Positions 1 to 37,619 of a stretch of 37,619 nucleotides of DNA are shown here, piece after piece. The position numbers were made by a program, and so were the translations under genes. The stretch covers positions 1 through 37,619 of IMG/VR virus record IMGVR_UViG_3300036715_000355, one strand, 5' to 3'. How positions within the stretch are numbered: the stretch's first letter is position 1; every line of letters starts with the position of its first letter. This DNA is from a virus. Below the pieces are notes generated by a model that was not told the origin of the DNA, did not search any database, and saw nothing but the letters and a program-made list of their open reading frames with translations.

Positions 1-127
1 ATTTCGATTTCGTTCTTCACATCGTCAAGCAGGACGAGGACTGGTTTGGTTCGGGCATCCAGGGCCACCAGAGCGGCCTTGAGATATGATTTCGGGTCGT
101 AGACCGTTCCGTCCTCCCCGCCATACC
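1..127. repeat. Terminal direct repeat, left copy (identical to 37493-37619)
   Basis: 127/127 nt identity between the two window ends, checked base by base. A minus-strand ORF reads through the junction. Confidence 0.95.
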
Positions 128-311
128 AGATGGTGCCGGTGGAGATCGTCCTGAAGCCAATCAGGATGCCGGTTCGGTTTTTGGGGAATGGCTTGACCTC
201 CCACACCTTCCACCAGTCAGAGCCGCCCGACTCTCTGATGCGGTGTTCCGACTTCCGGCGAAGCTGGTGAGGGATGATCACCACATCCCCGAATTTCAGA
301 TCATTGGCCAT
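1..311 (-). CDS. Hypothetical early protein; 5' portion of a junction-spanning gene (311->1 continues 37492->37480, 107 aa in total)
   Basis: ATG at 311-309 with GGAGG upstream. The frame is open to the window edge and, through the overlap, ends ...NEIEMPQA-TGA at 37482-37480. Confidence 0.7.
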   Translation of the reverse strand, partial: MANDLKFGDVVIIPHQLRRKSEHRIRESGGSDWWKVWEVKPFPKNRTGILIGFRTISTGTIWYGGEDGTVYDPKSYLKAALVALDARTKPVLVLLDDVKNEIE

Positions 312-963
312 GTGGCCTCCAAGGTTCATGCAGATGGACAAGATCAGGCGGAAAGCGCCTGGACCTCGATGGTTTGGGCGATGGAAAGCAGAAGGTCGCG
401 GAAGGCGTGGGGCGACCTCTGCCGTTGGCGGCTCGACATATTGGCGATGATTCCGCAGCGCCTGGCCGATTCGTAACCGCGCTCCGCCAGGCGCTTGGCC
501 GGTAGGCGTTGTTCACACGGCCCCAGATCAGTTCGGGGGGCTTGGGACCGACCACCAGGAGCCATGTCTTCTTCCTGGCAGGGTGGCCGTAGTGCCCTTG
601 CTCCACTTCACAGGTCCATTCCTGATAGCCGATCTGGAGCCATCCAGTCTTGGGTGGCGTGGGGATCCCGAAGGCAGGCCACGCCTTGGAGTGGGCGGGG
701 TGTTCCAGGATTCCGCCGAAGCGGCGAAGGGAAGCCAGCGCGGCCTTGAAGCATCCGGCATCGTCCCCAGCCTTCTTGGTCTTCAGGGTCATGGAGCCTT
801 CCGCGAACCGGCCCCAGCGTTCACAGGGCGGGTGGGCGACCACGGGGTGAGGGCCTTGGTAGGTCCGTGCGTCCCGGTTGATGTCCCACGGGTCCACGCC
901 GGGAAGGCCGAAGTAGCACCCGTTGGTTTCGACATAGAGAGCGGCGATCAATTCAGGCTCCAA
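301..963 (-). CDS. Cytosine-C5 DNA methyltransferase-like protein (as-assembled ORF; frame probably disrupted near 520-540, authentic stop probably TGA 346-344)
   Basis: AHPPCERW (compare motif IV PPC), ILEHP (compare ENV) and GHPARKKTW (compare QxRxR). No clear FxGxG motif. TTG start at 963 or 951. The last ~65 aa are Arg/Pro/Ser-rich, while the -1 frame gives a plausible C-terminus. Confidence 0.45.
   Translation of the reverse strand: MEPELIAALYVETNGCYFGLPGVDPWDINRDARTYQGPHPVVAHPPCERWGRFAEGSMTLKTKKAGDDAGCFKAALASLRRFGGILEHPAHSKAWPAFGIPTPPKTGWLQIGYQEWTCEVEQGHYGHPARKKTWLLVVGPKPPELIWGRVNNAYRPSAWRSAVTNRPGAAESSPICRAANGRGRPTPSATFCFPSPKPSRSRRFPPDLVHLHEPWRPHGQ
312..346 (-). repeat. Intergenic TGTCCA element, copy a
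   Basis: Minus strand 347-309: CTGATCTTGTCCATCTGCATGAACCTTGGAGGCCACATG. Confidence 0.7.
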
Positions 964-991
964 AGGACCGTGCAGATGGATAGGTGCGCTA
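952..991 (-). repeat. Intergenic TGTCCA element, copy b (TATCCA variant)
   Basis: Minus strand 991-949: TAGCGCACCTATCCATCTGCACGGTCCTTTGGAGCCTGAATTG. Also contains the tandem 9-mer AGCGCACCT x2. Confidence 0.6.
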
Positions 992-1204
992 GGTGCGCTC
1001 GAAATAGGGACAGTGATCTTTTAGCTCTTCGCGTCGGTTGATATGCCCTCCGCTGGGGACAGACGGTCCTCCGATCCAATAAAAGCAGGTCGGCAATGCG
1101 GGCATTTTTATCGAATACCGGCATCGACCATCTCCGCTCGGGTGCATCCTCCCAGTTGCAGTTTTCTGCCAGTCGGCGTGTTTACAGTCGGTGCAGTTCT
1201 TCAC
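989..1204 (-). CDS. Hypothetical small Cys-rich protein (71 aa)
   Basis: GTG at 1204 after a GGGGG SD-like run. CxxC...C...C pattern (VKNCTDCKH...). The longer track ORF would overlap the upstream gene. Confidence 0.5.
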   Translation of the reverse strand: MKNCTDCKHADWQKTATGRMHPSGDGRCRYSIKMPALPTCFYWIGGPSVPSGGHINRREELKDHCPYFERT

Positions 1205-1230
1205 GATGCCCCCGCATCTGGACAAGATCA
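1205..1230 (-). repeat. Intergenic TGTCCA element, short copy c
   Basis: Minus strand: TGATCTTGTCCAGATGCGGGGGCATC followed by GTG. The upstream stop TGA lies inside CTGATCTTGTCCA. Confidence 0.55.
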
Positions 1231-1476
1231 GTTGAAGAGTTCGGGGTTGGTGAGGTCGTGGTTCACCATGGCGTCGAAGATCCGCATAGCCATGGATCGG
1301 AGTTGAATGTGCCCCCAACACTGGATGCAGATTCCGGGGTGGTCTGGTTCCTGCTCACAGAGGTCCCATCCGGTGCCATCCATTTCCCATGGACCCGTGA
1401 CGAACCAGCGCCCATCCATGGCGGCGATGCTGGTGTCATTGGCGACAGCCTGAGCCTGCTTGCGGGTGAATGCCAT
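1228..1476 (-). CDS. Hypothetical protein (82 aa)
   Basis: ATG at 1476 with GAGGTAAG SD inside the end of the upstream gene. Tight spacing within the operon. Confidence 0.6.
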   Translation of the reverse strand: MAFTRKQAQAVANDTSIAAMDGRWFVTGPWEMDGTGWDLCEQEPDHPGICIQCWGHIQLRSMAMRIFDAMVNHDLTNPELFN

Positions 1477-1478
1477 GG

Positions 1479-1778
1479 CTACTTACCTCGGGTGGAATGG
1501 ATAAGGGCGATGCCAAGAGTGCTCACTTCGGATTCTTCAGGGCGCGGGTGAAGGTTGGGATAGGCGCGGTGCCTGAACTCAGTCAGTTGCTCGGGGGTCA
1601 TCACCTCGCAGGCGATCTCTAGTTCCCGGCTCTGGTCATCGAAGGCTTGTCCTAGTTTCTCGATGCTCTCGTTCTCGCGGCGGGCGGCGTCGATGACGGG
1701 TTGCCAGTAGGAGGCGCGGACGCCTCGGCAAAGCTCAGCTTCAACTTCGTTAATGAGTCTGAAAACCTGAGTGCTCAT
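1479..1778 (-). CDS. Hypothetical protein (99 aa)
   Basis: ATG at 1778 preceded by GGAG (TTGTCCAGGAGTCCTATG). The track ORF extends further upstream across the preceding stop and motif. Confidence 0.6.
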   Translation of the reverse strand: MSTQVFRLINEVEAELCRGVRASYWQPVIDAARRENESIEKLGQAFDDQSRELEIACEVMTPEQLTEFRHRAYPNLHPRPEESEVSTLGIALIHSTRGK

Positions 1779-1798
1779 AGGACTCCTGGACAAGATCA
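1779..1798 (-). repeat. Intergenic TGTCCA element, minimal copy d
   Basis: Minus strand: TGATCTTGTCCAGGAGTCCT then ATG. The upstream stop TGA (1798-1796) is embedded in the element. Confidence 0.55.
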
Positions 1799-2056
1799 GT
1801 GGATGGGGCGGTGCTTGCCGCAGGTGCCTCGGTAGCCTTCGGGCGTGGGTGTCCCGCAGGACCACCAATCCCAGCACCCCGGCTCATCGCAGCAGGTTTT
1901 GACGCTACTGACATCCTTGCAACCGGGGCACCCGGTCAGTTCATCGTCAGGGTCGAATGGGTTGGGGGCATGGAGCAGTTCGGTGTCTTCGCCCTTCCAC
2001 CCGCAGTTGGAGTTCTCGCATTTCACTTTCACGGTCGGGCTCCCGGACAGGCTCAT
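1796..2056 (-). CDS. Hypothetical Cys-rich protein (86 aa; alternative GTG start at 2032)
   Basis: About 10 Cys (CENSNCGW...CPGCKD...CCDEPGC). ATGA overlap with the upstream gene. TGAGCCTGTCCGGGAG at the 5' end resembles the intergenic element, so the start may be GTG 2032. Confidence 0.6.
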   Translation of the reverse strand: MSLSGSPTVKVKCENSNCGWKGEDTELLHAPNPFDPDDELTGCPGCKDVSSVKTCCDEPGCWDWWSCGTPTPEGYRGTCGKHRPIH

Positions 2057-2262
2057 CCCTGCTGGATGGGTAGATGGATGGTATCGATGAAGGCTTCGCC
2101 GAAGAGTTCATCCTCCTGGGCGGCATCGAGTTCGTTTTCAGCCTCGGTTACATCAAATAGCCGCACCCAGAGCGATCCACCGGCATAGGGGACTTCGGTG
2201 TATCCAACGCCATTCTCTGGCTTTGTCTCGGCGGCGTAGATGGCAAGAATTTCATTCGACAT
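2053..2262 (-). CDS. Hypothetical acidic protein (69 aa)
   Basis: ATG at 2262 with AAGGAA SD, preceded by element copy e. Confidence 0.6.
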   Translation of the reverse strand: MSNEILAIYAAETKPENGVGYTEVPYAGGSLWVRLFDVTEAENELDAAQEDELFGEAFIDTIHLPIQQG

Positions 2263-2299
2263 GGCAGTTCCTTCCAAGGTTCATGCGAGTGGACAGTTA
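2263..2299 (-). repeat. Intergenic TGTCCA element, copy e
   Basis: Minus strand 2299-2260: TAACTGTCCACTCGCATGAACCTTGGAAGGAACTGCCATG. Confidence 0.7.
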
Positions 2300-2488
2300 C
2301 GGTTTCGGTGCGTATTCGATGAAGAACGGGCAGAAGAACGGCGGGGCTGTGGGGCTCAGGTCAGCAAAGCTGAGGGGTCTAAGTCCCATGCCATCGTCTG
2401 CCTCGCAATCCATGAACCGGGCGCAGGTATCGCGCTTGCCACAGGTCGTTCCGATGCACCGGGAAACATCGCGGGGAAGCTGGCTCAT
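2297..2488 (-). CDS. Hypothetical Cys-rich protein (63 aa)
   Basis: ATG at 2488 in ATGA overlap with the upstream stop. RCIGTTCGKRDTCARF... pattern. Confidence 0.55.
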   Translation of the reverse strand: MSQLPRDVSRCIGTTCGKRDTCARFMDCEADDGMGLRPLSFADLSPTAPPFFCPFFIEYAPKP

Positions 2489-2715
2489 GCCTCCCTCGCC
2501 GCCAGTTCCTTGCAATACTCGATCAGTTCGTCCTGCATCCGTTTCCCGTTGTCGCCAAGGGCAAACCTGATGCGAGATAGCAAGTCGAAGGCGCTGGCGT
2601 TGTCGCGCTGCGCCTGCTCCACCTCCTGCCGGATGGAATCCAGGGCGGGACGCCACACGGTTTCGGGAGCATCACAAGTGAGCAGGCATTGTTCAAGGAT
2701 CGGAAGGTCAGTCAT
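2485..2715 (-). CDS. Hypothetical protein (76 aa)
   Basis: ATG at 2715. ORF taken from the track. Coupled to the downstream gene by an ATGA overlap. Confidence 0.6.
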   Translation of the reverse strand: MTDLPILEQCLLTCDAPETVWRPALDSIRQEVEQAQRDNASAFDLLSRIRFALGDNGKRMQDELIEYCKELAAREA

Positions 2716-2811
2716 GTGGGGTGCCTTTGGACAGGATTTCAGTTGTTAAGGATTTCTGAATAACTGAACCGTAAAGGGATTCTTGACGGTTCGGATTCTG
2801 GACATTCGTTA
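2716..2811 (-). promoter_or_regulatory. Largest intergenic gap of the leftward operon: two TGTCCA cores plus a 7-bp-stem hairpin (2766-2792)
   Basis: tggaca at 2728-2733 and 2799-2804 on the plus strand. Inverted repeat gaaccgt-N13-acggttc. No T-run follows it. Confidence 0.35.
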
Positions 2812-3027
2812 GCGAGTGGTCCCGACAGCCGGGACACCCGCAGGGATTTCGATTTCAGTTGTAGGGCACCAGTGGGTGACAAAGGGCTCGGTGTAATTCC
2901 CAGTGCCGTTGAGGGTGTTCCCATAGGCGGTGATGATCTCGGTTCCGATGATCGGGTTAGCCTGGATAGCCATCACACGCTGACCTGGGGCTGGCTTTGA
3001 TTTCTTCAAGTCTCGCCATGGGAGCAT
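2809..3027 (-). CDS. Hypothetical protein (72 aa)
   Basis: ATG at 3027 with AAAGGAA SD, preceded by element copy h. Confidence 0.6.
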   Translation of the reverse strand: MLPWRDLKKSKPAPGQRVMAIQANPIIGTEIITAYGNTLNGTGNYTEPFVTHWCPTTEIEIPAGVPAVGTTR

Positions 3028-3066
3028 CGGAATTCCTTTCGAGGGTCGTGCATCTGGGCAGCCTCA
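3028..3066 (-). repeat. Intergenic TGTCCA element, copy h (TGCCCA variant)
   Basis: Minus strand 3066-3025: TGAGGCTGCCCAGATGCACGACCCTCGAAAGGAATTCCGATG. Confidence 0.65.
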
Positions 3067-3246
3067 CTCGGCTGCGGCTTCGGGTTCGTCATAGCCCCAA
3101 GAGATTTCCTGGAGCATGGCATCGCGCATGTAGTTCTCGCGTTCATCGGGTGCCATTTCGTCCCAGTCCTCTTGGTCGATTTCGACGGTGAATTTCTTCT
3201 TGCTGTGGATGTTGGCTCCACTGTCTACATAGGCTTGGATCTTCAC
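3064..3246 (-). CDS. Hypothetical acidic protein (60 aa)
   Basis: GTG at 3246 with GAGGTGA SD. ORF taken from the track. Confidence 0.5.
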   Translation of the reverse strand: MKIQAYVDSGANIHSKKKFTVEIDQEDWDEMAPDERENYMRDAMLQEISWGYDEPEAAAE

Positions 3247-3277
3247 GGTTCACCTCATGGGATATTGGACAGGCTCA
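3247..3277 (-). repeat. Intergenic TGTCCA element, copy f
   Basis: Minus strand: CCCAGGCGTGAGCCTGTCCAATATCCCATGAGGTGAACC then GTG. CCCAGGCGTGAGCCTG is shared with copy m. Confidence 0.55.
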
Positions 3278-3538
3278 CGCCTGGGTGTCTTTCAGTTCGC
3301 AATCACACATGATCGAAAAATCAGGGTTGTCCTCACGGGTGACAGGGCGCTCGTTGGTCATGGTTGCCACCTGAGACACCAAACCCCAGCAGATAGAGGT
3401 GGCGTATTCACTCCACCCTTCGTCCCCGGCGGTTTCCTGCTCGGACTCCAGCGCCTTTGCTGCGTGGTCCCTTGCTGCATCGGCGTTGTCGTGGAATTGG
3501 AAATCACCCATTCCGTCATAGCTAAAAAACAATCCCAT
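3275..3538 (-). CDS. Hypothetical protein (87 aa)
   Basis: ATG at 3538 with AAGGAA SD, preceded by element copy g. Confidence 0.6.
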   Translation of the reverse strand: MGLFFSYDGMGDFQFHDNADAARDHAAKALESEQETAGDEGWSEYATSICWGLVSQVATMTNERPVTREDNPDFSIMCDCELKDTQA

Positions 3539-3575
3539 GGCGTGTTCCTTCCAAGGTTCATGCGAGTGGACATCA
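3539..3575 (-). repeat. Intergenic TGTCCA element, copy g
   Basis: Minus strand 3575-3536: TGATGTCCACTCGCATGAACCTTGGAAGGAACACGCCATG. Nearly identical to copy e. Confidence 0.7.
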
Positions 3576-3830
3576 GCGTTTCGGGACGGTGGAGTGCCCA
3601 CCGCATTGCCCCATGGCAGACTCGAAAGCGATCACAGCATCCTCTGGGGTGCTGCCGAACCCGGCGACTCCAGAGGCAAGGTCATCGCCCCAAAGCAGGC
3701 ACCAGAGGTTTCCATCGCGCTTTGGCTTCAGCCCCAGCACGACAGCCCAGTGATCCCGCTTCTCGGCTGCGGCATGATCCAGGCGGGCGGTGGCATACAT
3801 TTCTTGCTGCACATGAAATGGGACTTCCAT
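3573..3830 (-). CDS. Hypothetical protein (85 aa)
   Basis: ATG at 3830 with AAAGGA SD (GAAAGGACCACCATG). MEVPFHVQQ... Confidence 0.55.
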   Translation of the reverse strand: MEVPFHVQQEMYATARLDHAAAEKRDHWAVVLGLKPKRDGNLWCLLWGDDLASGVAGFGSTPEDAVIAFESAMGQCGGHSTVPKR

Positions 3831-3901
3831 GGTGGTCCTTTCTGGGCAATAGTGCGTTGTTGTTGGTTCTGATGGTTCCGGTATGCCAATAGGGTCAGAC
3901 A

Positions 3902-4090
3902 CTAAACAACGATGTTGGTCGTGTTCAATTTGCGCCCGGCAAGCTCACGGATGGCCTTACGATGTTCTTTCGACGGGGTGTGTTCATTCTTGAGCCAGCG
4001 GAATATGGTTGATCTATGGACTTCCAACTTGGAGGCCAGTTTGTTCACACCGTATCTTTTGACCCAAGCGGCGAATTTGGCATCGGCCAT
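3902..4090 (-). CDS. Cro/YdaS-like helix-turn-helix regulator, first gene of the leftward operon
   Basis: 62 aa. HTH segment VNKLASKLEVHRSTIFRWLKN. GGGAGG SD. Faces the divergent control region. Confidence 0.7.
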   Translation of the reverse strand: MADAKFAAWVKRYGVNKLASKLEVHRSTIFRWLKNEHTPSKEHRKAIRELAGRKLNTTNIVV

Positions 4091-4236
4091 TTGTTACCTC
4101 CCGAGACAAACGTAACGCAACATCGCCAGTCGCGCAAGGGGCAACTTTGAACAAAAAAAAAGGTTGCGCGAGCCGCGACATGATGTATCCTTAATTATCA
4201 ACCAACCGGGCCATCCCGGAATGCCGAGGAGCTACA
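4091..4236. promoter_or_regulatory. Divergent early control region (candidate back-to-back promoters and operator half-sites)
   Basis: Only sizeable gap between divergent operons. GCGCAA (4132-4137) faces TTGCGC (4164-4169). Related ACGCAAC at 4115-4121. A9 run at 4153-4161. Possible TTGCGC-16-TATCCT rightward and TTGCGC-17-TACGTT leftward. Confidence 0.4.
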
Positions 4237-4584
4237 ATGTTGAACCCCACCCCCCAACACCGCATGGACCTGATCGTGGGCTATGCGGCCATCCTCATGG
4301 ACATCTGCCGGACCAACCGGGACAAGCCCAATCTGCTGGCCTACGAGATGCTGACGCTGGTATCTGCGGACATTACCCAGCAGACTGACCGGCTTCTCCA
4401 GGACCACGACGATGCCAGGTTCCAGGCCATGTGGGGCCACCGTGGGACCGTGGGTTGTGCCTGGGATAAGATCGTGGACTCTGCTTTCGATGAGGGCTTT
4501 GACGACCTGAACCCCGCCGAAGACGCAGCGTTTGATGCGATCGAAGCTGCCCATCCCACTACATTCAACCCGAAGGGGCTGTGA
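4237..4584 (+). CDS. Hypothetical protein (115 aa), first rightward gene
   Basis: ATG with GAGGAG SD. ORF taken from the track. Confidence 0.65.
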   Translation: MLNPTPQHRMDLIVGYAAILMDICRTNRDKPNLLAYEMLTLVSADITQQTDRLLQDHDDARFQAMWGHRGTVGCAWDKIVDSAFDEGFDDLNPAEDAAFDAIEAAHPTTFNPKGL

Positions 4585-4820
4585 TGGCTAACGGCCCATC
4601 ACGTTCTGAGATAGCAGAACACGCTACTTCTGACGCATTCGAGACCGAAACAGACCCAGTGTTCACCTGCGACACTTGCGGAGAAGAGTTCGAGCCGTGG
4701 CCGGATTCATACTGTGGCCGCACGTTCATCGAGAAAGACAACTGCCAGAAGTGCCTTGAACCCATTGAACCTGACCCTATGGGCGGTTGGAACGAAGACA
4801 TTGGAAGGGATGACCGATGA
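4584..4820 (+). CDS. Hypothetical acidic CxxC protein (78 aa)
   Basis: ATG at 4584 in a TGATG overlap. CDTCGEE...CQKC. Confidence 0.6.
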   Translation: MANGPSRSEIAEHATSDAFETETDPVFTCDTCGEEFEPWPDSYCGRTFIEKDNCQKCLEPIEPDPMGGWNEDIGRDDR

Positions 4821-4996
4821 ACGACCAAGAATTGTTCAACTATGTTGTTGAGTTGGAGCAGAACCGTCTGGAATATGGCCGATTCATCCAGCAGATAGCC
4901 GAAGCCCTTGGGGTGCCAGAGGTATTCGGTGGTGGATACGAAGAAGACGCAATCCTGCTAGCAATCAAAACCCTCAAGGAGAAAGCCAATGGCTAA
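4817..4996 (+). CDS. Hypothetical protein (59 aa)
   Basis: ATGA overlap at 4817. Not in the track because it is under 60 aa. Translation MNDQELFNYVVELEQNRLEYGRF... Confidence 0.5.
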   Translation: MNDQELFNYVVELEQNRLEYGRFIQQIAEALGVPEVFGGGYEEDAILLAIKTLKEKANG

Positions 4997-5726
4997 CCCG
5001 GTAAACACGATCCAAACCCTTGACCCAGATGTGATTGGGAACTTGGTCATCAATGGCGACCTCAAGCGGCTGTCGGCCCCACAGAAGATCGCATTCTATA
5101 CCTACAAGTGCCAGCAGGCAGGGCTTGACCCGGCTGCAAAGCCTTTCGATCTTCTGACCCTCAATGGCAAGGAAATACTCTATGCCAACGCTGGATGCAC
5201 TCAGCAGCTCACAGCCAACCGGAAACTGAGCCACCAAATTACCAACCGTGAATTGGTGGATGGGATCTACTGCGTTTTCTGCAAGGTGACTGATGCCGAG
5301 GGCCGATCCACTGAGAACATGGGCGCTGTGACCGTGGAAGGGCTCAAGGGCGAGAACAAGGCCAACGCCATGCTCAAGGCCACCACGAAGGCTATTCGTC
5401 GCTCTGTGCTGGCTCACTGTGGCCTGGGCGTCATGGATGAGCAGGAAGTGGAAACCATCCCAGGTGCCAAGACTGAGGTATGGACTGCGCACGAGAATGC
5501 TGTTGAGTGGAGCGAAGAAGAATATGCAGAGGCCAAGGGGATCGTGCTGGCCTTCGGTGACTACCTCGACAAGAAGGGCATGGAGTTTGATGAGATTGAA
5601 ACCACCCTCCAGCCCCCCCGGTCCACCATTGGGGATGAGCGCGGCCTGGACAATTGGAAGAACCGATTCCAGGAATACACCAAGCGGGTGGCTAAAAAGC
5701 ATGGTTTCACTGATGAGGTGAAGTAA
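4989..5726 (+). CDS. Single-strand annealing protein, RecT/Red-beta superfamily-like
   Basis: CQQAGLDPAAKPF and NAMLKATTKAIRRSVLAHCGLGVMDEQE resemble RecT/Bet core motifs as I recall them. Confidence 0.55.
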   Translation: MANPVNTIQTLDPDVIGNLVINGDLKRLSAPQKIAFYTYKCQQAGLDPAAKPFDLLTLNGKEILYANAGCTQQLTANRKLSHQITNRELVDGIYCVFCKVTDAEGRSTENMGAVTVEGLKGENKANAMLKATTKAIRRSVLAHCGLGVMDEQEVETIPGAKTEVWTAHENAVEWSEEEYAEAKGIVLAFGDYLDKKGMEFDEIETTLQPPRSTIGDERGLDNWKNRFQEYTKRVAKKHGFTDEVK

Positions 5727-5914
5727 TGCGTAACACAACCGAAGCTGAGCTTGCCAACACCTTAGCCATCCTGTGGGTTCGCCGTTCAATCGCATGGCTC
5801 ACCCTGTTCCGGTTCATCCCAAAGTATCGTGATTATCTGACGATCCGTAGGAACCAACTGTTCATCCTGCTCAAGCGTGATCAGCGTATCGGGTCGGGGA
5901 TGAAGTCCAAATGA
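5726..5914 (+). CDS. Hypothetical protein (62 aa)
   Basis: TAATG junction. ORF taken from the track. Confidence 0.5.
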   Translation: MRNTTEAELANTLAILWVRRSIAWLTLFRFIPKYRDYLTIRRNQLFILLKRDQRIGSGMKSK

Positions 5915-6264
5915 ATATCTGTAGAGTCCTTGGATGCCAGTCTATTTCTGTCCCCAATGAGCAGTTTTGTGATCCTCACCTAGAGGACTACGAAGAAGGC
6001 ATAACCCACCGGCTTAAACGTGCCTTGAATAACTCCGGTCCCGGTAAGGGGTGCCCCGGACTTCCTCGCACCTCAAAGGCTCACCAGAGGCAATACTCCA
6101 ATCTTTCCAAAGGAACAAAGTTCCCAGAGTATGAATCATTTAAGGGACTTCACCCAGAATTGTTATCACTCAAAGAACAGATCAGAGCAGCTACCCAAGA
6201 AATAATCTCTGAGATTCGCGCCAAACGAGCAGAAAGGAAGGCCAATGCTAATCAAAACGGTTAG
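5911..6264 (+). CDS. Hypothetical protein with N-terminal Cys/His cluster (117 aa)
   Basis: ATGA overlap. CRVLGC...CDPH. Confidence 0.55.
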   Translation: MNICRVLGCQSISVPNEQFCDPHLEDYEEGITHRLKRALNNSGPGKGCPGLPRTSKAHQRQYSNLSKGTKFPEYESFKGLHPELLSLKEQIRAATQEIISEIRAKRAERKANANQNG

Positions 6265-6541
6265 ATCCATCGGTAGGGCATCCGTCATCTTCATGTGGCT
6301 TCTAGTGGCCTTTCTGCTCTCTGGCGCTACCGGGACCATGGCCCAGAAGGTTACGTTCTGCACCCTTTTGGCGGTTCTCGTATTCTGGGCGATCTGGCCA
6401 GTGGTAACCGAGCGTTCACTGGACGAAATTATCCATGCCAATCAGCAGGCATCACTCAAGCGATTCCACAGGATGCAGGCTAGGGACCGGAGAGAACGGG
6501 AACATCGGGCTTGGTGGAAGTCGCTGGGGATCGGGAAATGA
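6245..6541 (+). CDS. Hypothetical membrane protein (two predicted TM segments)
   Basis: Hydrophobic stretches VIFMWLLVAFLLSGA and FCTLLAVLVFWAIWPVV, with a basic C-terminus. Confidence 0.55.
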   Translation: MLIKTVRSIGRASVIFMWLLVAFLLSGATGTMAQKVTFCTLLAVLVFWAIWPVVTERSLDEIIHANQQASLKRFHRMQARDRREREHRAWWKSLGIGK

Positions 6542-6876
6542 GCCCTTTGGAACGTGACATTCAGAAGGCCATCCAGGATTATTTCTGGCTTCAGCACCGG
6601 ATTACCCTAGTCGCTACTGATGCAGGAGGCAAGGGGTTCAGGGCTGCGAGCGGTGGTAAGGGCCACTCTGGTATTCCGGCAGGCTTTCCCGACCTTGTAG
6701 GGGTCATCCCGCCAAATGGCAGGGCAATCTACATCGAAGTGAAACGCCCCGGAGCGATAGTCAAGACTGGGAGCCTACAAGATCGGTGGTTACAAAAGTT
6801 GTTCGATGATGGGGCAGTAGCCTTTTGGGCTAATTCGGTAGACATGGCAATTCATGAATTTGAAGTCCAATCTTAA
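6538..6876 (+). CDS. VRR-NUC domain nuclease
   Basis: ATGA overlap at 6538. GFPDLVGV...IYIEVKRPG...Q matches the PD-(D/E)xK VRR-NUC pattern. Confidence 0.7.
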   Translation: MSPLERDIQKAIQDYFWLQHRITLVATDAGGKGFRAASGGKGHSGIPAGFPDLVGVIPPNGRAIYIEVKRPGAIVKTGSLQDRWLQKLFDDGAVAFWANSVDMAIHEFEVQS

Positions 6877-6901
6877 CCCGTATATCTGAGATGGAGATGG
6901 G

Positions 6902-7588
6902 ATGAAACTCACAACCCTTAAACCTTGCGAAGATGCGGCCATTTGGCTTGCAACTCAACCAGACCCAGAAACGGCGTGGAATACTTGTCACCGTTCAGAC
7001 TGGATGATCTGGCTTCTTAAAACCATCATATACGACGACCCCAAAGCATACCGACTGTTTGCCTGCTGGTGTGTCCGTAATACTCCATTGGCCGATGGCC
7101 GCAAGGTTTGGGATCTACTGACCGATCCGCGCAGTAAAAACGCTGTAGAAGTAGCGGAACGATTCGCAGTTGGTGAAGCCACAGAACAAGAGCGGGCTGC
7201 TGCGGCTGCTGCGGCGGGGGCTGCTGCGGATGCTGCGGCGGGGGCTGCGGATGCTGCGGGGGATGCTGCGGGGGCTGCTGCGGATGCTGCGTGGGCTGCT
7301 GCGGGGGCTGATGCGGATGCTGCGTGGGCTGCTGCGGCGGGGGATGCGGATGCTGCGTGGGCTGCTGCGTGGGCTGCTGCGGGGGGGGCTGCGGCTGCTG
7401 CGGCGGCGGCTACGGCGGCTGCTGCGGCGGGGGATGCGGATGCTGCGGGGGCTGCTGCGGATGCTGCTGCGGCTGCTGCGGCTGCTGCGGTGTGGAATGC
7501 TGCTGCGGGGGATGCTCAAACCAATAAGCTACGTGATATGATCCCATTCTCTGCGTTCTCACATTTACTTGGTAACGGCTATGAGTAA
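6902..7588 (+). CDS. Protein with an alpha-helical N-terminal domain and a long Ala/Asp/Trp-rich repeat tract
   Basis: N-terminus has TAWNTCHRSDWMIWLL...FACWCVR...AERFAVGEATEQE, followed by ~105 aa of A-rich repeats (AADAAWAAA...). GGAG SD. Confidence 0.6.
   Translation: MKLTTLKPCEDAAIWLATQPDPETAWNTCHRSDWMIWLLKTIIYDDPKAYRLFACWCVRNTPLADGRKVWDLLTDPRSKNAVEVAERFAVGEATEQERAAAAAAAGAAADAAAGAADAAGDAAGAAADAAWAAAGADADAAWAAAAGDADAAWAAAWAAAGGAAAAAAAATAAAAAGDADAAGAAADAAAAAAAAAVWNAAAGDAQTNKLRDMIPFSAFSHLLGNGYE
7196..7514. repeat. Degenerate short tandem repeat (gctgctgcgg / gatgctgcg units), in frame within the 6902-7588 CDS
   Basis: Seen directly. It leaves all six frames open, which explains several track ORFs here. 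Confidence 0.9.
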
Positions 7589-7757
7589 CGACTTCGACAT
7601 CAAATCCTACGCATTCACAGCCGCAAGTGTAACACTCGTAGCTGATTCCGTGAAAATGCTCCGCAAGTCTGGAACGGCGGTAGAGGTCCAGCTAATGGAG
7701 GAAGCCCTGGGGAACCTGGTGGAAGCTCGGGATTCGATACGCCATAGGCTTGACTAG
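7581..7757 (+). CDS. Hypothetical protein (58 aa)
   Basis: ATG at 7581, overlapping the upstream gene end by 8 nt. Confidence 0.45.
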   Translation: MSNDFDIKSYAFTAASVTLVADSVKMLRKSGTAVEVQLMEEALGNLVEARDSIRHRLD

Positions 7758-7792
7758 GGCGCTGGATAGACCCACAATGAGCCATCGGTATC

Positions 7793-7890
7793 AGACCCGA
7801 TGAAACACAACTCTTCCCCATCCCTGCCATTGTATTGACTGCCCGATAACCGGGGTCTGATCAGTCGATAGTGGCAGGGCCTTTTTAGGT
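7793..7890 (+). promoter_or_regulatory. Structured intergenic region upstream of the helicase-methyltransferase gene
   Basis: tcagaccc (7793-7800) pairs with gggtctga (7854-7861). ccctgcca (7821-7828) pairs with tggcaggg (7872-7879), which is followed by ccttttt. The arms interleave in pseudoknot topology. Confidence 0.3.
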
Positions 7891-7895
7891 GATGT

Positions 7896-10118
7896 ATGGA
7901 CTATTCGCAGTTCCTAGACGGGAAGGCGATCCGCGCCATTCCTACAGGCATCCCAGCGCCAGGGCCAGTGCCTCCCATGTTATTCCCATTCCAGGCCGAT
8001 ATCGCCCGATGGGCGATCAAGCGTGGCCGTGCCGCCATCTTCGCAGACTGTGGGATGGGCAAGACACCGATGCAGCTTGCATGGGCTAATCAGATCCCAG
8101 GCAAGGTGCTAATTCTGGCTCCGCTTGCCGTAGCCCAGCAGACAGTGCGTGAAGGTAAGAAGTTCGGGACTGATCTGACCTATTCACGGTCTGCGTGTGA
8201 CGCACGGATCACCATCACTAATTACGAGATGCTGGACCACTTCAATGCTCATGACTACACTGGCATCGTCCTGGATGAGTCCAGCATCCTGAAGTCCTAC
8301 GATGGCAAGTTCCGTCAGCAGATCATTGAGTCGTTCAAAGACACGCCATTCAAACTGGCCTGCACCGCTACACCTGCCCCAAACGACCACATGGAGCTTG
8401 GGAACCATGCTGAGTTCCTGGGTGTTCTGACCCGCACCGAGATGCTTTCGACCTTCTTTGTGCATGACGGTGGCGACACGGCCAAGTGGCGCATCAAGGG
8501 CCATGCTGAGGATGACTTCTGGAAGTGGCTGGCTTCATGGGCTGTGATGATCCGCAAGCCTTCGGACCTTGGCTATGAGGATGGCAACTTCATCATTCCA
8601 GAACTGATCATGCACCCTCACATCGTGCAGGCTGAACACACCCCAGAGGGGCTTTTGTTCGCTCTGGAAGCCACCACACTCCAGGAACGCCAGCAGGCCC
8701 GCAAGATCACCACGCCGGAGCGTGTGGCCCGTGTTGCGGAGATTGTGGCCACGAAGCCCGATGAACCTTGGCTGATCTTCTGCAACCTGAACACTGAATC
8801 TGAATCTGCGGCATCGGCCATTCCCGGCGCTGTGGAGATTACCGGCTCCGATTCCATGGAAGTTAAGGAATCCAGGATGCTCGGGTTCCAGGATGGATCG
8901 CATCGGGTGGTGGTTTCCAAAGCGTCGATCTGTGGATTTGGGATGAATTTCCAACACTGTCCCAATGTGGTTTTTCTCGGCCTCTCCGACTCATACGAGC
9001 AGTTCTACCAGGCGATCCGCAGGTGCTGGCGTTTTGGGCAGACCAAGCCCGTCCACTGCCATGTCGTGACCTCTGACCTTGAGGGCGCTGTGGTTTCCAA
9101 CATCGAACGCAAAGAGGATGATGCCCAGCGCATGGCCGAAGGGATGGTTTCTCACATGCACCAATTCAATGAGCAGGACATTCGCGGCACAGTCCAAACC
9201 CACGACACTTATCGGACCAATCATGCCTCTGGTAAGGGTTGGGATATGCACCTTGGGGATTGCGTTGATGTGGTCAGCCAGATCCCATCTGACTCCATCG
9301 GCTATTCGATATTCTCCCCTCCGTTCGCAAGCCTCTACACCTACTCCGCATCGGACCGGGACATGGGGAACTGCCGGGATGCTGATGCTTTCTATAAGCA
9401 CTTCCGGTTCCTGACGAAAGAACTGCACCGGGTCATGATGCCGGGTCGGAATCTGAGCTTCCATGTGATGAACCTGCCCTTTTCCAAAGAGCGTGATGGG
9501 TTCATTGGCATCCGGGACTTCCGGGGCGATCTGATCCGCATGTTCCAGGATGAGGGATTCATCTTCCATTCTGAGGTTTGCATCTGGAAGGATCCAGTCA
9601 CGGCGATGCAGCGGACCAAGGCTATTGGCCTTCTGCACAAGCAGATCAAAAAGGACTCGACCATCTCTCGCCAGGGCATCCCTGACTACCTTGTGACGAT
9701 GCGGAAGCGCGGGGCCAACCCTGAGCCTGTGACCCACACTGACGAGACGTTCCCAGTCCAGATGTGGCAGAAGTATGCCAGCCCTGTTTGGATGGATATT
9801 AACCCTTCTGACACTCTCCAACGAGAATCTGCTAGGGAAGAGAAGGACGAGCGCCATATCTGCCCTTTACAGCTTCAAGTGATCCAGCGGGGCCTCGATC
9901 TGTGGTCTAACCCAGGCGATCTGGTTCTCTCCCCATTCGGCGGGATCGCTTCTGAGGGTTTCATGGCAGTGAAGATGGGCCGTAGGTTCGTTGGTGCTGA
10001 GTTGAAGGAATCTTACTGGAAGCAGGGGTGCCGGAACCTAAAGGCGGCTGAGACTGCCAACGAGGGCGGGTTATTCGACCACCACGACTCTTGTGTAACC
10101 CTTGACACAGACCACTAA
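7896..10118 (+). CDS. SNF2/DEAD-like helicase fused to an N6-adenine/N4-cytosine DNA methyltransferase (beta-class order)
   Basis: Helicase motifs: CGMGKT, VLDESS, CTATPAPN, QAIRRCWRFGQ. Methyltransferase motifs: SIFSPPF (motif IV) then DLVLSPFGGIASEG (motif I). Confidence 0.85.
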   Translation: MDYSQFLDGKAIRAIPTGIPAPGPVPPMLFPFQADIARWAIKRGRAAIFADCGMGKTPMQLAWANQIPGKVLILAPLAVAQQTVREGKKFGTDLTYSRSACDARITITNYEMLDHFNAHDYTGIVLDESSILKSYDGKFRQQIIESFKDTPFKLACTATPAPNDHMELGNHAEFLGVLTRTEMLSTFFVHDGGDTAKWRIKGHAEDDFWKWLASWAVMIRKPSDLGYEDGNFIIPELIMHPHIVQAEHTPEGLLFALEATTLQERQQARKITTPERVARVAEIVATKPDEPWLIFCNLNTESESAASAIPGAVEITGSDSMEVKESRMLGFQDGSHRVVVSKASICGFGMNFQHCPNVVFLGLSDSYEQFYQAIRRCWRFGQTKPVHCHVVTSDLEGAVVSNIERKEDDAQRMAEGMVSHMHQFNEQDIRGTVQTHDTYRTNHASGKGWDMHLGDCVDVVSQIPSDSIGYSIFSPPFASLYTYSASDRDMGNCRDADAFYKHFRFLTKELHRVMMPGRNLSFHVMNLPFSKERDGFIGIRDFRGDLIRMFQDEGFIFHSEVCIWKDPVTAMQRTKAIGLLHKQIKKDSTISRQGIPDYLVTMRKRGANPEPVTHTDETFPVQMWQKYASPVWMDINPSDTLQRESAREEKDERHICPLQLQVIQRGLDLWSNPGDLVLSPFGGIASEGFMAVKMGRRFVGAELKESYWKQGCRNLKAAETANEGGLFDHHDSCVTLDTDH

Positions 10119-10250
10119 TAGGCACATACTTATCCATCGGCTGTAGAACGCCGGAATGAATCTTCCTGCAAGACGCTCTGCTAGTTGAACTAGGTGCCCG
10201 AAAGGGGTTCTACCACCCGGTTACTAGCAGGGCCATGCTGAAACCTACCG

Positions 10251-11054
10251 ATGCGAACATGGAACCTGAGATTGAACCTTGATGAGTTGAACGCCTTGGC
10301 TGTGTCCTCGTTCACCGACCAAGAACGAATAGACGCATTCCACGGCCTGGTTTTGGGCTGTAATGCTGGAACACTACCCGAACAGTGTTCGAACGGTGTT
10401 CGAAGGTCGTTCGAGATTGGGCTTAGTTGGAGGCACGAAGCTGAAGGATTTAAAGATCGTAAGGCAAAAGCTGGGAAAGTCAGCGCAGAAACACGGAAAG
10501 CTAAGTTTGGAACAGCACAACCACCGAACAGTGTTCGAACAGACCCCGAACGGTGTCCGAACCAAACCACAAACCACAAACCACAAACCAGCAATCCTGA
10601 AAACAACAAACCAACTGATCCTCAGCCAAAGGCTTCGGCGGCGTGTTTAGAAGTAATTTCCATCTGGAATGAATCTACCCAGGGCAAGCTCCCAAAAGCA
10701 AAACTAATCCCCAAGAGGGAAACAGAAATCAAGGCAAGGCTCAAGGAACCAGGGTGGCTGGATGACTTCAGGGCCTCTTGTTCCTACCTGATAACCCAAC
10801 CATGGGCAACTGGGCAAGGTGACAAGCCGTGGACAGCAACAATTGATTACCTTCTTAGGAAGGGCAAAGCTACAGAGAATGCAGAAAAGTCTAACGCACC
10901 CAAGAATGGAGCCCCCAATGGATCACGAAGCCCACAACACCGAGCTGCGATTGATGCAGCATACATCGACCACCTTAGCGCTAGAACGCCTGCGGAAGAT
11001 GGAGAGGGAAACAAAGACGTGCTCGACTTGTGGGAGAATGCGGCCAAAGGATAA
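10251..11054 (+). CDS. Putative replication initiator/organiser with internal iterons
   Basis: Sits directly upstream of the DnaC-like loader. A low-complexity linker is encoded by the iteron region. No specific family recognised. Confidence 0.4.
   Translation: MRTWNLRLNLDELNALAVSSFTDQERIDAFHGLVLGCNAGTLPEQCSNGVRRSFEIGLSWRHEAEGFKDRKAKAGKVSAETRKAKFGTAQPPNSVRTDPERCPNQTTNHKPQTSNPENNKPTDPQPKASAACLEVISIWNESTQGKLPKAKLIPKRETEIKARLKEPGWLDDFRASCSYLITQPWATGQGDKPWTATIDYLLRKGKATENAEKSNAPKNGAPNGSRSPQHRAAIDAAYIDHLSARTPAEDGEGNKDVLDLWENAAKG
10378..10415. repeat. Iteron cluster 1 (candidate origin)
   Basis: ccgaacagtgttcgaac followed by ggtgttcgaag and gtcgttcgag at 10-11 bp phasing. CGAACAGTGTTCG is a near-palindrome. 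Confidence 0.6.
10524..10562. repeat. Iteron cluster 2 (candidate origin)
   Basis: The 17-mer ccgaacagtgttcgaac is identical to 10378-10394. A variant ccgaacggtgtccgaac lies at 10546-10562. Confidence 0.6.
10564..10590. repeat. Tandem heptamer (aaaccac) x ~3.9, adjacent to the iterons
   Basis: Seen directly. A/C-only strand bias continues to about 10620. Confidence 0.8.
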
Positions 11055-11757
11055 GGATAAATGCGATAACTGCCTTGAGCTGGCAGAAGATCAGAAGCGA
11101 TGGGAGGAAGGCTATACCCAGAAGGTTTTGAACCGGCTAGATGATTACCTAAAGGCTGTGTTTTTAAACAATGGAATGAGCCCGCGTGAAGTTAAGGCCA
11201 CTATGGAAAGAGTGCCGCAGAAGATTAAATCAGCTATCCCCAAAGCCACGCTTGAACAGCTATTCTCCGGGGAGATCCCCTTGAATGGTTTTGGTCTCGG
11301 TGGAACCACGGGAGGGGGTAAGACAATGGCCATAGCTGCCATCCTGAAGGCTTGCGGGGCATCCCAGGCTAAGAACCACAAGGTAAAGCCTCACCACCCT
11401 TTTGGAGGGCCTTTGCGGGGCATGGTGTGGGCATCCTGGCCTGACGAAGTGTCGTGGCTCAGATCAAACGCTATCAGCCCTGATGCTCCAATCCGCGTCA
11501 AAGAATTGGCACAAGCCGAACTTCTGATCCTGGACGATCTTGGGCGCGAAAGGATCAAGGGTAATTACTCTGACGATTGGGCAGCTTCTCAGCTTGATAC
11601 AGTCATCAATCACCGTTACCGGGGAGAATTGCCTACTATATGGACTACCAACGTTACCGAAATGGACCTCGTAAACCTTTACGGTGCCGCCATGCTTCGC
11701 CGGTTAACCGCTGATAACCCACTTATCTGGATTCCTGATCTCAAGGTGATGGGATGA
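10999..11757 (+). CDS. DnaC/IstB-like AAA+ helicase loader (start uncertain; frame open from 10819)
   Basis: Walker A GGTTGGGKT and Walker B LLILDDLGRE. N-terminal CSTCG...CDNC. The chosen ATG at 10999 limits overlap with the upstream gene. Confidence 0.7.
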   Translation: MERETKTCSTCGRMRPKDKDKCDNCLELAEDQKRWEEGYTQKVLNRLDDYLKAVFLNNGMSPREVKATMERVPQKIKSAIPKATLEQLFSGEIPLNGFGLGGTTGGGKTMAIAAILKACGASQAKNHKVKPHHPFGGPLRGMVWASWPDEVSWLRSNAISPDAPIRVKELAQAELLILDDLGRERIKGNYSDDWAASQLDTVINHRYRGELPTIWTTNVTEMDLVNLYGAAMLRRLTADNPLIWIPDLKVMG

Positions 11758-12014
11758 GCCTTTGGGGAGATCCACCAGAAACATGCCAGAAGGAATTCAA
11801 ACATGGTCCATGGGAAGGGATGCCGCCACGCCATGTCTGGAACAGTTCAAACATGTTCCGGCAATGCCAAACGTGTTTATCTTGCGGTTACAAGTGGGAT
11901 GAATTTGATTTTACCTATCGAGCCCACCCAAGCCAACCATCAGAACAGCATGGTATCTGCTGGAACTGCTGGAGAATAGAATTCAACCCAACCAACGCCC
12001 AACAGGGCATCTAG
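11754..12014 (+). CDS. Hypothetical Cys-rich protein (86 aa)
   Basis: ATGA overlap. CQTCLSCG...CWNC. Confidence 0.6.
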   Translation: MSLWGDPPETCQKEFKHGPWEGMPPRHVWNSSNMFRQCQTCLSCGYKWDEFDFTYRAHPSQPSEQHGICWNCWRIEFNPTNAQQGI

Positions 12015-12024
12015 GAGACCCACC

Positions 12025-12336
12025 ATGAACGACATCAAGGCAACCGAACTAACCATCAACGGCATTACATACGTGCCTAAGGGAACCGAAACGTCGGCCA
12101 CCCTCGGCCCCTGCCGAATTATCGTTGCGGATCGTGGCTGGGTATTCGTCGGTAACTGCGAAGATCATGCCGATGGGACCATAACTATCTCGAATGCTCG
12201 TAATATCCGACTTTGGGGGACCACCAAGGGGCTTGGTGAACTGTCGGAAGGCCCCTTGTCTGGCACCAAATACGACAAATACGGAACCGTCCGTTGCCTA
12301 CCCATCGTCCAGATCAGCGTTAATTCGGGGTGGTAA
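12025..12336 (+). CDS. Conserved-looking hypothetical protein (103 aa)
   Basis: GGAGA SD. ORF taken from the track. RIIVADRGWVFVG...IRLWGTTKGLGEL. Confidence 0.6.
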   Translation: MNDIKATELTINGITYVPKGTETSATLGPCRIIVADRGWVFVGNCEDHADGTITISNARNIRLWGTTKGLGELSEGPLSGTKYDKYGTVRCLPIVQISVNSGW

Positions 12337-12337
12337 A

Positions 12338-12571
12338 ATGAAAGCCCTACTGATGGGGAATAACGGCTACGGCGACGGCTACGGCGACGGCTACGGCTAC
12401 GTAGACGGCGACGGCGACGGCGACGGCTACGGCTACGGCTACGGCGACGGCTACGGCGACGGCTACGGCTACGGCGACGGCTACGGCTACGTAGACGGCT
12501 ACGGCGACGGCGACGGCTACGGCTACGGCTACGGCGACGGCTACGGCGACGGCTACGGCGGCGGCTTATGA
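12338..12571 (+). CDS. Gly/Tyr/Asp repeat protein (77 aa, (GYGD)n)
   Basis: ATG at 12338 directly after the TAA of the upstream gene. MKALLMGNNGYGDGYGDGYGYVDGDGDGDGYGYGYGDGYG... ATGA coupling to the next gene. Confidence 0.55.
   Translation: MKALLMGNNGYGDGYGDGYGYVDGDGDGDGYGYGYGDGYGDGYGYGDGYGYVDGYGDGDGYGYGYGDGYGDGYGGGL
12365..12563. repeat. Tandem repeat of ggctac/ggcgac hexamers (12-mer ggctacggcgac), in frame
   Basis: Seen directly. There is a higher-order duplication, with ggctacgtagacggc occurring twice. Confidence 0.9.
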
Positions 12572-12768
12572 CAGTCACTCCCGAATACATGAGAGAACGC
12601 TACTGGCACCTAAAGGGCCTGGGCATCTGCGCCAAGTGTGGCCAGGAAGACCGGATCGAAGGCAGGGCCTACGGTGCCGCGTGTTTAGACCGTAACCGCA
12701 TGCCATCGCAGGTAACCAGGGACCGCAAGAGAGCAGAGGAGAAGAGGAATGAAGATCACATGGACTGA
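12568..12768 (+). CDS. Hypothetical protein (66 aa), CxxC plus basic tail
   Basis: ATGA overlap. ORF taken from the track. Confidence 0.55.
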   Translation: MTVTPEYMRERYWHLKGLGICAKCGQEDRIEGRAYGAACLDRNRMPSQVTRDRKRAEEKRNEDHMD

Positions 12769-12934
12769 TAAGAAGATAACGATTGACGGTGAGGGGCTTG
12801 AAATCCCTTTCTATAATGGTGAGCTTGCCATAAATTGCCCGTGTGTAGAGGATTGCCCGTTTCCAACTGATATAACCAACTTCAACGCTAAGTGGATAGG
12901 TGAACGGCCAGTGCCACCAGAGGAGAATCCATGA
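12749..12934 (+). CDS. Hypothetical protein (61 aa)
   Basis: ORF taken from the track. Overlaps its neighbours in the operon-typical way. Confidence 0.45.
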   Translation: MKITWTDKKITIDGEGLEIPFYNGELAINCPCVEDCPFPTDITNFNAKWIGERPVPPEENP

Positions 12935-13209
12935 GGTGCCCAACATGCGGTAATGAAAATCCTTACGGTAACGGCCAAAATCCCCAGCAAGACTATTTCA
13001 ACCGAATGATGGCCCAACAGCAGAACATGAACCAACTATTGGGCAAGGGGATGCAGGATGCGTATATTCGTTACGGAGGCATGGCCGCCAACATGAACGC
13101 TGGGGAAGGTCGAACATTCGGCAACCCGGCATGTGATGAGCCAGAGCCAGCCTTAAAGCCCACAGCATGGCATCAACTCAAGGCCCTTCTGAAAGTGATG
13201 ATCCCATGA
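12931..13209 (+). CDS. Hypothetical protein (92 aa), N-terminal CPTCG, Q/N/M-rich
   Basis: ATGA overlap. ORF taken from the track. Confidence 0.55.
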   Translation: MRCPTCGNENPYGNGQNPQQDYFNRMMAQQQNMNQLLGKGMQDAYIRYGGMAANMNAGEGRTFGNPACDEPEPALKPTAWHQLKALLKVMIP

Positions 13210-13544
13210 GCGGCATTCCTCAGCCCAAATCCCCCCCGCTACGTAGCCAGAAGATCCTAGACGATGCCAAGACCTGCCCCCGGTGTATGCACTGTGGCCT
13301 AGACAATTGGGATGGCCAGCAGCTTGTGGGGTGCCACCCTCCGGTAAAGATGAACCGTGGGGGAGGCATGGGGCAGAAGGCCCACGACATCACCGCAAAC
13401 CTATGCTGTAGGCCGGGGGGATGCCACGACCGGCTCGACAATCGGACAAGCGTGGTCTTGACGCCCAAGGAGCAAGACGAGATGTATCTTAATGCGATGT
13501 ATTGGACGATGGTCTGGCGAATCCAAGAGGGGGTGCTGAAGTGA
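13206..13544 (+). CDS. YbcO/DUF1364-like protein (putative Zn-dependent nuclease)
   Basis: ATGA overlap at 13206. CPRCMHCG...GCHPP...KAHD...CCRPGGCHDRLD...WRIQEGVLK parallels E. coli YbcO as I recall it. Confidence 0.55.
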   Translation: MSGIPQPKSPPLRSQKILDDAKTCPRCMHCGLDNWDGQQLVGCHPPVKMNRGGGMGQKAHDITANLCCRPGGCHDRLDNRTSVVLTPKEQDEMYLNAMYWTMVWRIQEGVLK

Positions 13545-14008
13545 AAACCTTCATCATCCGAGAGCCAACCCATCTAGGAACCTGTATTGCCTACATTACG
13601 GGCCATTGGTCTAATGCGGCATCATCCGGGAAGCCCATACAGGTGGTTGTGGAGCCGGAGAAGAAGAAAAGATCTCTATCGGCCAATGCTCGTTACTGGG
13701 CGGGTCCGCTGAAAGACATTGAACGTGATGCCATGTATGAGGGCCAGCATTACAAGGCAGAGGTCTGGCACGAACACGCAAGCGAACTGTTCCTACCCGA
13801 TGAGGCAGACTTTGACTTTGATCCTGAACACGTTACCAACCCGGATACCTACCGGAAATGGGACTACCCGCCCATGCTCAAGCACCGGAGGCTTATCGGC
13901 AGCACAACCCAGCTAACTCCAAAGGGTTTCACATTCTACCTGTCACGGGTTGAACCATACTTTGCACACCCTCCGTTCAATGTCACGTTCACTGAACCTG
14001 AACCATGA
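13541..14008 (+). CDS. NinB/Orf-like recombination mediator
   Basis: GTGA overlap at 13541. KKRSLSANARYWA...STTQLTPKGFTFYL parallels lambda NinB (RSLDQNRKLWA...STSRM..EF). Confidence 0.5.
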   Translation: MKTFIIREPTHLGTCIAYITGHWSNAASSGKPIQVVVEPEKKKRSLSANARYWAGPLKDIERDAMYEGQHYKAEVWHEHASELFLPDEADFDFDPEHVTNPDTYRKWDYPPMLKHRRLIGSTTQLTPKGFTFYLSRVEPYFAHPPFNVTFTEPEP

Positions 14009-14053
14009 GAACCCCTTGCACCACAACGATTCCAGCGTATAATTAACAGTGAG

Positions 14054-14188
14054 GTGAGATGTGATCGGTGTAACTATCGCTGGCAGTATAGGATGAGGCA
14101 CAACCGAACCCTAACCTACTGGATGTCAGCCATAGCCTGCACCATACTGGCATGTGAGCTTTGGGATGCGATCTGGGGGCGGAAATGA
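14054..14188 (+). CDS. Micro-ORF (44 aa, CxxC plus hydrophobic segment)
   Basis: GTG at 14054 after GAGGTGA. ATGA coupling to the next micro-ORF. Too short for the track. Confidence 0.3.
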   Translation: MRCDRCNYRWQYRMRHNRTLTYWMSAIACTILACELWDAIWGRK

Positions 14189-14283
14189 GCAACAGGTTTT
14201 TAACCATCGCTGAGTGGGAAGCATATTGTTCTGAGGTATTCATGCGCCACGCTGCCAAGTTCTTCACATATTGGGGCGCATAA
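14185..14283 (+). CDS. Micro-ORF (32 aa)
   Basis: ATGA overlap upstream. Its TAA is followed immediately by the next ATG. Confidence 0.3.
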   Translation: MSNRFLTIAEWEAYCSEVFMRHAAKFFTYWGA

Positions 14284-14403
14284 ATGAATCAAGACACTAT
14301 CGAAGTCCAGCTCTGGCACTCGGCTTCTATCATGACCAACGGGCAAGAAATTAGGCTCAGTTGCCTGGGATCATGCAATGAAGGTCATGGGGGGAAACAG
14401 TAA
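14284..14403 (+). CDS. Micro-ORF (39 aa)
   Basis: ATG at 14284. TAATG junction to the next ORF. Confidence 0.3.
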   Translation: MNQDTIEVQLWHSASIMTNGQEIRLSCLGSCNEGHGGKQ

Positions 14404-14531
14404 TGGCTGGCAGACCCTCAAAGCTCACAGACCGCCAATGGGGAGAGATTGGAAGGCGACTGGCCCAAGGGGAAAGCCAATCATTCCTCGCCTGTAGCTT
14501 CTGGAGTAGGATCATGAGGGGGAGCCGATGA
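14403..14531 (+). CDS. Short ORF (42 aa) resembling the N-terminus of HTH-type small terminase / DNA-binding proteins, apparently truncated
   Basis: MAGRPSKLTDRQWGEIGRRLAQGES... is a common small-terminase/HTH N-terminal signature. The remainder is short and atypical. Confidence 0.35.
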   Translation: MAGRPSKLTDRQWGEIGRRLAQGESQSFLACSFWSRIMRGSR

Positions 14532-14570
14532 CAAGTTGTCCACAAGTTGACAGTGACGCAAGAGGGCACA
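14529..14570 (+). repeat. Plus-strand copy of the stop-TTGTCCA-SD-start element ahead of terS
   Basis: TGACAAGTTGTCCACAAGTTGACAGTGACGCAAGAGGGCACA then ATG. Contains TTGTCCACA and the direct 10-mers acaagttgtc / acaagttgac. Confidence 0.5.
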
Positions 14571-14897
14571 ATGGGTAAGGTGGAGGACCAGCCTAAGAAA
14601 AAGGCGAACAAAGGAACTTTTACCAAGGATAATCCAGGCCCCGGTAGGCCCAAGGGGATACCGAACAAACTCACAACCCAGGTCAAAGAAGCTATGGAGT
14701 TGGCCTTCGAGGGGTTGGGAAGCGTGGATGAGTTGATTGAATGGGGCAAGACCAATCGAACCGAGTTCTACAAGTTGTGGATCCGGCTCCTGCCCGCGAA
14801 GATCGAGGCAACCGGCAAAGATGGTGAAGCCCTCTTCGGCCCTGATCAGATTGTCCGGGCTGCAAACGAGATCATCGCTGCGCGGTCCCGCAAGTGA
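14571..14897 (+). CDS. terS: Terminase small subunit-like protein (DUF5681-like)
   Basis: ATG at 14571 with AGAGGG SD. NPGPGRPKGIPNK motif. Lies directly upstream of TerL and overlaps it. Confidence 0.6.
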   Translation: MGKVEDQPKKKANKGTFTKDNPGPGRPKGIPNKLTTQVKEAMELAFEGLGSVDELIEWGKTNRTEFYKLWIRLLPAKIEATGKDGEALFGPDQIVRAANEIIAARSRK

Positions 14898-16303
14898 TTG
14901 AGCCGGGGTCTCTGCTGGCCTATTCGATCCTCCAGTGGGAAGGCTACAACCCAGCGAACCACCACCGGCTGCTGGCAGACAAACTGGAAGCTGTGGCACG
15001 TGGTGAGGTCAAGCGGCTGATAGTTCAGATGCCACCTAGACACGGCAAGTCAATGGAGGCTTCTGAGTTCTTCCCGGCGTGGTATCTGGGAAACTTCCCG
15101 TCCCATCAGATCTTGGCCTCAACTTATGCCCAGGAACTAGCGGGTGACTTTGGGCGTAAGGTCCGTAACCTTTGCCAAACTACCCAGCATCTTCACATGT
15201 TCCCAGGATTCAGCCTTTCCCAGGACTCACAGGCCGCTTGTAGGTTCCACACACCAGATCGTGGTGTCTACCAGGGCGTGGGTATCGGCGGGGCAGCTAC
15301 GGGCCGTGGCGCACATCTGTTGCTTATTGATGACCCTGTTAAGAGCCGGGAAGAAGCCGAATCCGAGATCATGCGGAAGCGGGTAAAGGACTGGTATACA
15401 TCTGTCGCACGAACCCGGTTGATGCCTGGTGGTGCTATTGTGGTCATTCAGACCCGTTGGCATGAGGACGACCTAGCGGGATGGCTCCAGAAGGAACACG
15501 CCCATGAGGGCTGGGAAGTGCTTAACCTTCCAGCATTGGCTGAACCCAATGACCCGCTTGGACGGGCAGAAGGCGCGGCCCTGTGGCCTGAGTGCTACCC
15601 GGTATCGGAACTGAGCGTCATTAAGCAGTCTATCGGCGCTAGGGACTGGTCTGCTCTCTACCAGCAGAGACCCAGCGCCATGGAAGGCTCAATCCTTAAG
15701 CGTGGGAACTGGGGTTACTTCAAGCCAGCGGAGGTAAACCCCGCTGGCTTGATCGAGTCCCTTTGCGTCACTCGCGTCATTCAGGCATGGGATACGGCGT
15801 TCAAGACGGGCAATATGAACGATTACAGTGTTGGCGTGACTATCGGTGTAGCGAAGGCTCGATATTACATCTTGGATGTGTGGCGAGACCGGGCAGAGTT
15901 CCCTGACCTCAAACGCGCGTTGGTGTCACAGGCTACAAAGTGGGGCGCTCACGCTGTGGTAATTGAAGACGCAGCATCAGGCCAAAGCCTTATACAGGAA
16001 CTTCGACGTAACACGCGGATCCCGTTAGTTACCGTGAAAGCCGACAAAGACAAGACGAGCCGAGCCAACGCAATTTCAGCAATACACGAGGCAGGGCTGT
16101 GTTATCTACCAGAAAACGAACATTGGGTATCAGACTTCGTTGATGAGTGCGCGGGGTTCCCTTCCGCTGCGCATGATGACCAAGTTGACGCATTCGTTCA
16201 CGCTTTGACCTATGCTAGACCTATGGCACAGTTTGATGCCGAAGAGAAGGATATTGAGGAGTTCCCAGGCATGGTAAGGAAGCGTGGAGGGTGGGCATCA
16301 TGA
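14894..16303 (+). CDS. terL: Terminase large subunit
   Basis: Walker A-like MPPRHGKS, Walker B LLLIDDP, coupling motif QTRWHEDD, and a C-terminal RNaseH-like nuclease part (AWDTA...EDAASG...DDQVDA). Confidence 0.9.
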   Translation: MIEPGSLLAYSILQWEGYNPANHHRLLADKLEAVARGEVKRLIVQMPPRHGKSMEASEFFPAWYLGNFPSHQILASTYAQELAGDFGRKVRNLCQTTQHLHMFPGFSLSQDSQAACRFHTPDRGVYQGVGIGGAATGRGAHLLLIDDPVKSREEAESEIMRKRVKDWYTSVARTRLMPGGAIVVIQTRWHEDDLAGWLQKEHAHEGWEVLNLPALAEPNDPLGRAEGAALWPECYPVSELSVIKQSIGARDWSALYQQRPSAMEGSILKRGNWGYFKPAEVNPAGLIESLCVTRVIQAWDTAFKTGNMNDYSVGVTIGVAKARYYILDVWRDRAEFPDLKRALVSQATKWGAHAVVIEDAASGQSLIQELRRNTRIPLVTVKADKDKTSRANAISAIHEAGLCYLPENEHWVSDFVDECAGFPSAAHDDQVDAFVHALTYARPMAQFDAEEKDIEEFPGMVRKRGGWAS

Positions 16304-16410
16304 AAATTGCGGACATCAAAGCATTCTTCAAGGGCGTCCCGGTCTGGTGGACCGTTGGGTTATGGTTCCTGGATGTCATGGCTTACTCCAGAAAAGACCG
16401 TAAACCATGA
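16300..16410 (+). CDS. Micro-ORF (36 aa) with one hydrophobic segment
   Basis: ATGA overlaps at both ends. VPVWWTVGLWFLDVMAY. Confidence 0.35.
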   Translation: MKIADIKAFFKGVPVWWTVGLWFLDVMAYSRKDRKP

Positions 16411-16646
16411 CTTGCAAGCCAGAGGTGGAGCGAAGATTACAGGTGTTCTGTCGCACTGTAGATGTAGGGGATGGTTTCGAGATGGATGAGCCATTCACTA
16501 TCGAAGGCGTCTATGAGCCAGACCCGAGTAAGTGGGCCAAAACGCTTGACACACTAAAGTCATTCTGGCGCGTGTGGTGGACATACCAGGTCTGTGGATA
16601 CTTCTCCAACCTTTGGTCTGCTATCTGTGGGAGGCGTGATGGTTAA
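16407..16646 (+). CDS. Hypothetical protein (79 aa)
   Basis: ORF taken from the track, with ATGA coupling. Confidence 0.55.
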   Translation: MTCKPEVERRLQVFCRTVDVGDGFEMDEPFTIEGVYEPDPSKWAKTLDTLKSFWRVWWTYQVCGYFSNLWSAICGRRDG

Positions 16647-16710
16647 GTGGTTAGCCTGTTTCGTATGCCTGGCCGTTCTGGCGTGTTTCGGTTGGCTGGT
16701 GGCAGAATGA
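16639..16710 (+). CDS. Micro-ORF (23 aa), fully hydrophobic
   Basis: MVKWLACFVCLAVLACFGWLVAE. Overlaps its neighbours by 8 nt upstream and by ATGA downstream. Confidence 0.25.
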   Translation: MVKWLACFVCLAVLACFGWLVAE

Positions 16711-16949
16711 CCTACCTCCAGTCCCTCCTAGCCGAAGCCATGGGCCTCGCGTCCAATGACCCAAGAGTCATCGCAGCCGTCAAAGCCATCTACAAAGCTA
16801 AGGTTGTAGATGACCGGGCTGTGACCAGAGCCCAGATCAGGGCCGATAAAGAAACAGACTATAAGATCCTCGCACGTAGGTATCATTGCTCACCTCAAAC
16901 GGTTTACCGTTCATGGTCGGAGATTTTACCATCTATGGAAACCCGATGA
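16707..16949 (+). CDS. Hypothetical small protein with C-terminal HTH-like segment (80 aa)
   Basis: ATG at 16707. ILARRYHCSPQTVYRSW. Confidence 0.5.
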   Translation: MTYLQSLLAEAMGLASNDPRVIAAVKAIYKAKVVDDRAVTRAQIRADKETDYKILARRYHCSPQTVYRSWSEILPSMETR

Positions 16950-17037
16950 CTACAAACTGATCATGCCGGGGGAGTCAATAGACACATTTAGGGCTCAGAT
17001 ACGATAGAGACCCACCCAACCTCAAACCTCCGGCGCT

Positions 17038-17433
17038 TTGGTGCCTGTGGATTCCCCGAAACTCGTATACCACCAAGGATCGGGGGTCATCGAGACCCCT
17101 GAAGGCGTTACGGTGGCATTCGGTTGGGCCGGTAAGGGTATCGGCAAGAACCGGCCAGAAGTCCAGAATGTGAAGTGCATCGGCCCTCTACCGCAGGGCC
17201 TTTATGTTGTAGGGGTATGGGAAGACCACCCCAGGCTCGGCAAGATGGTAACCCCCTTGACCCAGATCGAAGGCGAGACCTTTGACCGTGGGTCATTCTT
17301 CATCCATGGCCCATCTAAAGACCCCTTGCACTATGGGCAGGAGTCTATGGGCTGTATCGTCGTGCCTTTCACCAGCCGCCTGAAGATCCGAGAAGATCTG
17401 CCAGAAGGCTCATACTTGAGGGTGGAAGCATGA
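17038..17433 (+). CDS. YkuD-fold L,D-transpeptidase-like / DUF2778 (Tlde1-like) peptidoglycan enzyme, putative endolysin
   Basis: GPLPQGLY...FFIHGPS...SMGCIVV matches the His / Gly-Cys catalytic signature. The next gene is a holin. Non-ATG start (TTG 17038 or GTG 17041/17047). Confidence 0.6.
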   Translation: MVPVDSPKLVYHQGSGVIETPEGVTVAFGWAGKGIGKNRPEVQNVKCIGPLPQGLYVVGVWEDHPRLGKMVTPLTQIEGETFDRGSFFIHGPSKDPLHYGQESMGCIVVPFTSRLKIREDLPEGSYLRVEA

Positions 17434-17963
17434 CCTCTTTTGATTGGAAAGCCCTTGCCAGATCTGTCGCTCCGACCATCGGGACTGCTTTGGGTGGGCC
17501 TCTCGGGGGCGTGGCAGGTTTGGCGCTGGCGAAGGTTCTTGGTGTCCCAGAGGGCGGGGATCACGACGATTCAGCCCTTGCCGCTGCGGTCCAAGGGGCG
17601 ACTCCAGACCAACTTCTGGCCCTCAAGAAAGCAGACCAGGACTTCGCGCTTCAGATGCAGGAACTTGGGTTCAAGGACCTCGAAGCCTTGGAGGCCATTG
17701 CTGCCGGTGATCGCGCCTCAGCCAGAGACCGTGAAGTAAAGACTCAGGACTGGACGCCCAAAGCTTTAGCGGTTGGGATAACAATCGGATTCTTTGGGCT
17801 TCTTAGCTATTTGATGAAGTCTGAGCCCCCAGCAGGTAGCCGGGACATCCTCAACATTATGTTGGGTGCGCTTGGGTCGGCCTGGATCAATGTTATTTCC
17901 TATTATTTTGGGTCCAGCGCAGGGTCTGCCAGGAAGACAGAATTGACCGGGGGCAAAGTATGA
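17430..17963 (+). CDS. Holin, 3-TM GTA-holin (DUF3154)-like
   Basis: Three hydrophobic segments and a central DRASARDRE motif. ATGA coupling on both sides. Confidence 0.6.
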   Translation: MTSFDWKALARSVAPTIGTALGGPLGGVAGLALAKVLGVPEGGDHDDSALAAAVQGATPDQLLALKKADQDFALQMQELGFKDLEALEAIAAGDRASARDREVKTQDWTPKALAVGITIGFFGLLSYLMKSEPPAGSRDILNIMLGALGSAWINVISYYFGSSAGSARKTELTGGKV

Positions 17964-18295
17964 GTGATCGTAAATGCCCCCTCCCTGAATGCCCGGAACA
18001 TAACTATACGAGACGCCAGGATGATGCTGGATTGCAGGTCATCCTACAGGCCATTGGTGGCCTTGAACGATCTACAGCGGCTCAGACGCTTGAGATGAAC
18101 CAGCGCTTAGGGCGGATGGAGTCAAACATCGCTAAGACGGCTGAGCGCATCGGGGCACATTCAGGGGAGATCGAGAACCTCAAGGCGGCTAGTAAGTCCC
18201 GGATGGATAAGAAGTGGCTACTCGTGTCTGCCTTCATCGGGGCCACTACAACTCTTCTGGCGAGCGCTTTGAATGTGTTCAAGGCAGGTAAGTAA
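17960..18295 (+). CDS. Coiled-coil protein with C-terminal TM anchor (lysis-associated?)
   Basis: C-terminal WLLVSAFIGATTTLLASALNVF. Position within the lysis cassette. Confidence 0.45.
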   Translation: MSDRKCPLPECPEHNYTRRQDDAGLQVILQAIGGLERSTAAQTLEMNQRLGRMESNIAKTAERIGAHSGEIENLKAASKSRMDKKWLLVSAFIGATTTLLASALNVFKAGK

Positions 18296-20517
18296 TGGGC
18301 GTCGTCGGTAAAGTCTCTCGCAAGATCGGCAAAGCCATTGGCTTCATCGAAACTGTTGAGGTTTCTGAGGCTGACAAGGATCTTCTGGAGACCATCCGCA
18401 CGAATGTCTTTCTGGACGCAGAGGCTACCGAGGAACAGCGGATGTTAGAAGAGGATGACCTCCGGTTCTGTGATCCTACTACTCAGTGGACTGATGAGGA
18501 CCGAGCGACGCGCACGGAAGCGGGCCGCCCCTGTCTGACCGAGGATCTGATTGGTTCGTTCATCCGCCAAGTCTGCAATGAACAGCGCAAGAACAAGCCT
18601 GGCGTCCAGATCAATCCCGTAGGTGACGGGGCAGATGACGATACGGCTGAGGTGATCCAGGGGCTTGTTAGGCACATTGAATACAGTTCCAACGCTGATA
18701 CGGCCTATGATACTGCGTTCCAGAGTGCTGTCCGAACAGGGCGCGGGTTCTACCGGCTCTGCACCGACTATGAGGACTCCGAATCGGACGACCAAGAGAT
18801 CCAGATCAAGCGGGTTCCCAACTCGGCTATGGTCTTCATCGACCCAGCCGCGCAGGAGTCGGACTTCTCAGACGCCCGATGGGGCGGGTTCAAGACCTGG
18901 ATGAGCCGAGATGGCTACAAGGCTTCCTATGGCGAATCCAGGCTCGGTAACGCTGGTTCTAGCGCATGGCGATCCATCGGAGACGATGCACCCGACTGGA
19001 TGAGCGGCGATGGTGGCGCTTGCATGGTAGTTGAGTATATTTGGAAGGAACTGACCAAGAGTAAGACCAAGAGTGGCCGAGAGACTTACAAGGTCCAGAT
19101 TAAATGGGTCAAATGCACGGCTGTCGAGATTCTCGAACGTGGTGAACTGCCCGGTATCTATATCCCGATTATCCCGGTTTTGGGCGATGAGATCATCCAG
19201 AACGGGCAGCGCACATGGTCGGGGATCGTTAGGGCGGGGAAAGACCCCCAGAAGCGACATAACTACCTTCTGACAAGCCAGATTGAGCGTATTGCCTTCA
19301 CACCCATTGCTACTTGGATGGGTGTCAAGGGTTTCATGGGCAAGGACAAGTCATCTTGGCAGAACGCCCATAAGGCTCAGACCGCATCACTTGAATTTGA
19401 GCCTGTGGACATCGCTGGGAATCCTGCCACGCCTCCACAGCTGGTTACTCAGGAAGCCGCTATCCAGAGCGTGACAGTTGCGCTCCAAGGCTCTGAGATG
19501 GGCATGAAGGCCGTCTTGGGCATGTATGACGCGAACATGGGCAACCGCCAAGGCGGGGAATCTGGCGTTGCTATCCAGCGGCTTCAATCCCAGGGTGATA
19601 CGGGGAACTTCCATTTCCAGGACAACCTGAGCCGAGCTATCAGGCTTGAGGGCCGAATCATTCTGTCTTGGTTGCCTGTTTACTATGACCGTGAGCGTAT
19701 CGTCAGAATCATTGGCGAGGATGGTTCACAGACTACTGTTAAGATCAATGGTTCTATCCAGAAGCCTGAAGAGGGGATGAGTAAGGATCAGGTTGGCAAG
19801 ACGTTCAGCATCACCACTGGTAAGTATGATGTGACGATCTCCACCGGCCCCAGCTACCAGAGCAAGCGGCAGGAAGACCGCGCCATGCTCCAGGCGATGC
19901 TGACTAGCCCGATGGGGCAGTTGATCGCTAACCGGGCTGGTGATCTTGTGGCCAAGACTCTTGACTCGCCTATTGCCACTGAGCTAGCAGAACGCTTGAT
20001 GCCCCTTGACATCGCACAGAAGGCCCAGGCTGGCAACCATCCGCAGATCCCGCCTCAACTACAGCAGGCCATGCAGAAGATGCAGATGGAGAACCAGCAA
20101 CTTACCGAGGCTCTGCACAAGGCTATGGATGAGATCGACCAGAACATCACCAAGGCAAACCAGGACATGGAGAAGGCCAAGCTAGACGCTGAGACCAAGA
20201 TCCACATTGCCCAGATGGACAACGAGGCCAAGATCCTAATTGCCGAGGCCCAGATTGCCGGGAATGGCGCTTTGCCTGCGCTCCAGCAAGAGTTCTCCGA
20301 CCTCAAGGCCCAGCAGGAAGAACTGGCCCAGCTTGCCCTAGCCCATCACGACATGATTACCCAATCTATGCCCCCTACGCCTATGCCTGATGGCAGCGCA
20401 CCCATGGGGGCCGCTAACCCTTCAACCCCGCAGACTGCCCCCGTTGGCCCGGTGGCCGGTGATCAGGCATCTGCACAACCCGTAGCACCCGCTGGCCCAT
20501 CGGCTGGCATGGAGTAA
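18295..20517 (+). CDS. Portal protein, P22 gp1-like with long C-terminal coiled-coil barrel
   Basis: 740 aa. GRPCLTEDLIGSFIRQVCNEQRKNKPGVQINP...AEVIQGLVRHIEY...GRGFYR. Q/A/E-rich helical C-terminus. Confidence 0.85.
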   Translation: MGVVGKVSRKIGKAIGFIETVEVSEADKDLLETIRTNVFLDAEATEEQRMLEEDDLRFCDPTTQWTDEDRATRTEAGRPCLTEDLIGSFIRQVCNEQRKNKPGVQINPVGDGADDDTAEVIQGLVRHIEYSSNADTAYDTAFQSAVRTGRGFYRLCTDYEDSESDDQEIQIKRVPNSAMVFIDPAAQESDFSDARWGGFKTWMSRDGYKASYGESRLGNAGSSAWRSIGDDAPDWMSGDGGACMVVEYIWKELTKSKTKSGRETYKVQIKWVKCTAVEILERGELPGIYIPIIPVLGDEIIQNGQRTWSGIVRAGKDPQKRHNYLLTSQIERIAFTPIATWMGVKGFMGKDKSSWQNAHKAQTASLEFEPVDIAGNPATPPQLVTQEAAIQSVTVALQGSEMGMKAVLGMYDANMGNRQGGESGVAIQRLQSQGDTGNFHFQDNLSRAIRLEGRIILSWLPVYYDRERIVRIIGEDGSQTTVKINGSIQKPEEGMSKDQVGKTFSITTGKYDVTISTGPSYQSKRQEDRAMLQAMLTSPMGQLIANRAGDLVAKTLDSPIATELAERLMPLDIAQKAQAGNHPQIPPQLQQAMQKMQMENQQLTEALHKAMDEIDQNITKANQDMEKAKLDAETKIHIAQMDNEAKILIAEAQIAGNGALPALQQEFSDLKAQQEELAQLALAHHDMITQSMPPTPMPDGSAPMGAANPSTPQTAPVGPVAGDQASAQPVAPAGPSAGME

Positions 20518-20519
20518 CT

Positions 20520-21278
20520 ATGAACACCAAATATGAAGGAATGGATGAGATGGACGGCGCTGGCGTTGATATCGCTGTCGCTGAGCCTGTCTTGGAAACT
20601 CCTGAAACCCCGGAAGTGCCTGCTGAGCCTGAAACCCCCGATGAACCGGAGAAGACCCCGGAACAGGAAGAGGAACACAAGCGGCTCACCGGATCGGCCC
20701 GCGCCAAGGCAAAGGCTGAAAGGCTGGCAGAGGAAAACCGTCAACTCAAGGAACGGCTTGACCGTTTGGAGTCGAAGGTTGACCCAAAGCCTGCTGATTC
20801 CCCGAAAGCCGGGGAACCCGCGCTAGACGACTACGCGAGTTTCGCGGAATACAACGCCGCGATGATCGACTATCGGGTTCAGAAGGCTCTGGTAGAGCGT
20901 GATGCCAAGGACCAAAGCACCAAGATCATGCAGTCGTGGGAACAGAAGAAGGCAGAGGCCCGAAAGGACTTGCCCGATTTCGACGAAGTGCTGGCAGATA
21001 TGGAGCCCCCCGCTCCCGTAGTGCTGGCAGTTATGAACGCCTCACCCTTTACGGCTCGGATCGCTCATTACCTTGGGAACCATCCAGACGAAGCGAAAGA
21101 TATCAATTCCATGCGACCCGAGGCCGCTGCTCTCGCCATTGGTGAGATTGCCGCGACATTCAAGGCCGCCAAGCCAACCGAAAAGAAAGAATCCAAAGCC
21201 CCGCCCCCGCTGGTTCCAGTCAAGGCCGCCGCTATCACGGTAAAGAATGATCGTCATTCTGGCCTTGAAGAGTTCTAA
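20520..21278 (+). CDS. Scaffolding protein
   Basis: Lies between portal and coat. Acidic PE-rich N-terminus with coiled-coil character. Confidence 0.65.
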   Translation: MNTKYEGMDEMDGAGVDIAVAEPVLETPETPEVPAEPETPDEPEKTPEQEEEHKRLTGSARAKAKAERLAEENRQLKERLDRLESKVDPKPADSPKAGEPALDDYASFAEYNAAMIDYRVQKALVERDAKDQSTKIMQSWEQKKAEARKDLPDFDEVLADMEPPAPVVLAVMNASPFTARIAHYLGNHPDEAKDINSMRPEAAALAIGEIAATFKAAKPTEKKESKAPPPLVPVKAAAITVKNDRHSGLEEF

Positions 21279-21303
21279 GAGGCCCTACTAGAAAGGCTAT
21301 ACC

Positions 21304-22545
21304 ATGGCAGTTAATGCCTTTAACAATACCGCAAAGATCACCAAGCAGGCGATGAATGTTCTCCGGAACAACCTTGTCTTGGTGCCCCGTGTCAACCGCA
21401 CCTATGAGAAGGAATTCAGCCAGGGCAACGGTAAGATCGGCGATACCGTGTCTGTCCGCATTCCTGGGTATGGCACGGTTCGGCGTGGCAAGGTCGCCTC
21501 GCCTGCTGGCTACAACGAGTCCTACGTGCCTCTGACCGTGGCTCAGATCGGAGCGGACCTCAAGTTCAGCGCCAAGGAACTTCTGCTTAACGTGGAGGAC
21601 CCTCCGGAGTTTGAGCGTTCCGTTCTTGGCCCCCAGCTTGCGACCCTGATCAACCAAATTGAGGCTGACGGCTTCGCGCTCTCTAACCAGTTCTCTGGCT
21701 TCACCGGCACCCCTGGCACCAAGCCCACGGATCTGTCGGCGTTCCTGGATGCCTACGCTCAGTTGGCTGAGTTCGCCTGCCCCCTGGATGATGAGATCTA
21801 TTCGTATCTGGCCCCTCGTAGCCAGTCCAGCATGGTCAACGGGCTCAAGGGCCTGTTCCAGGATTCCACCGAGATCAGCAAGCAGTATAAGAAGGGCGTC
21901 ATGGGCACCGCTGCGGGCATGAACTTCATGACCTCGCAGAACACCATCATCCAGCAGACTGGCACGTATTCCGGCGCTGCTATTGCCATGAACGGTGCCA
22001 CGGCTGAAGGCGCGACCACGCTTGCCATTAATGCCTTCGGCGGCGCGACTGACAGCCTGAAGAAGGGGGACATCATCTCGATTGCTGGTGTCTACGCGGT
22101 CAATCCCGTTTCCAAGCTCAGCACTGGCCAGTTGATGCAGTTCGTTGTGACTGCTGACACCACCGCCGCCGCCAATGCGATGGCCGCTCTGCCTATCAGC
22201 CCCGGCATCTTCACCGCCGCGTCTGGCCCCAAGCAGAACGTGACCGCGCTGCCTCTTACTACCGCCGCTGTTTCGATCTACGGTGCGACCACCTCTGGCA
22301 CCTATTCCAACAAGCAGAGCCCGATCAATCTTGTCATGCACCGTGACGCGCTGGCTTTCGCCGCTGTGGATATGCCTCTTCTTGACCCCACCGCACAGAC
22401 CCGCATTCGTGATAACCAACTCGGCATGAGCGTCCGTCTGACCAAGTGGCTGGACGGCGTGAATGACGATCTCCTGTTCCGCCTCGACATGATGGTTGGC
22501 TGGGCTGTCCTCCGCGATAAGTTCGGCTGCCGCGTCCAGGGCTAA
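21304..22545 (+). CDS. Major capsid protein, P22 coat-like
   Basis: 413 aa. N-terminal ...RNNLVLVPRVNRTYEKEF...KIGDTVSVRIPGYG pattern, plus synteny. Confidence 0.8.
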   Translation: MAVNAFNNTAKITKQAMNVLRNNLVLVPRVNRTYEKEFSQGNGKIGDTVSVRIPGYGTVRRGKVASPAGYNESYVPLTVAQIGADLKFSAKELLLNVEDPPEFERSVLGPQLATLINQIEADGFALSNQFSGFTGTPGTKPTDLSAFLDAYAQLAEFACPLDDEIYSYLAPRSQSSMVNGLKGLFQDSTEISKQYKKGVMGTAAGMNFMTSQNTIIQQTGTYSGAAIAMNGATAEGATTLAINAFGGATDSLKKGDIISIAGVYAVNPVSKLSTGQLMQFVVTADTTAAANAMAALPISPGIFTAASGPKQNVTALPLTTAAVSIYGATTSGTYSNKQSPINLVMHRDALAFAAVDMPLLDPTAQTRIRDNQLGMSVRLTKWLDGVNDDLLFRLDMMVGWAVLRDKFGCRVQG

Positions 22546-22577
22546 AACCTAACCCAACCCTCTGAAAGGATAAAATC

Positions 22578-23006
22578 ATGGCTTCGACCCCTTACTCAAC
22601 TACCGTTCAGGCTCCGACTGACGTTAGTTTCATCTCCGTTAACATCCCGGTCTTTGCGGCTTCGGCCCTTGCCAATGCTGATGAGATCACCGATCTCGTC
22701 TTGGGGCTGAATTACCAGCTCATCAAGGTTGACTTCGTGTGTGTGACCCCCATCACCACCGCTGCGAAGACCTGCACTCTGACCCCCTACATCGACGCGG
22801 TTGCCGTTCCTGGCACCGTGACTGCCCTGGCCGGAACCAAGGCCAAGGGCGTGGTGAGCAACATCTTCACGGCTGACCTCACCAAACCCCCTGTGTATGG
22901 AAGCATCATCAGCAAGTTCAAGCTGACCGGTTCTGGCACTACGGCCTTCGTTGAAGGCGCTGGTTACTTTGTCTGCCTGTTCCGGGTTGTGGGCAACCTC
23001 TCCTAG
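22578..23006 (+). CDS. Hypothetical head-associated protein (142 aa)
   Basis: AAAGGA SD. Beta-rich composition. Sits after the coat gene. Confidence 0.55.
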   Translation: MASTPYSTTVQAPTDVSFISVNIPVFAASALANADEITDLVLGLNYQLIKVDFVCVTPITTAAKTCTLTPYIDAVAVPGTVTALAGTKAKGVVSNIFTADLTKPPVYGSIISKFKLTGSGTTAFVEGAGYFVCLFRVVGNLS

Positions 23007-23058
23007 TTCTTAACCGCTGGGGGGATCTAACGGTCTCCCCAGCACATTTGAGGTGTGC

Positions 23059-23430
23059 ATGATTACCAATGTCGTCAATTCCAATGTGTATGGGACGGGC
23101 GTCCTTGCCAGTTCGGCGGCTACCGCTGACCAGCTCATCGCCACCTATACCGTCACCGCAGGCCGTGTATTCCAACTTGCCTGGTTGTGGGTTGGTGCAA
23201 AGCTCACAACCTACGCGGGAACCGCTACCGACTTCGGAACAGCCTCATTCCGCGTGAATGGTTCTAAGAAGTGGACCTGGCAGATTACCGGGAGCGGATT
23301 CGGGTATGCATCCGTGACGCCTGCGGACTCGTTCCCCCTGGCGGCTGGTGATGTCATCACCATCGTATGCACCCCGTCCGCTGTGACACCGTTTAGCTGG
23401 GAAGCCAATTTTGGAGGAACTGAAGTATGA
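23059..23430 (+). CDS. Hypothetical virion-module protein (123 aa)
   Basis: ATG at 23059 with GAGGTG SD. The track lists a GTG at 23053. Confidence 0.55.
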   Translation: MITNVVNSNVYGTGVLASSAATADQLIATYTVTAGRVFQLAWLWVGAKLTTYAGTATDFGTASFRVNGSKKWTWQITGSGFGYASVTPADSFPLAAGDVITIVCTPSAVTPFSWEANFGGTEV

Positions 23431-23600
23431 GTTACCCCAAGTGGCGGCATCACCCGACGCTGGAATCCGTGATCGTTTACGACGAAGGCGTGTGTGTGTC
23501 GCAGACCCCCGATGAAGACGGCTGGCGTGATGACCGCGACTTCCCTACCGATGACGAGCCCAAGCGCAAGCCAGGGCGCCCCCGCAAGGTGGAGGAATAA
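23427..23600 (+). CDS. Small protein (57 aa) with C-terminal AT-hook-like KRKPGRPRK
   Basis: ATGA overlap. MSYPKWRHHPTLESV... Confidence 0.45.
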   Translation: MSYPKWRHHPTLESVIVYDEGVCVSQTPDEDGWRDDRDFPTDDEPKRKPGRPRKVEE

Positions 23601-23603
23601 CGC

Positions 23604-24341
23604 ATGACCACCCATGTTCGAGACTTGCTGACTGATGCCCTGCTCGAACTAGGGGTATTTGACCCGTCTGAGGCCATAGACGCGGGGGCCGCTAACTCTG
23701 CACTTCGTGAATTGAACCGGATGGTCTCATCGTGGGCCAACGACGATCTGATGATCTACACCGTGGATCGCCGGACCTTCGCCATGGTCGCCAATCAGCA
23801 GGATTATACTATCGGCGTGGGGGGAACATTCAACACGCCTTACCCTGTTCGCCCCGGCCAGATCAACCTTGTGTCGGTCATTTTGAATGGGGTTGAGCTT
23901 CCGGTTGAGATCCTGAATGACGAACAGTGGCGTGATATCGCGCTCAAGGCACCATACCAGACGGTCCCTAGCACGATCCCTAACTACGTGTGGGCCGATG
24001 GCAACTTCCCGCTGAATGGGCTCCACTTCTATCCTGTCCCGACTGGCCCGATCCCCTTGATTATGTCGGTTTGGGGCCAGATCGTAGCGTTCACTTCGCC
24101 TAATGATGTGGTCACGTTGCCCCAAGGCTATGAGGATGCCATCGTCAAGAACCTCGCCGTTAGGCTTGGGCCCCGATACGGGGTCCAGTCTAACCCCGCA
24201 ACGGTTGCACTTGCCCAAGCCGCGAAGATGCACATCAAGTCCCAGAACTGGGAACCGACCTATCGCTCTGTCGATTCGGCGTTGGCCGGAGTTGGCTCCA
24301 GTATCGGTCGCAAGTCCCGTGGTTACGTTGTGGATCCGTAG
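23604..24341 (+). CDS. Putative head-to-tail adaptor / tail-proximal structural protein
   Basis: LLTDALLELGV...ALRELNRMVSSW N-terminal pattern, which is common in podovirus adaptor proteins. Synteny supports it. Confidence 0.45.
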   Translation: MTTHVRDLLTDALLELGVFDPSEAIDAGAANSALRELNRMVSSWANDDLMIYTVDRRTFAMVANQQDYTIGVGGTFNTPYPVRPGQINLVSVILNGVELPVEILNDEQWRDIALKAPYQTVPSTIPNYVWADGNFPLNGLHFYPVPTGPIPLIMSVWGQIVAFTSPNDVVTLPQGYEDAIVKNLAVRLGPRYGVQSNPATVALAQAAKMHIKSQNWEPTYRSVDSALAGVGSSIGRKSRGYVVDP

Positions 24342-24349
24342 GAGAACAC

Positions 24350-24511
24350 ATGAAAAAGGCTCATCCAGGCTTCGCCGCCGTCCAGAAGAAGATCGAAGGC
24401 GAAGGCTACAGCAAGAAATCGGCCGGTGCCATTCTCGCCAATGCATCACGGAAGGCCAGCCCCGCCGCTAAGAAGGCTAATCCAAACCTAAAGAAAGTCG
24501 GAGGGAAGTAA
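24350..24511 (+). CDS. Small Lys-rich basic protein (53 aa)
   Basis: GGAGAACAC SD. MKKAHPGFAAVQKKIEGEGYSKKSAGAILANASRKA... Confidence 0.45.
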   Translation: MKKAHPGFAAVQKKIEGEGYSKKSAGAILANASRKASPAAKKANPNLKKVGGK

Positions 24512-24666
24512 TGGCAAAAGAGATCGGAATGCCCAAGAACGCATCCAAGGCCGCAAAGAAGGCCGACGAGAAGATGGACAAGGCCAAAGGCATCAAAGAG
24601 GGCTCCAAGGCTGATCTGAAGGCCGATAAGTCTATCATGAAGAAATATGGGAAGAAGGGGAAATAA
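24511..24666 (+). CDS. Small Lys-rich basic protein (51 aa)
   Basis: TAATG junctions on both sides. About 30 percent Lys. Confidence 0.4.
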   Translation: MAKEIGMPKNASKAAKKADEKMDKAKGIKEGSKADLKADKSIMKKYGKKGK

Positions 24667-24950
24667 TGAAGAAGATCGTTGATCCTAAACACTTCGCGAC
24701 CGTGTGCGGGGCTCTCACTGTTTCGGGCTCCAAGACCGCCATCAAGATTATGGATGAGAAAACCATCGTCAAGGCTACTTGGCGTAATAAGCCAAGCGGG
24801 CGTAACTCGCGGGAAGAGATGGTTGTGACCTACGGGGCACCGGACTATCGGACCCTCGTCTTCATCAAGAAATGCAAGAAAGCCGGTGAGCCATTCCCTA
24901 TCAAGAAGGTTCAGTTCAGGGCATGGCCGGTCAAGAAGGCGAATAAGTAA
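24666..24950 (+). CDS. Hypothetical protein (94 aa)
   Basis: ORF taken from the track, with TAATG coupling. Confidence 0.55.
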   Translation: MKKIVDPKHFATVCGALTVSGSKTAIKIMDEKTIVKATWRNKPSGRNSREEMVVTYGAPDYRTLVFIKKCKKAGEPFPIKKVQFRAWPVKKANK

Positions 24951-26389
24951 TGAGAATCCGGGGGGCCGTTGGACCCGCCTACGCCCTTTCTACGGTCCCA
25001 CTGGACTGCCAGCAGACTATTAACCTGTTTTTAGAGCCTGATGAACTTCAGACAGGCAAGGATGGGTCTATCGGTGCTTTGGTCTGTCGCCCAGATCTGA
25101 CGACCTTCTGCACTCTGCCCATCGCACCGGTTCGGGGCATGTGGCGGGTGTCTGTGAGTGGCCGGGTCTTCGCAGCGGGCGGGAACGCTCTCTATGAGAT
25201 CACCTCTGCCGGTGCGGTAACGAAGATCGGGTATCTAAAGACTGATACCGGGTCTGTCTCAATGAGCGACAATGGCCTCCAGTTGATCGTGGTGGATGGA
25301 GCGGCGGGTTACATCCTGACATTCTCCAACGGCATCTTTGCGCCCATCACTTCCCCGGCGTTCTACAGCTCGAACAAGGTTGTCTTCACCGACACATATT
25401 TCGTGCTAGTTCGTCCCAATTCTGACCAGATTTACCAGTCAGACTCATACGATGGGTTTACCTACGGGGCTCTTGACTTTACCACGGCTGACGCGAACCC
25501 AGATAAGACCGTCACATCTGTCCGGTATCGTAACCAGTTGGCAGTCTTTGGTGAACGGTCTACAGCCTTTTATCAGGACGCTGGAAGCAAAAACTTCGCA
25601 TTTGATAGGATTAACGGTTCTTTAATTGAACATGGATGCGCTGCCCCCTTGTCACCGGCCAAAGATGGCGATACACTGGTATGGCTGGGAGAAGATGAGT
25701 ATGGGAATGGCGTGGTCTACAAAACAGTAGGCTATCAGGCTTCCAGGGCTTCAAACTATGGAGTCGAGCTTGCCATCCAGGGATATGGAGACATCTCCAA
25801 CGCCACGGGTTTCATGTTCCAGACTCGCGGGCATACCTTCTACGTGTTGAGCTTCCCGAGTGCTAATACATCCTGGGTGATGGATGTTGGCTTGGGAACC
25901 TGGTATGAATGGAAATCGACCAAAGCAGACGGTTCCCAAGGCCCATGGCGTGCTTGGCAGCATGTATGGGCTTTCGGTAAACATCTAGTGGGAGACTTTG
26001 AGAATGGCAAAATCTATTCTCTCGGCTTCTCCAGTAGGACTGATGACGGGGCTGTCATCCAGAGACGGCGAAGGCTACCCCCTGTATCGAACAACCTCAA
26101 GCGGCTCATCCATTCCAAGTTTCAGTTGGATTGCCGAACCGGGGTCGGGACAGACGGAACCAATCAAGGCCAGCAACCTACCGTGATGCTTCGCTACTCG
26201 GATGATGGTGGGCAGTCTTGGTCCTCTGAGAAGTGGGCTCAACTTGGGCGCATTGGGCAGACCCAGGCACGTGCTATCTGGAGGATGTTGGGTCAGAGCC
26301 GGAACCGGGTCTATGAGGTCACAGTAACCGATCCTGTTGACGTAGCGATCATGGGGGCCGATCTTGACGCGACCCCGTGTGCCTCATGA
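24950..26389 (+). CDS. P22 gp10-like packaged-DNA stabilisation / tail hub protein
   Basis: 479 aa. N-terminal ...QQTINLFLEP...RGMW...GGNALYEI...MSDNGLQLIVVDGAAGYI pattern. Confidence 0.65.
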   Translation: MRIRGAVGPAYALSTVPLDCQQTINLFLEPDELQTGKDGSIGALVCRPDLTTFCTLPIAPVRGMWRVSVSGRVFAAGGNALYEITSAGAVTKIGYLKTDTGSVSMSDNGLQLIVVDGAAGYILTFSNGIFAPITSPAFYSSNKVVFTDTYFVLVRPNSDQIYQSDSYDGFTYGALDFTTADANPDKTVTSVRYRNQLAVFGERSTAFYQDAGSKNFAFDRINGSLIEHGCAAPLSPAKDGDTLVWLGEDEYGNGVVYKTVGYQASRASNYGVELAIQGYGDISNATGFMFQTRGHTFYVLSFPSANTSWVMDVGLGTWYEWKSTKADGSQGPWRAWQHVWAFGKHLVGDFENGKIYSLGFSSRTDDGAVIQRRRRLPPVSNNLKRLIHSKFQLDCRTGVGTDGTNQGQQPTVMLRYSDDGGQSWSSEKWAQLGRIGQTQARAIWRMLGQSRNRVYEVTVTDPVDVAIMGADLDATPCAS

Positions 26390-27195
26390 GCATTCAAAAC
26401 GCTCCCATCCGTGAGCCCATCCAGCCCATGCCGCCGGTATGGTCGATCTGGTTCCAAAACCTTGTAACGGCATTCAACGCACTCTTGGCGTCTGCTGGGG
26501 TCATCAATATGCCTGCGTCCCGTATCCCTTTCGGCAATGCAGGTGGGACTGGGGTTGATTCGTCGGCTGCGCTAACGTTCGACGGGACCAAACTGGACAG
26601 CCCACAGGCTAGGTTCGGGACTGATACTGATTACACAGAGATCGAGGCAGACGGGACTATCCGCATGGTTGGAGCTGCTAGTGTCTGGAACGACATCAAC
26701 ATTAGCCTTGTGCCCCCGCAGGGTGGTGCATCTGCCCCGGCCATTATCGCGTTCAACGGGGATTCTAATCTCGATTGCTATGCGTATTCGGGGACCAACC
26801 CAACCCCGGACGAGATCCACTCAAGCCTAGAGATCCTGCATGGCTACAAAGAGGGGTCAGACCTGCACTTCCATGTCCATGCCTACCCAACCAACGCTAA
26901 CACTGGCGATGTGAAGTTGAGCCTACGTTACACATGGTTCAACCGTGGCACCGTCCCAGCAGCGGCTGTGACTGTCCCTATGGTGCTCCCAATGCCTGGC
27001 GTGGCGTGGCAGGAAACAACGTTCGCATCTGTCCTAAGCGGGGCAGGTAAGAACATGGGCTCCCGCTTCGTCTATTCGGTGTTCCGAGACACTACCGATG
27101 TCCAGGACACCTACGCAAGCAACCTAGCAGTAACAGATATGGGGCTGCATTACGAGATTGATCAGATCGGGTCTAGGGAGATTTTTGTAAAATGA
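26386..27195 (+). CDS. Virion/tail structural protein, unknown role
   Basis: ATGA overlap at 26386. Beta-rich. Lies within the tail module. Confidence 0.5.
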   Translation: MSIQNAPIREPIQPMPPVWSIWFQNLVTAFNALLASAGVINMPASRIPFGNAGGTGVDSSAALTFDGTKLDSPQARFGTDTDYTEIEADGTIRMVGAASVWNDINISLVPPQGGASAPAIIAFNGDSNLDCYAYSGTNPTPDEIHSSLEILHGYKEGSDLHFHVHAYPTNANTGDVKLSLRYTWFNRGTVPAAAVTVPMVLPMPGVAWQETTFASVLSGAGKNMGSRFVYSVFRDTTDVQDTYASNLAVTDMGLHYEIDQIGSREIFVK

Positions 27196-27998
27196 ACTTC
27201 CAGGTTGAATACCGCGCTCCGATGCCGTTGGATATCCCGGGGCTTGAGTCTACCATGCTCAAGATGCCGCAAGAGCCCGCCCCAGTTGTGCATCGGTTTG
27301 GGCCTGGGATTTATATCCGTGAGGTTCGTCTCCCCGCTGGTTCTTTCGTGATTGGTCACGAGCAATTAACAGAGCATCTGAACATCATGCTAACTGGCAA
27401 AGTATTGATGGCTGATGGATCGGTCCTGGAGGCCCCTACAATGTTCGTCGGGAGACCTGGCAAAAAGGCCGGGTTCATCGAAGAGGATTGTGTGTGGCTG
27501 AATGTCTACGCTACCGAAGAAACAGATGTAGACAAACTTGAATCCATGTTTCTGCGCAAGTCCGAGGCATTCATGGCTCACCGTGGCGCTATGGATGAAC
27601 CCGCAGCACGCGAAGACTTCGCCAAGATGTTAGATGATCTTGGAGTGAGCGCCGAAACTGTAGCCTTCCAATCCGAGAATGAATCAGATCAAATTGCAAT
27701 GCCTTACGGTGCATATAAGTTCCAGCTTGGACCGTCGCCCATCCACGGTAAAGGTATCTTTTCTTGTGGAGGATATGAAGCGGGCGAAGTCATCGGAGAA
27801 GCCCGCATCAATGGCATGAGGACACCTCTCGGGTGCTATACCAATCATTCTGGGACTCCTAACGCGAAGATGGATCGCCGGGGGCAAGACATCTATCTAG
27901 TGGCGTCTCGGCCAATCACGAGCCAACATGGCGGATGGCTGGGTGAAGAGATCACAGTAGATTACCGAGTTTCAGTGGAGGTCACATGTCAGGCGTAG
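27192..27998 (+). CDS. Cupin-like N-terminal domain fused to a C-terminal SET-domain (protein lysine methyltransferase-like)
   Basis: SET signatures: SPIHGKGIFS, YTNHSGTPNA (compare NHSCxPN) and GEEITVDY (compare GEELxxDY). N-terminal HRFGPGIYIREVRLPAGSFVIGHEQ..H..ML.G is cupin-like. Confidence 0.7.
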   Translation: MNFQVEYRAPMPLDIPGLESTMLKMPQEPAPVVHRFGPGIYIREVRLPAGSFVIGHEQLTEHLNIMLTGKVLMADGSVLEAPTMFVGRPGKKAGFIEEDCVWLNVYATEETDVDKLESMFLRKSEAFMAHRGAMDEPAAREDFAKMLDDLGVSAETVAFQSENESDQIAMPYGAYKFQLGPSPIHGKGIFSCGGYEAGEVIGEARINGMRTPLGCYTNHSGTPNAKMDRRGQDIYLVASRPITSQHGGWLGEEITVDYRVSVEVTCQA

Positions 27999-28750
27999 CA
28001 ACTGCAATAGCAGTGGGAAGCATCGGTGGGGCATTGATTAGTTCTAATGCTTCAAGCCAGGCGGCTAAGGGAGCCGCGAATGCCGCTAACCAGGCCAATG
28101 CCACTCAATGGGGCATGTATGACCAGAATCGGACAGACCAGGCACCTTGGCGCGAAGCTGGGGGGATGGCACTTGGCCAGATGCAGGCAGGGATGCAGCC
28201 GGGAGGCGAGTTTAATCGCACTTTCGGAATGGGCGACTACCAGGCAGACCCCGGCTATCAGTTCCGGCTGGATCAGGGTAACAAGGCACTCCAGAGGGCC
28301 GGGGCGAAGTTCGGTAACAGCCTGAGCGGTGCCCAGCTTCAGGGCGCTTCAGACTACAACCAGGGCATGGCATCCCAGGAATACGGGAACGCTTACAACC
28401 GGTTCATGAACAACAGGACCACGCGGTTTGGTGAACTGTCGAACATGGCGGGGCTGGGCCAGTCGTCCGTAGGGGCCACAGGGCAGGCGGGACAGAATGT
28501 GGCCAATCAGGTAGGCAATAACACTATGGGCGCTGCTACGGTAGCAGGCAACGCTGGGATGGCCAACGCTGGGAACTGGAGTAACGCCATGAACAACGGA
28601 ATCAACCAGTGGCAGAACTACAGCCAGATGCAGAACATGAGCAACGCTGGCAACTTCAGCATCACCGGGACACCTGGGTCTTCATCTCCCAACTTCGGGA
28701 ATAACTGGGGCCAGACTGTTGCGACTGTCCCTGTGAACTACGGGGGTTAG
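27986..28750 (+). CDS. Internal virion / ejection protein (G/N/Q/A-rich)
   Basis: Hydrophobic N-terminus and a DPGYQFRLDQGNKALQR motif, which is common in podovirus internal proteins. Confidence 0.55.
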   Translation: MSGVATAIAVGSIGGALISSNASSQAAKGAANAANQANATQWGMYDQNRTDQAPWREAGGMALGQMQAGMQPGGEFNRTFGMGDYQADPGYQFRLDQGNKALQRAGAKFGNSLSGAQLQGASDYNQGMASQEYGNAYNRFMNNRTTRFGELSNMAGLGQSSVGATGQAGQNVANQVGNNTMGAATVAGNAGMANAGNWSNAMNNGINQWQNYSQMQNMSNAGNFSITGTPGSSSPNFGNNWGQTVATVPVNYGG

Positions 28751-28751
28751 G

Positions 28752-30284
28752 ATGCCTTTCGAGGGAATGAACTTCGGTCTAGCGCGGCCTACCGTCCAGG
28801 TTGAAAATCCTATGGATGTGGCGATGAAGGGCCTGGCCATGCGAAGTCAGATGCAACAGCAAGCTATCCAACAGCAAGGTATGCAGGATGCCCAGGACTT
28901 CCGTAACCAATACGGGATGAGCCCCGGCATGGCGAAGAATGTTAAGGACCTCCAGACCGCAGGCTACCAGGCGGAACACGCTAAGTCGCTAGCCCTAAAC
29001 GAACACACTAAGGCTGTCGATTGGCTGGTAACCCAGCAGAACAAGACGTATCAGTCGGCCCTGGACGCATTGAACAAGGACCCTAACGCGGCCCCCGGTA
29101 TCCATTCGTTTGTTCTCCAGAAGACTGCCCAGAATGCCCAGCAGATCGGGGTTGATTCATCCAAGAGTGATGACCCCCTTAACTTCGTCACCACAGCGGC
29201 CCCATTCGCCCCTGGCGAGGCTGAAAAATGGGATGTGGAAGCCCAGAAGTCTTGGCTTGAGCAGAAGGTCAAGGATACGACCCCCGAGGCCGTGGCTCAG
29301 AAACGGGCAGAACTGGCGCTCCAACAGCAGAAGGCGGACCAAGACGTATGGGAGAAGACGCCCACTAGGGATGGGTTCGCTCGGTTCAACAAGAAAACTG
29401 GAGTGATGGAAGCGGTAGACGGTGGATTTAAGCCGCCCATCACTGCCGCCCAGATCAACCTAGGCACCGGGCAGGCACACAACACTGGAACAGGGGTTGA
29501 TACATCTAAGCCACTTGCCAACCCACAAGCTGAGGGTCTAGCCCGTGATTTTGCCGATGGCAAACCACAGCCTGCCATCACATCTCGCACCCCTGCGTGG
29601 GTCAGTGACGCTATCGCCCGTGGCCGCCAAATCTACGCACAGGCTAATGGAGGCGATGAACAAGGGTATGGGACGACCTCAGGGGTCATTAAGAAGTCCC
29701 GCGAAGCTTGGGCGCCGGGCGGCGCGATGATGAACACGGCTGCGGCTGTTGACGTTGCTACGGGGCATCTAGCCGCCAGAGATCAATTCATTGAGGCGCT
29801 AAAGAATGGTGATGCGGCCAAGATGAATGACCTTAAAAACTACTTCAAGACCCAGTTCAATCTTAGCACTGCCCCGAATGACCTTCGGACTATCAATGGG
29901 CTTGTTGCACCTGAGATCGCAAAGGTGGTCAAAGGTTCAACCAATACGAACGAATCTGAAGTTCAGGATATCCGAAAATCCCTTGGCGATGACCTAGCAT
30001 CAGAGATTCAGAAAAGCGGGGGGCAGGTATTCCGTGGGGCGATGGGAACCAGGCTTGAGAACATGGAGAACCAATACAAGGTTGCCTACCCAGGCAAGAG
30101 TCTTTCCCGTGTGCTTCTACCCGCTACGGTTAAGACTTTCCCATCAGTATTTGGTAATGGTGCCCAAGGTGGCGCGGGTGCTACACCTGCACCCGCTCAA
30201 CGTATCACCGCAACGCAAGCTAATGGAACGAAACTTCAACTTTCAGCCGACGGGAAATCATGGGAACCAATGGGGGGTAAGTAA
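28752..30284 (+). CDS. Internal virion / ejection protein
   Basis: Size, position and Q/A-rich helical composition. No enzymatic motif seen. Confidence 0.45.
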   Translation: MPFEGMNFGLARPTVQVENPMDVAMKGLAMRSQMQQQAIQQQGMQDAQDFRNQYGMSPGMAKNVKDLQTAGYQAEHAKSLALNEHTKAVDWLVTQQNKTYQSALDALNKDPNAAPGIHSFVLQKTAQNAQQIGVDSSKSDDPLNFVTTAAPFAPGEAEKWDVEAQKSWLEQKVKDTTPEAVAQKRAELALQQQKADQDVWEKTPTRDGFARFNKKTGVMEAVDGGFKPPITAAQINLGTGQAHNTGTGVDTSKPLANPQAEGLARDFADGKPQPAITSRTPAWVSDAIARGRQIYAQANGGDEQGYGTTSGVIKKSREAWAPGGAMMNTAAAVDVATGHLAARDQFIEALKNGDAAKMNDLKNYFKTQFNLSTAPNDLRTINGLVAPEIAKVVKGSTNTNESEVQDIRKSLGDDLASEIQKSGGQVFRGAMGTRLENMENQYKVAYPGKSLSRVLLPATVKTFPSVFGNGAQGGAGATPAPAQRITATQANGTKLQLSADGKSWEPMGGK

Positions 30285-32845
30285 TGCCTGAACTTCCGCC
30301 CCTCCCGAAAGGCGCAAGCCTTGATGCCCCGTTACCTAGCGGTGCGACATTAGATAGTCTGCCGCCCCTTCCTAATGGTGCAAAGCTAGATCAAGCTCCT
30401 TCCGATAACTTCCAGCCCACTCAATACGGGTTCGGCATTAAGACTATTGACCTCGGGCATGGGAAACAGTCAGTTCAACGCAGCGGGGATGCCGGGGTCT
30501 ACTTTGGACCCGACCAAGGTAACACCGGGAAACCGGGGTGGTTTGACGCTAAGGGCAACCGTTTGGGCGATACCCCCGGCGCTGACCCTGGATTTGTAGA
30601 CCGGCAAATCAACGCAGACCAGCAGCGCAGGGCGCACCCGGTCCAGAGCCTTATCTCTGGTATTGGCAACCTTGGTATCGGTGTTAGCCCTGGCGGGTTG
30701 GTCCAGAACATCCGGGAGATTACTGGAAACACTACTCCGTATGCGGTTGAGAAGTATCTACCAGCGCCCAACGTGGCGGGGGTCGGGAAGGGCCTGACTG
30801 ATACGGTGCTGGCACCTGCTCAACTTGTGGCTCATGCCGTTGGTTCTAATGCGGTTGATCCCGCAGTAAACGCGGTTGATAACTATTACAAGGGGAACTT
30901 CAACGAAAGCAAGACAGGCGAAGCCATTGGTCAGGCTCTTCCGTTCCTGGCCACGGCTGGAGGCTCATCGGCTGCACAGGCCCCCGCACAGGTTCTCACC
31001 ACGGCTCAGAAGGTCAAGGCGGCTTTGTTTGGTATCGCTAAGGCTTCTGCTACTGGGGCTGTTGCGGCCCCTGTCATGACCCCGGAAACCAATGTCCAGG
31101 GCGAAGGCGACTATTGGAATCGGAAACGAGCAGAGTCCAAGACCGGGGCCAAGGTTGGCGGGGCTTTGGGAACCGTTGGGCAAGGTTTAAGTGCATGGGC
31201 ATCTCGTTCCACAACCCCAGCGGCTGAAGTGGCAGCAGAGATTACTCCAGAGATTACTCCAGAGGTTGTGGGGAAGACAGCTCGGAAGGCATCGGGGAAA
31301 GGATTAGGGGCGTCACAGGCCAAGACAGAACTAGCGCAGATGGCAGAATTCAATCCAGAAGCCAAGGCACAGGCAGATAGACTTGGGATGGAACTTCCGG
31401 CCGATGTCCTTTCTGACAACCCGCAGGTTCGGTCTGCGGCAGGCCTAACCCGGTCTGTTGCCGGTAGCCAACCTGAGGCCGGGTGGAGAACTACAGTTTC
31501 AAATGCCGCAGATCAAGCCGACAAGATCATGGCCGAGAATGACGCCCATTTCGCGGCAGGAACCACCAGCCCTGGCTCGGTTTCTGCAAAGGTTAACAAA
31601 GCCTTGATTAGTGAACGGGATGCCATCGCTAAACAGGCTAATGATGCCTACGGTGCGGTGAATGATTCGGTCCCAAAAGAAACCCCGGTCCAGATGGATC
31701 GGCTTGGGGCGACCTTGGCAGATGTCGAACGTGAGGTTGGCCCCGGTGGGATGTCTAAGCAGGAAAGCAGATTGATTTCCATGCTGGGAGACAAAGACAA
31801 CCCCCCCACCTATGGACGACTCATCCGAGAAAAGAATCTCATCGGACAGGCTATCGGAGGCCAGAAGTCACCTTACGGCGATATGGAAACTGGAGCATTG
31901 AAACGGCTCTATGGTGCGTTGTCGGAAGACCAACTTGCTAATGTTGGTGACATTGCTGGGTCAGAGATGAGGTCTCAACTACACGGGGCCAACCTGCTGT
32001 TCGCAAAACAGAAGGGTCTAGAATCACGGATTACGGGTGCATTTGGTAATACGATGGATGGGTCTATCGCTGGTCAGATGCGGAACGCCATCACGCAGAG
32101 TGCCAAGGGTGACACCAAGGCTTTCAATAGTCTAATCAAGACGGTGCCTGGGGATCTGCACAAGGAAACTCTCATCACGGCTCTTGCCGATGCCACTAGG
32201 TCTAATCGTGGCGTTGATCAGGGAGGGTTTGGGTTTAGTGAGTTCGCTAAGACTTGGCGGGGCATCCAGGCTAACCCTGTGGTCTATGACAAGATGAACA
32301 GGACGCTTGGCCCTGAAACCGTGGCGATGCTTAATGACCTTCAGGGTATCTCACAACGGCTAACAGAATCTAGAGCCAATGTTCTGACCACAGGGAAGGC
32401 GAACCAAGCTCTCGTTAACACGATGGCAAAACAGACCACGTTTGAAAACCTAATGGACTCTACGGTCAGCAAGACCGCATCAACCGCTGCTGGAGCTGCT
32501 GGAGGTGGCCCGGTGGGGGCTGCCGCTACAAGCCTTCTACATCAAGCATTGAGCAAAGGTGGCAGACAGCCTCTCCGTGATATTGGGAACCTGTTCAACT
32601 CCCCAGAATTCCTAAAGTTGGTTGAAGACGTTTCAAGTGGTGCCAAACCTTCAGGTGCAACTGTTGAGGCTGTAGTTTTGAGCCCACGGTTCCAAAACTT
32701 CGTTTCTCACGTTAAGGATATGCCAAAAGGTGTATCGAATCGCGCTACCTGGCTTATGTCACGGATCGCGGCAGACCGTGCTACCCCCAAAATGCCTACC
32801 GCAGCCTCAACCGGAACCAATGACCAGATAGCGGAGAACAAATGA
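30284..32845 (+). CDS. Large internal virion / ejection protein
   Basis: 853 aa. TAATG coupling. Position equivalent to P22 gp16/gp20-type proteins. No lysozyme or transglycosylase motif recognised. Confidence 0.45.
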   Translation: MPELPPLPKGASLDAPLPSGATLDSLPPLPNGAKLDQAPSDNFQPTQYGFGIKTIDLGHGKQSVQRSGDAGVYFGPDQGNTGKPGWFDAKGNRLGDTPGADPGFVDRQINADQQRRAHPVQSLISGIGNLGIGVSPGGLVQNIREITGNTTPYAVEKYLPAPNVAGVGKGLTDTVLAPAQLVAHAVGSNAVDPAVNAVDNYYKGNFNESKTGEAIGQALPFLATAGGSSAAQAPAQVLTTAQKVKAALFGIAKASATGAVAAPVMTPETNVQGEGDYWNRKRAESKTGAKVGGALGTVGQGLSAWASRSTTPAAEVAAEITPEITPEVVGKTARKASGKGLGASQAKTELAQMAEFNPEAKAQADRLGMELPADVLSDNPQVRSAAGLTRSVAGSQPEAGWRTTVSNAADQADKIMAENDAHFAAGTTSPGSVSAKVNKALISERDAIAKQANDAYGAVNDSVPKETPVQMDRLGATLADVEREVGPGGMSKQESRLISMLGDKDNPPTYGRLIREKNLIGQAIGGQKSPYGDMETGALKRLYGALSEDQLANVGDIAGSEMRSQLHGANLLFAKQKGLESRITGAFGNTMDGSIAGQMRNAITQSAKGDTKAFNSLIKTVPGDLHKETLITALADATRSNRGVDQGGFGFSEFAKTWRGIQANPVVYDKMNRTLGPETVAMLNDLQGISQRLTESRANVLTTGKANQALVNTMAKQTTFENLMDSTVSKTASTAAGAAGGGPVGAAATSLLHQALSKGGRQPLRDIGNLFNSPEFLKLVEDVSSGAKPSGATVEAVVLSPRFQNFVSHVKDMPKGVSNRATWLMSRIAADRATPKMPTAASTGTNDQIAENK

Positions 32846-34317
32846 GCGCACTCCCTTACATGCTACCGATTTTCCGGGCCGAAGATGCTGCTGGGGCTTC
32901 GCTTCCGTTTGCGTTGCTCTACACGTATGCCGCCGGAACCACCACGCCTCTTACCACCTATCAGGACGCAGCCGGGACCATCCCCAATAGCAACCCCGTG
33001 ATCTGTGATGCCAACGGCCTTGCCGTGGTGTTCCTGACCACTGGGGTAGCATACAAGTTCAGCCTCACGGACCAATACGGGACCGTTCAGCCTAAGTACC
33101 CCCAGGATAACCTTGTGGGGGGTGCTACGGGTGCCACGGGTGCGCCTGGGTCCATTTGGCGGAATGGTGCTGGTGTGCCCTCTAACTCTGTCGGTATCGA
33201 CGGTGACTTCTACCTGAACACGTCGAATGGGGACGTTTACAAGCGATCCGGAGGGGTCTACGCGGTCATTGCAAACATCATCGGGCCTGCCGGTTCATCC
33301 AAGAACGCCATCCTAAACGGTAGCTTCTACCTTGGCCTTTCGCCCTGGGTCACTTCGGGTGCCATTGCCCCTACGCTCGGGACTGGCAGCACTGCGCTTT
33401 TGGGCTCGGCTCAGGAATACGCTGCCCAGAATATAGCGGTTGCGGTTACTTCTGTCGGATCGATCTCCCAGTCATTCTCAATTGGCACGCCTGTCGGATC
33501 GCAGATTCTCAAATTCAACACGGCAGCCTATTACGAGGCCGGGGGTGTGTCTGCGTCTATCGCTAACACTGGTTACGCTAAGGTGTATGTCTACAACGCC
33601 GCTTCTGGTATTGAGACGCTGGTGGGCACGATAAACACGACCGCCATCAGCACTACCCCTACCTGGGCTCCAAACTCAATCGACATTACAGCACAGATGC
33701 CTGTCGCTGGTGATTACGGGGTTAGGTTTGAGATTCAGGCGTATACGGATAATACCGCCGGAACCCCCGGACTCAAGGGAACTATCTCGGCAGTTGATGA
33801 TGTCACGCTCATCATCTCAACAGGTGGAACCGCTGGACCTACTGGTCCCACGGGACCCGCTGGCCCTGGCGTTGGGCTTGGGAATATCCTGACAAATAGC
33901 AATATCACCGGAGGGACTTATTCAACCGGGAGTCTAACCCCTGTAATGGTAGGGAAGGGTTCTCAAATAAGGTTCACACCTTCACTGTCAACCCGAGTGT
34001 TTATTAACTTCAAAGCCGAAGTTTCAAACAACATCGCCGCAGATGTTGCATTCATACAGATTGCCTATGGGACCGGTTCTGCCCCTGCTTCTGGAGCGGC
34101 GCTCCCAGGTGGTGCGTCGTGGGTAGGGGGTGCGAGTCCATGTATCGCTAGAATAACAAGCAATGTAGGGGGACAGCACGTAGATGCCAGCATTACCTAT
34201 ATTGTGACTGGATTGACACCGCTGACTAACTATTGGTTTGACCCTGCCATTTACGTATTCTCCAACACGGGGAGCATTTACGCTGGTGGGATGAACGTCA
34301 CCATCTTTGAGCTTTAG
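32842..34317 (+). CDS. Tail fibre with collagen-like G-X-Y tracts
   Basis: N-terminal fibre pattern (LLYTYAAGTTTPLTTYQD...NPVICDANG). GGATGATGAPGS and GGTAGPTGPTGPAGPGVG tracts. Confidence 0.7.
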   Translation: MSALPYMLPIFRAEDAAGASLPFALLYTYAAGTTTPLTTYQDAAGTIPNSNPVICDANGLAVVFLTTGVAYKFSLTDQYGTVQPKYPQDNLVGGATGATGAPGSIWRNGAGVPSNSVGIDGDFYLNTSNGDVYKRSGGVYAVIANIIGPAGSSKNAILNGSFYLGLSPWVTSGAIAPTLGTGSTALLGSAQEYAAQNIAVAVTSVGSISQSFSIGTPVGSQILKFNTAAYYEAGGVSASIANTGYAKVYVYNAASGIETLVGTINTTAISTTPTWAPNSIDITAQMPVAGDYGVRFEIQAYTDNTAGTPGLKGTISAVDDVTLIISTGGTAGPTGPTGPAGPGVGLGNILTNSNITGGTYSTGSLTPVMVGKGSQIRFTPSLSTRVFINFKAEVSNNIAADVAFIQIAYGTGSAPASGAALPGGASWVGGASPCIARITSNVGGQHVDASITYIVTGLTPLTNYWFDPAIYVFSNTGSIYAGGMNVTIFEL

Positions 34318-34325
34318 GAGAGCCA

Positions 34326-36371
34326 GTGTCAGCACCCATCGCAGTCCCAACTACTTCCAGCATCTTCCAATACCCGCCCAACTTCCCAAACGGTCAGACC
34401 GCTGATATCTGGAATGCGTATTTCCAGAGCATCAACGATGGGTTTTCAACCGCACCAGGGATCTTGGGTGCGGTAGCCTACACGATCCTAGCGGATACGG
34501 TCAGTGCCTCTAATGGGGCTGGGTTGGTTGGTTACAATGCCGCGCTAACATACGGTGTAGGGACCATCGGGAAGGCGGTCAAGGACAACGCAGCCACCGC
34601 TTCTGCGGCCACATCGTTAGTGCGGACCGACCTAGCCGATACCACAGACGTAGCTAAGGGCGATGCGCTGGTGGGGGTGAAGCAGCTGTTCACGGGGGCT
34701 GTGGCACGGACCCAGCATGACAAAAACGCTGACATCGTTAGTCTCAAGGACTTCGGGGCAGTCGGGAATGGGATTGCCGACGATACGGCGGCCATGACTG
34801 CGGCCATTGCTGCGGGTGAGTTCCTGGTCCCAGATGGAACCTATCTGGTCAGCACGGTGACTGTTAACAATAGTGTCAGGATGTATGGGACTGGTCGGAA
34901 TAAGGCGATCATCAAACAGAAGAACGCTACAAACAACAACCTGTTCCAAGTCAACGGTGACTACGCTTTTGAGGCTTATGACATCCAGTTTGACGGCAAC
35001 GGTGCCAACCAGTCGTTGAAGTCTGGTCTCCAGGATGGTATCTCCATCCCTGTTGGGTCACTCACTCTTGAGCGGTGCTGGCTTCACGACTTCAAGGGCA
35101 ATATAGTCAGATCTGGTAACACTGAGTCGAGCTTCGGCTATGCCTCCGACATCAATACCTACGCACATGACTTCCGCATTGTAGGTAATAAGTTCGATCA
35201 GGGGGCCATTGGCCTTGGCTATGGTGATTGCCTACGATTGTTCAAGGTCCAGCGTGGCGAGATCAGCGGTAACTACTTGGTGGGTGGGCTTTCTCCCATG
35301 CGTGGTTGCTACTACTGCTCAGGTTTGAATATTGCAAACAATCGGTCATACAACACAAATGACGTTGGTATCACACTCGCGTTATCTTTCGATTGCACGG
35401 TGGTTGGTAATGTCTGCAACGGCCATAGTCATCACGGGATAGAGATCGATTCCTGCGTCAGGGTTACCTGTGCTGGGAACACTACCAGTGGGAACACTCT
35501 GCACGGAATAGCCATGACTGAGTTTGGCCCTCCAGTGGGTGCTGGTTACTCGGGTTATCTAGACGGTGTTCTGGTGTCCAACCCCACAACGCCTGCAAAT
35601 GTGGATTGTGTGTTCACAGGCAACAACGTCAGCAAGAACGGAACTGGGGGCATGAGCCTTCTGTCTTGTGACGGTGTGCTTGTATCCGGTAATAGGTTCA
35701 GCGGGAACAACACCAGCAACACAGGTGGAGAAGGGTGCGGGATCTACCTCTCTGGAGGAGCCGCAAACAAAGACAACGCAATGATCCAGGCCAATGTTTT
35801 CAACAACACTGGCTACCAAACCAACTCGGTCAACCGTTCCAACCAGCAGATCAGCTACCAGACCAGGATGCAGGGCAACTCCCACATCGGAGGCAACCTT
35901 CAGAATGCCAGCATTCCCCTTGTCGGCGGGTTCAACATGATGACCGACAGGTTCCTGCTGAACTCGGCTTCCATCTCTGGGACATCAGCTCTTGTGGCAG
36001 ACGCACAGAGCAAGACCGGGTGGGCGCGACAGATTGCTGACGCGAGTGGGGCTAGTTCAACGGTGGTGAACTACATCGTCAACCCAGTGTCACGATATGG
36101 TGCCAAACTACTCTACTTCCGGGTTAGAACACCGGACACCATGACCAGCATCACGGTGGATGTGAATCTGTATCTTGCCGGGGTGTATGTCGCCACCGCT
36201 TCGACCATTCCCATGACACTTACTACCGCATGGAGTGAGCAGGTGATTTACTTACCAGCCTCTCTCTCCAGTAATAACTACGATAACATCCACATCCAGT
36301 TCACAACCAGTTCGGCCCTAACGGGAAACGTCAATGTGGAAGAGATCTCCTGCTTCTTGCCGTGTGAGTAG
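34326..36371 (+). CDS. Tailspike with right-handed beta-helix (pectate-lyase-3-like) depolymerase domain
   Basis: GTG start with GGAG SD. VSLKDFGAVGNGIADDTAAMTAAIAAG signature. Repeated G-N-x motifs typical of a parallel beta-helix. Confidence 0.75.
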   Translation: MSAPIAVPTTSSIFQYPPNFPNGQTADIWNAYFQSINDGFSTAPGILGAVAYTILADTVSASNGAGLVGYNAALTYGVGTIGKAVKDNAATASAATSLVRTDLADTTDVAKGDALVGVKQLFTGAVARTQHDKNADIVSLKDFGAVGNGIADDTAAMTAAIAAGEFLVPDGTYLVSTVTVNNSVRMYGTGRNKAIIKQKNATNNNLFQVNGDYAFEAYDIQFDGNGANQSLKSGLQDGISIPVGSLTLERCWLHDFKGNIVRSGNTESSFGYASDINTYAHDFRIVGNKFDQGAIGLGYGDCLRLFKVQRGEISGNYLVGGLSPMRGCYYCSGLNIANNRSYNTNDVGITLALSFDCTVVGNVCNGHSHHGIEIDSCVRVTCAGNTTSGNTLHGIAMTEFGPPVGAGYSGYLDGVLVSNPTTPANVDCVFTGNNVSKNGTGGMSLLSCDGVLVSGNRFSGNNTSNTGGEGCGIYLSGGAANKDNAMIQANVFNNTGYQTNSVNRSNQQISYQTRMQGNSHIGGNLQNASIPLVGGFNMMTDRFLLNSASISGTSALVADAQSKTGWARQIADASGASSTVVNYIVNPVSRYGAKLLYFRVRTPDTMTSITVDVNLYLAGVYVATASTIPMTLTTAWSEQVIYLPASLSSNNYDNIHIQFTTSSALTGNVNVEEISCFLPCE

Positions 36372-36403
36372 CGCCTTGTGCAGCGGTTGTGCAGGTTCAC
36401 CGT

Positions 36404-36446
36404 GGCGCGGGATGGGCGGGAAGGTTCCCGCGAGTGGACAAGATCA
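36404..36446 (-). repeat. Orphan TGTCCA element at the 3' end of the leftward operon (no downstream gene)
   Basis: Minus strand 36446-36404: TGATCTTGTCCACTCGCGGGAACCTTCCCGCCCATCCCGCGCC. Confidence 0.6.
36416..36431. terminator. GC-rich hairpin between convergent operons (candidate bidirectional terminator, no T-run)
   Basis: gcgggaa-gg-ttcccgc perfect 7-bp arms, located between the tailspike stop (36371) and the last leftward gene (36444). Confidence 0.3.
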
Positions 36447-36695
36447 ATCTGTGTATATCTCGGTGATGCTGAATTTCCAGATCCCAGGCTCTATCTCTTT
36501 GAACAAGGTGAAATATGGTCGGAAGCATTCTCCGAACTCTTTCGCCTGTTTATCGAGGATCGGTCTGTTTCCACCTCGGCTTTTTTGCAGAGCGTCCCTA
36601 GCTTCTTGTTCTGTTGCTGCCTTGACCGTTCCGGCATAGATCGAATCGCCGTAGGGTCGCAACTGTCCTACTTGTGTGAAGGTGATATTTCCCAT
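36444..36695 (-). CDS. Hypothetical protein (83 aa), last gene of the leftward operon
   Basis: ATG at 36695 with AAGGAG SD, preceded by element copy k. Confidence 0.6.
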   Translation of the reverse strand: MGNITFTQVGQLRPYGDSIYAGTVKAATEQEARDALQKSRGGNRPILDKQAKEFGECFRPYFTLFKEIEPGIWKFSITEIYTD

Positions 36696-36739
36696 GGGGT
36701 TCTCCTTTCGAGGGTCGTGCAGATGGACAAGAGGGCTCA
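36696..36739 (-). repeat. Intergenic TGTCCA element, copy k
   Basis: Minus strand 36739-36693: TGAGCCCTCTTGTCCATCTGCACGACCCTCGAAAGGAGAACCCCATG. Confidence 0.7.
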
Positions 36740-36937
36740 GAAGCCCAGGAACTCGGGGATCGCGTCGAATTGGCGCGGGGTCATCCAGACGGATTCGACC
36801 TGATAGGCGCCCTTTTCGTCGGCGTCCTCGATCATGTCGCAGGCATCAAGGGGAGTGCAGAAGCAGGAACCGGAGCCCTTCACAGAGAGCTTGATGTATT
36901 CGCGCTTGATGAATCGGGCTTTCAGCCATTCGAGCAT
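36737..36937 (-). CDS. Hypothetical protein (66 aa)
   Basis: ATG at 36937 with GAGGTG SD, preceded by element copy l. The track ORF is longer because it reads through the element. Confidence 0.55.
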   Translation of the reverse strand: MLEWLKARFIKREYIKLSVKGSGSCFCTPLDACDMIEDADEKGAYQVESVWMTPRQFDAIPEFLGF

Positions 36938-36974
36938 TGGGCACCTCGGAAGGTTCGGGGAGTGGACAAGATCA
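36938..36974 (-). repeat. Intergenic TGTCCA element, copy l
   Basis: Minus strand 36974-36935: TGATCTTGTCCACTCCCCGAACCTTCCGAGGTGCCCAATG. Confidence 0.7.
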
Positions 36975-37175
36975 GTTGAGATAGATTCGGGCGATTCGGG
37001 CTTCCTCTGAGTCGCGCAGGTTAGCGACCAGTTCCAGCCCTTCCTTGTAGCGCAGGCACTTGGCGGCAAGGCGTTGGTGTTCGGCATCTAGGATGCGGAG
37101 TTGGTCGGCGCACTCACACACCGGGTCCACGGGGCTGACTACATCCCTCCCGCAGATGTGGCAGATGTTATTCAT
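36972..37175 (-). CDS. Hypothetical CxxC...CxC protein (67 aa)
   Basis: ATG at 37175 in ATGA overlap with the upstream stop. MNNICHICGRD...VCEC. Confidence 0.55.
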   Translation of the reverse strand: MNNICHICGRDVVSPVDPVCECADQLRILDAEHQRLAAKCLRYKEGLELVANLRDSEEARIARIYLN

Positions 37176-37444
37176 ACAGATTCGACTTTGATGCCGACGA
37201 TTCGGGAGAGGGCTTGCAGGAGGTCGCCGCCGTAGCAGTTCCCCGACCCGTAGCCGCAATCAATCGCCCCGTGGGAATCGGCGCTGGCAATCTCGTTGCC
37301 CTCGTCCTGGTCATCGTCCAGGTCGGCGGGGTCGGTCTTGTAGAGGGTCCAGTCATCGTTATCCACGATGGCGTGGCATCCAGGGTTGGCTTTGATGACC
37401 TCAGCCAGTTCAGCGATGGGGTCACGCTCGGGTTTCTTTGCCAT
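37172..37444 (-). CDS. Hypothetical acidic protein (90 aa)
   Basis: ATG at 37444 with AAGGAG SD, preceded by element copy m. Confidence 0.6.
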   Translation of the reverse strand: MAKKPERDPIAELAEVIKANPGCHAIVDNDDWTLYKTDPADLDDDQDEGNEIASADSHGAIDCGYGSGNCYGGDLLQALSRIVGIKVESV

Positions 37445-37482
37445 TGGAGGCTCCTTGAGGGTCGTGCAGATGGGCAGGCTCA
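37445..37482 (-). repeat. Intergenic TGTCCA element, copy m (TGCCCA variant)
   Basis: Minus strand 37482-37442: TGAGCCTGCCCATCTGCACGACCCTCAAGGAGCCTCCAATG. Confidence 0.65.
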
Positions 37483-37619
37483 CGCCTGGGGCATTTCGAT
37501 TTCGTTCTTCACATCGTCAAGCAGGACGAGGACTGGTTTGGTTCGGGCATCCAGGGCCACCAGAGCGGCCTTGAGATATGATTTCGGGTCGTAGACCGTT
37601 CCGTCCTCCCCGCCATACC
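37480..37619 (-). CDS. 3' portion of the junction-spanning gene (same gene as 1-311; 37493-37619 duplicates 1-127)
   Basis: The frame continues from the overlap into ATG-CCC-CAG-GCG-TGA, ending at 37480. Confidence 0.7.
   Translation of the reverse strand, partial: YGGEDGTVYDPKSYLKAALVALDARTKPVLVLLDDVKNEIEMPQA
37493..37619. repeat. Terminal direct repeat, right copy (identical to 1-127)
   Basis: 127/127 nt identity with the left end. Confidence 0.95.

Follow-up and report, generated by a model that had tools for sequence, protein, structure and literature searches.

A stop-adjacent hexamer at the gene junctions of a P22-like phage accessory operon as a candidate linker between exchangeable gene cassettes

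Introduction

Linkers (Susskind & Botstein 1978; Botstein 1980) and boundary sequences (Clark et al. 2001) were described in lambdoid phages, and as cited in PMC2839356 and PMC3029335 they are short conserved sequences at module borders, where homologous recombination swaps modules while their placement and regulation are preserved. In T4-type phages, promoter-early stem-loops (PeSLs) are repeated regulatory cassettes that extend from the upstream stop to the downstream Shine-Dalgarno (SD) sequence and start codon; they form sub-classes, lie on either side of ORFans in hyperplastic regions, and delimit insertions, deletions and replacements among related phages (PMC2839356, PMC4122927). The SAS/ESAS of Cluster K mycobacteriophages are asymmetric repeats of one orientation, found with non-structural genes only; SAS precede genes of different families and at times overlap the upstream stop, and their function is still unverified (PMC3203893; PMC12699233). 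Stoperators of Cluster A mycobacteriophages are asymmetric, lie in short intergenic spaces and are oriented with the direction of transcription (PMC9283540). Here we describe an element at the junctions of a leftward phage operon, following up an earlier note on this DNA.

Results

The window, by which we mean the whole 37,619-nucleotide stretch analysed, holds a circularly closed, P22-like phage genome of 37.5 kb, and comparison of its ends revealed a 127-bp terminal overlap; the phage was classed as P22-like or lambdoid. Its leftward accessory operon, the counterpart of the lambdoid PL operon, crosses the window ends, resuming at 37492 after position 1 and extending to about 36400, and its g15-g18 end converges with the tailspike ORF (34326-36371, plus strand). 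It comprises 18 genes; the element is present in 13 copies at junctions and in one after the last gene (Table 1). The ORFs of the first part are small (60-107 aa), with g13 in addition, and PHROG and Pfam matches indicated unknown function for most operon ORFs. The phage has genes for recombination functions (NinB/Orf, VRR-NUC and a YbcO-like nuclease); searches of its genes gave no integrase, RNA polymerase or sigma factor, and the earlier note's argument that a phage without an RNA polymerase would not carry T7-type promoters here was upheld.

Table 1. Segments of the leftward operon and its gene junctions, in window coordinates. Sequences are given on the minus (sense) strand; L numbers are compared loci.
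Feature	Position	Strand	Remarks
Operon, first part	1..4090	-	g1 (HTH, 4090-3902) to 5' part of g14 (311-1); from ORF map and junction table
Operon, continuation over circular junction	36444..37492	-	End of g14, then g15-g18; from terminal overlap, sequence and junction table
g1/g2 junction	3828..3904	-	Degenerate core only, TAG-TGTCTG...; array proper begins after g2; from junction table
g2/g3 junction, long form	3536..3575	-	TGA-TGTCCA-CTCGCATGAACCTTGGAAGGAAC-ACGCC-ATG
g3/g4 junction	3244..3277	-	(CCAGGCG)TGA-GCC-TGTCCA-ATATCCCATGAGGTGAACC-GTG; string CCAGGCGTGAGCCTGTCCA also at 37482 and in L168, L169
g4/g5 junction, long form	3025..3066	-	Variant core TGCCCA
g5/g6 long intergenic region	2713..2811	-	Two cores around hairpin 2766-2792: 2799-2804 adjoins stop, 2728-2733 adjoins SD, about 70 nt from stop; g6 5'UTR (TGTCCAaAGGCACCCCACATG) kept with L163 g6 homolog, upstream side unrelated
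g7/g8 junction, long form	2260..2299	-	(AAACCG)TAA-C-TGTCCA-CTCGCATGAACCTTGGAAGGAAC-TGCC-ATG; string AAACCGTAACTGTCCA again in L130, L126, L176, L055
g8/g9 junction, short form	2030..2055	-	Variant core: TGA-GCC-TGTCCG-GGAGCCCGACC-GTG; counterpart TGTCCAGGAGCCTGACCGTG in L129, L163, L176
g9/g10 junction, short form	1776..1798	-	TGA-TCT-TGTCCA-GGAGTCCT-ATG
g11/g12 junction	1202..1230	-	TGA-TCT-TGTCCA-GATGCGGGGGCATC-GTG; spacers alike in L126, L186
g12/g13 junction	949..991	-	Variant core: TAG-CGCACC-TATCCA-TCTGCACGGTCCTTTGGAGCCTGAA-TTG; SD-proximal part kept with g13 orthologs in L129, L163, upstream neighbours all differ
g13/g14 junction, long form	309..347	-	Mosaic joint with 99.8%-identical relative L182
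g14/g15 junction, long form	37442..37482	-	Variant core TGCCCA
g16/g17 junction	36935..36974	-	TGA-TCT-TGTCCA-CTCCCCGAACCTTCCGAGGTGCCCA-ATG
g17/g18 junction, long form	36693..36739	-	TGA-GCCCTCT-TGTCCA-TCTGCACGACCCTCGAAAGGAG-AACCCC-ATG; sub-family present in 12 IMG/VR contigs
Terminal copy past last gene	36416..36446	-	TGA-TCT-TGTCCA-CTC, then hairpin GCGGGAAccTTCCCGC (36416-36431); no gene downstream

At the junctions of nearly all the small operon genes, the order on the sense strand was stop codon, TGTCCA, ribosome-binding site and start codon, and every downstream gene had its own 5'UTR and a strong SD. The earlier note had described an ordered, orientation-locked junction module, and this observation is real and larger than first described. 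The strings it quoted are all present on the minus strand where it had placed them; TGTCCA occurs 11 times on the minus strand of the 5.2-kb operon and not at all on the plus strand (8 and 5 times, respectively, in the other 32.3 kb); and we found additional copies at the g8/g9 (core TGTCCG), g14/g15, g16/g17 and g17/g18 junctions and past the last gene. Copies assigned to a separate sub-family in a "right arm" do exist, but they belong to the same operon as it continues over the circular junction. Similarly, the upstream stop of the g13/g14 copy is present (346-344), but it belongs to g13 only after correction of a 1-nt frameshift. The element was absent from the true plus-strand genes of the window. 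Over the whole window TGTCCA was not enriched (24 copies vs 23 expected) but was extremely clustered in the operon, and two longer strings exceeded expectation (TGTCCANNNGCATGAACCTTGGA with at most 3 mismatches, 3 matches vs 0.02; CTGATCTTGTCCA with at most 2 mismatches, 6 matches vs 1.15).

In 12 arrays from different phages, sense-strand TGTCCA no more than 12 nt after an ORF stop was seen in 80/130 cases, against a median of 3 for permuted hexamers. The core lay 0-4 nt past the stop in 64 of the 80 copies, with offsets of 0, 1, 3 and 4 all frequent and thus no fixed phase; its distance to the start codon was bimodal and ranged from 8 to 47 nt, and that to the SD from 0 to about 30 nt. Eleven tightly delimited arrays (25.2 kb) contained 77 sense copies, all junction-like, and 2 antisense copies (permuted hexamers, mean 5.5), with practically none inside array ORFs vs about 5 expected. 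The median core-to-core spacing of 239 nt is the length of one small gene, and intergenic gaps were 17-41 nt at most window junctions.

The conserved unit is the hexamer TGTCCA just past the upstream stop, and we found no conserved flanking arms around it. An element of about 40 nt with a conserved spacer had been proposed: conservation beyond the SD was borne out, the core adjoining the stop, but only the hexamer is general, the long spacers being sub-families that go with particular cassettes and whose sequences take in the last codons of unrelated upstream ORFs. Genes after overlapping or near-abutting junctions (ATGA, TAGCCATG) had no core. Other lineages have the same architecture with different stop-including junction words, so the common feature is the architecture and not one given sequence. 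A search of related phages and metagenomes confirmed that the element travels with different cargo ORFs, cargo genes being unrelated between arrays except for g13 and single matches for g6 and g11. The lack of an RNA fold also held: over 85 junctions the mean folding z was +0.24 (+0.46 with 30-nt flanks), RNAalifold returned 0 pairs, and no Rfam family was found for the element.

Homology between phages begins or ends at the element. L182 and the window agree at 99.8% identity over the stretch that runs from the g13/g14 junction (window 347) through the tailspike; upstream of 347, L182 carries an unrelated 69-aa ORF instead of g13, the change from one sequence to the other falling within the element. 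L163 and L177 have a common upstream ORF plus TGAATGTCCA and diverge directly afterwards, the neighbours of g13 differ on both sides in five phages, and homology was one-sided in 22 of 26 homologous junction pairs. An identical 21-mer, TGTCCATCTGGAGGAACCATG, occurred 103 times in 81 metagenome contigs together with IMG/VR, Logan-derived and MAG loci, and the 90 instances with adequate flanks fell into at least 67 upstream and 55 downstream families in 74 combinations. Identity dropped out 0-4 nt upstream of the core in 33 pairs of these instances with at least 80% downstream identity, and directly after the ATG in a further 4 pairs, in which it was the upstream identity that reached at least 80%. 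A single formal four-gamete quartet (L204, L212, L254 and L177) presented all four module combinations, with identities of 99.7% over 343 nt (D1), 100% over 350 nt (D2) and 89% over 143 nt (U1), and about 27% for the cross pairs. Much of the comparison used short metagenomic contigs. Repeats of 21-27 nt are spanned by reads, which makes chimeric assembly at them unlikely. In these alignments, modules on either side of a junction assort independently. Such joints between phages give direct comparative support to cassette shuffling by recombination, one of the roles suggested earlier, and since genes are swapped exactly at the junction in related phages, the element looks like a natural adaptor for this process.

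Discussion

We favour, with a probability of roughly 0.55, the reading of the element as a Botstein-type linker, PeSL-like minus the promoter and terminator, that would combine the translation signals of a cassette with a site for short-homology exchange. The operon would be a series of independently exchangeable gene cassettes, with the element as their standard junction. Each cassette would consist of the TGTCCA core, a short unstructured 5'UTR with a strong SD, an ORF (usually one small ORF, now and then two overlapping ones) and a stop; after 0-4 nt the core of the next cassette would come directly, and a final core would close the array. SD complementarity and spacing suggest that the 3' half of the element is the gene's translation-initiation region on one polycistronic mRNA. 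The shared core and the surrounding 15-45-nt sub-family sequence could provide the short identity for cassette gain, loss and replacement, by short-homology recombination within a phage and between co-infecting phages, and every recombinant would retain intact ORFs and translation signals. Recombination probably uses the element as a substrate, rather than selection merely keeping chance joints there, which would explain its conservation. Several points weigh against the linker. The 6-13 shared bases are below the length for efficient homologous recombination by known phage or host systems, which only the sub-family identities of 21-45 nt come near; selection on random illegitimate recombinants would equally leave homology breaks at gene boundaries; and comparison of the partial loci yielded no protein, recombinase or other, that is peculiar to phages with arrays. 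Moreover, recombination alone leaves the retention of one hexamer across sub-families and many phages unexplained, and the hexamer may have a direct sequence-specific reader, with recombination as a by-product.

Such a reader could act on RNA, which we regard as possible though rather unlikely: UGUCCA at the 5' edge of each leader would be an operator for a protein, an endoribonuclease or a small RNA of phage or host, resulting in operon-wide post-transcriptional control by translation shut-off or processing into monocistrons, like T4 RegA or RegB, and cassette exchange at the motif would follow from shared microhomology. The strict strand bias, the near absence of copies inside array ORFs and the restriction of the motif to one co-regulated operon agree with an RNA operator, as does the length of 6 nt, which is usual for recognition by RNA-binding proteins, RNases and sRNA seeds. 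In unstructured junctions the motif would also be accessible. However, protein searches of the phage and of the compared partial loci gave no candidate reader, the coreless genes are presumably expressed too, the terminal copy precedes no gene, junction words are quite different in other lineages, and with the core-to-SD distance so variable, a factor on the core would cover the ribosome site at some junctions and leave it free at others. We are more doubtful still that the hexamer is read by the ribosome, acting in the mRNA channel of a terminating ribosome to keep it on the message and let it re-initiate at the SD and start close by. Its stop adjacency, the short gaps and the orientation-locked placement between genes of one operon would suit such coupling, but a cassette whose 3' end is simply the stop would show the same tight adjacency, the phase with the stop is not fixed, the second g5/g6 core is remote from the stop, the terminal copy has nothing to re-initiate, and highly expressed plus-strand genes lack the element. 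The strong SDs at all junctions also mean that independent initiation suffices.

At the DNA level, a repressor of the phage, such as the 62-aa HTH protein g1 or the 4237-4584 product, bound to the asymmetric junction site might block transcription elongation through the operon as a stoperator-like roadblock, which we consider improbable. Asymmetric sites in short intergenic spaces, in a single orientation to transcription, are a hallmark of Cluster A stoperators (PMC9283540), and an HTH protein is encoded at the operon head. Yet 6 bp are conserved here vs 13 bp in stoperators, the sites are limited to one operon and not genome-wide, the divergent promoter region (4091-4236) is free of copies, and among the fetched loci the hexamer is constant in phages with almost no common genes. 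Stoperator sequences of Cluster A co-vary with their repressor. Least credible of all is that the copies form an array of DnaA boxes or serve as promoters of phage or host. The DnaA role, raised in the earlier note, appeals to the resemblance of TTGTCCAC, present in four window copies, to the high-GC DnaA box TTGTCCACA; we rejected it, as 0 of 133 copies match TT(A/G)TCCACA and there is no conservation at positions 1, 8 and 9 of the box. Early-gene junction repeats are often promoters in other phages, but positions 1-4400 contained no sigma-70-like site on either strand (1.5 expected), the phage has no detected polymerase or sigma factor, and in short forms only 8-12 nt, SD included, separate core and start codon, which is too short for a transcription start plus a leader.

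As with the linkers of Botstein and Campbell, homology here starts and stops at the element, the two sides assort independently, and the phage is P22-like or lambdoid; unlike linkers, it is one stop-adjacent hexamer at nearly all junctions of an operon, at single-gene resolution and recurrent in many uncultivated phages. PeSLs measure about 100 bp and make each of their cassettes transcriptionally autonomous through a sigma-70 promoter and a terminator stem-loop, whereas the present element has 20-45 nt and neither feature, and so works inside one polycistronic transcript. It is like SAS in being asymmetric, of single orientation and placed before unrelated genes. However, SAS is a 13-mer that includes the SD, 3-7 bp from the start and mostly in gaps >50 bp, and ESAS adds 17-bp inverted repeats; here the hexamer is tied to the stop, the start distance is variable, gaps are very short and inverted repeats are absent. 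Stoperators share the asymmetric, intergenic, transcription-oriented sites, but their 13-bp length, known repressor, additional early-promoter operators and distribution over both genome arms have no parallel here. The attC sites of integrons are 57-141-bp imperfect inverted repeats recombined by the integron integrase. Our arrays resemble those of integrons in their unidirectional, promoter-less single-gene cassettes, the short core as exchange point and the site at the array end, and differ from attC in having no inverted repeat, conserved flanking arms or integrase. The kind of element is already known from linkers and PeSLs; new here is one hexamer that marks the junctions of an operon gene by gene.

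The leftward operon and its junctions

The first and last 127 bases of the window are identical and form an exact terminal direct repeat. The window thus represents a genome of 37,492 bp, circularly closed or terminally redundant, and because of the repeat, features at either end of the window adjoin. Its plus strand encodes terminase, a P22-like portal (∼33% identity to cultured phages), the major head protein and tailspike, together with lambdoid nin-type genes (NinB/Orf, a YbcO-like nuclease and VRR-NUC). It also encodes a 740-aa protein in which a DEAD/Helicase_C helicase is fused to an N6/N4 DNA methyltransferase domain, an unusual gene of replication or anti-restriction. The searches detected neither an RNA polymerase nor a sigma factor or integrase in the window, and a megablast search with 8 kb of it returned no close relative among cultured phages. 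Two plus-strand ORFs contain in-frame tandem repeats, one of ACGGCT ×33 (GYGYGDG-type) and one of GCTGCGGCGGCT-type; similar repeats were seen in two relatives (L129 and L163).

The minus-strand accessory operon comprises 18 genes (g1 to g18, numbered along transcription), starts at the gene for a 62-aa HTH protein, runs across the window ends and converges on the tailspike gene. Two of its 17 junctions are ATGA overlaps, one has a gap of only 2 nt (TAGCCATG) and that between g1 and g2 has a degenerate core only. The remaining 13 carry TG(T/C)CC(A) or TATCCA straight after the stop codon, that is, 13 of the 14 non-overlapping junctions downstream of g2; a fourteenth copy, at the array end, follows the last operon gene and is itself followed by a hairpin. 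The strings quoted in the earlier note were each found at their minus-strand coordinates. The copies it had assigned to a right arm turned out to be the wrap-around of this same operon, the true plus-strand genes having no similar element.

Only two hairpins are tied to the array. One, GAACCGT-N13-ACGGTTC, separates the two cores in the long spacer between g5 and g6, where it may act as an internal attenuator; the other, GCGGGAAccTTCCCGC, stands directly after the terminal core and likely marks the end of the operon. A 1-nt frameshift (between ...ELIWG and PCEQ...) interrupts g13 (phrog_12600, function unknown) relative to its single-ORF homologs. The frameshifted sequence also occurs in L180 (JGI 3300035661) at 100% identity and, with one mismatch over 1,825 nt, in L184 (Logan SRR11723145). 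Since the same frameshift stands in two other assemblies, it is a real pseudogene or a programmed frameshift rather than a sequencing error.

Coordinates of features in the window and in loci fetched from other phages and contigs
Feature	Source	Position	Strand	Remark
Terminal direct repeat	window	1-127 = 37493-37619
Leftward operon	window	4090 -> 1, then 37492 -> ~36444	-	starts at g1; meets tailspike gene at ~36444
62-aa HTH gene (g1)	window	4090-3902	-
Divergent promoter	window	4091-4236
g13	window	951-344	-	frameshift at ~520-530
g13/g14 junction	window	347
g5/g6 spacer hairpin	window	2766-2792	-
Hairpin GCGGGAAccTTCCCGC	window	36416-36431	-
GCTGCGGCGGCT-type repeat	window	7194-7488	+	inside ORF 6902-7588 (phrog_18326)
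Helicase-methyltransferase fusion	window	7896-10118	+
ACGGCT repeat	window	12363-12559	+	inside ORF 12194-12571
TTGTCCACAAGTTGACA	window	14535-14551	+	just 5' of ORF 14571-14897
CC-TAA-CGTTCGAGC word	L152	6164-12175	+
CC-TAA-CGTTCGAGC word	L158, L151, L142/L144/L146		+
Inverted-repeat junction elements	L122	8190-9612	+	those of L121 also on +
TATCCATCTGCACGACCCTCGAAAGG	L172	376	-
TATCCATCTGCACGACCCTCGAAAGG	L178	582-600	-
TATCCATCTGCACGACCCTCGAAAGG	L179	7452	+

Chance is excluded as the source of the junction motif. In the window, a 23-mer with up to 3 mismatches gave 3 matches vs 0.02 expected, and CTGATCTTGTCCA gave 6 vs 1.15. The hexamer TGTCCA occurs 11 times in the sense and 0 times in the antisense direction of the operon, compared with 8 and 5 in the other ∼32 kb. 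Relatives were fetched via g13 (the one widespread operon gene), DNA patterns and exact-protein look-ups, in addition to what were otherwise chance pattern matches. Equivalent arrays of small genes are present in many phages, with almost all junctions in the order stop, 0–5 nt, TGTCCA, 0–30 nt, SD, start. For a count over 12 arrays we used ORFs of at least 40 codons and, as control, 180 permutations of the hexamer's letters. Eighty of the 130 sense-strand copies of TGTCCA lie ≤12 nt after an ORF stop; the median for permuted hexamers is 3, and the next best of these merely overlap the TGTCCA motif. Within 11 tightly delimited arrays (25.2 kb) all 77 sense copies are junction-like and antisense copies number only 2, with an average of 5.5 for permuted hexamers. 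TGTCCA is essentially absent from inside array ORFs.

The stop-to-core distance is 0–4 nt in 64 of the 80 stop-adjacent copies, and the core-to-start distance ranges from 8 to 47 nt with a bimodal distribution. Short forms, such as TGTCCAGGAG...ATG and TGTCCATCTGGAGGAACCATG, have the SD immediately behind the core, and long forms have an extra spacer (e.g. TCTGCACGACCCTCGAAAGGAG). The median spacing between cores is 239 nt, which corresponds to a single small gene in each cassette. Information content is low outside the hexamer, and recurrent sub-families span the stop and last codons of unrelated upstream ORFs (for example CCAGGCG-TGA-GCC-, AAACCG-TAA-C-, CAAC-TGA-TCT-, TAA-CGAA- and TAG-CGCACC-).

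Homology breaks at the junctions

The element travels with different cargo ORFs, a possibility that the earlier note had put forward for checking: cargo genes are unrelated between arrays, and only g13, plus g6 and g11 once each, of the 18 have homologs in the other arrays. The neighbours of g13 differ on both sides in five phages. Flank homology was judged against a reversed-sequence null, which replaced two earlier nulls contaminated by true homologs; of the 26 junction pairs homologous on one or both sides, 22 are one-sided, and the 4 two-sided ones all derive from a single near-identical relative.

At high identity, individual joints could be placed to the base. One phage locus (L182) matches the window at 99.8% identity over g14–g18 and the tailspike, beginning at the g13/g14 junction, and has an unrelated 69-aa ORF in place of g13. 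The change-over falls inside the junction element, and the 5' part of the L182 element, TGTCCACTCGCATGAACCTTGGA, is the allele present at two other window junctions. Two further loci (L163 and L177) have an upstream ORF and TGAATGTCCA in common and diverge immediately after. As seen with orthologs of g13 and g6, the 5'UTR and SD go with the downstream gene; the stop plus 0–4 nt goes with the upstream gene.

The exact 21-mer TGTCCATCTGGAGGAACCATG occurs 103 times in 81 metagenomic contigs and the loci fetched earlier. Ninety of these have adequate flanks, which fall into 67 upstream and 55 downstream families and form 74 combinations. Downstream identity is at least 80% in 33 pairs (many 100% over the aligned stretch shown), and in these similarity collapses 0–4 nt before the core; in 4 pairs whose upstream identity is at least 80%, it is lost immediately behind the ATG. 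In one set of four contigs, two upstream and two downstream modules occur in every possible pairing, verified over 143–350 nt (D1, 99.7% over 343 nt; D2, 100% over 350 nt; U1, 89% over 143 nt; cross pairs, ∼27%), and by the four-gamete criterion recombination at the element is required. These alignments show that joints fall at the element and that modules reassort.

Another lineage bearing g13 uses a different dispersed and strand-specific junction word, CC-TAA-CGTTCGAGC, with 7 copies in L152, 5 in L158, 3 in L151 and 2–3 in L142/L144/L146, and none antisense. Its TAA is the upstream ORF's stop in most copies (L152, L158, L151), and what follows is either an SD and ATG, or a hairpin plus GCGAGGGGTTAGG. 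The closest g13 relatives (L122 and L121) have longer junction elements with nested inverted repeats that start at TAA, laid out as CCTAACG...AGCTAACCGG, a hairpin, then CCGGTT.AGCG...GGTTAGG; these are structured gene-junction punctuation, unlike the TGTCCA type. Because these other g13-bearing lineages have different stop-including words, the comparison suggests that the junction architecture is general and the word lineage-specific.

The lineage-specific long form was not found in IMG/VR or metagenome_contigs, nor a 19-mer in GTDB genomes, and the short form gave matches in just two MAG bins, both of doubtful worth as a guide to the host. Four stop-adjacent TGTCCA junctions each were observed in contigs of an Armatimonadota MAG (L185, JAKORR010000363.1) and a Methanomicrobiales MAG (L186, JAJRCO010000310.1), which are probably phage contigs binned by accident and hence unreliable host evidence. 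The GC-rich long form TATCCATCTGCACGACCCTCGAAAGG occurs once in each of three AT-rich viral contigs (L172, L178 and L179), where it precedes the same ORF (MIPWNQ...); a cassette may have moved into a very different genome, or the contigs may be chimeric. A pattern of 14 specified bases gave single chance matches in 120 viral loci and was real only in L024 and L055. A PWM scan at threshold 14 gave ∼6 false matches per Mb, and ORF-anchored criteria were used instead. In an HSP-end analysis of the divergent IMG/VR arrays, g13 and tandem repeats dominated the outcome, which was of little informative value. High-copy words in five loci (L138, L161, L131, L124 and L125) proved to be tandem or coding repeats and no junction motifs.

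Signals considered and rejected

The view in the earlier note that the element is not a pure RNA fold was borne out. Eighty-five junctions fold slightly worse than shuffles (mean z +0.24, or +0.46 with 30-nt flanks), RNAalifold predicted 0 pairs for 20 long forms, and Rfam gave no match in the window at E ≤1. On these grounds a structured RNA, ribozyme or RNase III site was rejected. So was a hairpin masking the SD by pairing of the core TCC with the SD GGA, as the two are adjacent in short forms and folding revealed no excess structure. Promoters fared no better, with 0 sigma-70-like sites on both strands of 1-4400 (1.5 expected), a both-strand scan that also rules out an antisense −35-like promoter (TGGACA); at short forms the core lies only 8–12 nt from the start, SD included, which leaves no room. 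Stop-codon read-through or recoding was discarded because stop-to-core offsets of 0, 1, 3 and 4 nt are all common.

The resemblance of the core to a DnaA box did not hold. The DnaA box is the 9-mer TTWTNCACA, with the high-GC form TTGTCCACA. None of 133 copies matches TT(A/G)TCCACA, position 8 being C in 27 and position 9 being A in 29 of them; since the CA required by the DnaA box after the core is rare, the element is not a DnaA box.

On the plus strand, TTGTCCACAAGTTGACA, ahead of terminase, holds the sole TGTCCA adjoining a gene start. An exact high-GC DnaA-box-like 9-mer and then a perfect TTGACA hexamer make up this string, a candidate site of late or packaging-region control.

Proposed role of the element

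The observation reported in the earlier note is thus confirmed and extended, and its interpretation is partly supported: joints at the element and module reassortment across phages favour the cassette-shuffling role that it had listed, and the DnaA reading is refuted. We propose that the element would serve as a junction adaptor. Its 3' part, to go by the SD and spacing, would be the translation-initiation region of each cassette in one polycistronic transcript. The core and the 15–45-nt sub-family identities could supply short homologies for exchange, deletion and insertion of cassettes, carried out by phage functions (NinB/Orf and others) or by host functions.

A serious rival, or complement, is a sequence-specific reader acting at the mRNA level, such as a translational repressor, endoribonuclease, sRNA or terminating ribosome. 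Recombination alone does not account for a hexamer kept in all sub-families, nor for its absence inside ORFs; protein co-occurrence across the array loci, which are partial, gave no candidate protein. Phage mosaicism has long been seen in two ways, as exchange at conserved linkers or as random illegitimate recombination filtered by selection. The latter view prevailed largely because linkers were not findable at most boundaries (PMC3029335). Joints at gene boundaries would likewise be expected from selection on random illegitimate recombinants, but this does not predict identical 21–45-nt junctions before dozens of unrelated genes. There is, finally, a slim chance that the arrays form a phage-borne, integron-like cassette system, with TGTCCA as the recognition or crossover core for a dedicated, sequence-specific nuclease or recombinase, or as a host Chi-like signal. 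A factor of this kind would actively excise and insert single-gene cassettes, the arrays would be exchange pools of host-takeover and anti-defence genes shared among co-infecting phages, and the lineage words (TGTCCA; CC-TAA-CGTTCGAGC; CCTAACG...GGTTAGG) would be compatibility groups.

A single short adaptor punctuates the whole operon gene by gene, and in environmental phages it stands between dozens of unrelated genes, homology ending within a few bases of it; the linker model thereby becomes directly testable in a natural system. The motif also gives a means of collecting phage accessory genes from metagenomes, an ORF framed by two adaptors being a candidate host-takeover or anti-defence gene, and the element is a design from nature for standardised junctions between parts that remain translation-competent.

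Comparison with known systems

SAS/ESAS elements of Cluster K phages are 13-mers that include the SD, lie 3–7 bp from the start and often come with inverted repeats (PMC3203893). The present element likewise occurs in one orientation, with non-structural genes only and before genes of different families, but its core is 6 nt, excludes the SD and lies 8–47 nt from the start. The stoperator is a 13-bp asymmetric repressor site that is also the operator at the early promoter (PMC9283540). Orientation follows transcription in both, but the element is conserved over 6 bp only, has no copy at the divergent promoter and is confined to one 5.2-kb operon, whereas stoperators are genome-wide. Integron attC sites are imperfect inverted repeats of 57–141 bp used with an integron integrase. 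Unlike these, the element has no inverted repeat or structure, its flanks carry little information and no integrase was detected.

PeSLs of T4-type phages reach from the stop codon as far as the SD and start, and mark the limits of indels between these phages (PMC2839356). The element has the same span and likewise flanks ORFans in a plastic region, but is without a sigma-70-like early promoter (0 sites in 1-4400) and without a stable stem-loop terminator or attenuator, the sole hairpins being that of the g5/g6 spacer and that behind the terminal copy. The element corresponds to Botstein-type linkers or boundary sequences: a short conserved sequence stands at the boundaries of exchangeable modules in the window and other phages, homology between related genomes starts or stops at it, and the modules on its two sides assort independently. 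We therefore regard the element as a linker of the Botstein/Campbell model with PeSL logic, unusual in its regularity, single-gene resolution, tie to the stop codon and spread in environmental phages.

Follow-up and report, generated by a model that had tools for sequence, protein, structure and literature searches.

Directly ahead of the DNA-ejection genes of a short-tailed phage in IMG/VR (record IMGVR_UViG_3300036715_000355; the window is the whole stretch analysed, 37,619 nucleotides), a gene appears to join a cupin to a SET domain. This raises the question of whether the SET half is likely to be a working enzyme and what such an enzyme would do in a late structural operon. On balance, the gene probably encodes an active methyltransferase cassette mounted on an adaptor of the ejection module; our preferences regarding the substrate are more tentative. 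The genes and signals around the junctions are as follows.

24950-26389, + strand: P22 gp10-like tail hub or 'head closure Hc3' gene, at the start of the conserved block (phrog_578, E = 5e-106)
26386-27195, + strand: variable upstream gene in the slot of P22 gp26 (tail needle); N-terminal helix and carbohydrate-binding-module-like β-sandwich (AF2 pLDDT 81)
27175-27180, + strand: Shine-Dalgarno-like AGGGAG in the sequence, 11 nt ahead of the cupin-SET ATG
27192-27998, + strand: cupin-SET gene, 268 aa plus stop, ATG start; full-length match to phrog_34170 (E = 4.6e-74); 1367 homologs
27977-27981, + strand: GGAGG Shine-Dalgarno of the next gene, inside the cupin-SET coding sequence and 4 nt ahead of the ATG at 27986
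27986-28750, + strand: gp7-like first ejection protein, 254 aa, lysine-poor and rich in G/N/Q/A (phrog_598 'DNA ejection', E = 4e-34); 13-nt overlap with the cupin-SET gene
28752-30284, + strand: second ejection-size protein, 510 aa, in the gp20 position; assigned from position and size only, with no family match
30284-32845, + strand: third ejection-size protein, 853 aa, in the gp16 position; assigned from position and size only (phrog_6704, of unknown function)

The original prediction had this reading frame overlapping both of its neighbours, with translational coupling on either side, and lying between a tail-type gene and ejection genes. The ORF list and the sequence agree with the former, and the fold of the upstream product and the phrog_598 match downstream agree with the latter. 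The ATG overlaps the TGA stop of the upstream ORF (ATGA, 27192-27195), while the ATG of the downstream gene lies at 27986, 13 nt within the cupin-SET ORF, whose TAG stop occupies 27996-27998. Because 1367 homologous proteins were found, we regard the gene as real and selected.

Upstream lie the portal, scaffold, major capsid, gp4-like and gp10-like genes, and a phrog_578-type gene is found upstream of the cupin-SET gene in 63 of 80 loci. The ORF immediately upstream is more particular to this virus, with only 49 homologs and a presence in one of 80 loci of relatives; it matches no PHROG or Pfam family, and Foldseek relates its model to carbohydrate-binding modules and to the distal domains of tailspikes and fibres. 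It is probably a tail needle or fibre knob, as judged from the model. Homology to P22 gp26 was considered and set aside, since no similarity was found. Downstream, the phrog_598 gene and the two larger ORFs match P22 gp7, gp20 and gp16 in their order of size. Across fusion loci, the second and third of these proteins can mostly not be recognised, homologs of the window type occurring in one and five of 80 loci, respectively.

The tight junction recurs among relatives. The next gene begins between −25 and +4 nt from the cupin-SET stop in 72 of 76 fusion loci, and a gp7-like gene begins within ±30 nt in 58 of 78 loci of a cupin clade that mostly lacks SET. Cupin genes are almost always found directly upstream of the first ejection or internal-virion gene, also in RSK1, Vibrio 234P9, VvAW1 and Amaethon, and in phiAp1 the cupin gene is flanked by that for tail tubular protein B on one side and by those for internal virion proteins on the other. 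BPP-1 is an exception: Bbp23 adjoins a GNAT acetyltransferase gene, which it overlaps, and the portal gene, not ejection genes. None of the ejection-protein PHROGs matches the cupin-SET protein. In P22-like, RSK1-like and phiKMV-like podophages, cupin genes thus placed are translationally coupled to the first ejection gene, and the cupin module (aa ~1-139) would bind or escort the ejection proteins or the assembling particle.

The AF2 model of the 268-aa protein (pLDDT 91.8, pTM 0.86) was compared with known structures using Foldseek, where global fold scores relate the N-terminal half to small cupins and the C-terminal half to SET domains, each with a probability of 1.00. The parts of the protein map onto the DNA as follows.

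27273-27521, + strand: cupin-fold β-barrel, aa ~28-110 (AF2 strands, Foldseek, residue statistics)
27528-27674, + strand: helical linker, aa ~113-161 (AF2 helices 113-120, 125-129, 137-150 and 154-161), the second half of which, from aa ~140, is part of the SET cassette
27609-27995, + strand: optional SET cassette, aa ~140-268, two helices and the SET core; missing in otherwise close phages (P0277 versus P0278 alignment, synteny)
27714-27977, + strand: minimal SET core, aa ~175-262, without SET-I insert or Cys-rich post-SET (Foldseek, profile alignment)
27735-27761, + strand: SPIHGKGIF, the GxG SAM-binding motif (G186, G188), aligned to MLL1 SPIHGRGLF
27837-27866, + strand: YTNHSGTPNA, the NHS motif (N218, H219), aligned to MLL1 RFINHSCEPN
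27942-27965, + strand: GEEITVDY, the catalytic-tyrosine motif (Y258), aligned to MLL1 GEELTYDY

Both domain assignments of the original prediction, a cupin fold and a SET fold with intact catalytic motifs, are supported by the model and by profile searches. The motifs that it had quoted fall at aa 186-191 (GKGIFS), 218-225 (NHSGTPNA) and 251-258 (GEEITVDY), and the profile and structure searches that it had proposed as a check do recover SET. In Foldseek the matches are vSET (3kma; TM 0.64 normalised to vSET), MLL1, EZH2 and SETD8. A family profile of the SET part finds MLL1 (E = 5e-8) and vSET (E = 8e-7) with GxG, NHS and ExxTxDY all in register, the vSET alignment stopping at chain residue 105, opposite Y258. 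Taken alone, the window protein matches the Pfam SET model (PF00856) below threshold (E = 5.8e-4, 20.7 bits against a cutoff of 22.4); the same model is already called, as a precomputed match, on many homologs, and relatives score 22.6-41.6 bits. NCBIfam and PADLOC give no match. The residues for SAM binding and catalysis are 94-99% conserved in a set of 151 diverse representatives whose identity falls to ~37%: G188 is kept in 150/151, N218 in 144/151, H219 in 143/151, Y258 in 143/151 and E253 in 145/150. The canonical cysteine of the NHS motif is a glycine in the window protein, and glycine or other residues in relatives. The profile alignment leaves ~35 residues of MLL1 unmatched, namely the SET-I insert that separates the GxG strand from the NHS motif; beyond the SET core there is no Cys cluster, only one short helix (aa 258-267 in the AF2 model). 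As SET-I usually lines the substrate groove on one side, activity would require compensation by the linker or the cupin.

The N-terminal domain is homologous to cupins that phages encode as stand-alone proteins (phrog_12032, E = 5.7e-24; phrog_24280, E = 7.8e-21; also tblastn matches), and a cupin HMM is matched by all 390 of the 390 proteins collected. This stand-alone family is very large and consists of ~150-aa proteins annotated 'short tail fiber' (phrog_12032) or 'tail fiber adhesin' (phrog_24280); RSK1 gp13, phiAp1 gp43, VvAW1 gp04 and BPP-1 Bbp23 are examples without the SET cassette. The 'tail fiber' names seem to derive from prediction alone, the source paper of one of them having used a low-confidence structure prediction without proteomics, and, as our analysis suggests, 'short tail fiber' is probably a misannotation in thousands of cases. 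Some records name the stand-alone proteins RmlC-like jelly-roll proteins.

The SET cassette comes and goes on this background. A 170-aa protein without SET (P0277) and a 294-aa protein with SET (P0278) are 81% identical up to the middle of the linker, and their loci are syntenic, with identities of 64% for gp4, 75% for gp10 and 69% for gp7. One cupin clade comprises 16 SET-bearing and 64 SET-less loci, and forms with and without SET are found in at least three cupin clades. Judged from these sequence comparisons, SET is an optional add-on and the cupin is the conserved core of a larger stand-alone family. The cupin is not peculiar to the fusion protein, being the core of a large family that occupies the same slot, and it is the SET domain that is optional. 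In one relative (locus L111) a third domain of an extra 255 aa has a weak glycosyltransferase-like match; a read-through fusion to an ejection protein was considered for it and rejected, as the extra 255 aa are not gp7-like. Base composition, examined as a sign of recent SET acquisition, is uninformative, as the cassette (GC 0.52, GC3 0.50) does not stand out from the spread of its neighbours.

The fusion itself is widespread and is a frequent feature of uncultured phages. At E ≤ 1e-30, it forms at least 229 clusters at 50% identity, and at least 418 fusion loci are found in IMG/VR viral contigs. It has its own PHROG, 34170, and one GenBank record is already labelled vSET-like. It is present in prophages of Cupriavidus, Paraburkholderia and Burkholderia, and cultured carriers are Rhodoferax phage P26218 (gp30) and Pseudoalteromonas phage PH1 (gp49). 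A search of GenBank phages for SET domains in other protein contexts gave significant matches only from six cupin-SET phages. The earlier remark that this is not a standard module therefore stands as regards function, the literature searched having yielded no functional study of a phage SET protein, but not as regards distribution. The literature searched likewise yielded no virion proteomics or biochemistry for any cupin-family member.

We infer that the SET cassette (aa ~140-268; two helices and a minimal vSET-like SET domain) actively methylates protein lysines with SAM as the donor, and that the preceding barrel would hold it in place. The contrary view, that SET is a pseudo-enzyme kept as a structural or binding module for assembly rather than for methyl transfer, could appeal to the absence of both SET-I and post-SET, to NHSG in place of the canonical NHSC and to the Pfam score below cutoff. 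We consider it very improbable, since the near-invariance of GxG, N-H, E and the catalytic Y over 151 diverse representatives is the pattern of an active site and not of a scaffold, and since vSET is active although it likewise lacks post-SET (chlorovirus review). The cupin might also be catalytic in its own right: if it depended on a metal and worked, for instance as an oxygenase or isomerase, on the substrate of SET, the protein would carry two activities. In support, the Foldseek neighbours [4e2g (TM 0.57), ectoine synthase, TM1459, KdgF and RmlC-like cupins] include metal-binding cupins in TM1459, KdgF and ectoine synthase. Motif 1 has exactly the canonical spacing (G50-x5-H56-x-Q58-x3-H62-x6-G69), with ligands that differ from the canonical G(x)5HxH(x)3-4E(x)6G; position 58 is Q or H in the fusions and is His in 72 of 148. 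A set of residues is also retained: H34, R43, K92, E98 and W102 are conserved family-wide, stand-alone and fused forms share H34, Y41, R43, H62, K92, E98 and W102, and the stand-alone cupins (n = 116) conserve H34, R43, H58, H62 and K92. Six sequences had at first suggested a cupin without a conserved polar site, a view that these 116 overturned. Against a second activity, the first His of the motif (position 56) is replaced by A, K or R in 112 of the 116 stand-alone proteins, the canonical motif 2, G(x)5PxG(x)2H(x)3N, is not present (E98, W102 and N104 lie on the equivalent strand) and no Pfam cupin model matches the protein. Nor do cupin residues co-vary with the presence of SET, an idea that was tried and dropped: positions 56, 58 and 104 differ by class, but the phiAp1-like clade contains fusions with the stand-alone signature, which makes the difference one of phylogeny and not of function. 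A bifunctional enzyme thus seems unlikely to us.

If the cassette is an active methyltransferase, its substrate may be sought in the next host or in the producing cell. We lean tentatively towards a protein that would be co-packaged with the gp7/gp20/gp16-like ejection proteins, delivered with them and there methylate a conserved host protein early in infection, in the service of takeover or anti-defence. The annotation of gene 13 of T7, the positional analogue, as an internal virion protein is consistent with packaging, as is the presence of vSET in the PBCV-1 virion (chlorovirus review). In relatives, enzymatic domains are annotated on adjacent internal virion proteins (such as phiAp1 gp45/gp46), and the optional, swappable SET resembles accessory conflict domains; the third, glycosyltransferase-like domain of one relative and the overlap of the BPP-1 cupin gene with a GNAT gene hint similarly at an accessory or delivered enzyme. 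Moreover, identity of the fusion is ~50% among phages in which the neighbouring structural proteins share 20-45%, suggesting a substrate more conserved than those proteins. This last argument is weak, because enzymes are in general more conserved than structural proteins. Delivery would also require a compact β-barrel/SET fold to unfold in order to pass the tail channel. To our knowledge bacterial hosts have no histones, and no target suggests itself; there is no PADLOC or anti-defence signal, and the proteomics literature noted above offers no virion in which a family member has been seen. Almost as likely as delivery, and still only a possibility, is methylation at the time of assembly: the protein would stay in the producer cell or act as a transient assembly factor, the cupin binding a phage ejection or virion protein and SET methylating its lysines before or during packaging, which could shield that protein from proteases or host sensors, or modulate its release. 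Such a role suits a late structural operon coupled to ejection genes, needs no translocation through the tail and could draw on SAM, which is available in the producer cytoplasm; an enzyme on a substrate-binding adaptor would also be a common design. Several points speak against it. The adjacent gp7-like protein was rejected as an obligatory substrate after aligning 66 sequences from SET-bearing phages and six from SET-less phages: no lysine column reaches 50% conservation among those of the SET-bearing phages, one sequence lacking lysine entirely. The remaining two ejection proteins diverge too far among SET-bearing phages to provide a conserved site, and close relatives manage without SET. 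A bolder form of the delivery reading, which we hold to be doubtful, would make the cupin a carrier that enters the capsid with the ejection proteins and its C-terminus a swappable dock for protein-modifying enzymes, so that SET would be injected and methylate a conserved bacterial protein within seconds. The occupants of such a dock would be SET in the window protein, SET together with a glycosyltransferase-like domain in a single relative and, encoded by the adjacent gene, GNAT in BPP-1.

Protein lysine methylation has hardly been explored in phage biology, and the present family is large and conserved, with an apparently active SET domain wired into the DNA-ejection module of podophages of Burkholderiales and other Proteobacteria. 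Were the protein injected, it would represent a new kind of early takeover or anti-defence effector and a prokaryotic parallel to chlorovirus vSET; the carrier arrangement, if true, would define a new class of injected post-translational effector. If instead virion proteins are modified, a new layer of virion maturation would be involved. The cultured carriers, together with the Cupriavidus and Paraburkholderia prophages, make the question directly testable. In addition, a SET core that is smaller than vSET and lacks SET-I should be of use in defining the minimal SET catalytic unit.

Among known systems, vSET (PBCV-1 A612L, a chlorovirus H3K27 methyltransferase that has been called the smallest histone methyltransferase, is packaged in the virion and is active without post-SET; chlorovirus review) is the best structural match to the C-terminal half, with near-identical NHSxxPNA and GEEITxxY motifs. 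Both proteins are virus-encoded and lack pre-SET and post-SET zinc clusters. They differ in that vSET is a free-standing protein of 119 aa that keeps the SET-I region, whereas the phage core of ~85 aa is joined to a cupin by a helical linker and belongs to a phage of a bacterium without histones. Cellular SET domains, such as those of MLL1/KMT2A and EZH2 and small bacterial SET proteins of ~160-175 aa (for example at loci L119-L162), have GxG, NHS and ExxxxDY in register with the phage domain; in contrast to it, their SET-I exceeds the phage loop by ~35 aa, their NHS motif reads NHSC and their post-SET is rich in Cys (WPCxCGxxxCxG in the bacterial proteins), and they match just the C-terminal half of the phage SET profile. 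In gene order, the counterparts are P22 gp14 and T7 gp13, small proteins encoded at the same relative position of the late operon, just ahead of the ejection or internal-core genes; the analogy is positional only, and homology of the cupin to either was rejected (hhalign probability <1%). In concept, the likeness is to phage enzymes delivered by the virion, of which the T4 Alt ADP-ribosyltransferase, P1 DarB and the transglycosylase domain of T7 gp16 are established examples. These place a catalytic domain on an internal virion protein that is injected with the DNA, and the cupin-SET protein would differ from them in its chemistry, which here would be lysine methylation.

The window is a P22-like/lambdoid podophage genome of ~37.6 kb, with O-like and DnaC-like replication genes and with genes for NinB, TerL, portal, scaffold, major capsid, a gp4-like adaptor, a gp10-like hub and a tailspike. 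The 740-residue product of 7896-10118, which is helicase-type in its N-terminal part (phrog_16, phrog_62) and DNA-methyltransferase-like in its C-terminal part (phrog_67, phrog_498), may be a helicase-methyltransferase fusion of the replication module. The three genes 3' of the cupin-SET gene encode 254, 510 and 853 residues, in the same size order as the gp7/gp20/gp16 triplet of P22 (sizes tabulated in PMC8954989), and the first of them belongs to phrog_598, 'DNA ejection'. The ORF, its overlaps with both neighbours and the three motifs quoted by the original prediction, which proposed a cupin-SET fusion in the ejection gene block, were all located in the sequence.

26386-27195, gene 5' of the cupin-SET gene; likely ATG start at 26386, within an ATGA shared with the stop of the gp10-like gene
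27175-27180, + strand, Shine-Dalgarno-like AGGGAG preceding the cupin-SET start
27192-27998, + strand, cupin-SET ORF, 268 aa, ATG start, TAG stop
27192, + strand, cupin-SET ATG within ATGA, overlapping the upstream stop (ORF list, sequence)
27977-27981, + strand, Shine-Dalgarno-like GGAGG preceding the next gene, within the cupin-SET coding sequence
27986, + strand, ATG of the next gene, 13 nt ahead of the cupin-SET TAG stop (sequence)
Residues 186-191 of the cupin-SET protein, GKGIFS motif
Residues 218-225, NHSGTPNA motif
Residues 251-258, GEEITVDY motif

The window protein matched Pfam SET with an E-value of 5.8e-4, under the gathering score and over the C-terminal half of the Pfam model only; a single-sequence phmmer search of the PDB gave E-values of ~0.5-1 and an NCBIfam search gave no match. 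An AlphaFold model built from a 42-sequence alignment (pLDDT 91.8, pTM 0.86) yielded two independent sets of Foldseek matches in the PDB with a probability of 1.00, bearing out the predicted architecture: small bacterial cupins (4e2g, ectoine synthase, TM1459, KdgF) for the N-terminal half and SET domains (vSET 3kma, MLL1, EZH2, SETD8) for the C-terminal half, vSET with a TM score of 0.64 normalized to vSET and an r.m.s.d. of 3.4 Å. SET was also recovered by a profile of this part alone (MLL1 5e-8, vSET 8e-7, EZH2 3e-5), in which SPIxGxGxF, RYTNHSxxPN and GEEITxDY align in register with SPIHGRGLF, RFINHSCEPN and GEELTYDY of MLL1, placing Y258 at the catalytic tyrosine position. Among 151 representatives of clusters, with identities as low as ~37%, the conservation of G188 (150/151), N218 (144/151), H219 (143/151), E253 (145/150) and Y258 (143/151) argues for a working active site; an active lysine methyltransferase, positioned by the cupin, is inferred.

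The fusion is common. A search of a 5.8-billion-protein set returned 1367 proteins at E<=1e-3; clusters at 50% identity numbered 3403 at E<=1e-3 and 229 at E<=1e-30, and nearly all of the best 150 were full length. It is present in at least 418 IMG/VR loci, has its own PHROG family (phrog_34170, function unknown) and occurs in cultured or deposited phages, namely Rhodoferax phage P26218 (gp30), Pseudoalteromonas phage PH1 (gp49), zth2-2 and Manatee Spring metagenomic phages; the annotation of one deposited record already likens the protein to the PBCV-1 H3K27 methyltransferase. Integrated copies in Cupriavidus sp. H19C3 (complete chromosome), C. phytorum, Paraburkholderia, Burkholderia and an Oxalobacteraceae isolate indicate that temperate carriers exist and that the hosts are mainly Burkholderiales. 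The isolate Oxalobacteraceae bacterium GrIS 1.11 has three copies on separate contigs (L102, L104, L110), which suggests several related prophages. Several contigs of ~34-57 kb from a GTDB scan (L092-L113) carry this podophage gene and are binned to implausible hosts (Bathyarchaeota, Saccharibacteria, Anaerolineae, Lentisphaera, Bacillota); they are probably free phage contigs placed in the wrong bins. One homolog, P0015 (414 aa, ENA, 2 kb contig), has an extra SET match at residues 85-133 (41.6 bits) near its N-terminus, beside a normal cupin-SET region; either a tandem or partial duplication or an artefact of assembly may account for it.

Gene order was compared across 80 IMG/VR fusion loci. 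A gp10-like gene lies 5' of the fusion in 63, with a variable region between, and a gp7-like gene was detectable directly 3' in at least 43. In 72 of 76 loci the next gene begins -25 to +4 nt from the cupin-SET stop, most often at -4 nt (28 loci), then at -13 nt (15, the window's own distance), +1 (11) and 0 (8). Expression of cupin-SET is late-operon and translationally coupled. Identity at the same loci is ~50% for cupin-SET, above the gp10-like (20-40%), major capsid (25-37%) and gp7-like (26-50%) proteins. The gp7-like first ejection proteins (window 27986-28750 and loci L006-L085) contain 0-6% lysine (median ~2%) and are rich in G, N, Q, A and S, with conserved positions that are mostly Gly, Ala or Pro. 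The upstream neighbour ranges from 65 to 557 aa. Homologs of the window's own, 26386-27195, number 49 in all and occur in one of the 80 loci; its product had no PHROG or Pfam match and no sequence similarity to P22 gp26 was found. Its AF2 model (pLDDT 81), an N-terminal helix and a β-sandwich resembling carbohydrate-binding modules and distal tailspike/fibre domains, points to a probable tail-needle or fibre-knob protein, its gene lying in a hypervariable slot at the P22 gp26 position.

The conserved core is the cupin, and SET is an add-on. The cupin domain alone matches phrog_12032 and phrog_24280 and also has hits in dozens of podophage genomes; in RSK1 (gp13, L004 6785-7453), Vibrio 234P9, VvAW1 (gp04, L088 3941-4435) and Amaethon a stand-alone cupin of ~150-220 aa lies directly 5' of a 'DNA ejection' gene, and in the phiKMV-like phiAp1 (Autographiviridae; gp43, L087 3953-4405) its gene is flanked by those for tail tubular protein B and the internal virion proteins, the slot of T7 gene 13. 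A stand-alone profile found at least 3064 proteins, the best 120 matches being only cupin alone (133-222 aa) or cupin-SET (277-296 aa). In the phiAp1/RSK1-like clade, 16 of 80 IMG/VR loci encode a SET-bearing protein and the other 64 a stand-alone cupin; the fusions of this clade have cupins 79-93% identical to a stand-alone protein, and a gp7-like gene begins within ±30 nt in 58 of 78 loci. The cupin-fold module is locked to the first ejection gene. The homologs P0277 (170 aa) and P0278 (294 aa) lie in syntenic loci (gp4 64%, gp10 75%, cupin 81% and gp7 69% identical) and part mid-linker, at the counterpart of window residue ~140; P0277 then stops, and P0278 goes on through two helices into the SET core. 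SET has therefore been gained or lost repeatedly and is dispensable for the core function of the cupin protein. The same two loci differ in the genes between gp10 and cupin and have second ejection proteins just 32% identical, illustrating sharp mosaic boundaries around the cupin/gp7 pair.

H34, Y41, R43, H62, K92 and W102, and to a lesser degree E98, are conserved family-wide in the cupin. Motif 1 has exactly canonical spacing (G-x5-H-x-Q/H-x3-H-x6-G), its first His being A, K or R in most stand-alone cupins, whereas motif 2 departs from the canonical form; the barrel may hold a pocket for a ligand or metal. Positions 56, 58 and 104, which tell fusions from stand-alone forms, were rejected as SET-linked, since their differences track clade and not SET presence. 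Homology to P22 gp14 or T7 gp13 was not detectable, so correspondence to these is positional only. In many records stand-alone cupins go by the name 'short tail fiber protein' or 'tail fiber adhesin' (elsewhere RmlC-like jelly-roll protein), names that appear to rest on prediction only; one source paper used a low-confidence structure prediction without proteomics, and we found no experimental basis. The cupin/RmlC-like fold and fixed position ahead of the ejection genes make the tail-fibre label doubtful.

Two single cases fit a modular carrier-plus-enzyme picture. In Bordetella phage BPP-1 (L090 5483-6402, bbp24-bbp23) the stand-alone cupin gene bbp23 shares 4 nt with a gene for a GNAT N-acetyltransferase (Pfam 30.1 bits, cutoff 20.7), a second amine-modifying family found with the cupin; bbp23 lies between terminase and a portal-sized gene, away from the ejection genes. 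A Gallionella sp. MAG contig (JBAZVL010000017, L111 5953-7548) encodes a 531-aa cupin-SET with a third, C-terminal domain of ~255 aa (weak, sub-threshold Glyco_trans_1_2 match), followed with a 4-nt overlap by an ejection-sized triplet of 210, 417 and 632 aa.

The cupin may act as an adaptor or escort, holding in place a SET domain that would methylate lysine. A pseudo-enzyme is unlikely given the conserved active-site residues. The simplest substrate, the coupled gp7-like protein, fails, as none of its lysines is conserved and some versions contain none at all, and the second and third ejection proteins differ too much from one SET-bearing phage to another to have a site in common. Together with the optional nature of SET, this tilts the balance slightly towards a cupin-SET protein that would be co-packaged, ejected and brought to a conserved host target; nearly as likely, a conserved virion protein (portal, hub or capsid) would be methylated during assembly.

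SET enzymes and cupins are known folds, and the fusion was already in databases, unannotated, its resemblance to vSET noted in one record; no functional study was found in the literature searched, coverage of which was incomplete. What is new is a SET-I-less minimal SET, its occurrence as an optional cassette, the active site of which is conserved, joined to an ejection-module cupin that is itself ubiquitous, the apparent mis-annotation of that cupin family and the failure of the simplest substrate hypothesis. Cultured fusion-bearing phages make the deciding experiments straightforward.

The phage SET differs from known SET domains. The ~35 residues that separate the GxG strand from the NHS motif in MLL1 (the SET-I insert) have no counterpart, the Cys of NHSC is replaced and there is no Cys-rich post-SET, leaving a core of ~85 aa, smaller than the 119-aa vSET. 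Small cellular bacterial SETs (~160-175 aa, genome scan), in contrast, retain SET-I, NHSC and a WPCxCGxxxCxG post-SET, and align with just the C-terminal half of the phage profile. A pTM this high suggests packing of the helical linker and the cupin onto the SET core; the two may make up for the wall that the substrate groove lacks. A parallel for the proposed delivery is vSET, which PBCV-1 packages and which then acts on a host target (PMC7019647).

Follow-up and report, generated by a model that had tools for sequence, protein, structure and literature searches.

Unknown host-takeover and anti-defence genes are found above all in phage early regions, whose rapid turnover is understood in only a few model phages, for example those with T4 PeSLs. 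The PeSL (promoter-early stem-loop) of T4-type phages combines a strong sigma-70-like promoter with a terminator stem-loop (Arbiol et al. 2010, PMC2839356; PMC4122927), and differences between related T4-type phages map to recombination between these motifs (PMC2839356; PMC4122927). The start-associated sequence (SAS/ESAS) of Cluster K mycobacteriophages is a fixed 13-mer, GGGATAGGAGCCC, typically positioned 3–7 bp from the start codon (Pope et al. 2011, PMC3203893). The stoperators of Cluster A mycobacteriophages (L5 gp71, Bxb1 gp69) are 13 bp long and spread over the whole genome; they are the sites of a proven repressor in a temperate phage, and heteroimmune phages have different ones (PMC3029335).

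The sequence described here is a linker that separates the small genes of one leftward operon in a viral DNA of 37,619 nucleotides, the whole of which is referred to as the window. It carries the hexamer TGTCCA with a G at position -5 (G-N4-TGTCCA). Its closest analogues are the T4 PeSLs, the mycobacteriophage SAS, the stoperators and the integron attC arrays, and it does not belong to any of them. PeSLs and linkers are both short conserved motifs between small, non-essential, hypervariable early ORFs, and for the linker too the differences from phage to phage map to the motif. The linker differs in having no promoter-like site and usually no stem-loop, consisting of a hexamer tag and a Shine-Dalgarno sequence (SD) within a single operon; the one linker hairpin scanned for a U-tract, that of the terminal copy, had none. 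The SAS is similar to the linker in being asymmetric, in one orientation and confined to non-structural genes, in overlapping upstream stops, and in containing or adjoining an SD while being conserved before genes of different families. Apart from the SD, however, the linker consensus is unrelated to that of the SAS; TGTCCA is located 8–49 nt from the start codon or abuts it, yet lies 0–8 nt from the upstream stop, and gene-less terminal copies recur. Stoperators resemble the linker in their many asymmetric copies within short intergenic gaps, all oriented with transcription, and the L5 core TGTCAA, which has a G five bases before it, is similar to G-N4-TGTCCA. In contrast, the linker is restricted to one operon, searches of most window ORFs gave no repressor, and very different phages carry an identical hexamer.

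Integron attC sites measure 55–141 bp and contain imperfect inverted repeats (RYYYAAC ... GTTRRRY), with the tyrosine recombinase IntI encoded beside the array. Integron and linker arrays have in common promoter-less small ORFs in one orientation that would depend for expression on a promoter further upstream, a conserved site after every cassette including the last, ORF ends that run into the site and an extremely diverse cassette pool. Unlike attC, the linkers are 18–41 nt long, mostly lack any inverted repeat and have neither R''/L''-L'/R' repeats nor a GTTRRRY core, and no match to IntI/Phage_integrase was obtained in the window ORFs searched. Exchange in the linker arrays is better explained by homologous recombination. 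Boundary or linker sequences of lambdoid phages reportedly figure in the modular theory of Susskind and Botstein and are said to have been described by Clark et al. 2001. Like the linker, they are short and conserved, lie at early gene boundaries and are proposed crossover points for module exchange. Those boundaries are few and loosely defined, whereas the linker is one defined tag at nearly every array junction in dozens of genomes, and its array allows the old 'linker sequence' model of modular phage evolution to be examined in a concrete, naturally occurring case. The early-region RNase III sites of T7 are long hairpins between early genes, and the T4 RegB target GGAG is the SD itself. These too are early-mRNA-specific signals between cistrons.

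Linker copies in the early-left operon

The window is a circular genome, in which bases 1–127 are repeated at 37493–37619 as a terminal duplicate of 127 bp that closes the circular assembly. The copies previously assigned to a right arm therefore share one leftward operon with the left-arm copies and lie at its distal end; that label is an artefact of linearisation, as the operon wraps round the window ends. The operon consists of 18 small genes (g1–g18) and holds about 16 linker copies. Its proximal part, from g1 to the 5' part of g14, occupies 1–4090 on the minus strand and runs on from 37492 downwards, while the distal part, from the 3' end of g14 to g18 (36444–37492, minus strand), converges on a tailspike-like gene at 34326–36371 on the plus strand. 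The phage has P22-like structural genes with lambda-like replication and nin-region genes, and recombination functions of the NinB/Orf, VRR-NUC and YbcO types are encoded in the window. By analogy with the lambda PL operon, the leftward operon can be regarded as an early-left, PL-like operon. The closest portal proteins from cultured phages were approximately 33% identical to that of the window, and no prophage relatives of this protein were found. Pfam and PHROG searches covered about 50 ORFs, which is most of the window except for a few late-region ORFs, and revealed no integrase or repressor; in the same set Pfam detected neither a sigma factor nor a phage RNA polymerase. The HTH protein encoded by the operon's first gene had no close relative in IMG/VR and was rejected as a conserved trans factor, and no conserved candidate for a factor acting on the hexamer was found.

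A search with the pattern TGTCCAYYYGCAYGAMCCT, allowing up to 3 mismatches, gave 8 matches, all on the minus strand and all at gene junctions, compared with a mean of 0.16 in dinucleotide shuffles. The four copies named in the original prediction were all present on the minus strand at their reported positions. The core or a variant with one or two mismatches was found at every non-overlapping junction of the operon except one 2-nt gap, and no core copy was found at gene junctions elsewhere in the genome.

All copies are on the minus strand. The first gene is preceded by TGTCTC, a four-out-of-six match to the core, exactly 12 nt before its ATG, and at the g1/g2 junction (3828–3904, 71-nt gap) the two-mismatch core TGTCTG (3901–3896) comes straight after the stop TAG. 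Long-form linkers are found at g2/g3 (3536–3575), where TGA is directly followed by TGTCCA (3572–3567), and at g4/g5 (3025–3066), which carries the variant TGCCCA (3060–3055). The g5/g6 junction of 93 nt (2713–2811) contains two cores, at 2804–2799 and 2733–2728, and a GAACCGT/ACGGTTC hairpin. A further long form at g7/g8 (2260–2299) has TAAc and then TGTCCA (2295–2290), and is followed by a short linker at g8/g9 (2030–2055) with the variant TGTCCG (2049–2044), by the short form of g9/g10 (1776–1798), which reads TGAtct, TGTCCA (1792–1787), GGAG and ATG, and by that of g11/g12 (1202–1230; TGTCCA at 1224–1219). The long form returns at g12/g13 (949–991; variant TATCCA at 982–977, start TTG at 951–949) and g13/g14 (309–346; TGTCCA at 340–335). 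Across the window ends, the g14/g15 long form (37442–37482) has TGA at 37482–37480, a one-mismatch core TGCCCA at 37476–37471 and ATG at 37444–37442. The g16/g17 long form (36935–36974) contains TGA (36974–36972), tct, TGTCCA (36968–36963), CTCCCCGAACCTTCC, the SD GAGGTG and ATG (36937–36935), and its 35 bases 36968–36934 are identical to a linker of the related locus L008. The g17/g18 long form (36693–36739) contains TGA (36739–36737), TGTCCA (36729–36724), the spacer TCTGCACGACCCTCGAA, the SD AGGAG and ATG (36695–36693). The last copy, after g18 (36404–36446), has TGA at 36446–36444, TGTCCA at 36440–36435 and a hairpin at 36431–36416, with no SD or start codon after it. A string CCCAGGCGTGAGCCTG(T/C)CCA had been reported at two of these junctions, and it is indeed common to 37491–37471, where ORF 3' end plus core read CCCAGGCGTGAGCCTGCCCA, and to the g3/g4 junction at 3286–3266 (TGTCCA at 3271–3266); the two ORFs, which end in MPQA and DTQA, are unrelated.

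Anatomy of the linker and its spread among phages

The anatomy of the linker was examined in an alignment of 130 non-redundant junction copies anchored on the hexamer. The order of elements is a 5' segment that includes the G at -5 and takes in both the stop and the final codons of the upstream ORF, TGTCCA, an optional spacer, the SD and the start codon, and TGTCCA is near-invariant across linkers. The upstream stop codon ends 0–8 nt before the hexamer and the G at -5 is present in 100 of the 130 copies. Stop-codon identity varies with distance to the hexamer in such a way that this G is preserved: at a distance of 3 the stop is TGA in 39 of 44 copies and at a distance of 4 it is TAG in 14 of 20, while a distance of 2 is almost absent. 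On the other side, the distance from hexamer to start codon peaks at 8–16 and 23–32 nt with a tail to 49 nt, the short forms giving a sharp peak at 12 nt (26 copies). The gap can shrink to 5 nt in L102 (TGA-TGTCC-ATG), where the hexamer is downstream of the SD and abuts the ATG.

Three spacer types were distinguished, namely no spacer, a G-poor, unstructured spacer of about 16 nt, and a GC hairpin, the last found in some 10 of the 42 long linkers. The long spacers contain few Gs and show less structure than their shuffled counterparts (median z +0.48), and the predicted accessibility of the hexamer was 0.443, no higher than the 0.448 of control windows, so that an SD-sequestering or other conserved RNA fold was rejected; in about 10 linkers the hexamer is predicted to be buried in a stem. 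No Rfam family matched the whole window at the gathering threshold, or region 36300–37619 at E<=1. Within 27 kb of arrays 7 hexamers were counted as non-junction copies inside coding sequence against 5.6 expected, most of the 7 being junctions missed by the ORF filter, and depletion of the hexamer from array coding sequence was not significant. The constancy of the hexamer beside diverging spacers points to direct selection on these 6 nt, which by themselves are too short for homologous recombination. Pairing to 16S rRNA beyond the SD gave nothing convincing against E. coli rrsH, a reference that may not be the host's, and the hexamer is probably not read directly by the ribosome. A DnaA box was rejected: its high-GC form, TTGTCCACA, would require a T ahead of the hexamer and a CA behind it, and neither is conserved. 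A link to Dcm/CCWGG fits only the TGTCCAGG subset, and no trans-encoded antisense RNA was found inside the window.

The same linker is present in dozens of IMG/VR phage contigs, roughly 45 in all, with the exact 21-mer TGTCCATCTGGAGGAACCATG in 33 of them and the long form in more than 10. The 19-mer of the element was absent from 185,579 species genomes, the element was not found in GenBank phages, and a literature search for the linker sequence gave only unrelated primer matches. Other clades carry other tags in the same slot, such as GCGCAG in L106, and in L023, L024, L026 and L054 the slot is occupied by a structured element of about 58–100 nt. The L105 array ends in an ordinary phage integrase gene after a xis-like gene, indicating that L105 is temperate.

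Terminal copies and the orphan hairpin

The orphan copy reported after the last leftward gene was confirmed, with no gene behind 36446–36404 and a gap of 72 nt to the stop of the convergent tailspike gene. The only downstream ORF, GTG 36400–36278 (40 aa), is antisense to the tailspike 3' end, has no SD and no homologue, and was rejected as a short gene. It had been proposed that a hairpin replaces the SD in this copy. The 3' arm of the hairpin (GCGGGAA at 36431–36425, TTCCCGC at 36422–36416) does occupy the SD position when compared with the junctions at 3572 and 2295, but the hairpin is not specific to the orphan: the 26-nt variant TGTCCACTCGCGGGAACCTTCCCGCC recurs unchanged at one internal junction of L087 and, shorter by one base, in L065, and in both of these linkers an SD and start codon are found 10–20 nt further on. 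The hairpin is thus a normal linker subtype, and what the window lacks is the SD and the gene. Two independent assemblies from other samples (L100, L101) are identical to the window across the orphan. In other contigs the g18 homologue (89% amino acid identity) has a tRNA-Gly before it and TAAggcTGTCCA after it, beyond which two different spacers and genes occur. Since g18 homologues carry TGTCCA and then differing genes, the orphan corresponds to a junction without its downstream cassette, and the copy at 36446–36404 is a hairpin-type linker at the array end from which that cassette is absent.

Copies without a nearby SD or start codon recur in six lineages, the window and L008, L009, L015, L021 and L102, and clear operon-end copies were seen in the window, L015 and L102, the search by hexamer introducing an ascertainment bias. 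The L003 array ends in a linker and a 12-codon stump of a cassette gene abutting the tailspike gene, and the L065 array ends without a terminal hexamer copy. Hexamer copies were also found before the first genes in L001, L012 and L102, and in L001 two hexamers flank a TAGAAT. The terminal copies favour the earlier suggestion that the function of the element is not simply ribosome binding, although they could still be relics.

Proposed cassette exchange and rival explanations

The 130 linker-preceded ORFs, from 22 loci, have a median length of 67 aa and fall into 108 families, 92 of them singletons. Among 95 loci, clear homologues were found for only 4 of the 18 operon proteins of the window, with one weak match of 38% for g11, and the linkers are nonetheless conserved. 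The blastn block common with L070 runs from 2055 to 1787, starting with a stop TGA and ending with the A of the hexamer that follows; that common with L072 and L092 stops at base 2290 in the g7/g8 linker, and that common with L065 begins at 2733, the T of a hexamer. In all-against-all comparison 20 of 20 block 5' ends are at -6 to +28 of the hexamer and 13 of the 20 at -6 to 0, these ends not being independent as many involve the same gene, g13, upstream of whose homologues the hexamer is kept and the spacer differs. Unrelated ORFs have last codons in common along with the element (..QA*, ..PKP*, ..PKR*), as the original prediction of duplicated ORF 3' ends had claimed. Its suggestion of a cassette boundary that coincides with mosaic joints was likewise borne out, the linkers being kept beside unrelated ORFs with homology edges at the hexamer to the base. 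As the linkers flank hypervariable ORFans, small ORFs without known relatives, and homology edges are located at the hexamer, they appear to be joints of past cassette exchange; any conserved intergenic signal attracts crossovers, so the joints do not identify exchange as the cause of conservation. Metagenomic mosaics could in principle include assembly chimeras. For the window an assembly switch at a linker is unlikely because the 127-bp overlap is far longer than any linker.

The presence of the tag between small early genes of otherwise unrelated relatives suggests that it marks array joints and is not a ribosome-binding site alone. From these sequence comparisons it is proposed, with moderate confidence, that the element is a cassette-array linker that both supplies a ribosome-binding site and serves as a recombination joint. 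In the early-left operon of an uncultivated P22-like/lambda-like phage lineage it would form the constant part of an array of gene cassettes. Cassettes would change hands through relaxed homologous recombination with a co-infecting or resident relative at the 20–45-nt linkers, the incoming ORF landing in register with its own SD and being expressed from the resident early promoter. The spacer type may tune the expression of neighbouring cistrons, and the hexamer with its G at -5 could be a clade-specific tag, serving as a compatibility sequence or as the target of a trans-acting factor.

Several other readings of the linker were weighed against this proposal. In one, G-N4-TGTCCA would be an asymmetric site at which a monomeric phage or host DNA-binding protein blocks elongation at each junction and silences the operon, as a stoperator-like roadblock. 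The sites are asymmetric, intergenic, in one orientation relative to transcription, overlap stop codons and occur in many copies, as in L5 and Bxb1 (PMC3029335). Such a function would explain copies at both array edges and near promoters (the TAGAAT of L001, the TGTCTC before the first ATG of the window), and at least one relative, L105, is temperate; the resemblance of the L5 consensus GGTGGMTGTCAAG to G-N4-TGTCCA is probably coincidence. The roadblock is nevertheless considered unlikely, given that neither integrase nor repressor was found in the ORFs searched, that the sites are in one operon only while L5 sites are in both arms, that the hexamer is identical across very different gene sets while immunity sites usually diversify, that 6–7 informative positions are little for a stand-alone operator, and that the first-gene HTH protein is not conserved. 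A 6-nt motif is the typical size for the target of a sequence-specific endoribonuclease, and UGUCCA could be an RNA processing or shut-off tag, comparable to the T4 RegB and T7 RNase III targets, at which early cistrons are separated or inactivated. The tag is found on the sense strand only and in the early operon only, confined to the interval from stop to start codon even where this measures 5 nt; trimming of the transcript at its ends would fit the copies that precede the first cistron and follow the last one, and the corresponding position in a sister clade holds strongly structured elements of about 58 nt, of the kind expected for RNase III-type sites. This too is doubtful, because the hexamer is no more accessible than control windows, shows no clear depletion in coding sequence and is hidden in a stem in some linkers, with no nuclease candidate and no Rfam family found. 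Variable hexamer-to-start geometry, with the hexamer downstream of the SD in L102, makes it rather unlikely that the hexamer is only a translational enhancer or standby element in an extended, SAS-like ribosome-binding region, with terminal copies as decaying relics and the joints incidental. The hexamer also tracks the upstream stop, with its G at -5 inside the stop region, terminal copies recur in six lineages, and complementarity to E. coli rrsH, which may not represent the host, does not extend past the SD. What such a region does account for is the strong SD and start codon after almost every copy, the 12-nt peak of the short forms and the same spacing of TGTCTC before the first gene, the G-poor and weakly structured long spacers, and the L003 array end, where a truncation scar can be seen.

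Two readings concern transcription. Termination had been predicted at 36416–36431, and a predicted 6-bp GC stem with a 4-nt loop, located between convergent genes and with compensatory stem variants in relatives (GCGGGA/TCCCGC in L065, GCCGG/CCGGC in L031), would be consistent with the orphan hairpin as terminator of the leftward operon. The hairpin is however followed by CCCAUCCCGCG and not by a U-tract, no terminator-like site was found in the scan, the fold is no better than that of shuffled sequence (z -0.23), and the same variant is located at gene-bearing internal junctions in L087 and L065, so that terminator function is very unlikely. The view that each element is a promoter for its downstream gene, resembling a T4 PeSL early promoter or a phage RNA polymerase promoter, is suggested by a conserved 19–29-nt sequence upstream of many small early genes and can hardly be correct. 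No sigma-70-like site was detected in the operon (36250–37619, 1–4400) by a scan of limited power, which did not pick up the promoter of the operon itself either; upstream of the hexamer there is no conserved -35 region, and the 12 nt between hexamer and ATG in the short forms include the SD, so a transcript begun there would lack the conserved SD. With no phage RNA polymerase or sigma factor detected by Pfam in most window ORFs and no room for a leader in the short forms, a T7-like or other phage promoter was rejected. An antisense promoter was rejected as well: the hexamer reads TGGACA on the complementary strand, which is similar to TTGACA, but positions -18 to -23 show no conserved -10.

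Going further than the cassette-array linker itself, G-N4-TGTCCA could be a dedicated recognition or crossover site in an integron-like cassette system without an integrase, in which a trans factor from phage or host mobilises or co-regulates ORFan early genes, probably of host takeover or anti-defence, throughout the lineage, and other tags (GCGCAG, CCTAACG...GGTTAGGC) would represent separate compatibility groups. This extension is speculative and judged unlikely; if a dedicated factor does exist, the arrays would be a new kind of gene-cassette system. The linker raises the question of what would recognise so short a tag, 6 nt in length and retained even where the intergenic gap is 5 nt. As a defined and searchable sequence it marks the joints of such arrays in dozens of uncultivated P22-like/lambdoid genomes, and it provides a handle for harvesting cassette ORFans from metagenomes, the sample obtained here being small (130 ORFs, 108 families). 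A further feature was observed in the string at 37471–37491, where CAGGC and GCCTG are predicted to be able to pair around a GTGA loop that holds the stop codon.

Hypervariable cassettes and mosaic joints at the hexamer

The leftward early operon of the window contains a conserved, oriented and early-operon-specific linker that flanks hypervariable cassettes, with mosaic joints located at its core hexamer TGTCCA. Each linker consists of a stop region with G at position -5, the hexamer, an optional spacer, the SD and a start codon. Of the 15 non-overlapping internal junctions, 10 had exact TGTCCA, which was also present at the operon end. One-mismatch cores (TGCCCA twice, TATCCA and TGTCCG) occurred at four window junctions and TGTCTG at one; the only operon junctions without a core were one 2-nt gap and two ATGA overlaps. 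A search with the long-form pattern, allowing up to three mismatches, gave 8 window matches, each at a junction on the minus strand, compared to 0.16 in shuffled sequence; no copy was present at any junction of the plus-strand late genes.

Very few of the cassettes are shared between phages. Among the 18 operon proteins (g1–g18 in transcription order), clear homologues in 95 fetched loci were obtained for g6, g7, g9 and g13 only, with a single weak match of 38% for g11, and the 130 linker-preceded ORFs from 22 element-bearing loci fell into 108 families, 92 of them singletons, with a median length of 67 aa. Phage-to-phage nucleotide homology began or ended at the hexamer. The block shared with locus L070 (window 2055–1787) ran from a stop codon (TGA) as far as the A of the following TGTCCA, the blocks shared with L072 and L092 (2715–2290) ended at the hexamer, and that shared with L065 began at the hexamer's T (2733). 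When all arrays were compared with one another, 20 of 20 block 5' ends lay at -6 to +28 of a hexamer and 13 at -6 to 0, although these ends are not independent because many involve g13. Six phages retained the hexamer at the orthologous junction preceding g13, with differing spacers. The hypervariable ORFs between linkers and the joints at the hexamer support the original suggestion that the element could act as a cassette boundary, and fit the proposed cassette exchange.

The only widely shared cassette was g13 (window 344–951, minus strand), with homologues in 47–49 of the fetched loci from several clades. It gave no Pfam match and includes an HPPCERW motif; many homologues aligned with residues 1–144 only. 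The C-terminal tail of the window protein is of low complexity.

Genome layout and the ends of the array

Bases 1–127 of the window are identical to 37493–37619. This exact 127-bp terminal direct repeat shows that the assembly is circularly closed: the genome is a 37,492-bp circle, opened within gene 14 of the leftward operon. A single operon of 18 small genes therefore spans coordinate 1, starting at ATG 4090, re-entering at 37492 and ending at the stop codon 36446–36444, convergent with a pectate-lyase-type tailspike gene (34326–36371, plus strand). The strings originally quoted are present exactly as given on the minus strand within 36200–37619. The copies assigned to a right arm do carry the element but belong to no separate arm: left-arm and right-arm copies lie in one operon, the latter at its distal junctions.

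P22-type portal and coat genes are present, together with a large terminase gene. Replication is represented by a lambda O-like initiator and a DnaC-like loader, and the genome also encodes NinB, VRR-NUC and YbcO-like nucleases and a helicase-methylase fusion. The nearest cultured portal proteins were ~33% identical, and Pfam or PHROG searches of most window ORFs gave no integrase, repressor, RNA polymerase or sigma factor. A 740-aa protein (7896–10118) has a DEAD/Helicase_C domain fused with an N6_N4 DNA methylase domain. Two coding tandem repeats were observed: ACGGCT repeated ~33 times (12363–12559) in a Gly/Tyr-rich small ORF (12194–12571), and a GCTGCG-type repeat (7194–7488) forming the long Ala-rich tract of a 228-aa ORF (6902–7588). 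Loci L031 and L065 hold similar repeats. A 146-nt divergent control region (4091–4236) separates the leftward HTH gene from a rightward 115-aa gene. It gave no sigma-70 consensus match under the criteria of the scan, and by eye contains TTGCGC-17-TACGTT, then TGTCTC-GGGAGG-ATG, and a run of nine T.

The 72 nt from the g18 stop to the tailspike stop contain a hexamer and a 6-bp hairpin, forming an orphan copy (36446–36404, minus strand). The sole ORF in this gap is not credible, in agreement with the earlier description of a copy with no gene behind it. The suggested termination at 36416–36431 was unsupported, as no U-tract follows the hairpin, a terminator scan was negative and the fold z-score was -0.23. 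The same 26-nt hairpin variant is followed by an SD and a gene in L087, as is a one-base-shorter form in L065, and L031 contains a compensated stem, GCCGG/CCGGC. A database search identified a g18 homologue (89% identical) on other contigs, preceded by tRNA-Gly in place of g17; this tRNA gene lies inside the array directly upstream of the homologue (L098 169–246, its 3' end also in L097 and L099). The homologue's stop is followed by TAAggcTGTCCA; next come, in L097, a long spacer with a 366-aa gene behind it and, in L098 and L099, a short linker leading to a 50-aa gene. Past this stop codon the hexamer was the sole shared sequence, so the orphan of the window is a junction without its downstream cassette. 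Two independent assemblies (L100 and L101) reproduced it exactly.

Other arrays ended variously. An operon-final copy without SD and start was present in L015 and L102, the last gene of L102 leading into TGA-TGTCTA, beyond which no gene lies; comparable copies in L008, L009 and L021 had the next start >150 nt away. The array of L003 (4404–4500, minus strand) ended in a linker and a 12-codon stump that abuts the tailspike stop and shares homology with the 5' end of a known cassette in L065, L019 and L033, resembling a truncation scar where array and tailspike gene meet. The array end of L065 had no terminal copy. Copies also preceded first genes, behind a T-run or promoter-like gap, in L001, L012 and L102.

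Linker anatomy and possible function

Linker anatomy was determined from 130 non-redundant, hexamer-aligned junction copies, taken from the window plus 23 strands of related loci. The upstream stop ended 0–8 nt 5' of the hexamer, peaking at distances 0, 1, 3 and 4 and almost never lying at distance 2, and G was present at -5 in 100 of the 130 copies. Stop identity varied with distance such that this G was preserved: 39/44 of the copies at distance 3 had TGA, and 14/20 of those at distance 4 had TAG. At distances 0 and 1, where the stop does not cover -5, G was still found in 30/37 copies, a figure of less statistical weight than the count suggests because these copies represent only ~4 sub-families. 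The hexamer was 8–16 nt (mode 12) from the start codon in the short form and 23–32 nt in the long form. Most long spacers were poor in G and had less structure than shuffled sequence (median z +0.48), with a real GC hairpin in ~10 of 42. In some copies the hexamer itself lay within a stem, GTCCAGG-N5-6-CCTGGAC with differing loops in L028, L032, L074 and L079, and one base shorter in L082 and L020.

Last codons were common to unrelated ORFs along with the element, giving the C-terminal endings QA (CAGGCG plus stop), PKP, PKR and PE. The string CCCAGGCGTGAGCCTG(T/C)CCA, previously reported from two ORF ends, is real and belongs to this class; it can be folded as CAGGC-GTGA-GCCTG, whose loop contains the stop codon. 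In the compact array of L102 (2180–5320; gaps 5–13 nt) the SD lies in the 3' end of the upstream ORF, and the linker is compressed to GGAG-stop-TGTCC-ATG, placing the hexamer downstream of the SD. The motif could also be read as an NTG-TCC-ATG start, giving Met-Ser-Met N-termini.

We consider it an even chance that the linkers provide common homology for in-register cassette exchange, which would proceed via relaxed homologous recombination, with the SD of each cassette supplied by the linker and expression tuned by spacer type. Direct contact of the ribosome with the hexamer is disfavoured by the variable geometry, accessibility and structure tests lend no support to a single-strand signal at the RNA level, and no promoter features were found in the element. 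The hexamer is possibly a stoperator-like protein site (PMC3029335), or possibly a nuclease tag; no trans factor for it was identified.

In its working, the element is closest to the PeSLs of T4, which are likewise a recombination joint among early ORFans but have a promoter and a terminator, neither of which was found here (PMC2839356). In appearance it is closest to the Cluster K SAS, both being oriented, SD-adjoining and without known function, while the sequence and fixed spacing of the SAS are missing from the element (PMC3203893). Integrons have a parallel array logic, but the element lacks attC structure and IntI.

Distribution and related arrays

The phenomenon is real, widespread and searchable. 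The long-form 19-mer pattern matched 22 IMG/VR stretches and the short-form 21-mer TGTCCATCTGGAGGAACCATG matched 33, compared to our own chance estimates of ~14 for the degenerate 19-mer and ~0.03 for the 21-mer; many of these stretches carry several copies on one strand. The exact 19-mer was absent from 185,579 species-representative genomes, no copy was found in GenBank phages and a literature search for the sequence gave no mention. The element is undescribed in the collections and literature searched.

Phages that share g13 (60–83% identity) without TGTCCA have a structured element of ~58–100 nt in the linker slot (L023 3135–5590; L024 7860–11100; L026 8914–9980; L054 6160–12230). In it the stop codon is contained in CCTAACG; CTAACCGG comes next, then a GC hairpin for which compensatory variants exist, TTGAGCG and finally GGTTAGGC. 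CCTAAC and GTTAGG resemble the two arms of a closing stem, and no Rfam family was matched. A more distant array (L106 444–2950) has GCGCAG or GCGCA directly behind the stop and ahead of the SD at ~8 of its 10 junctions, and some linkers of L031, L032, L074 and L079 contain TGTCCAG followed by GCGCAG.

The TGTCCA array of L105 (3364–4559) ends in a 64-aa xis-like gene overlapping a Phage_integrase gene, and the lineage therefore includes temperate members; this array occupies the place that the PL accessory genes have in lambda. A sub-threshold Rfam match to the Burkholderia anti-hemB sRNA in L054 (312–390; 30.7 bits, gathering threshold 49.5, E 0.003) hints weakly at a betaproteobacterium as the host of this sister phage.
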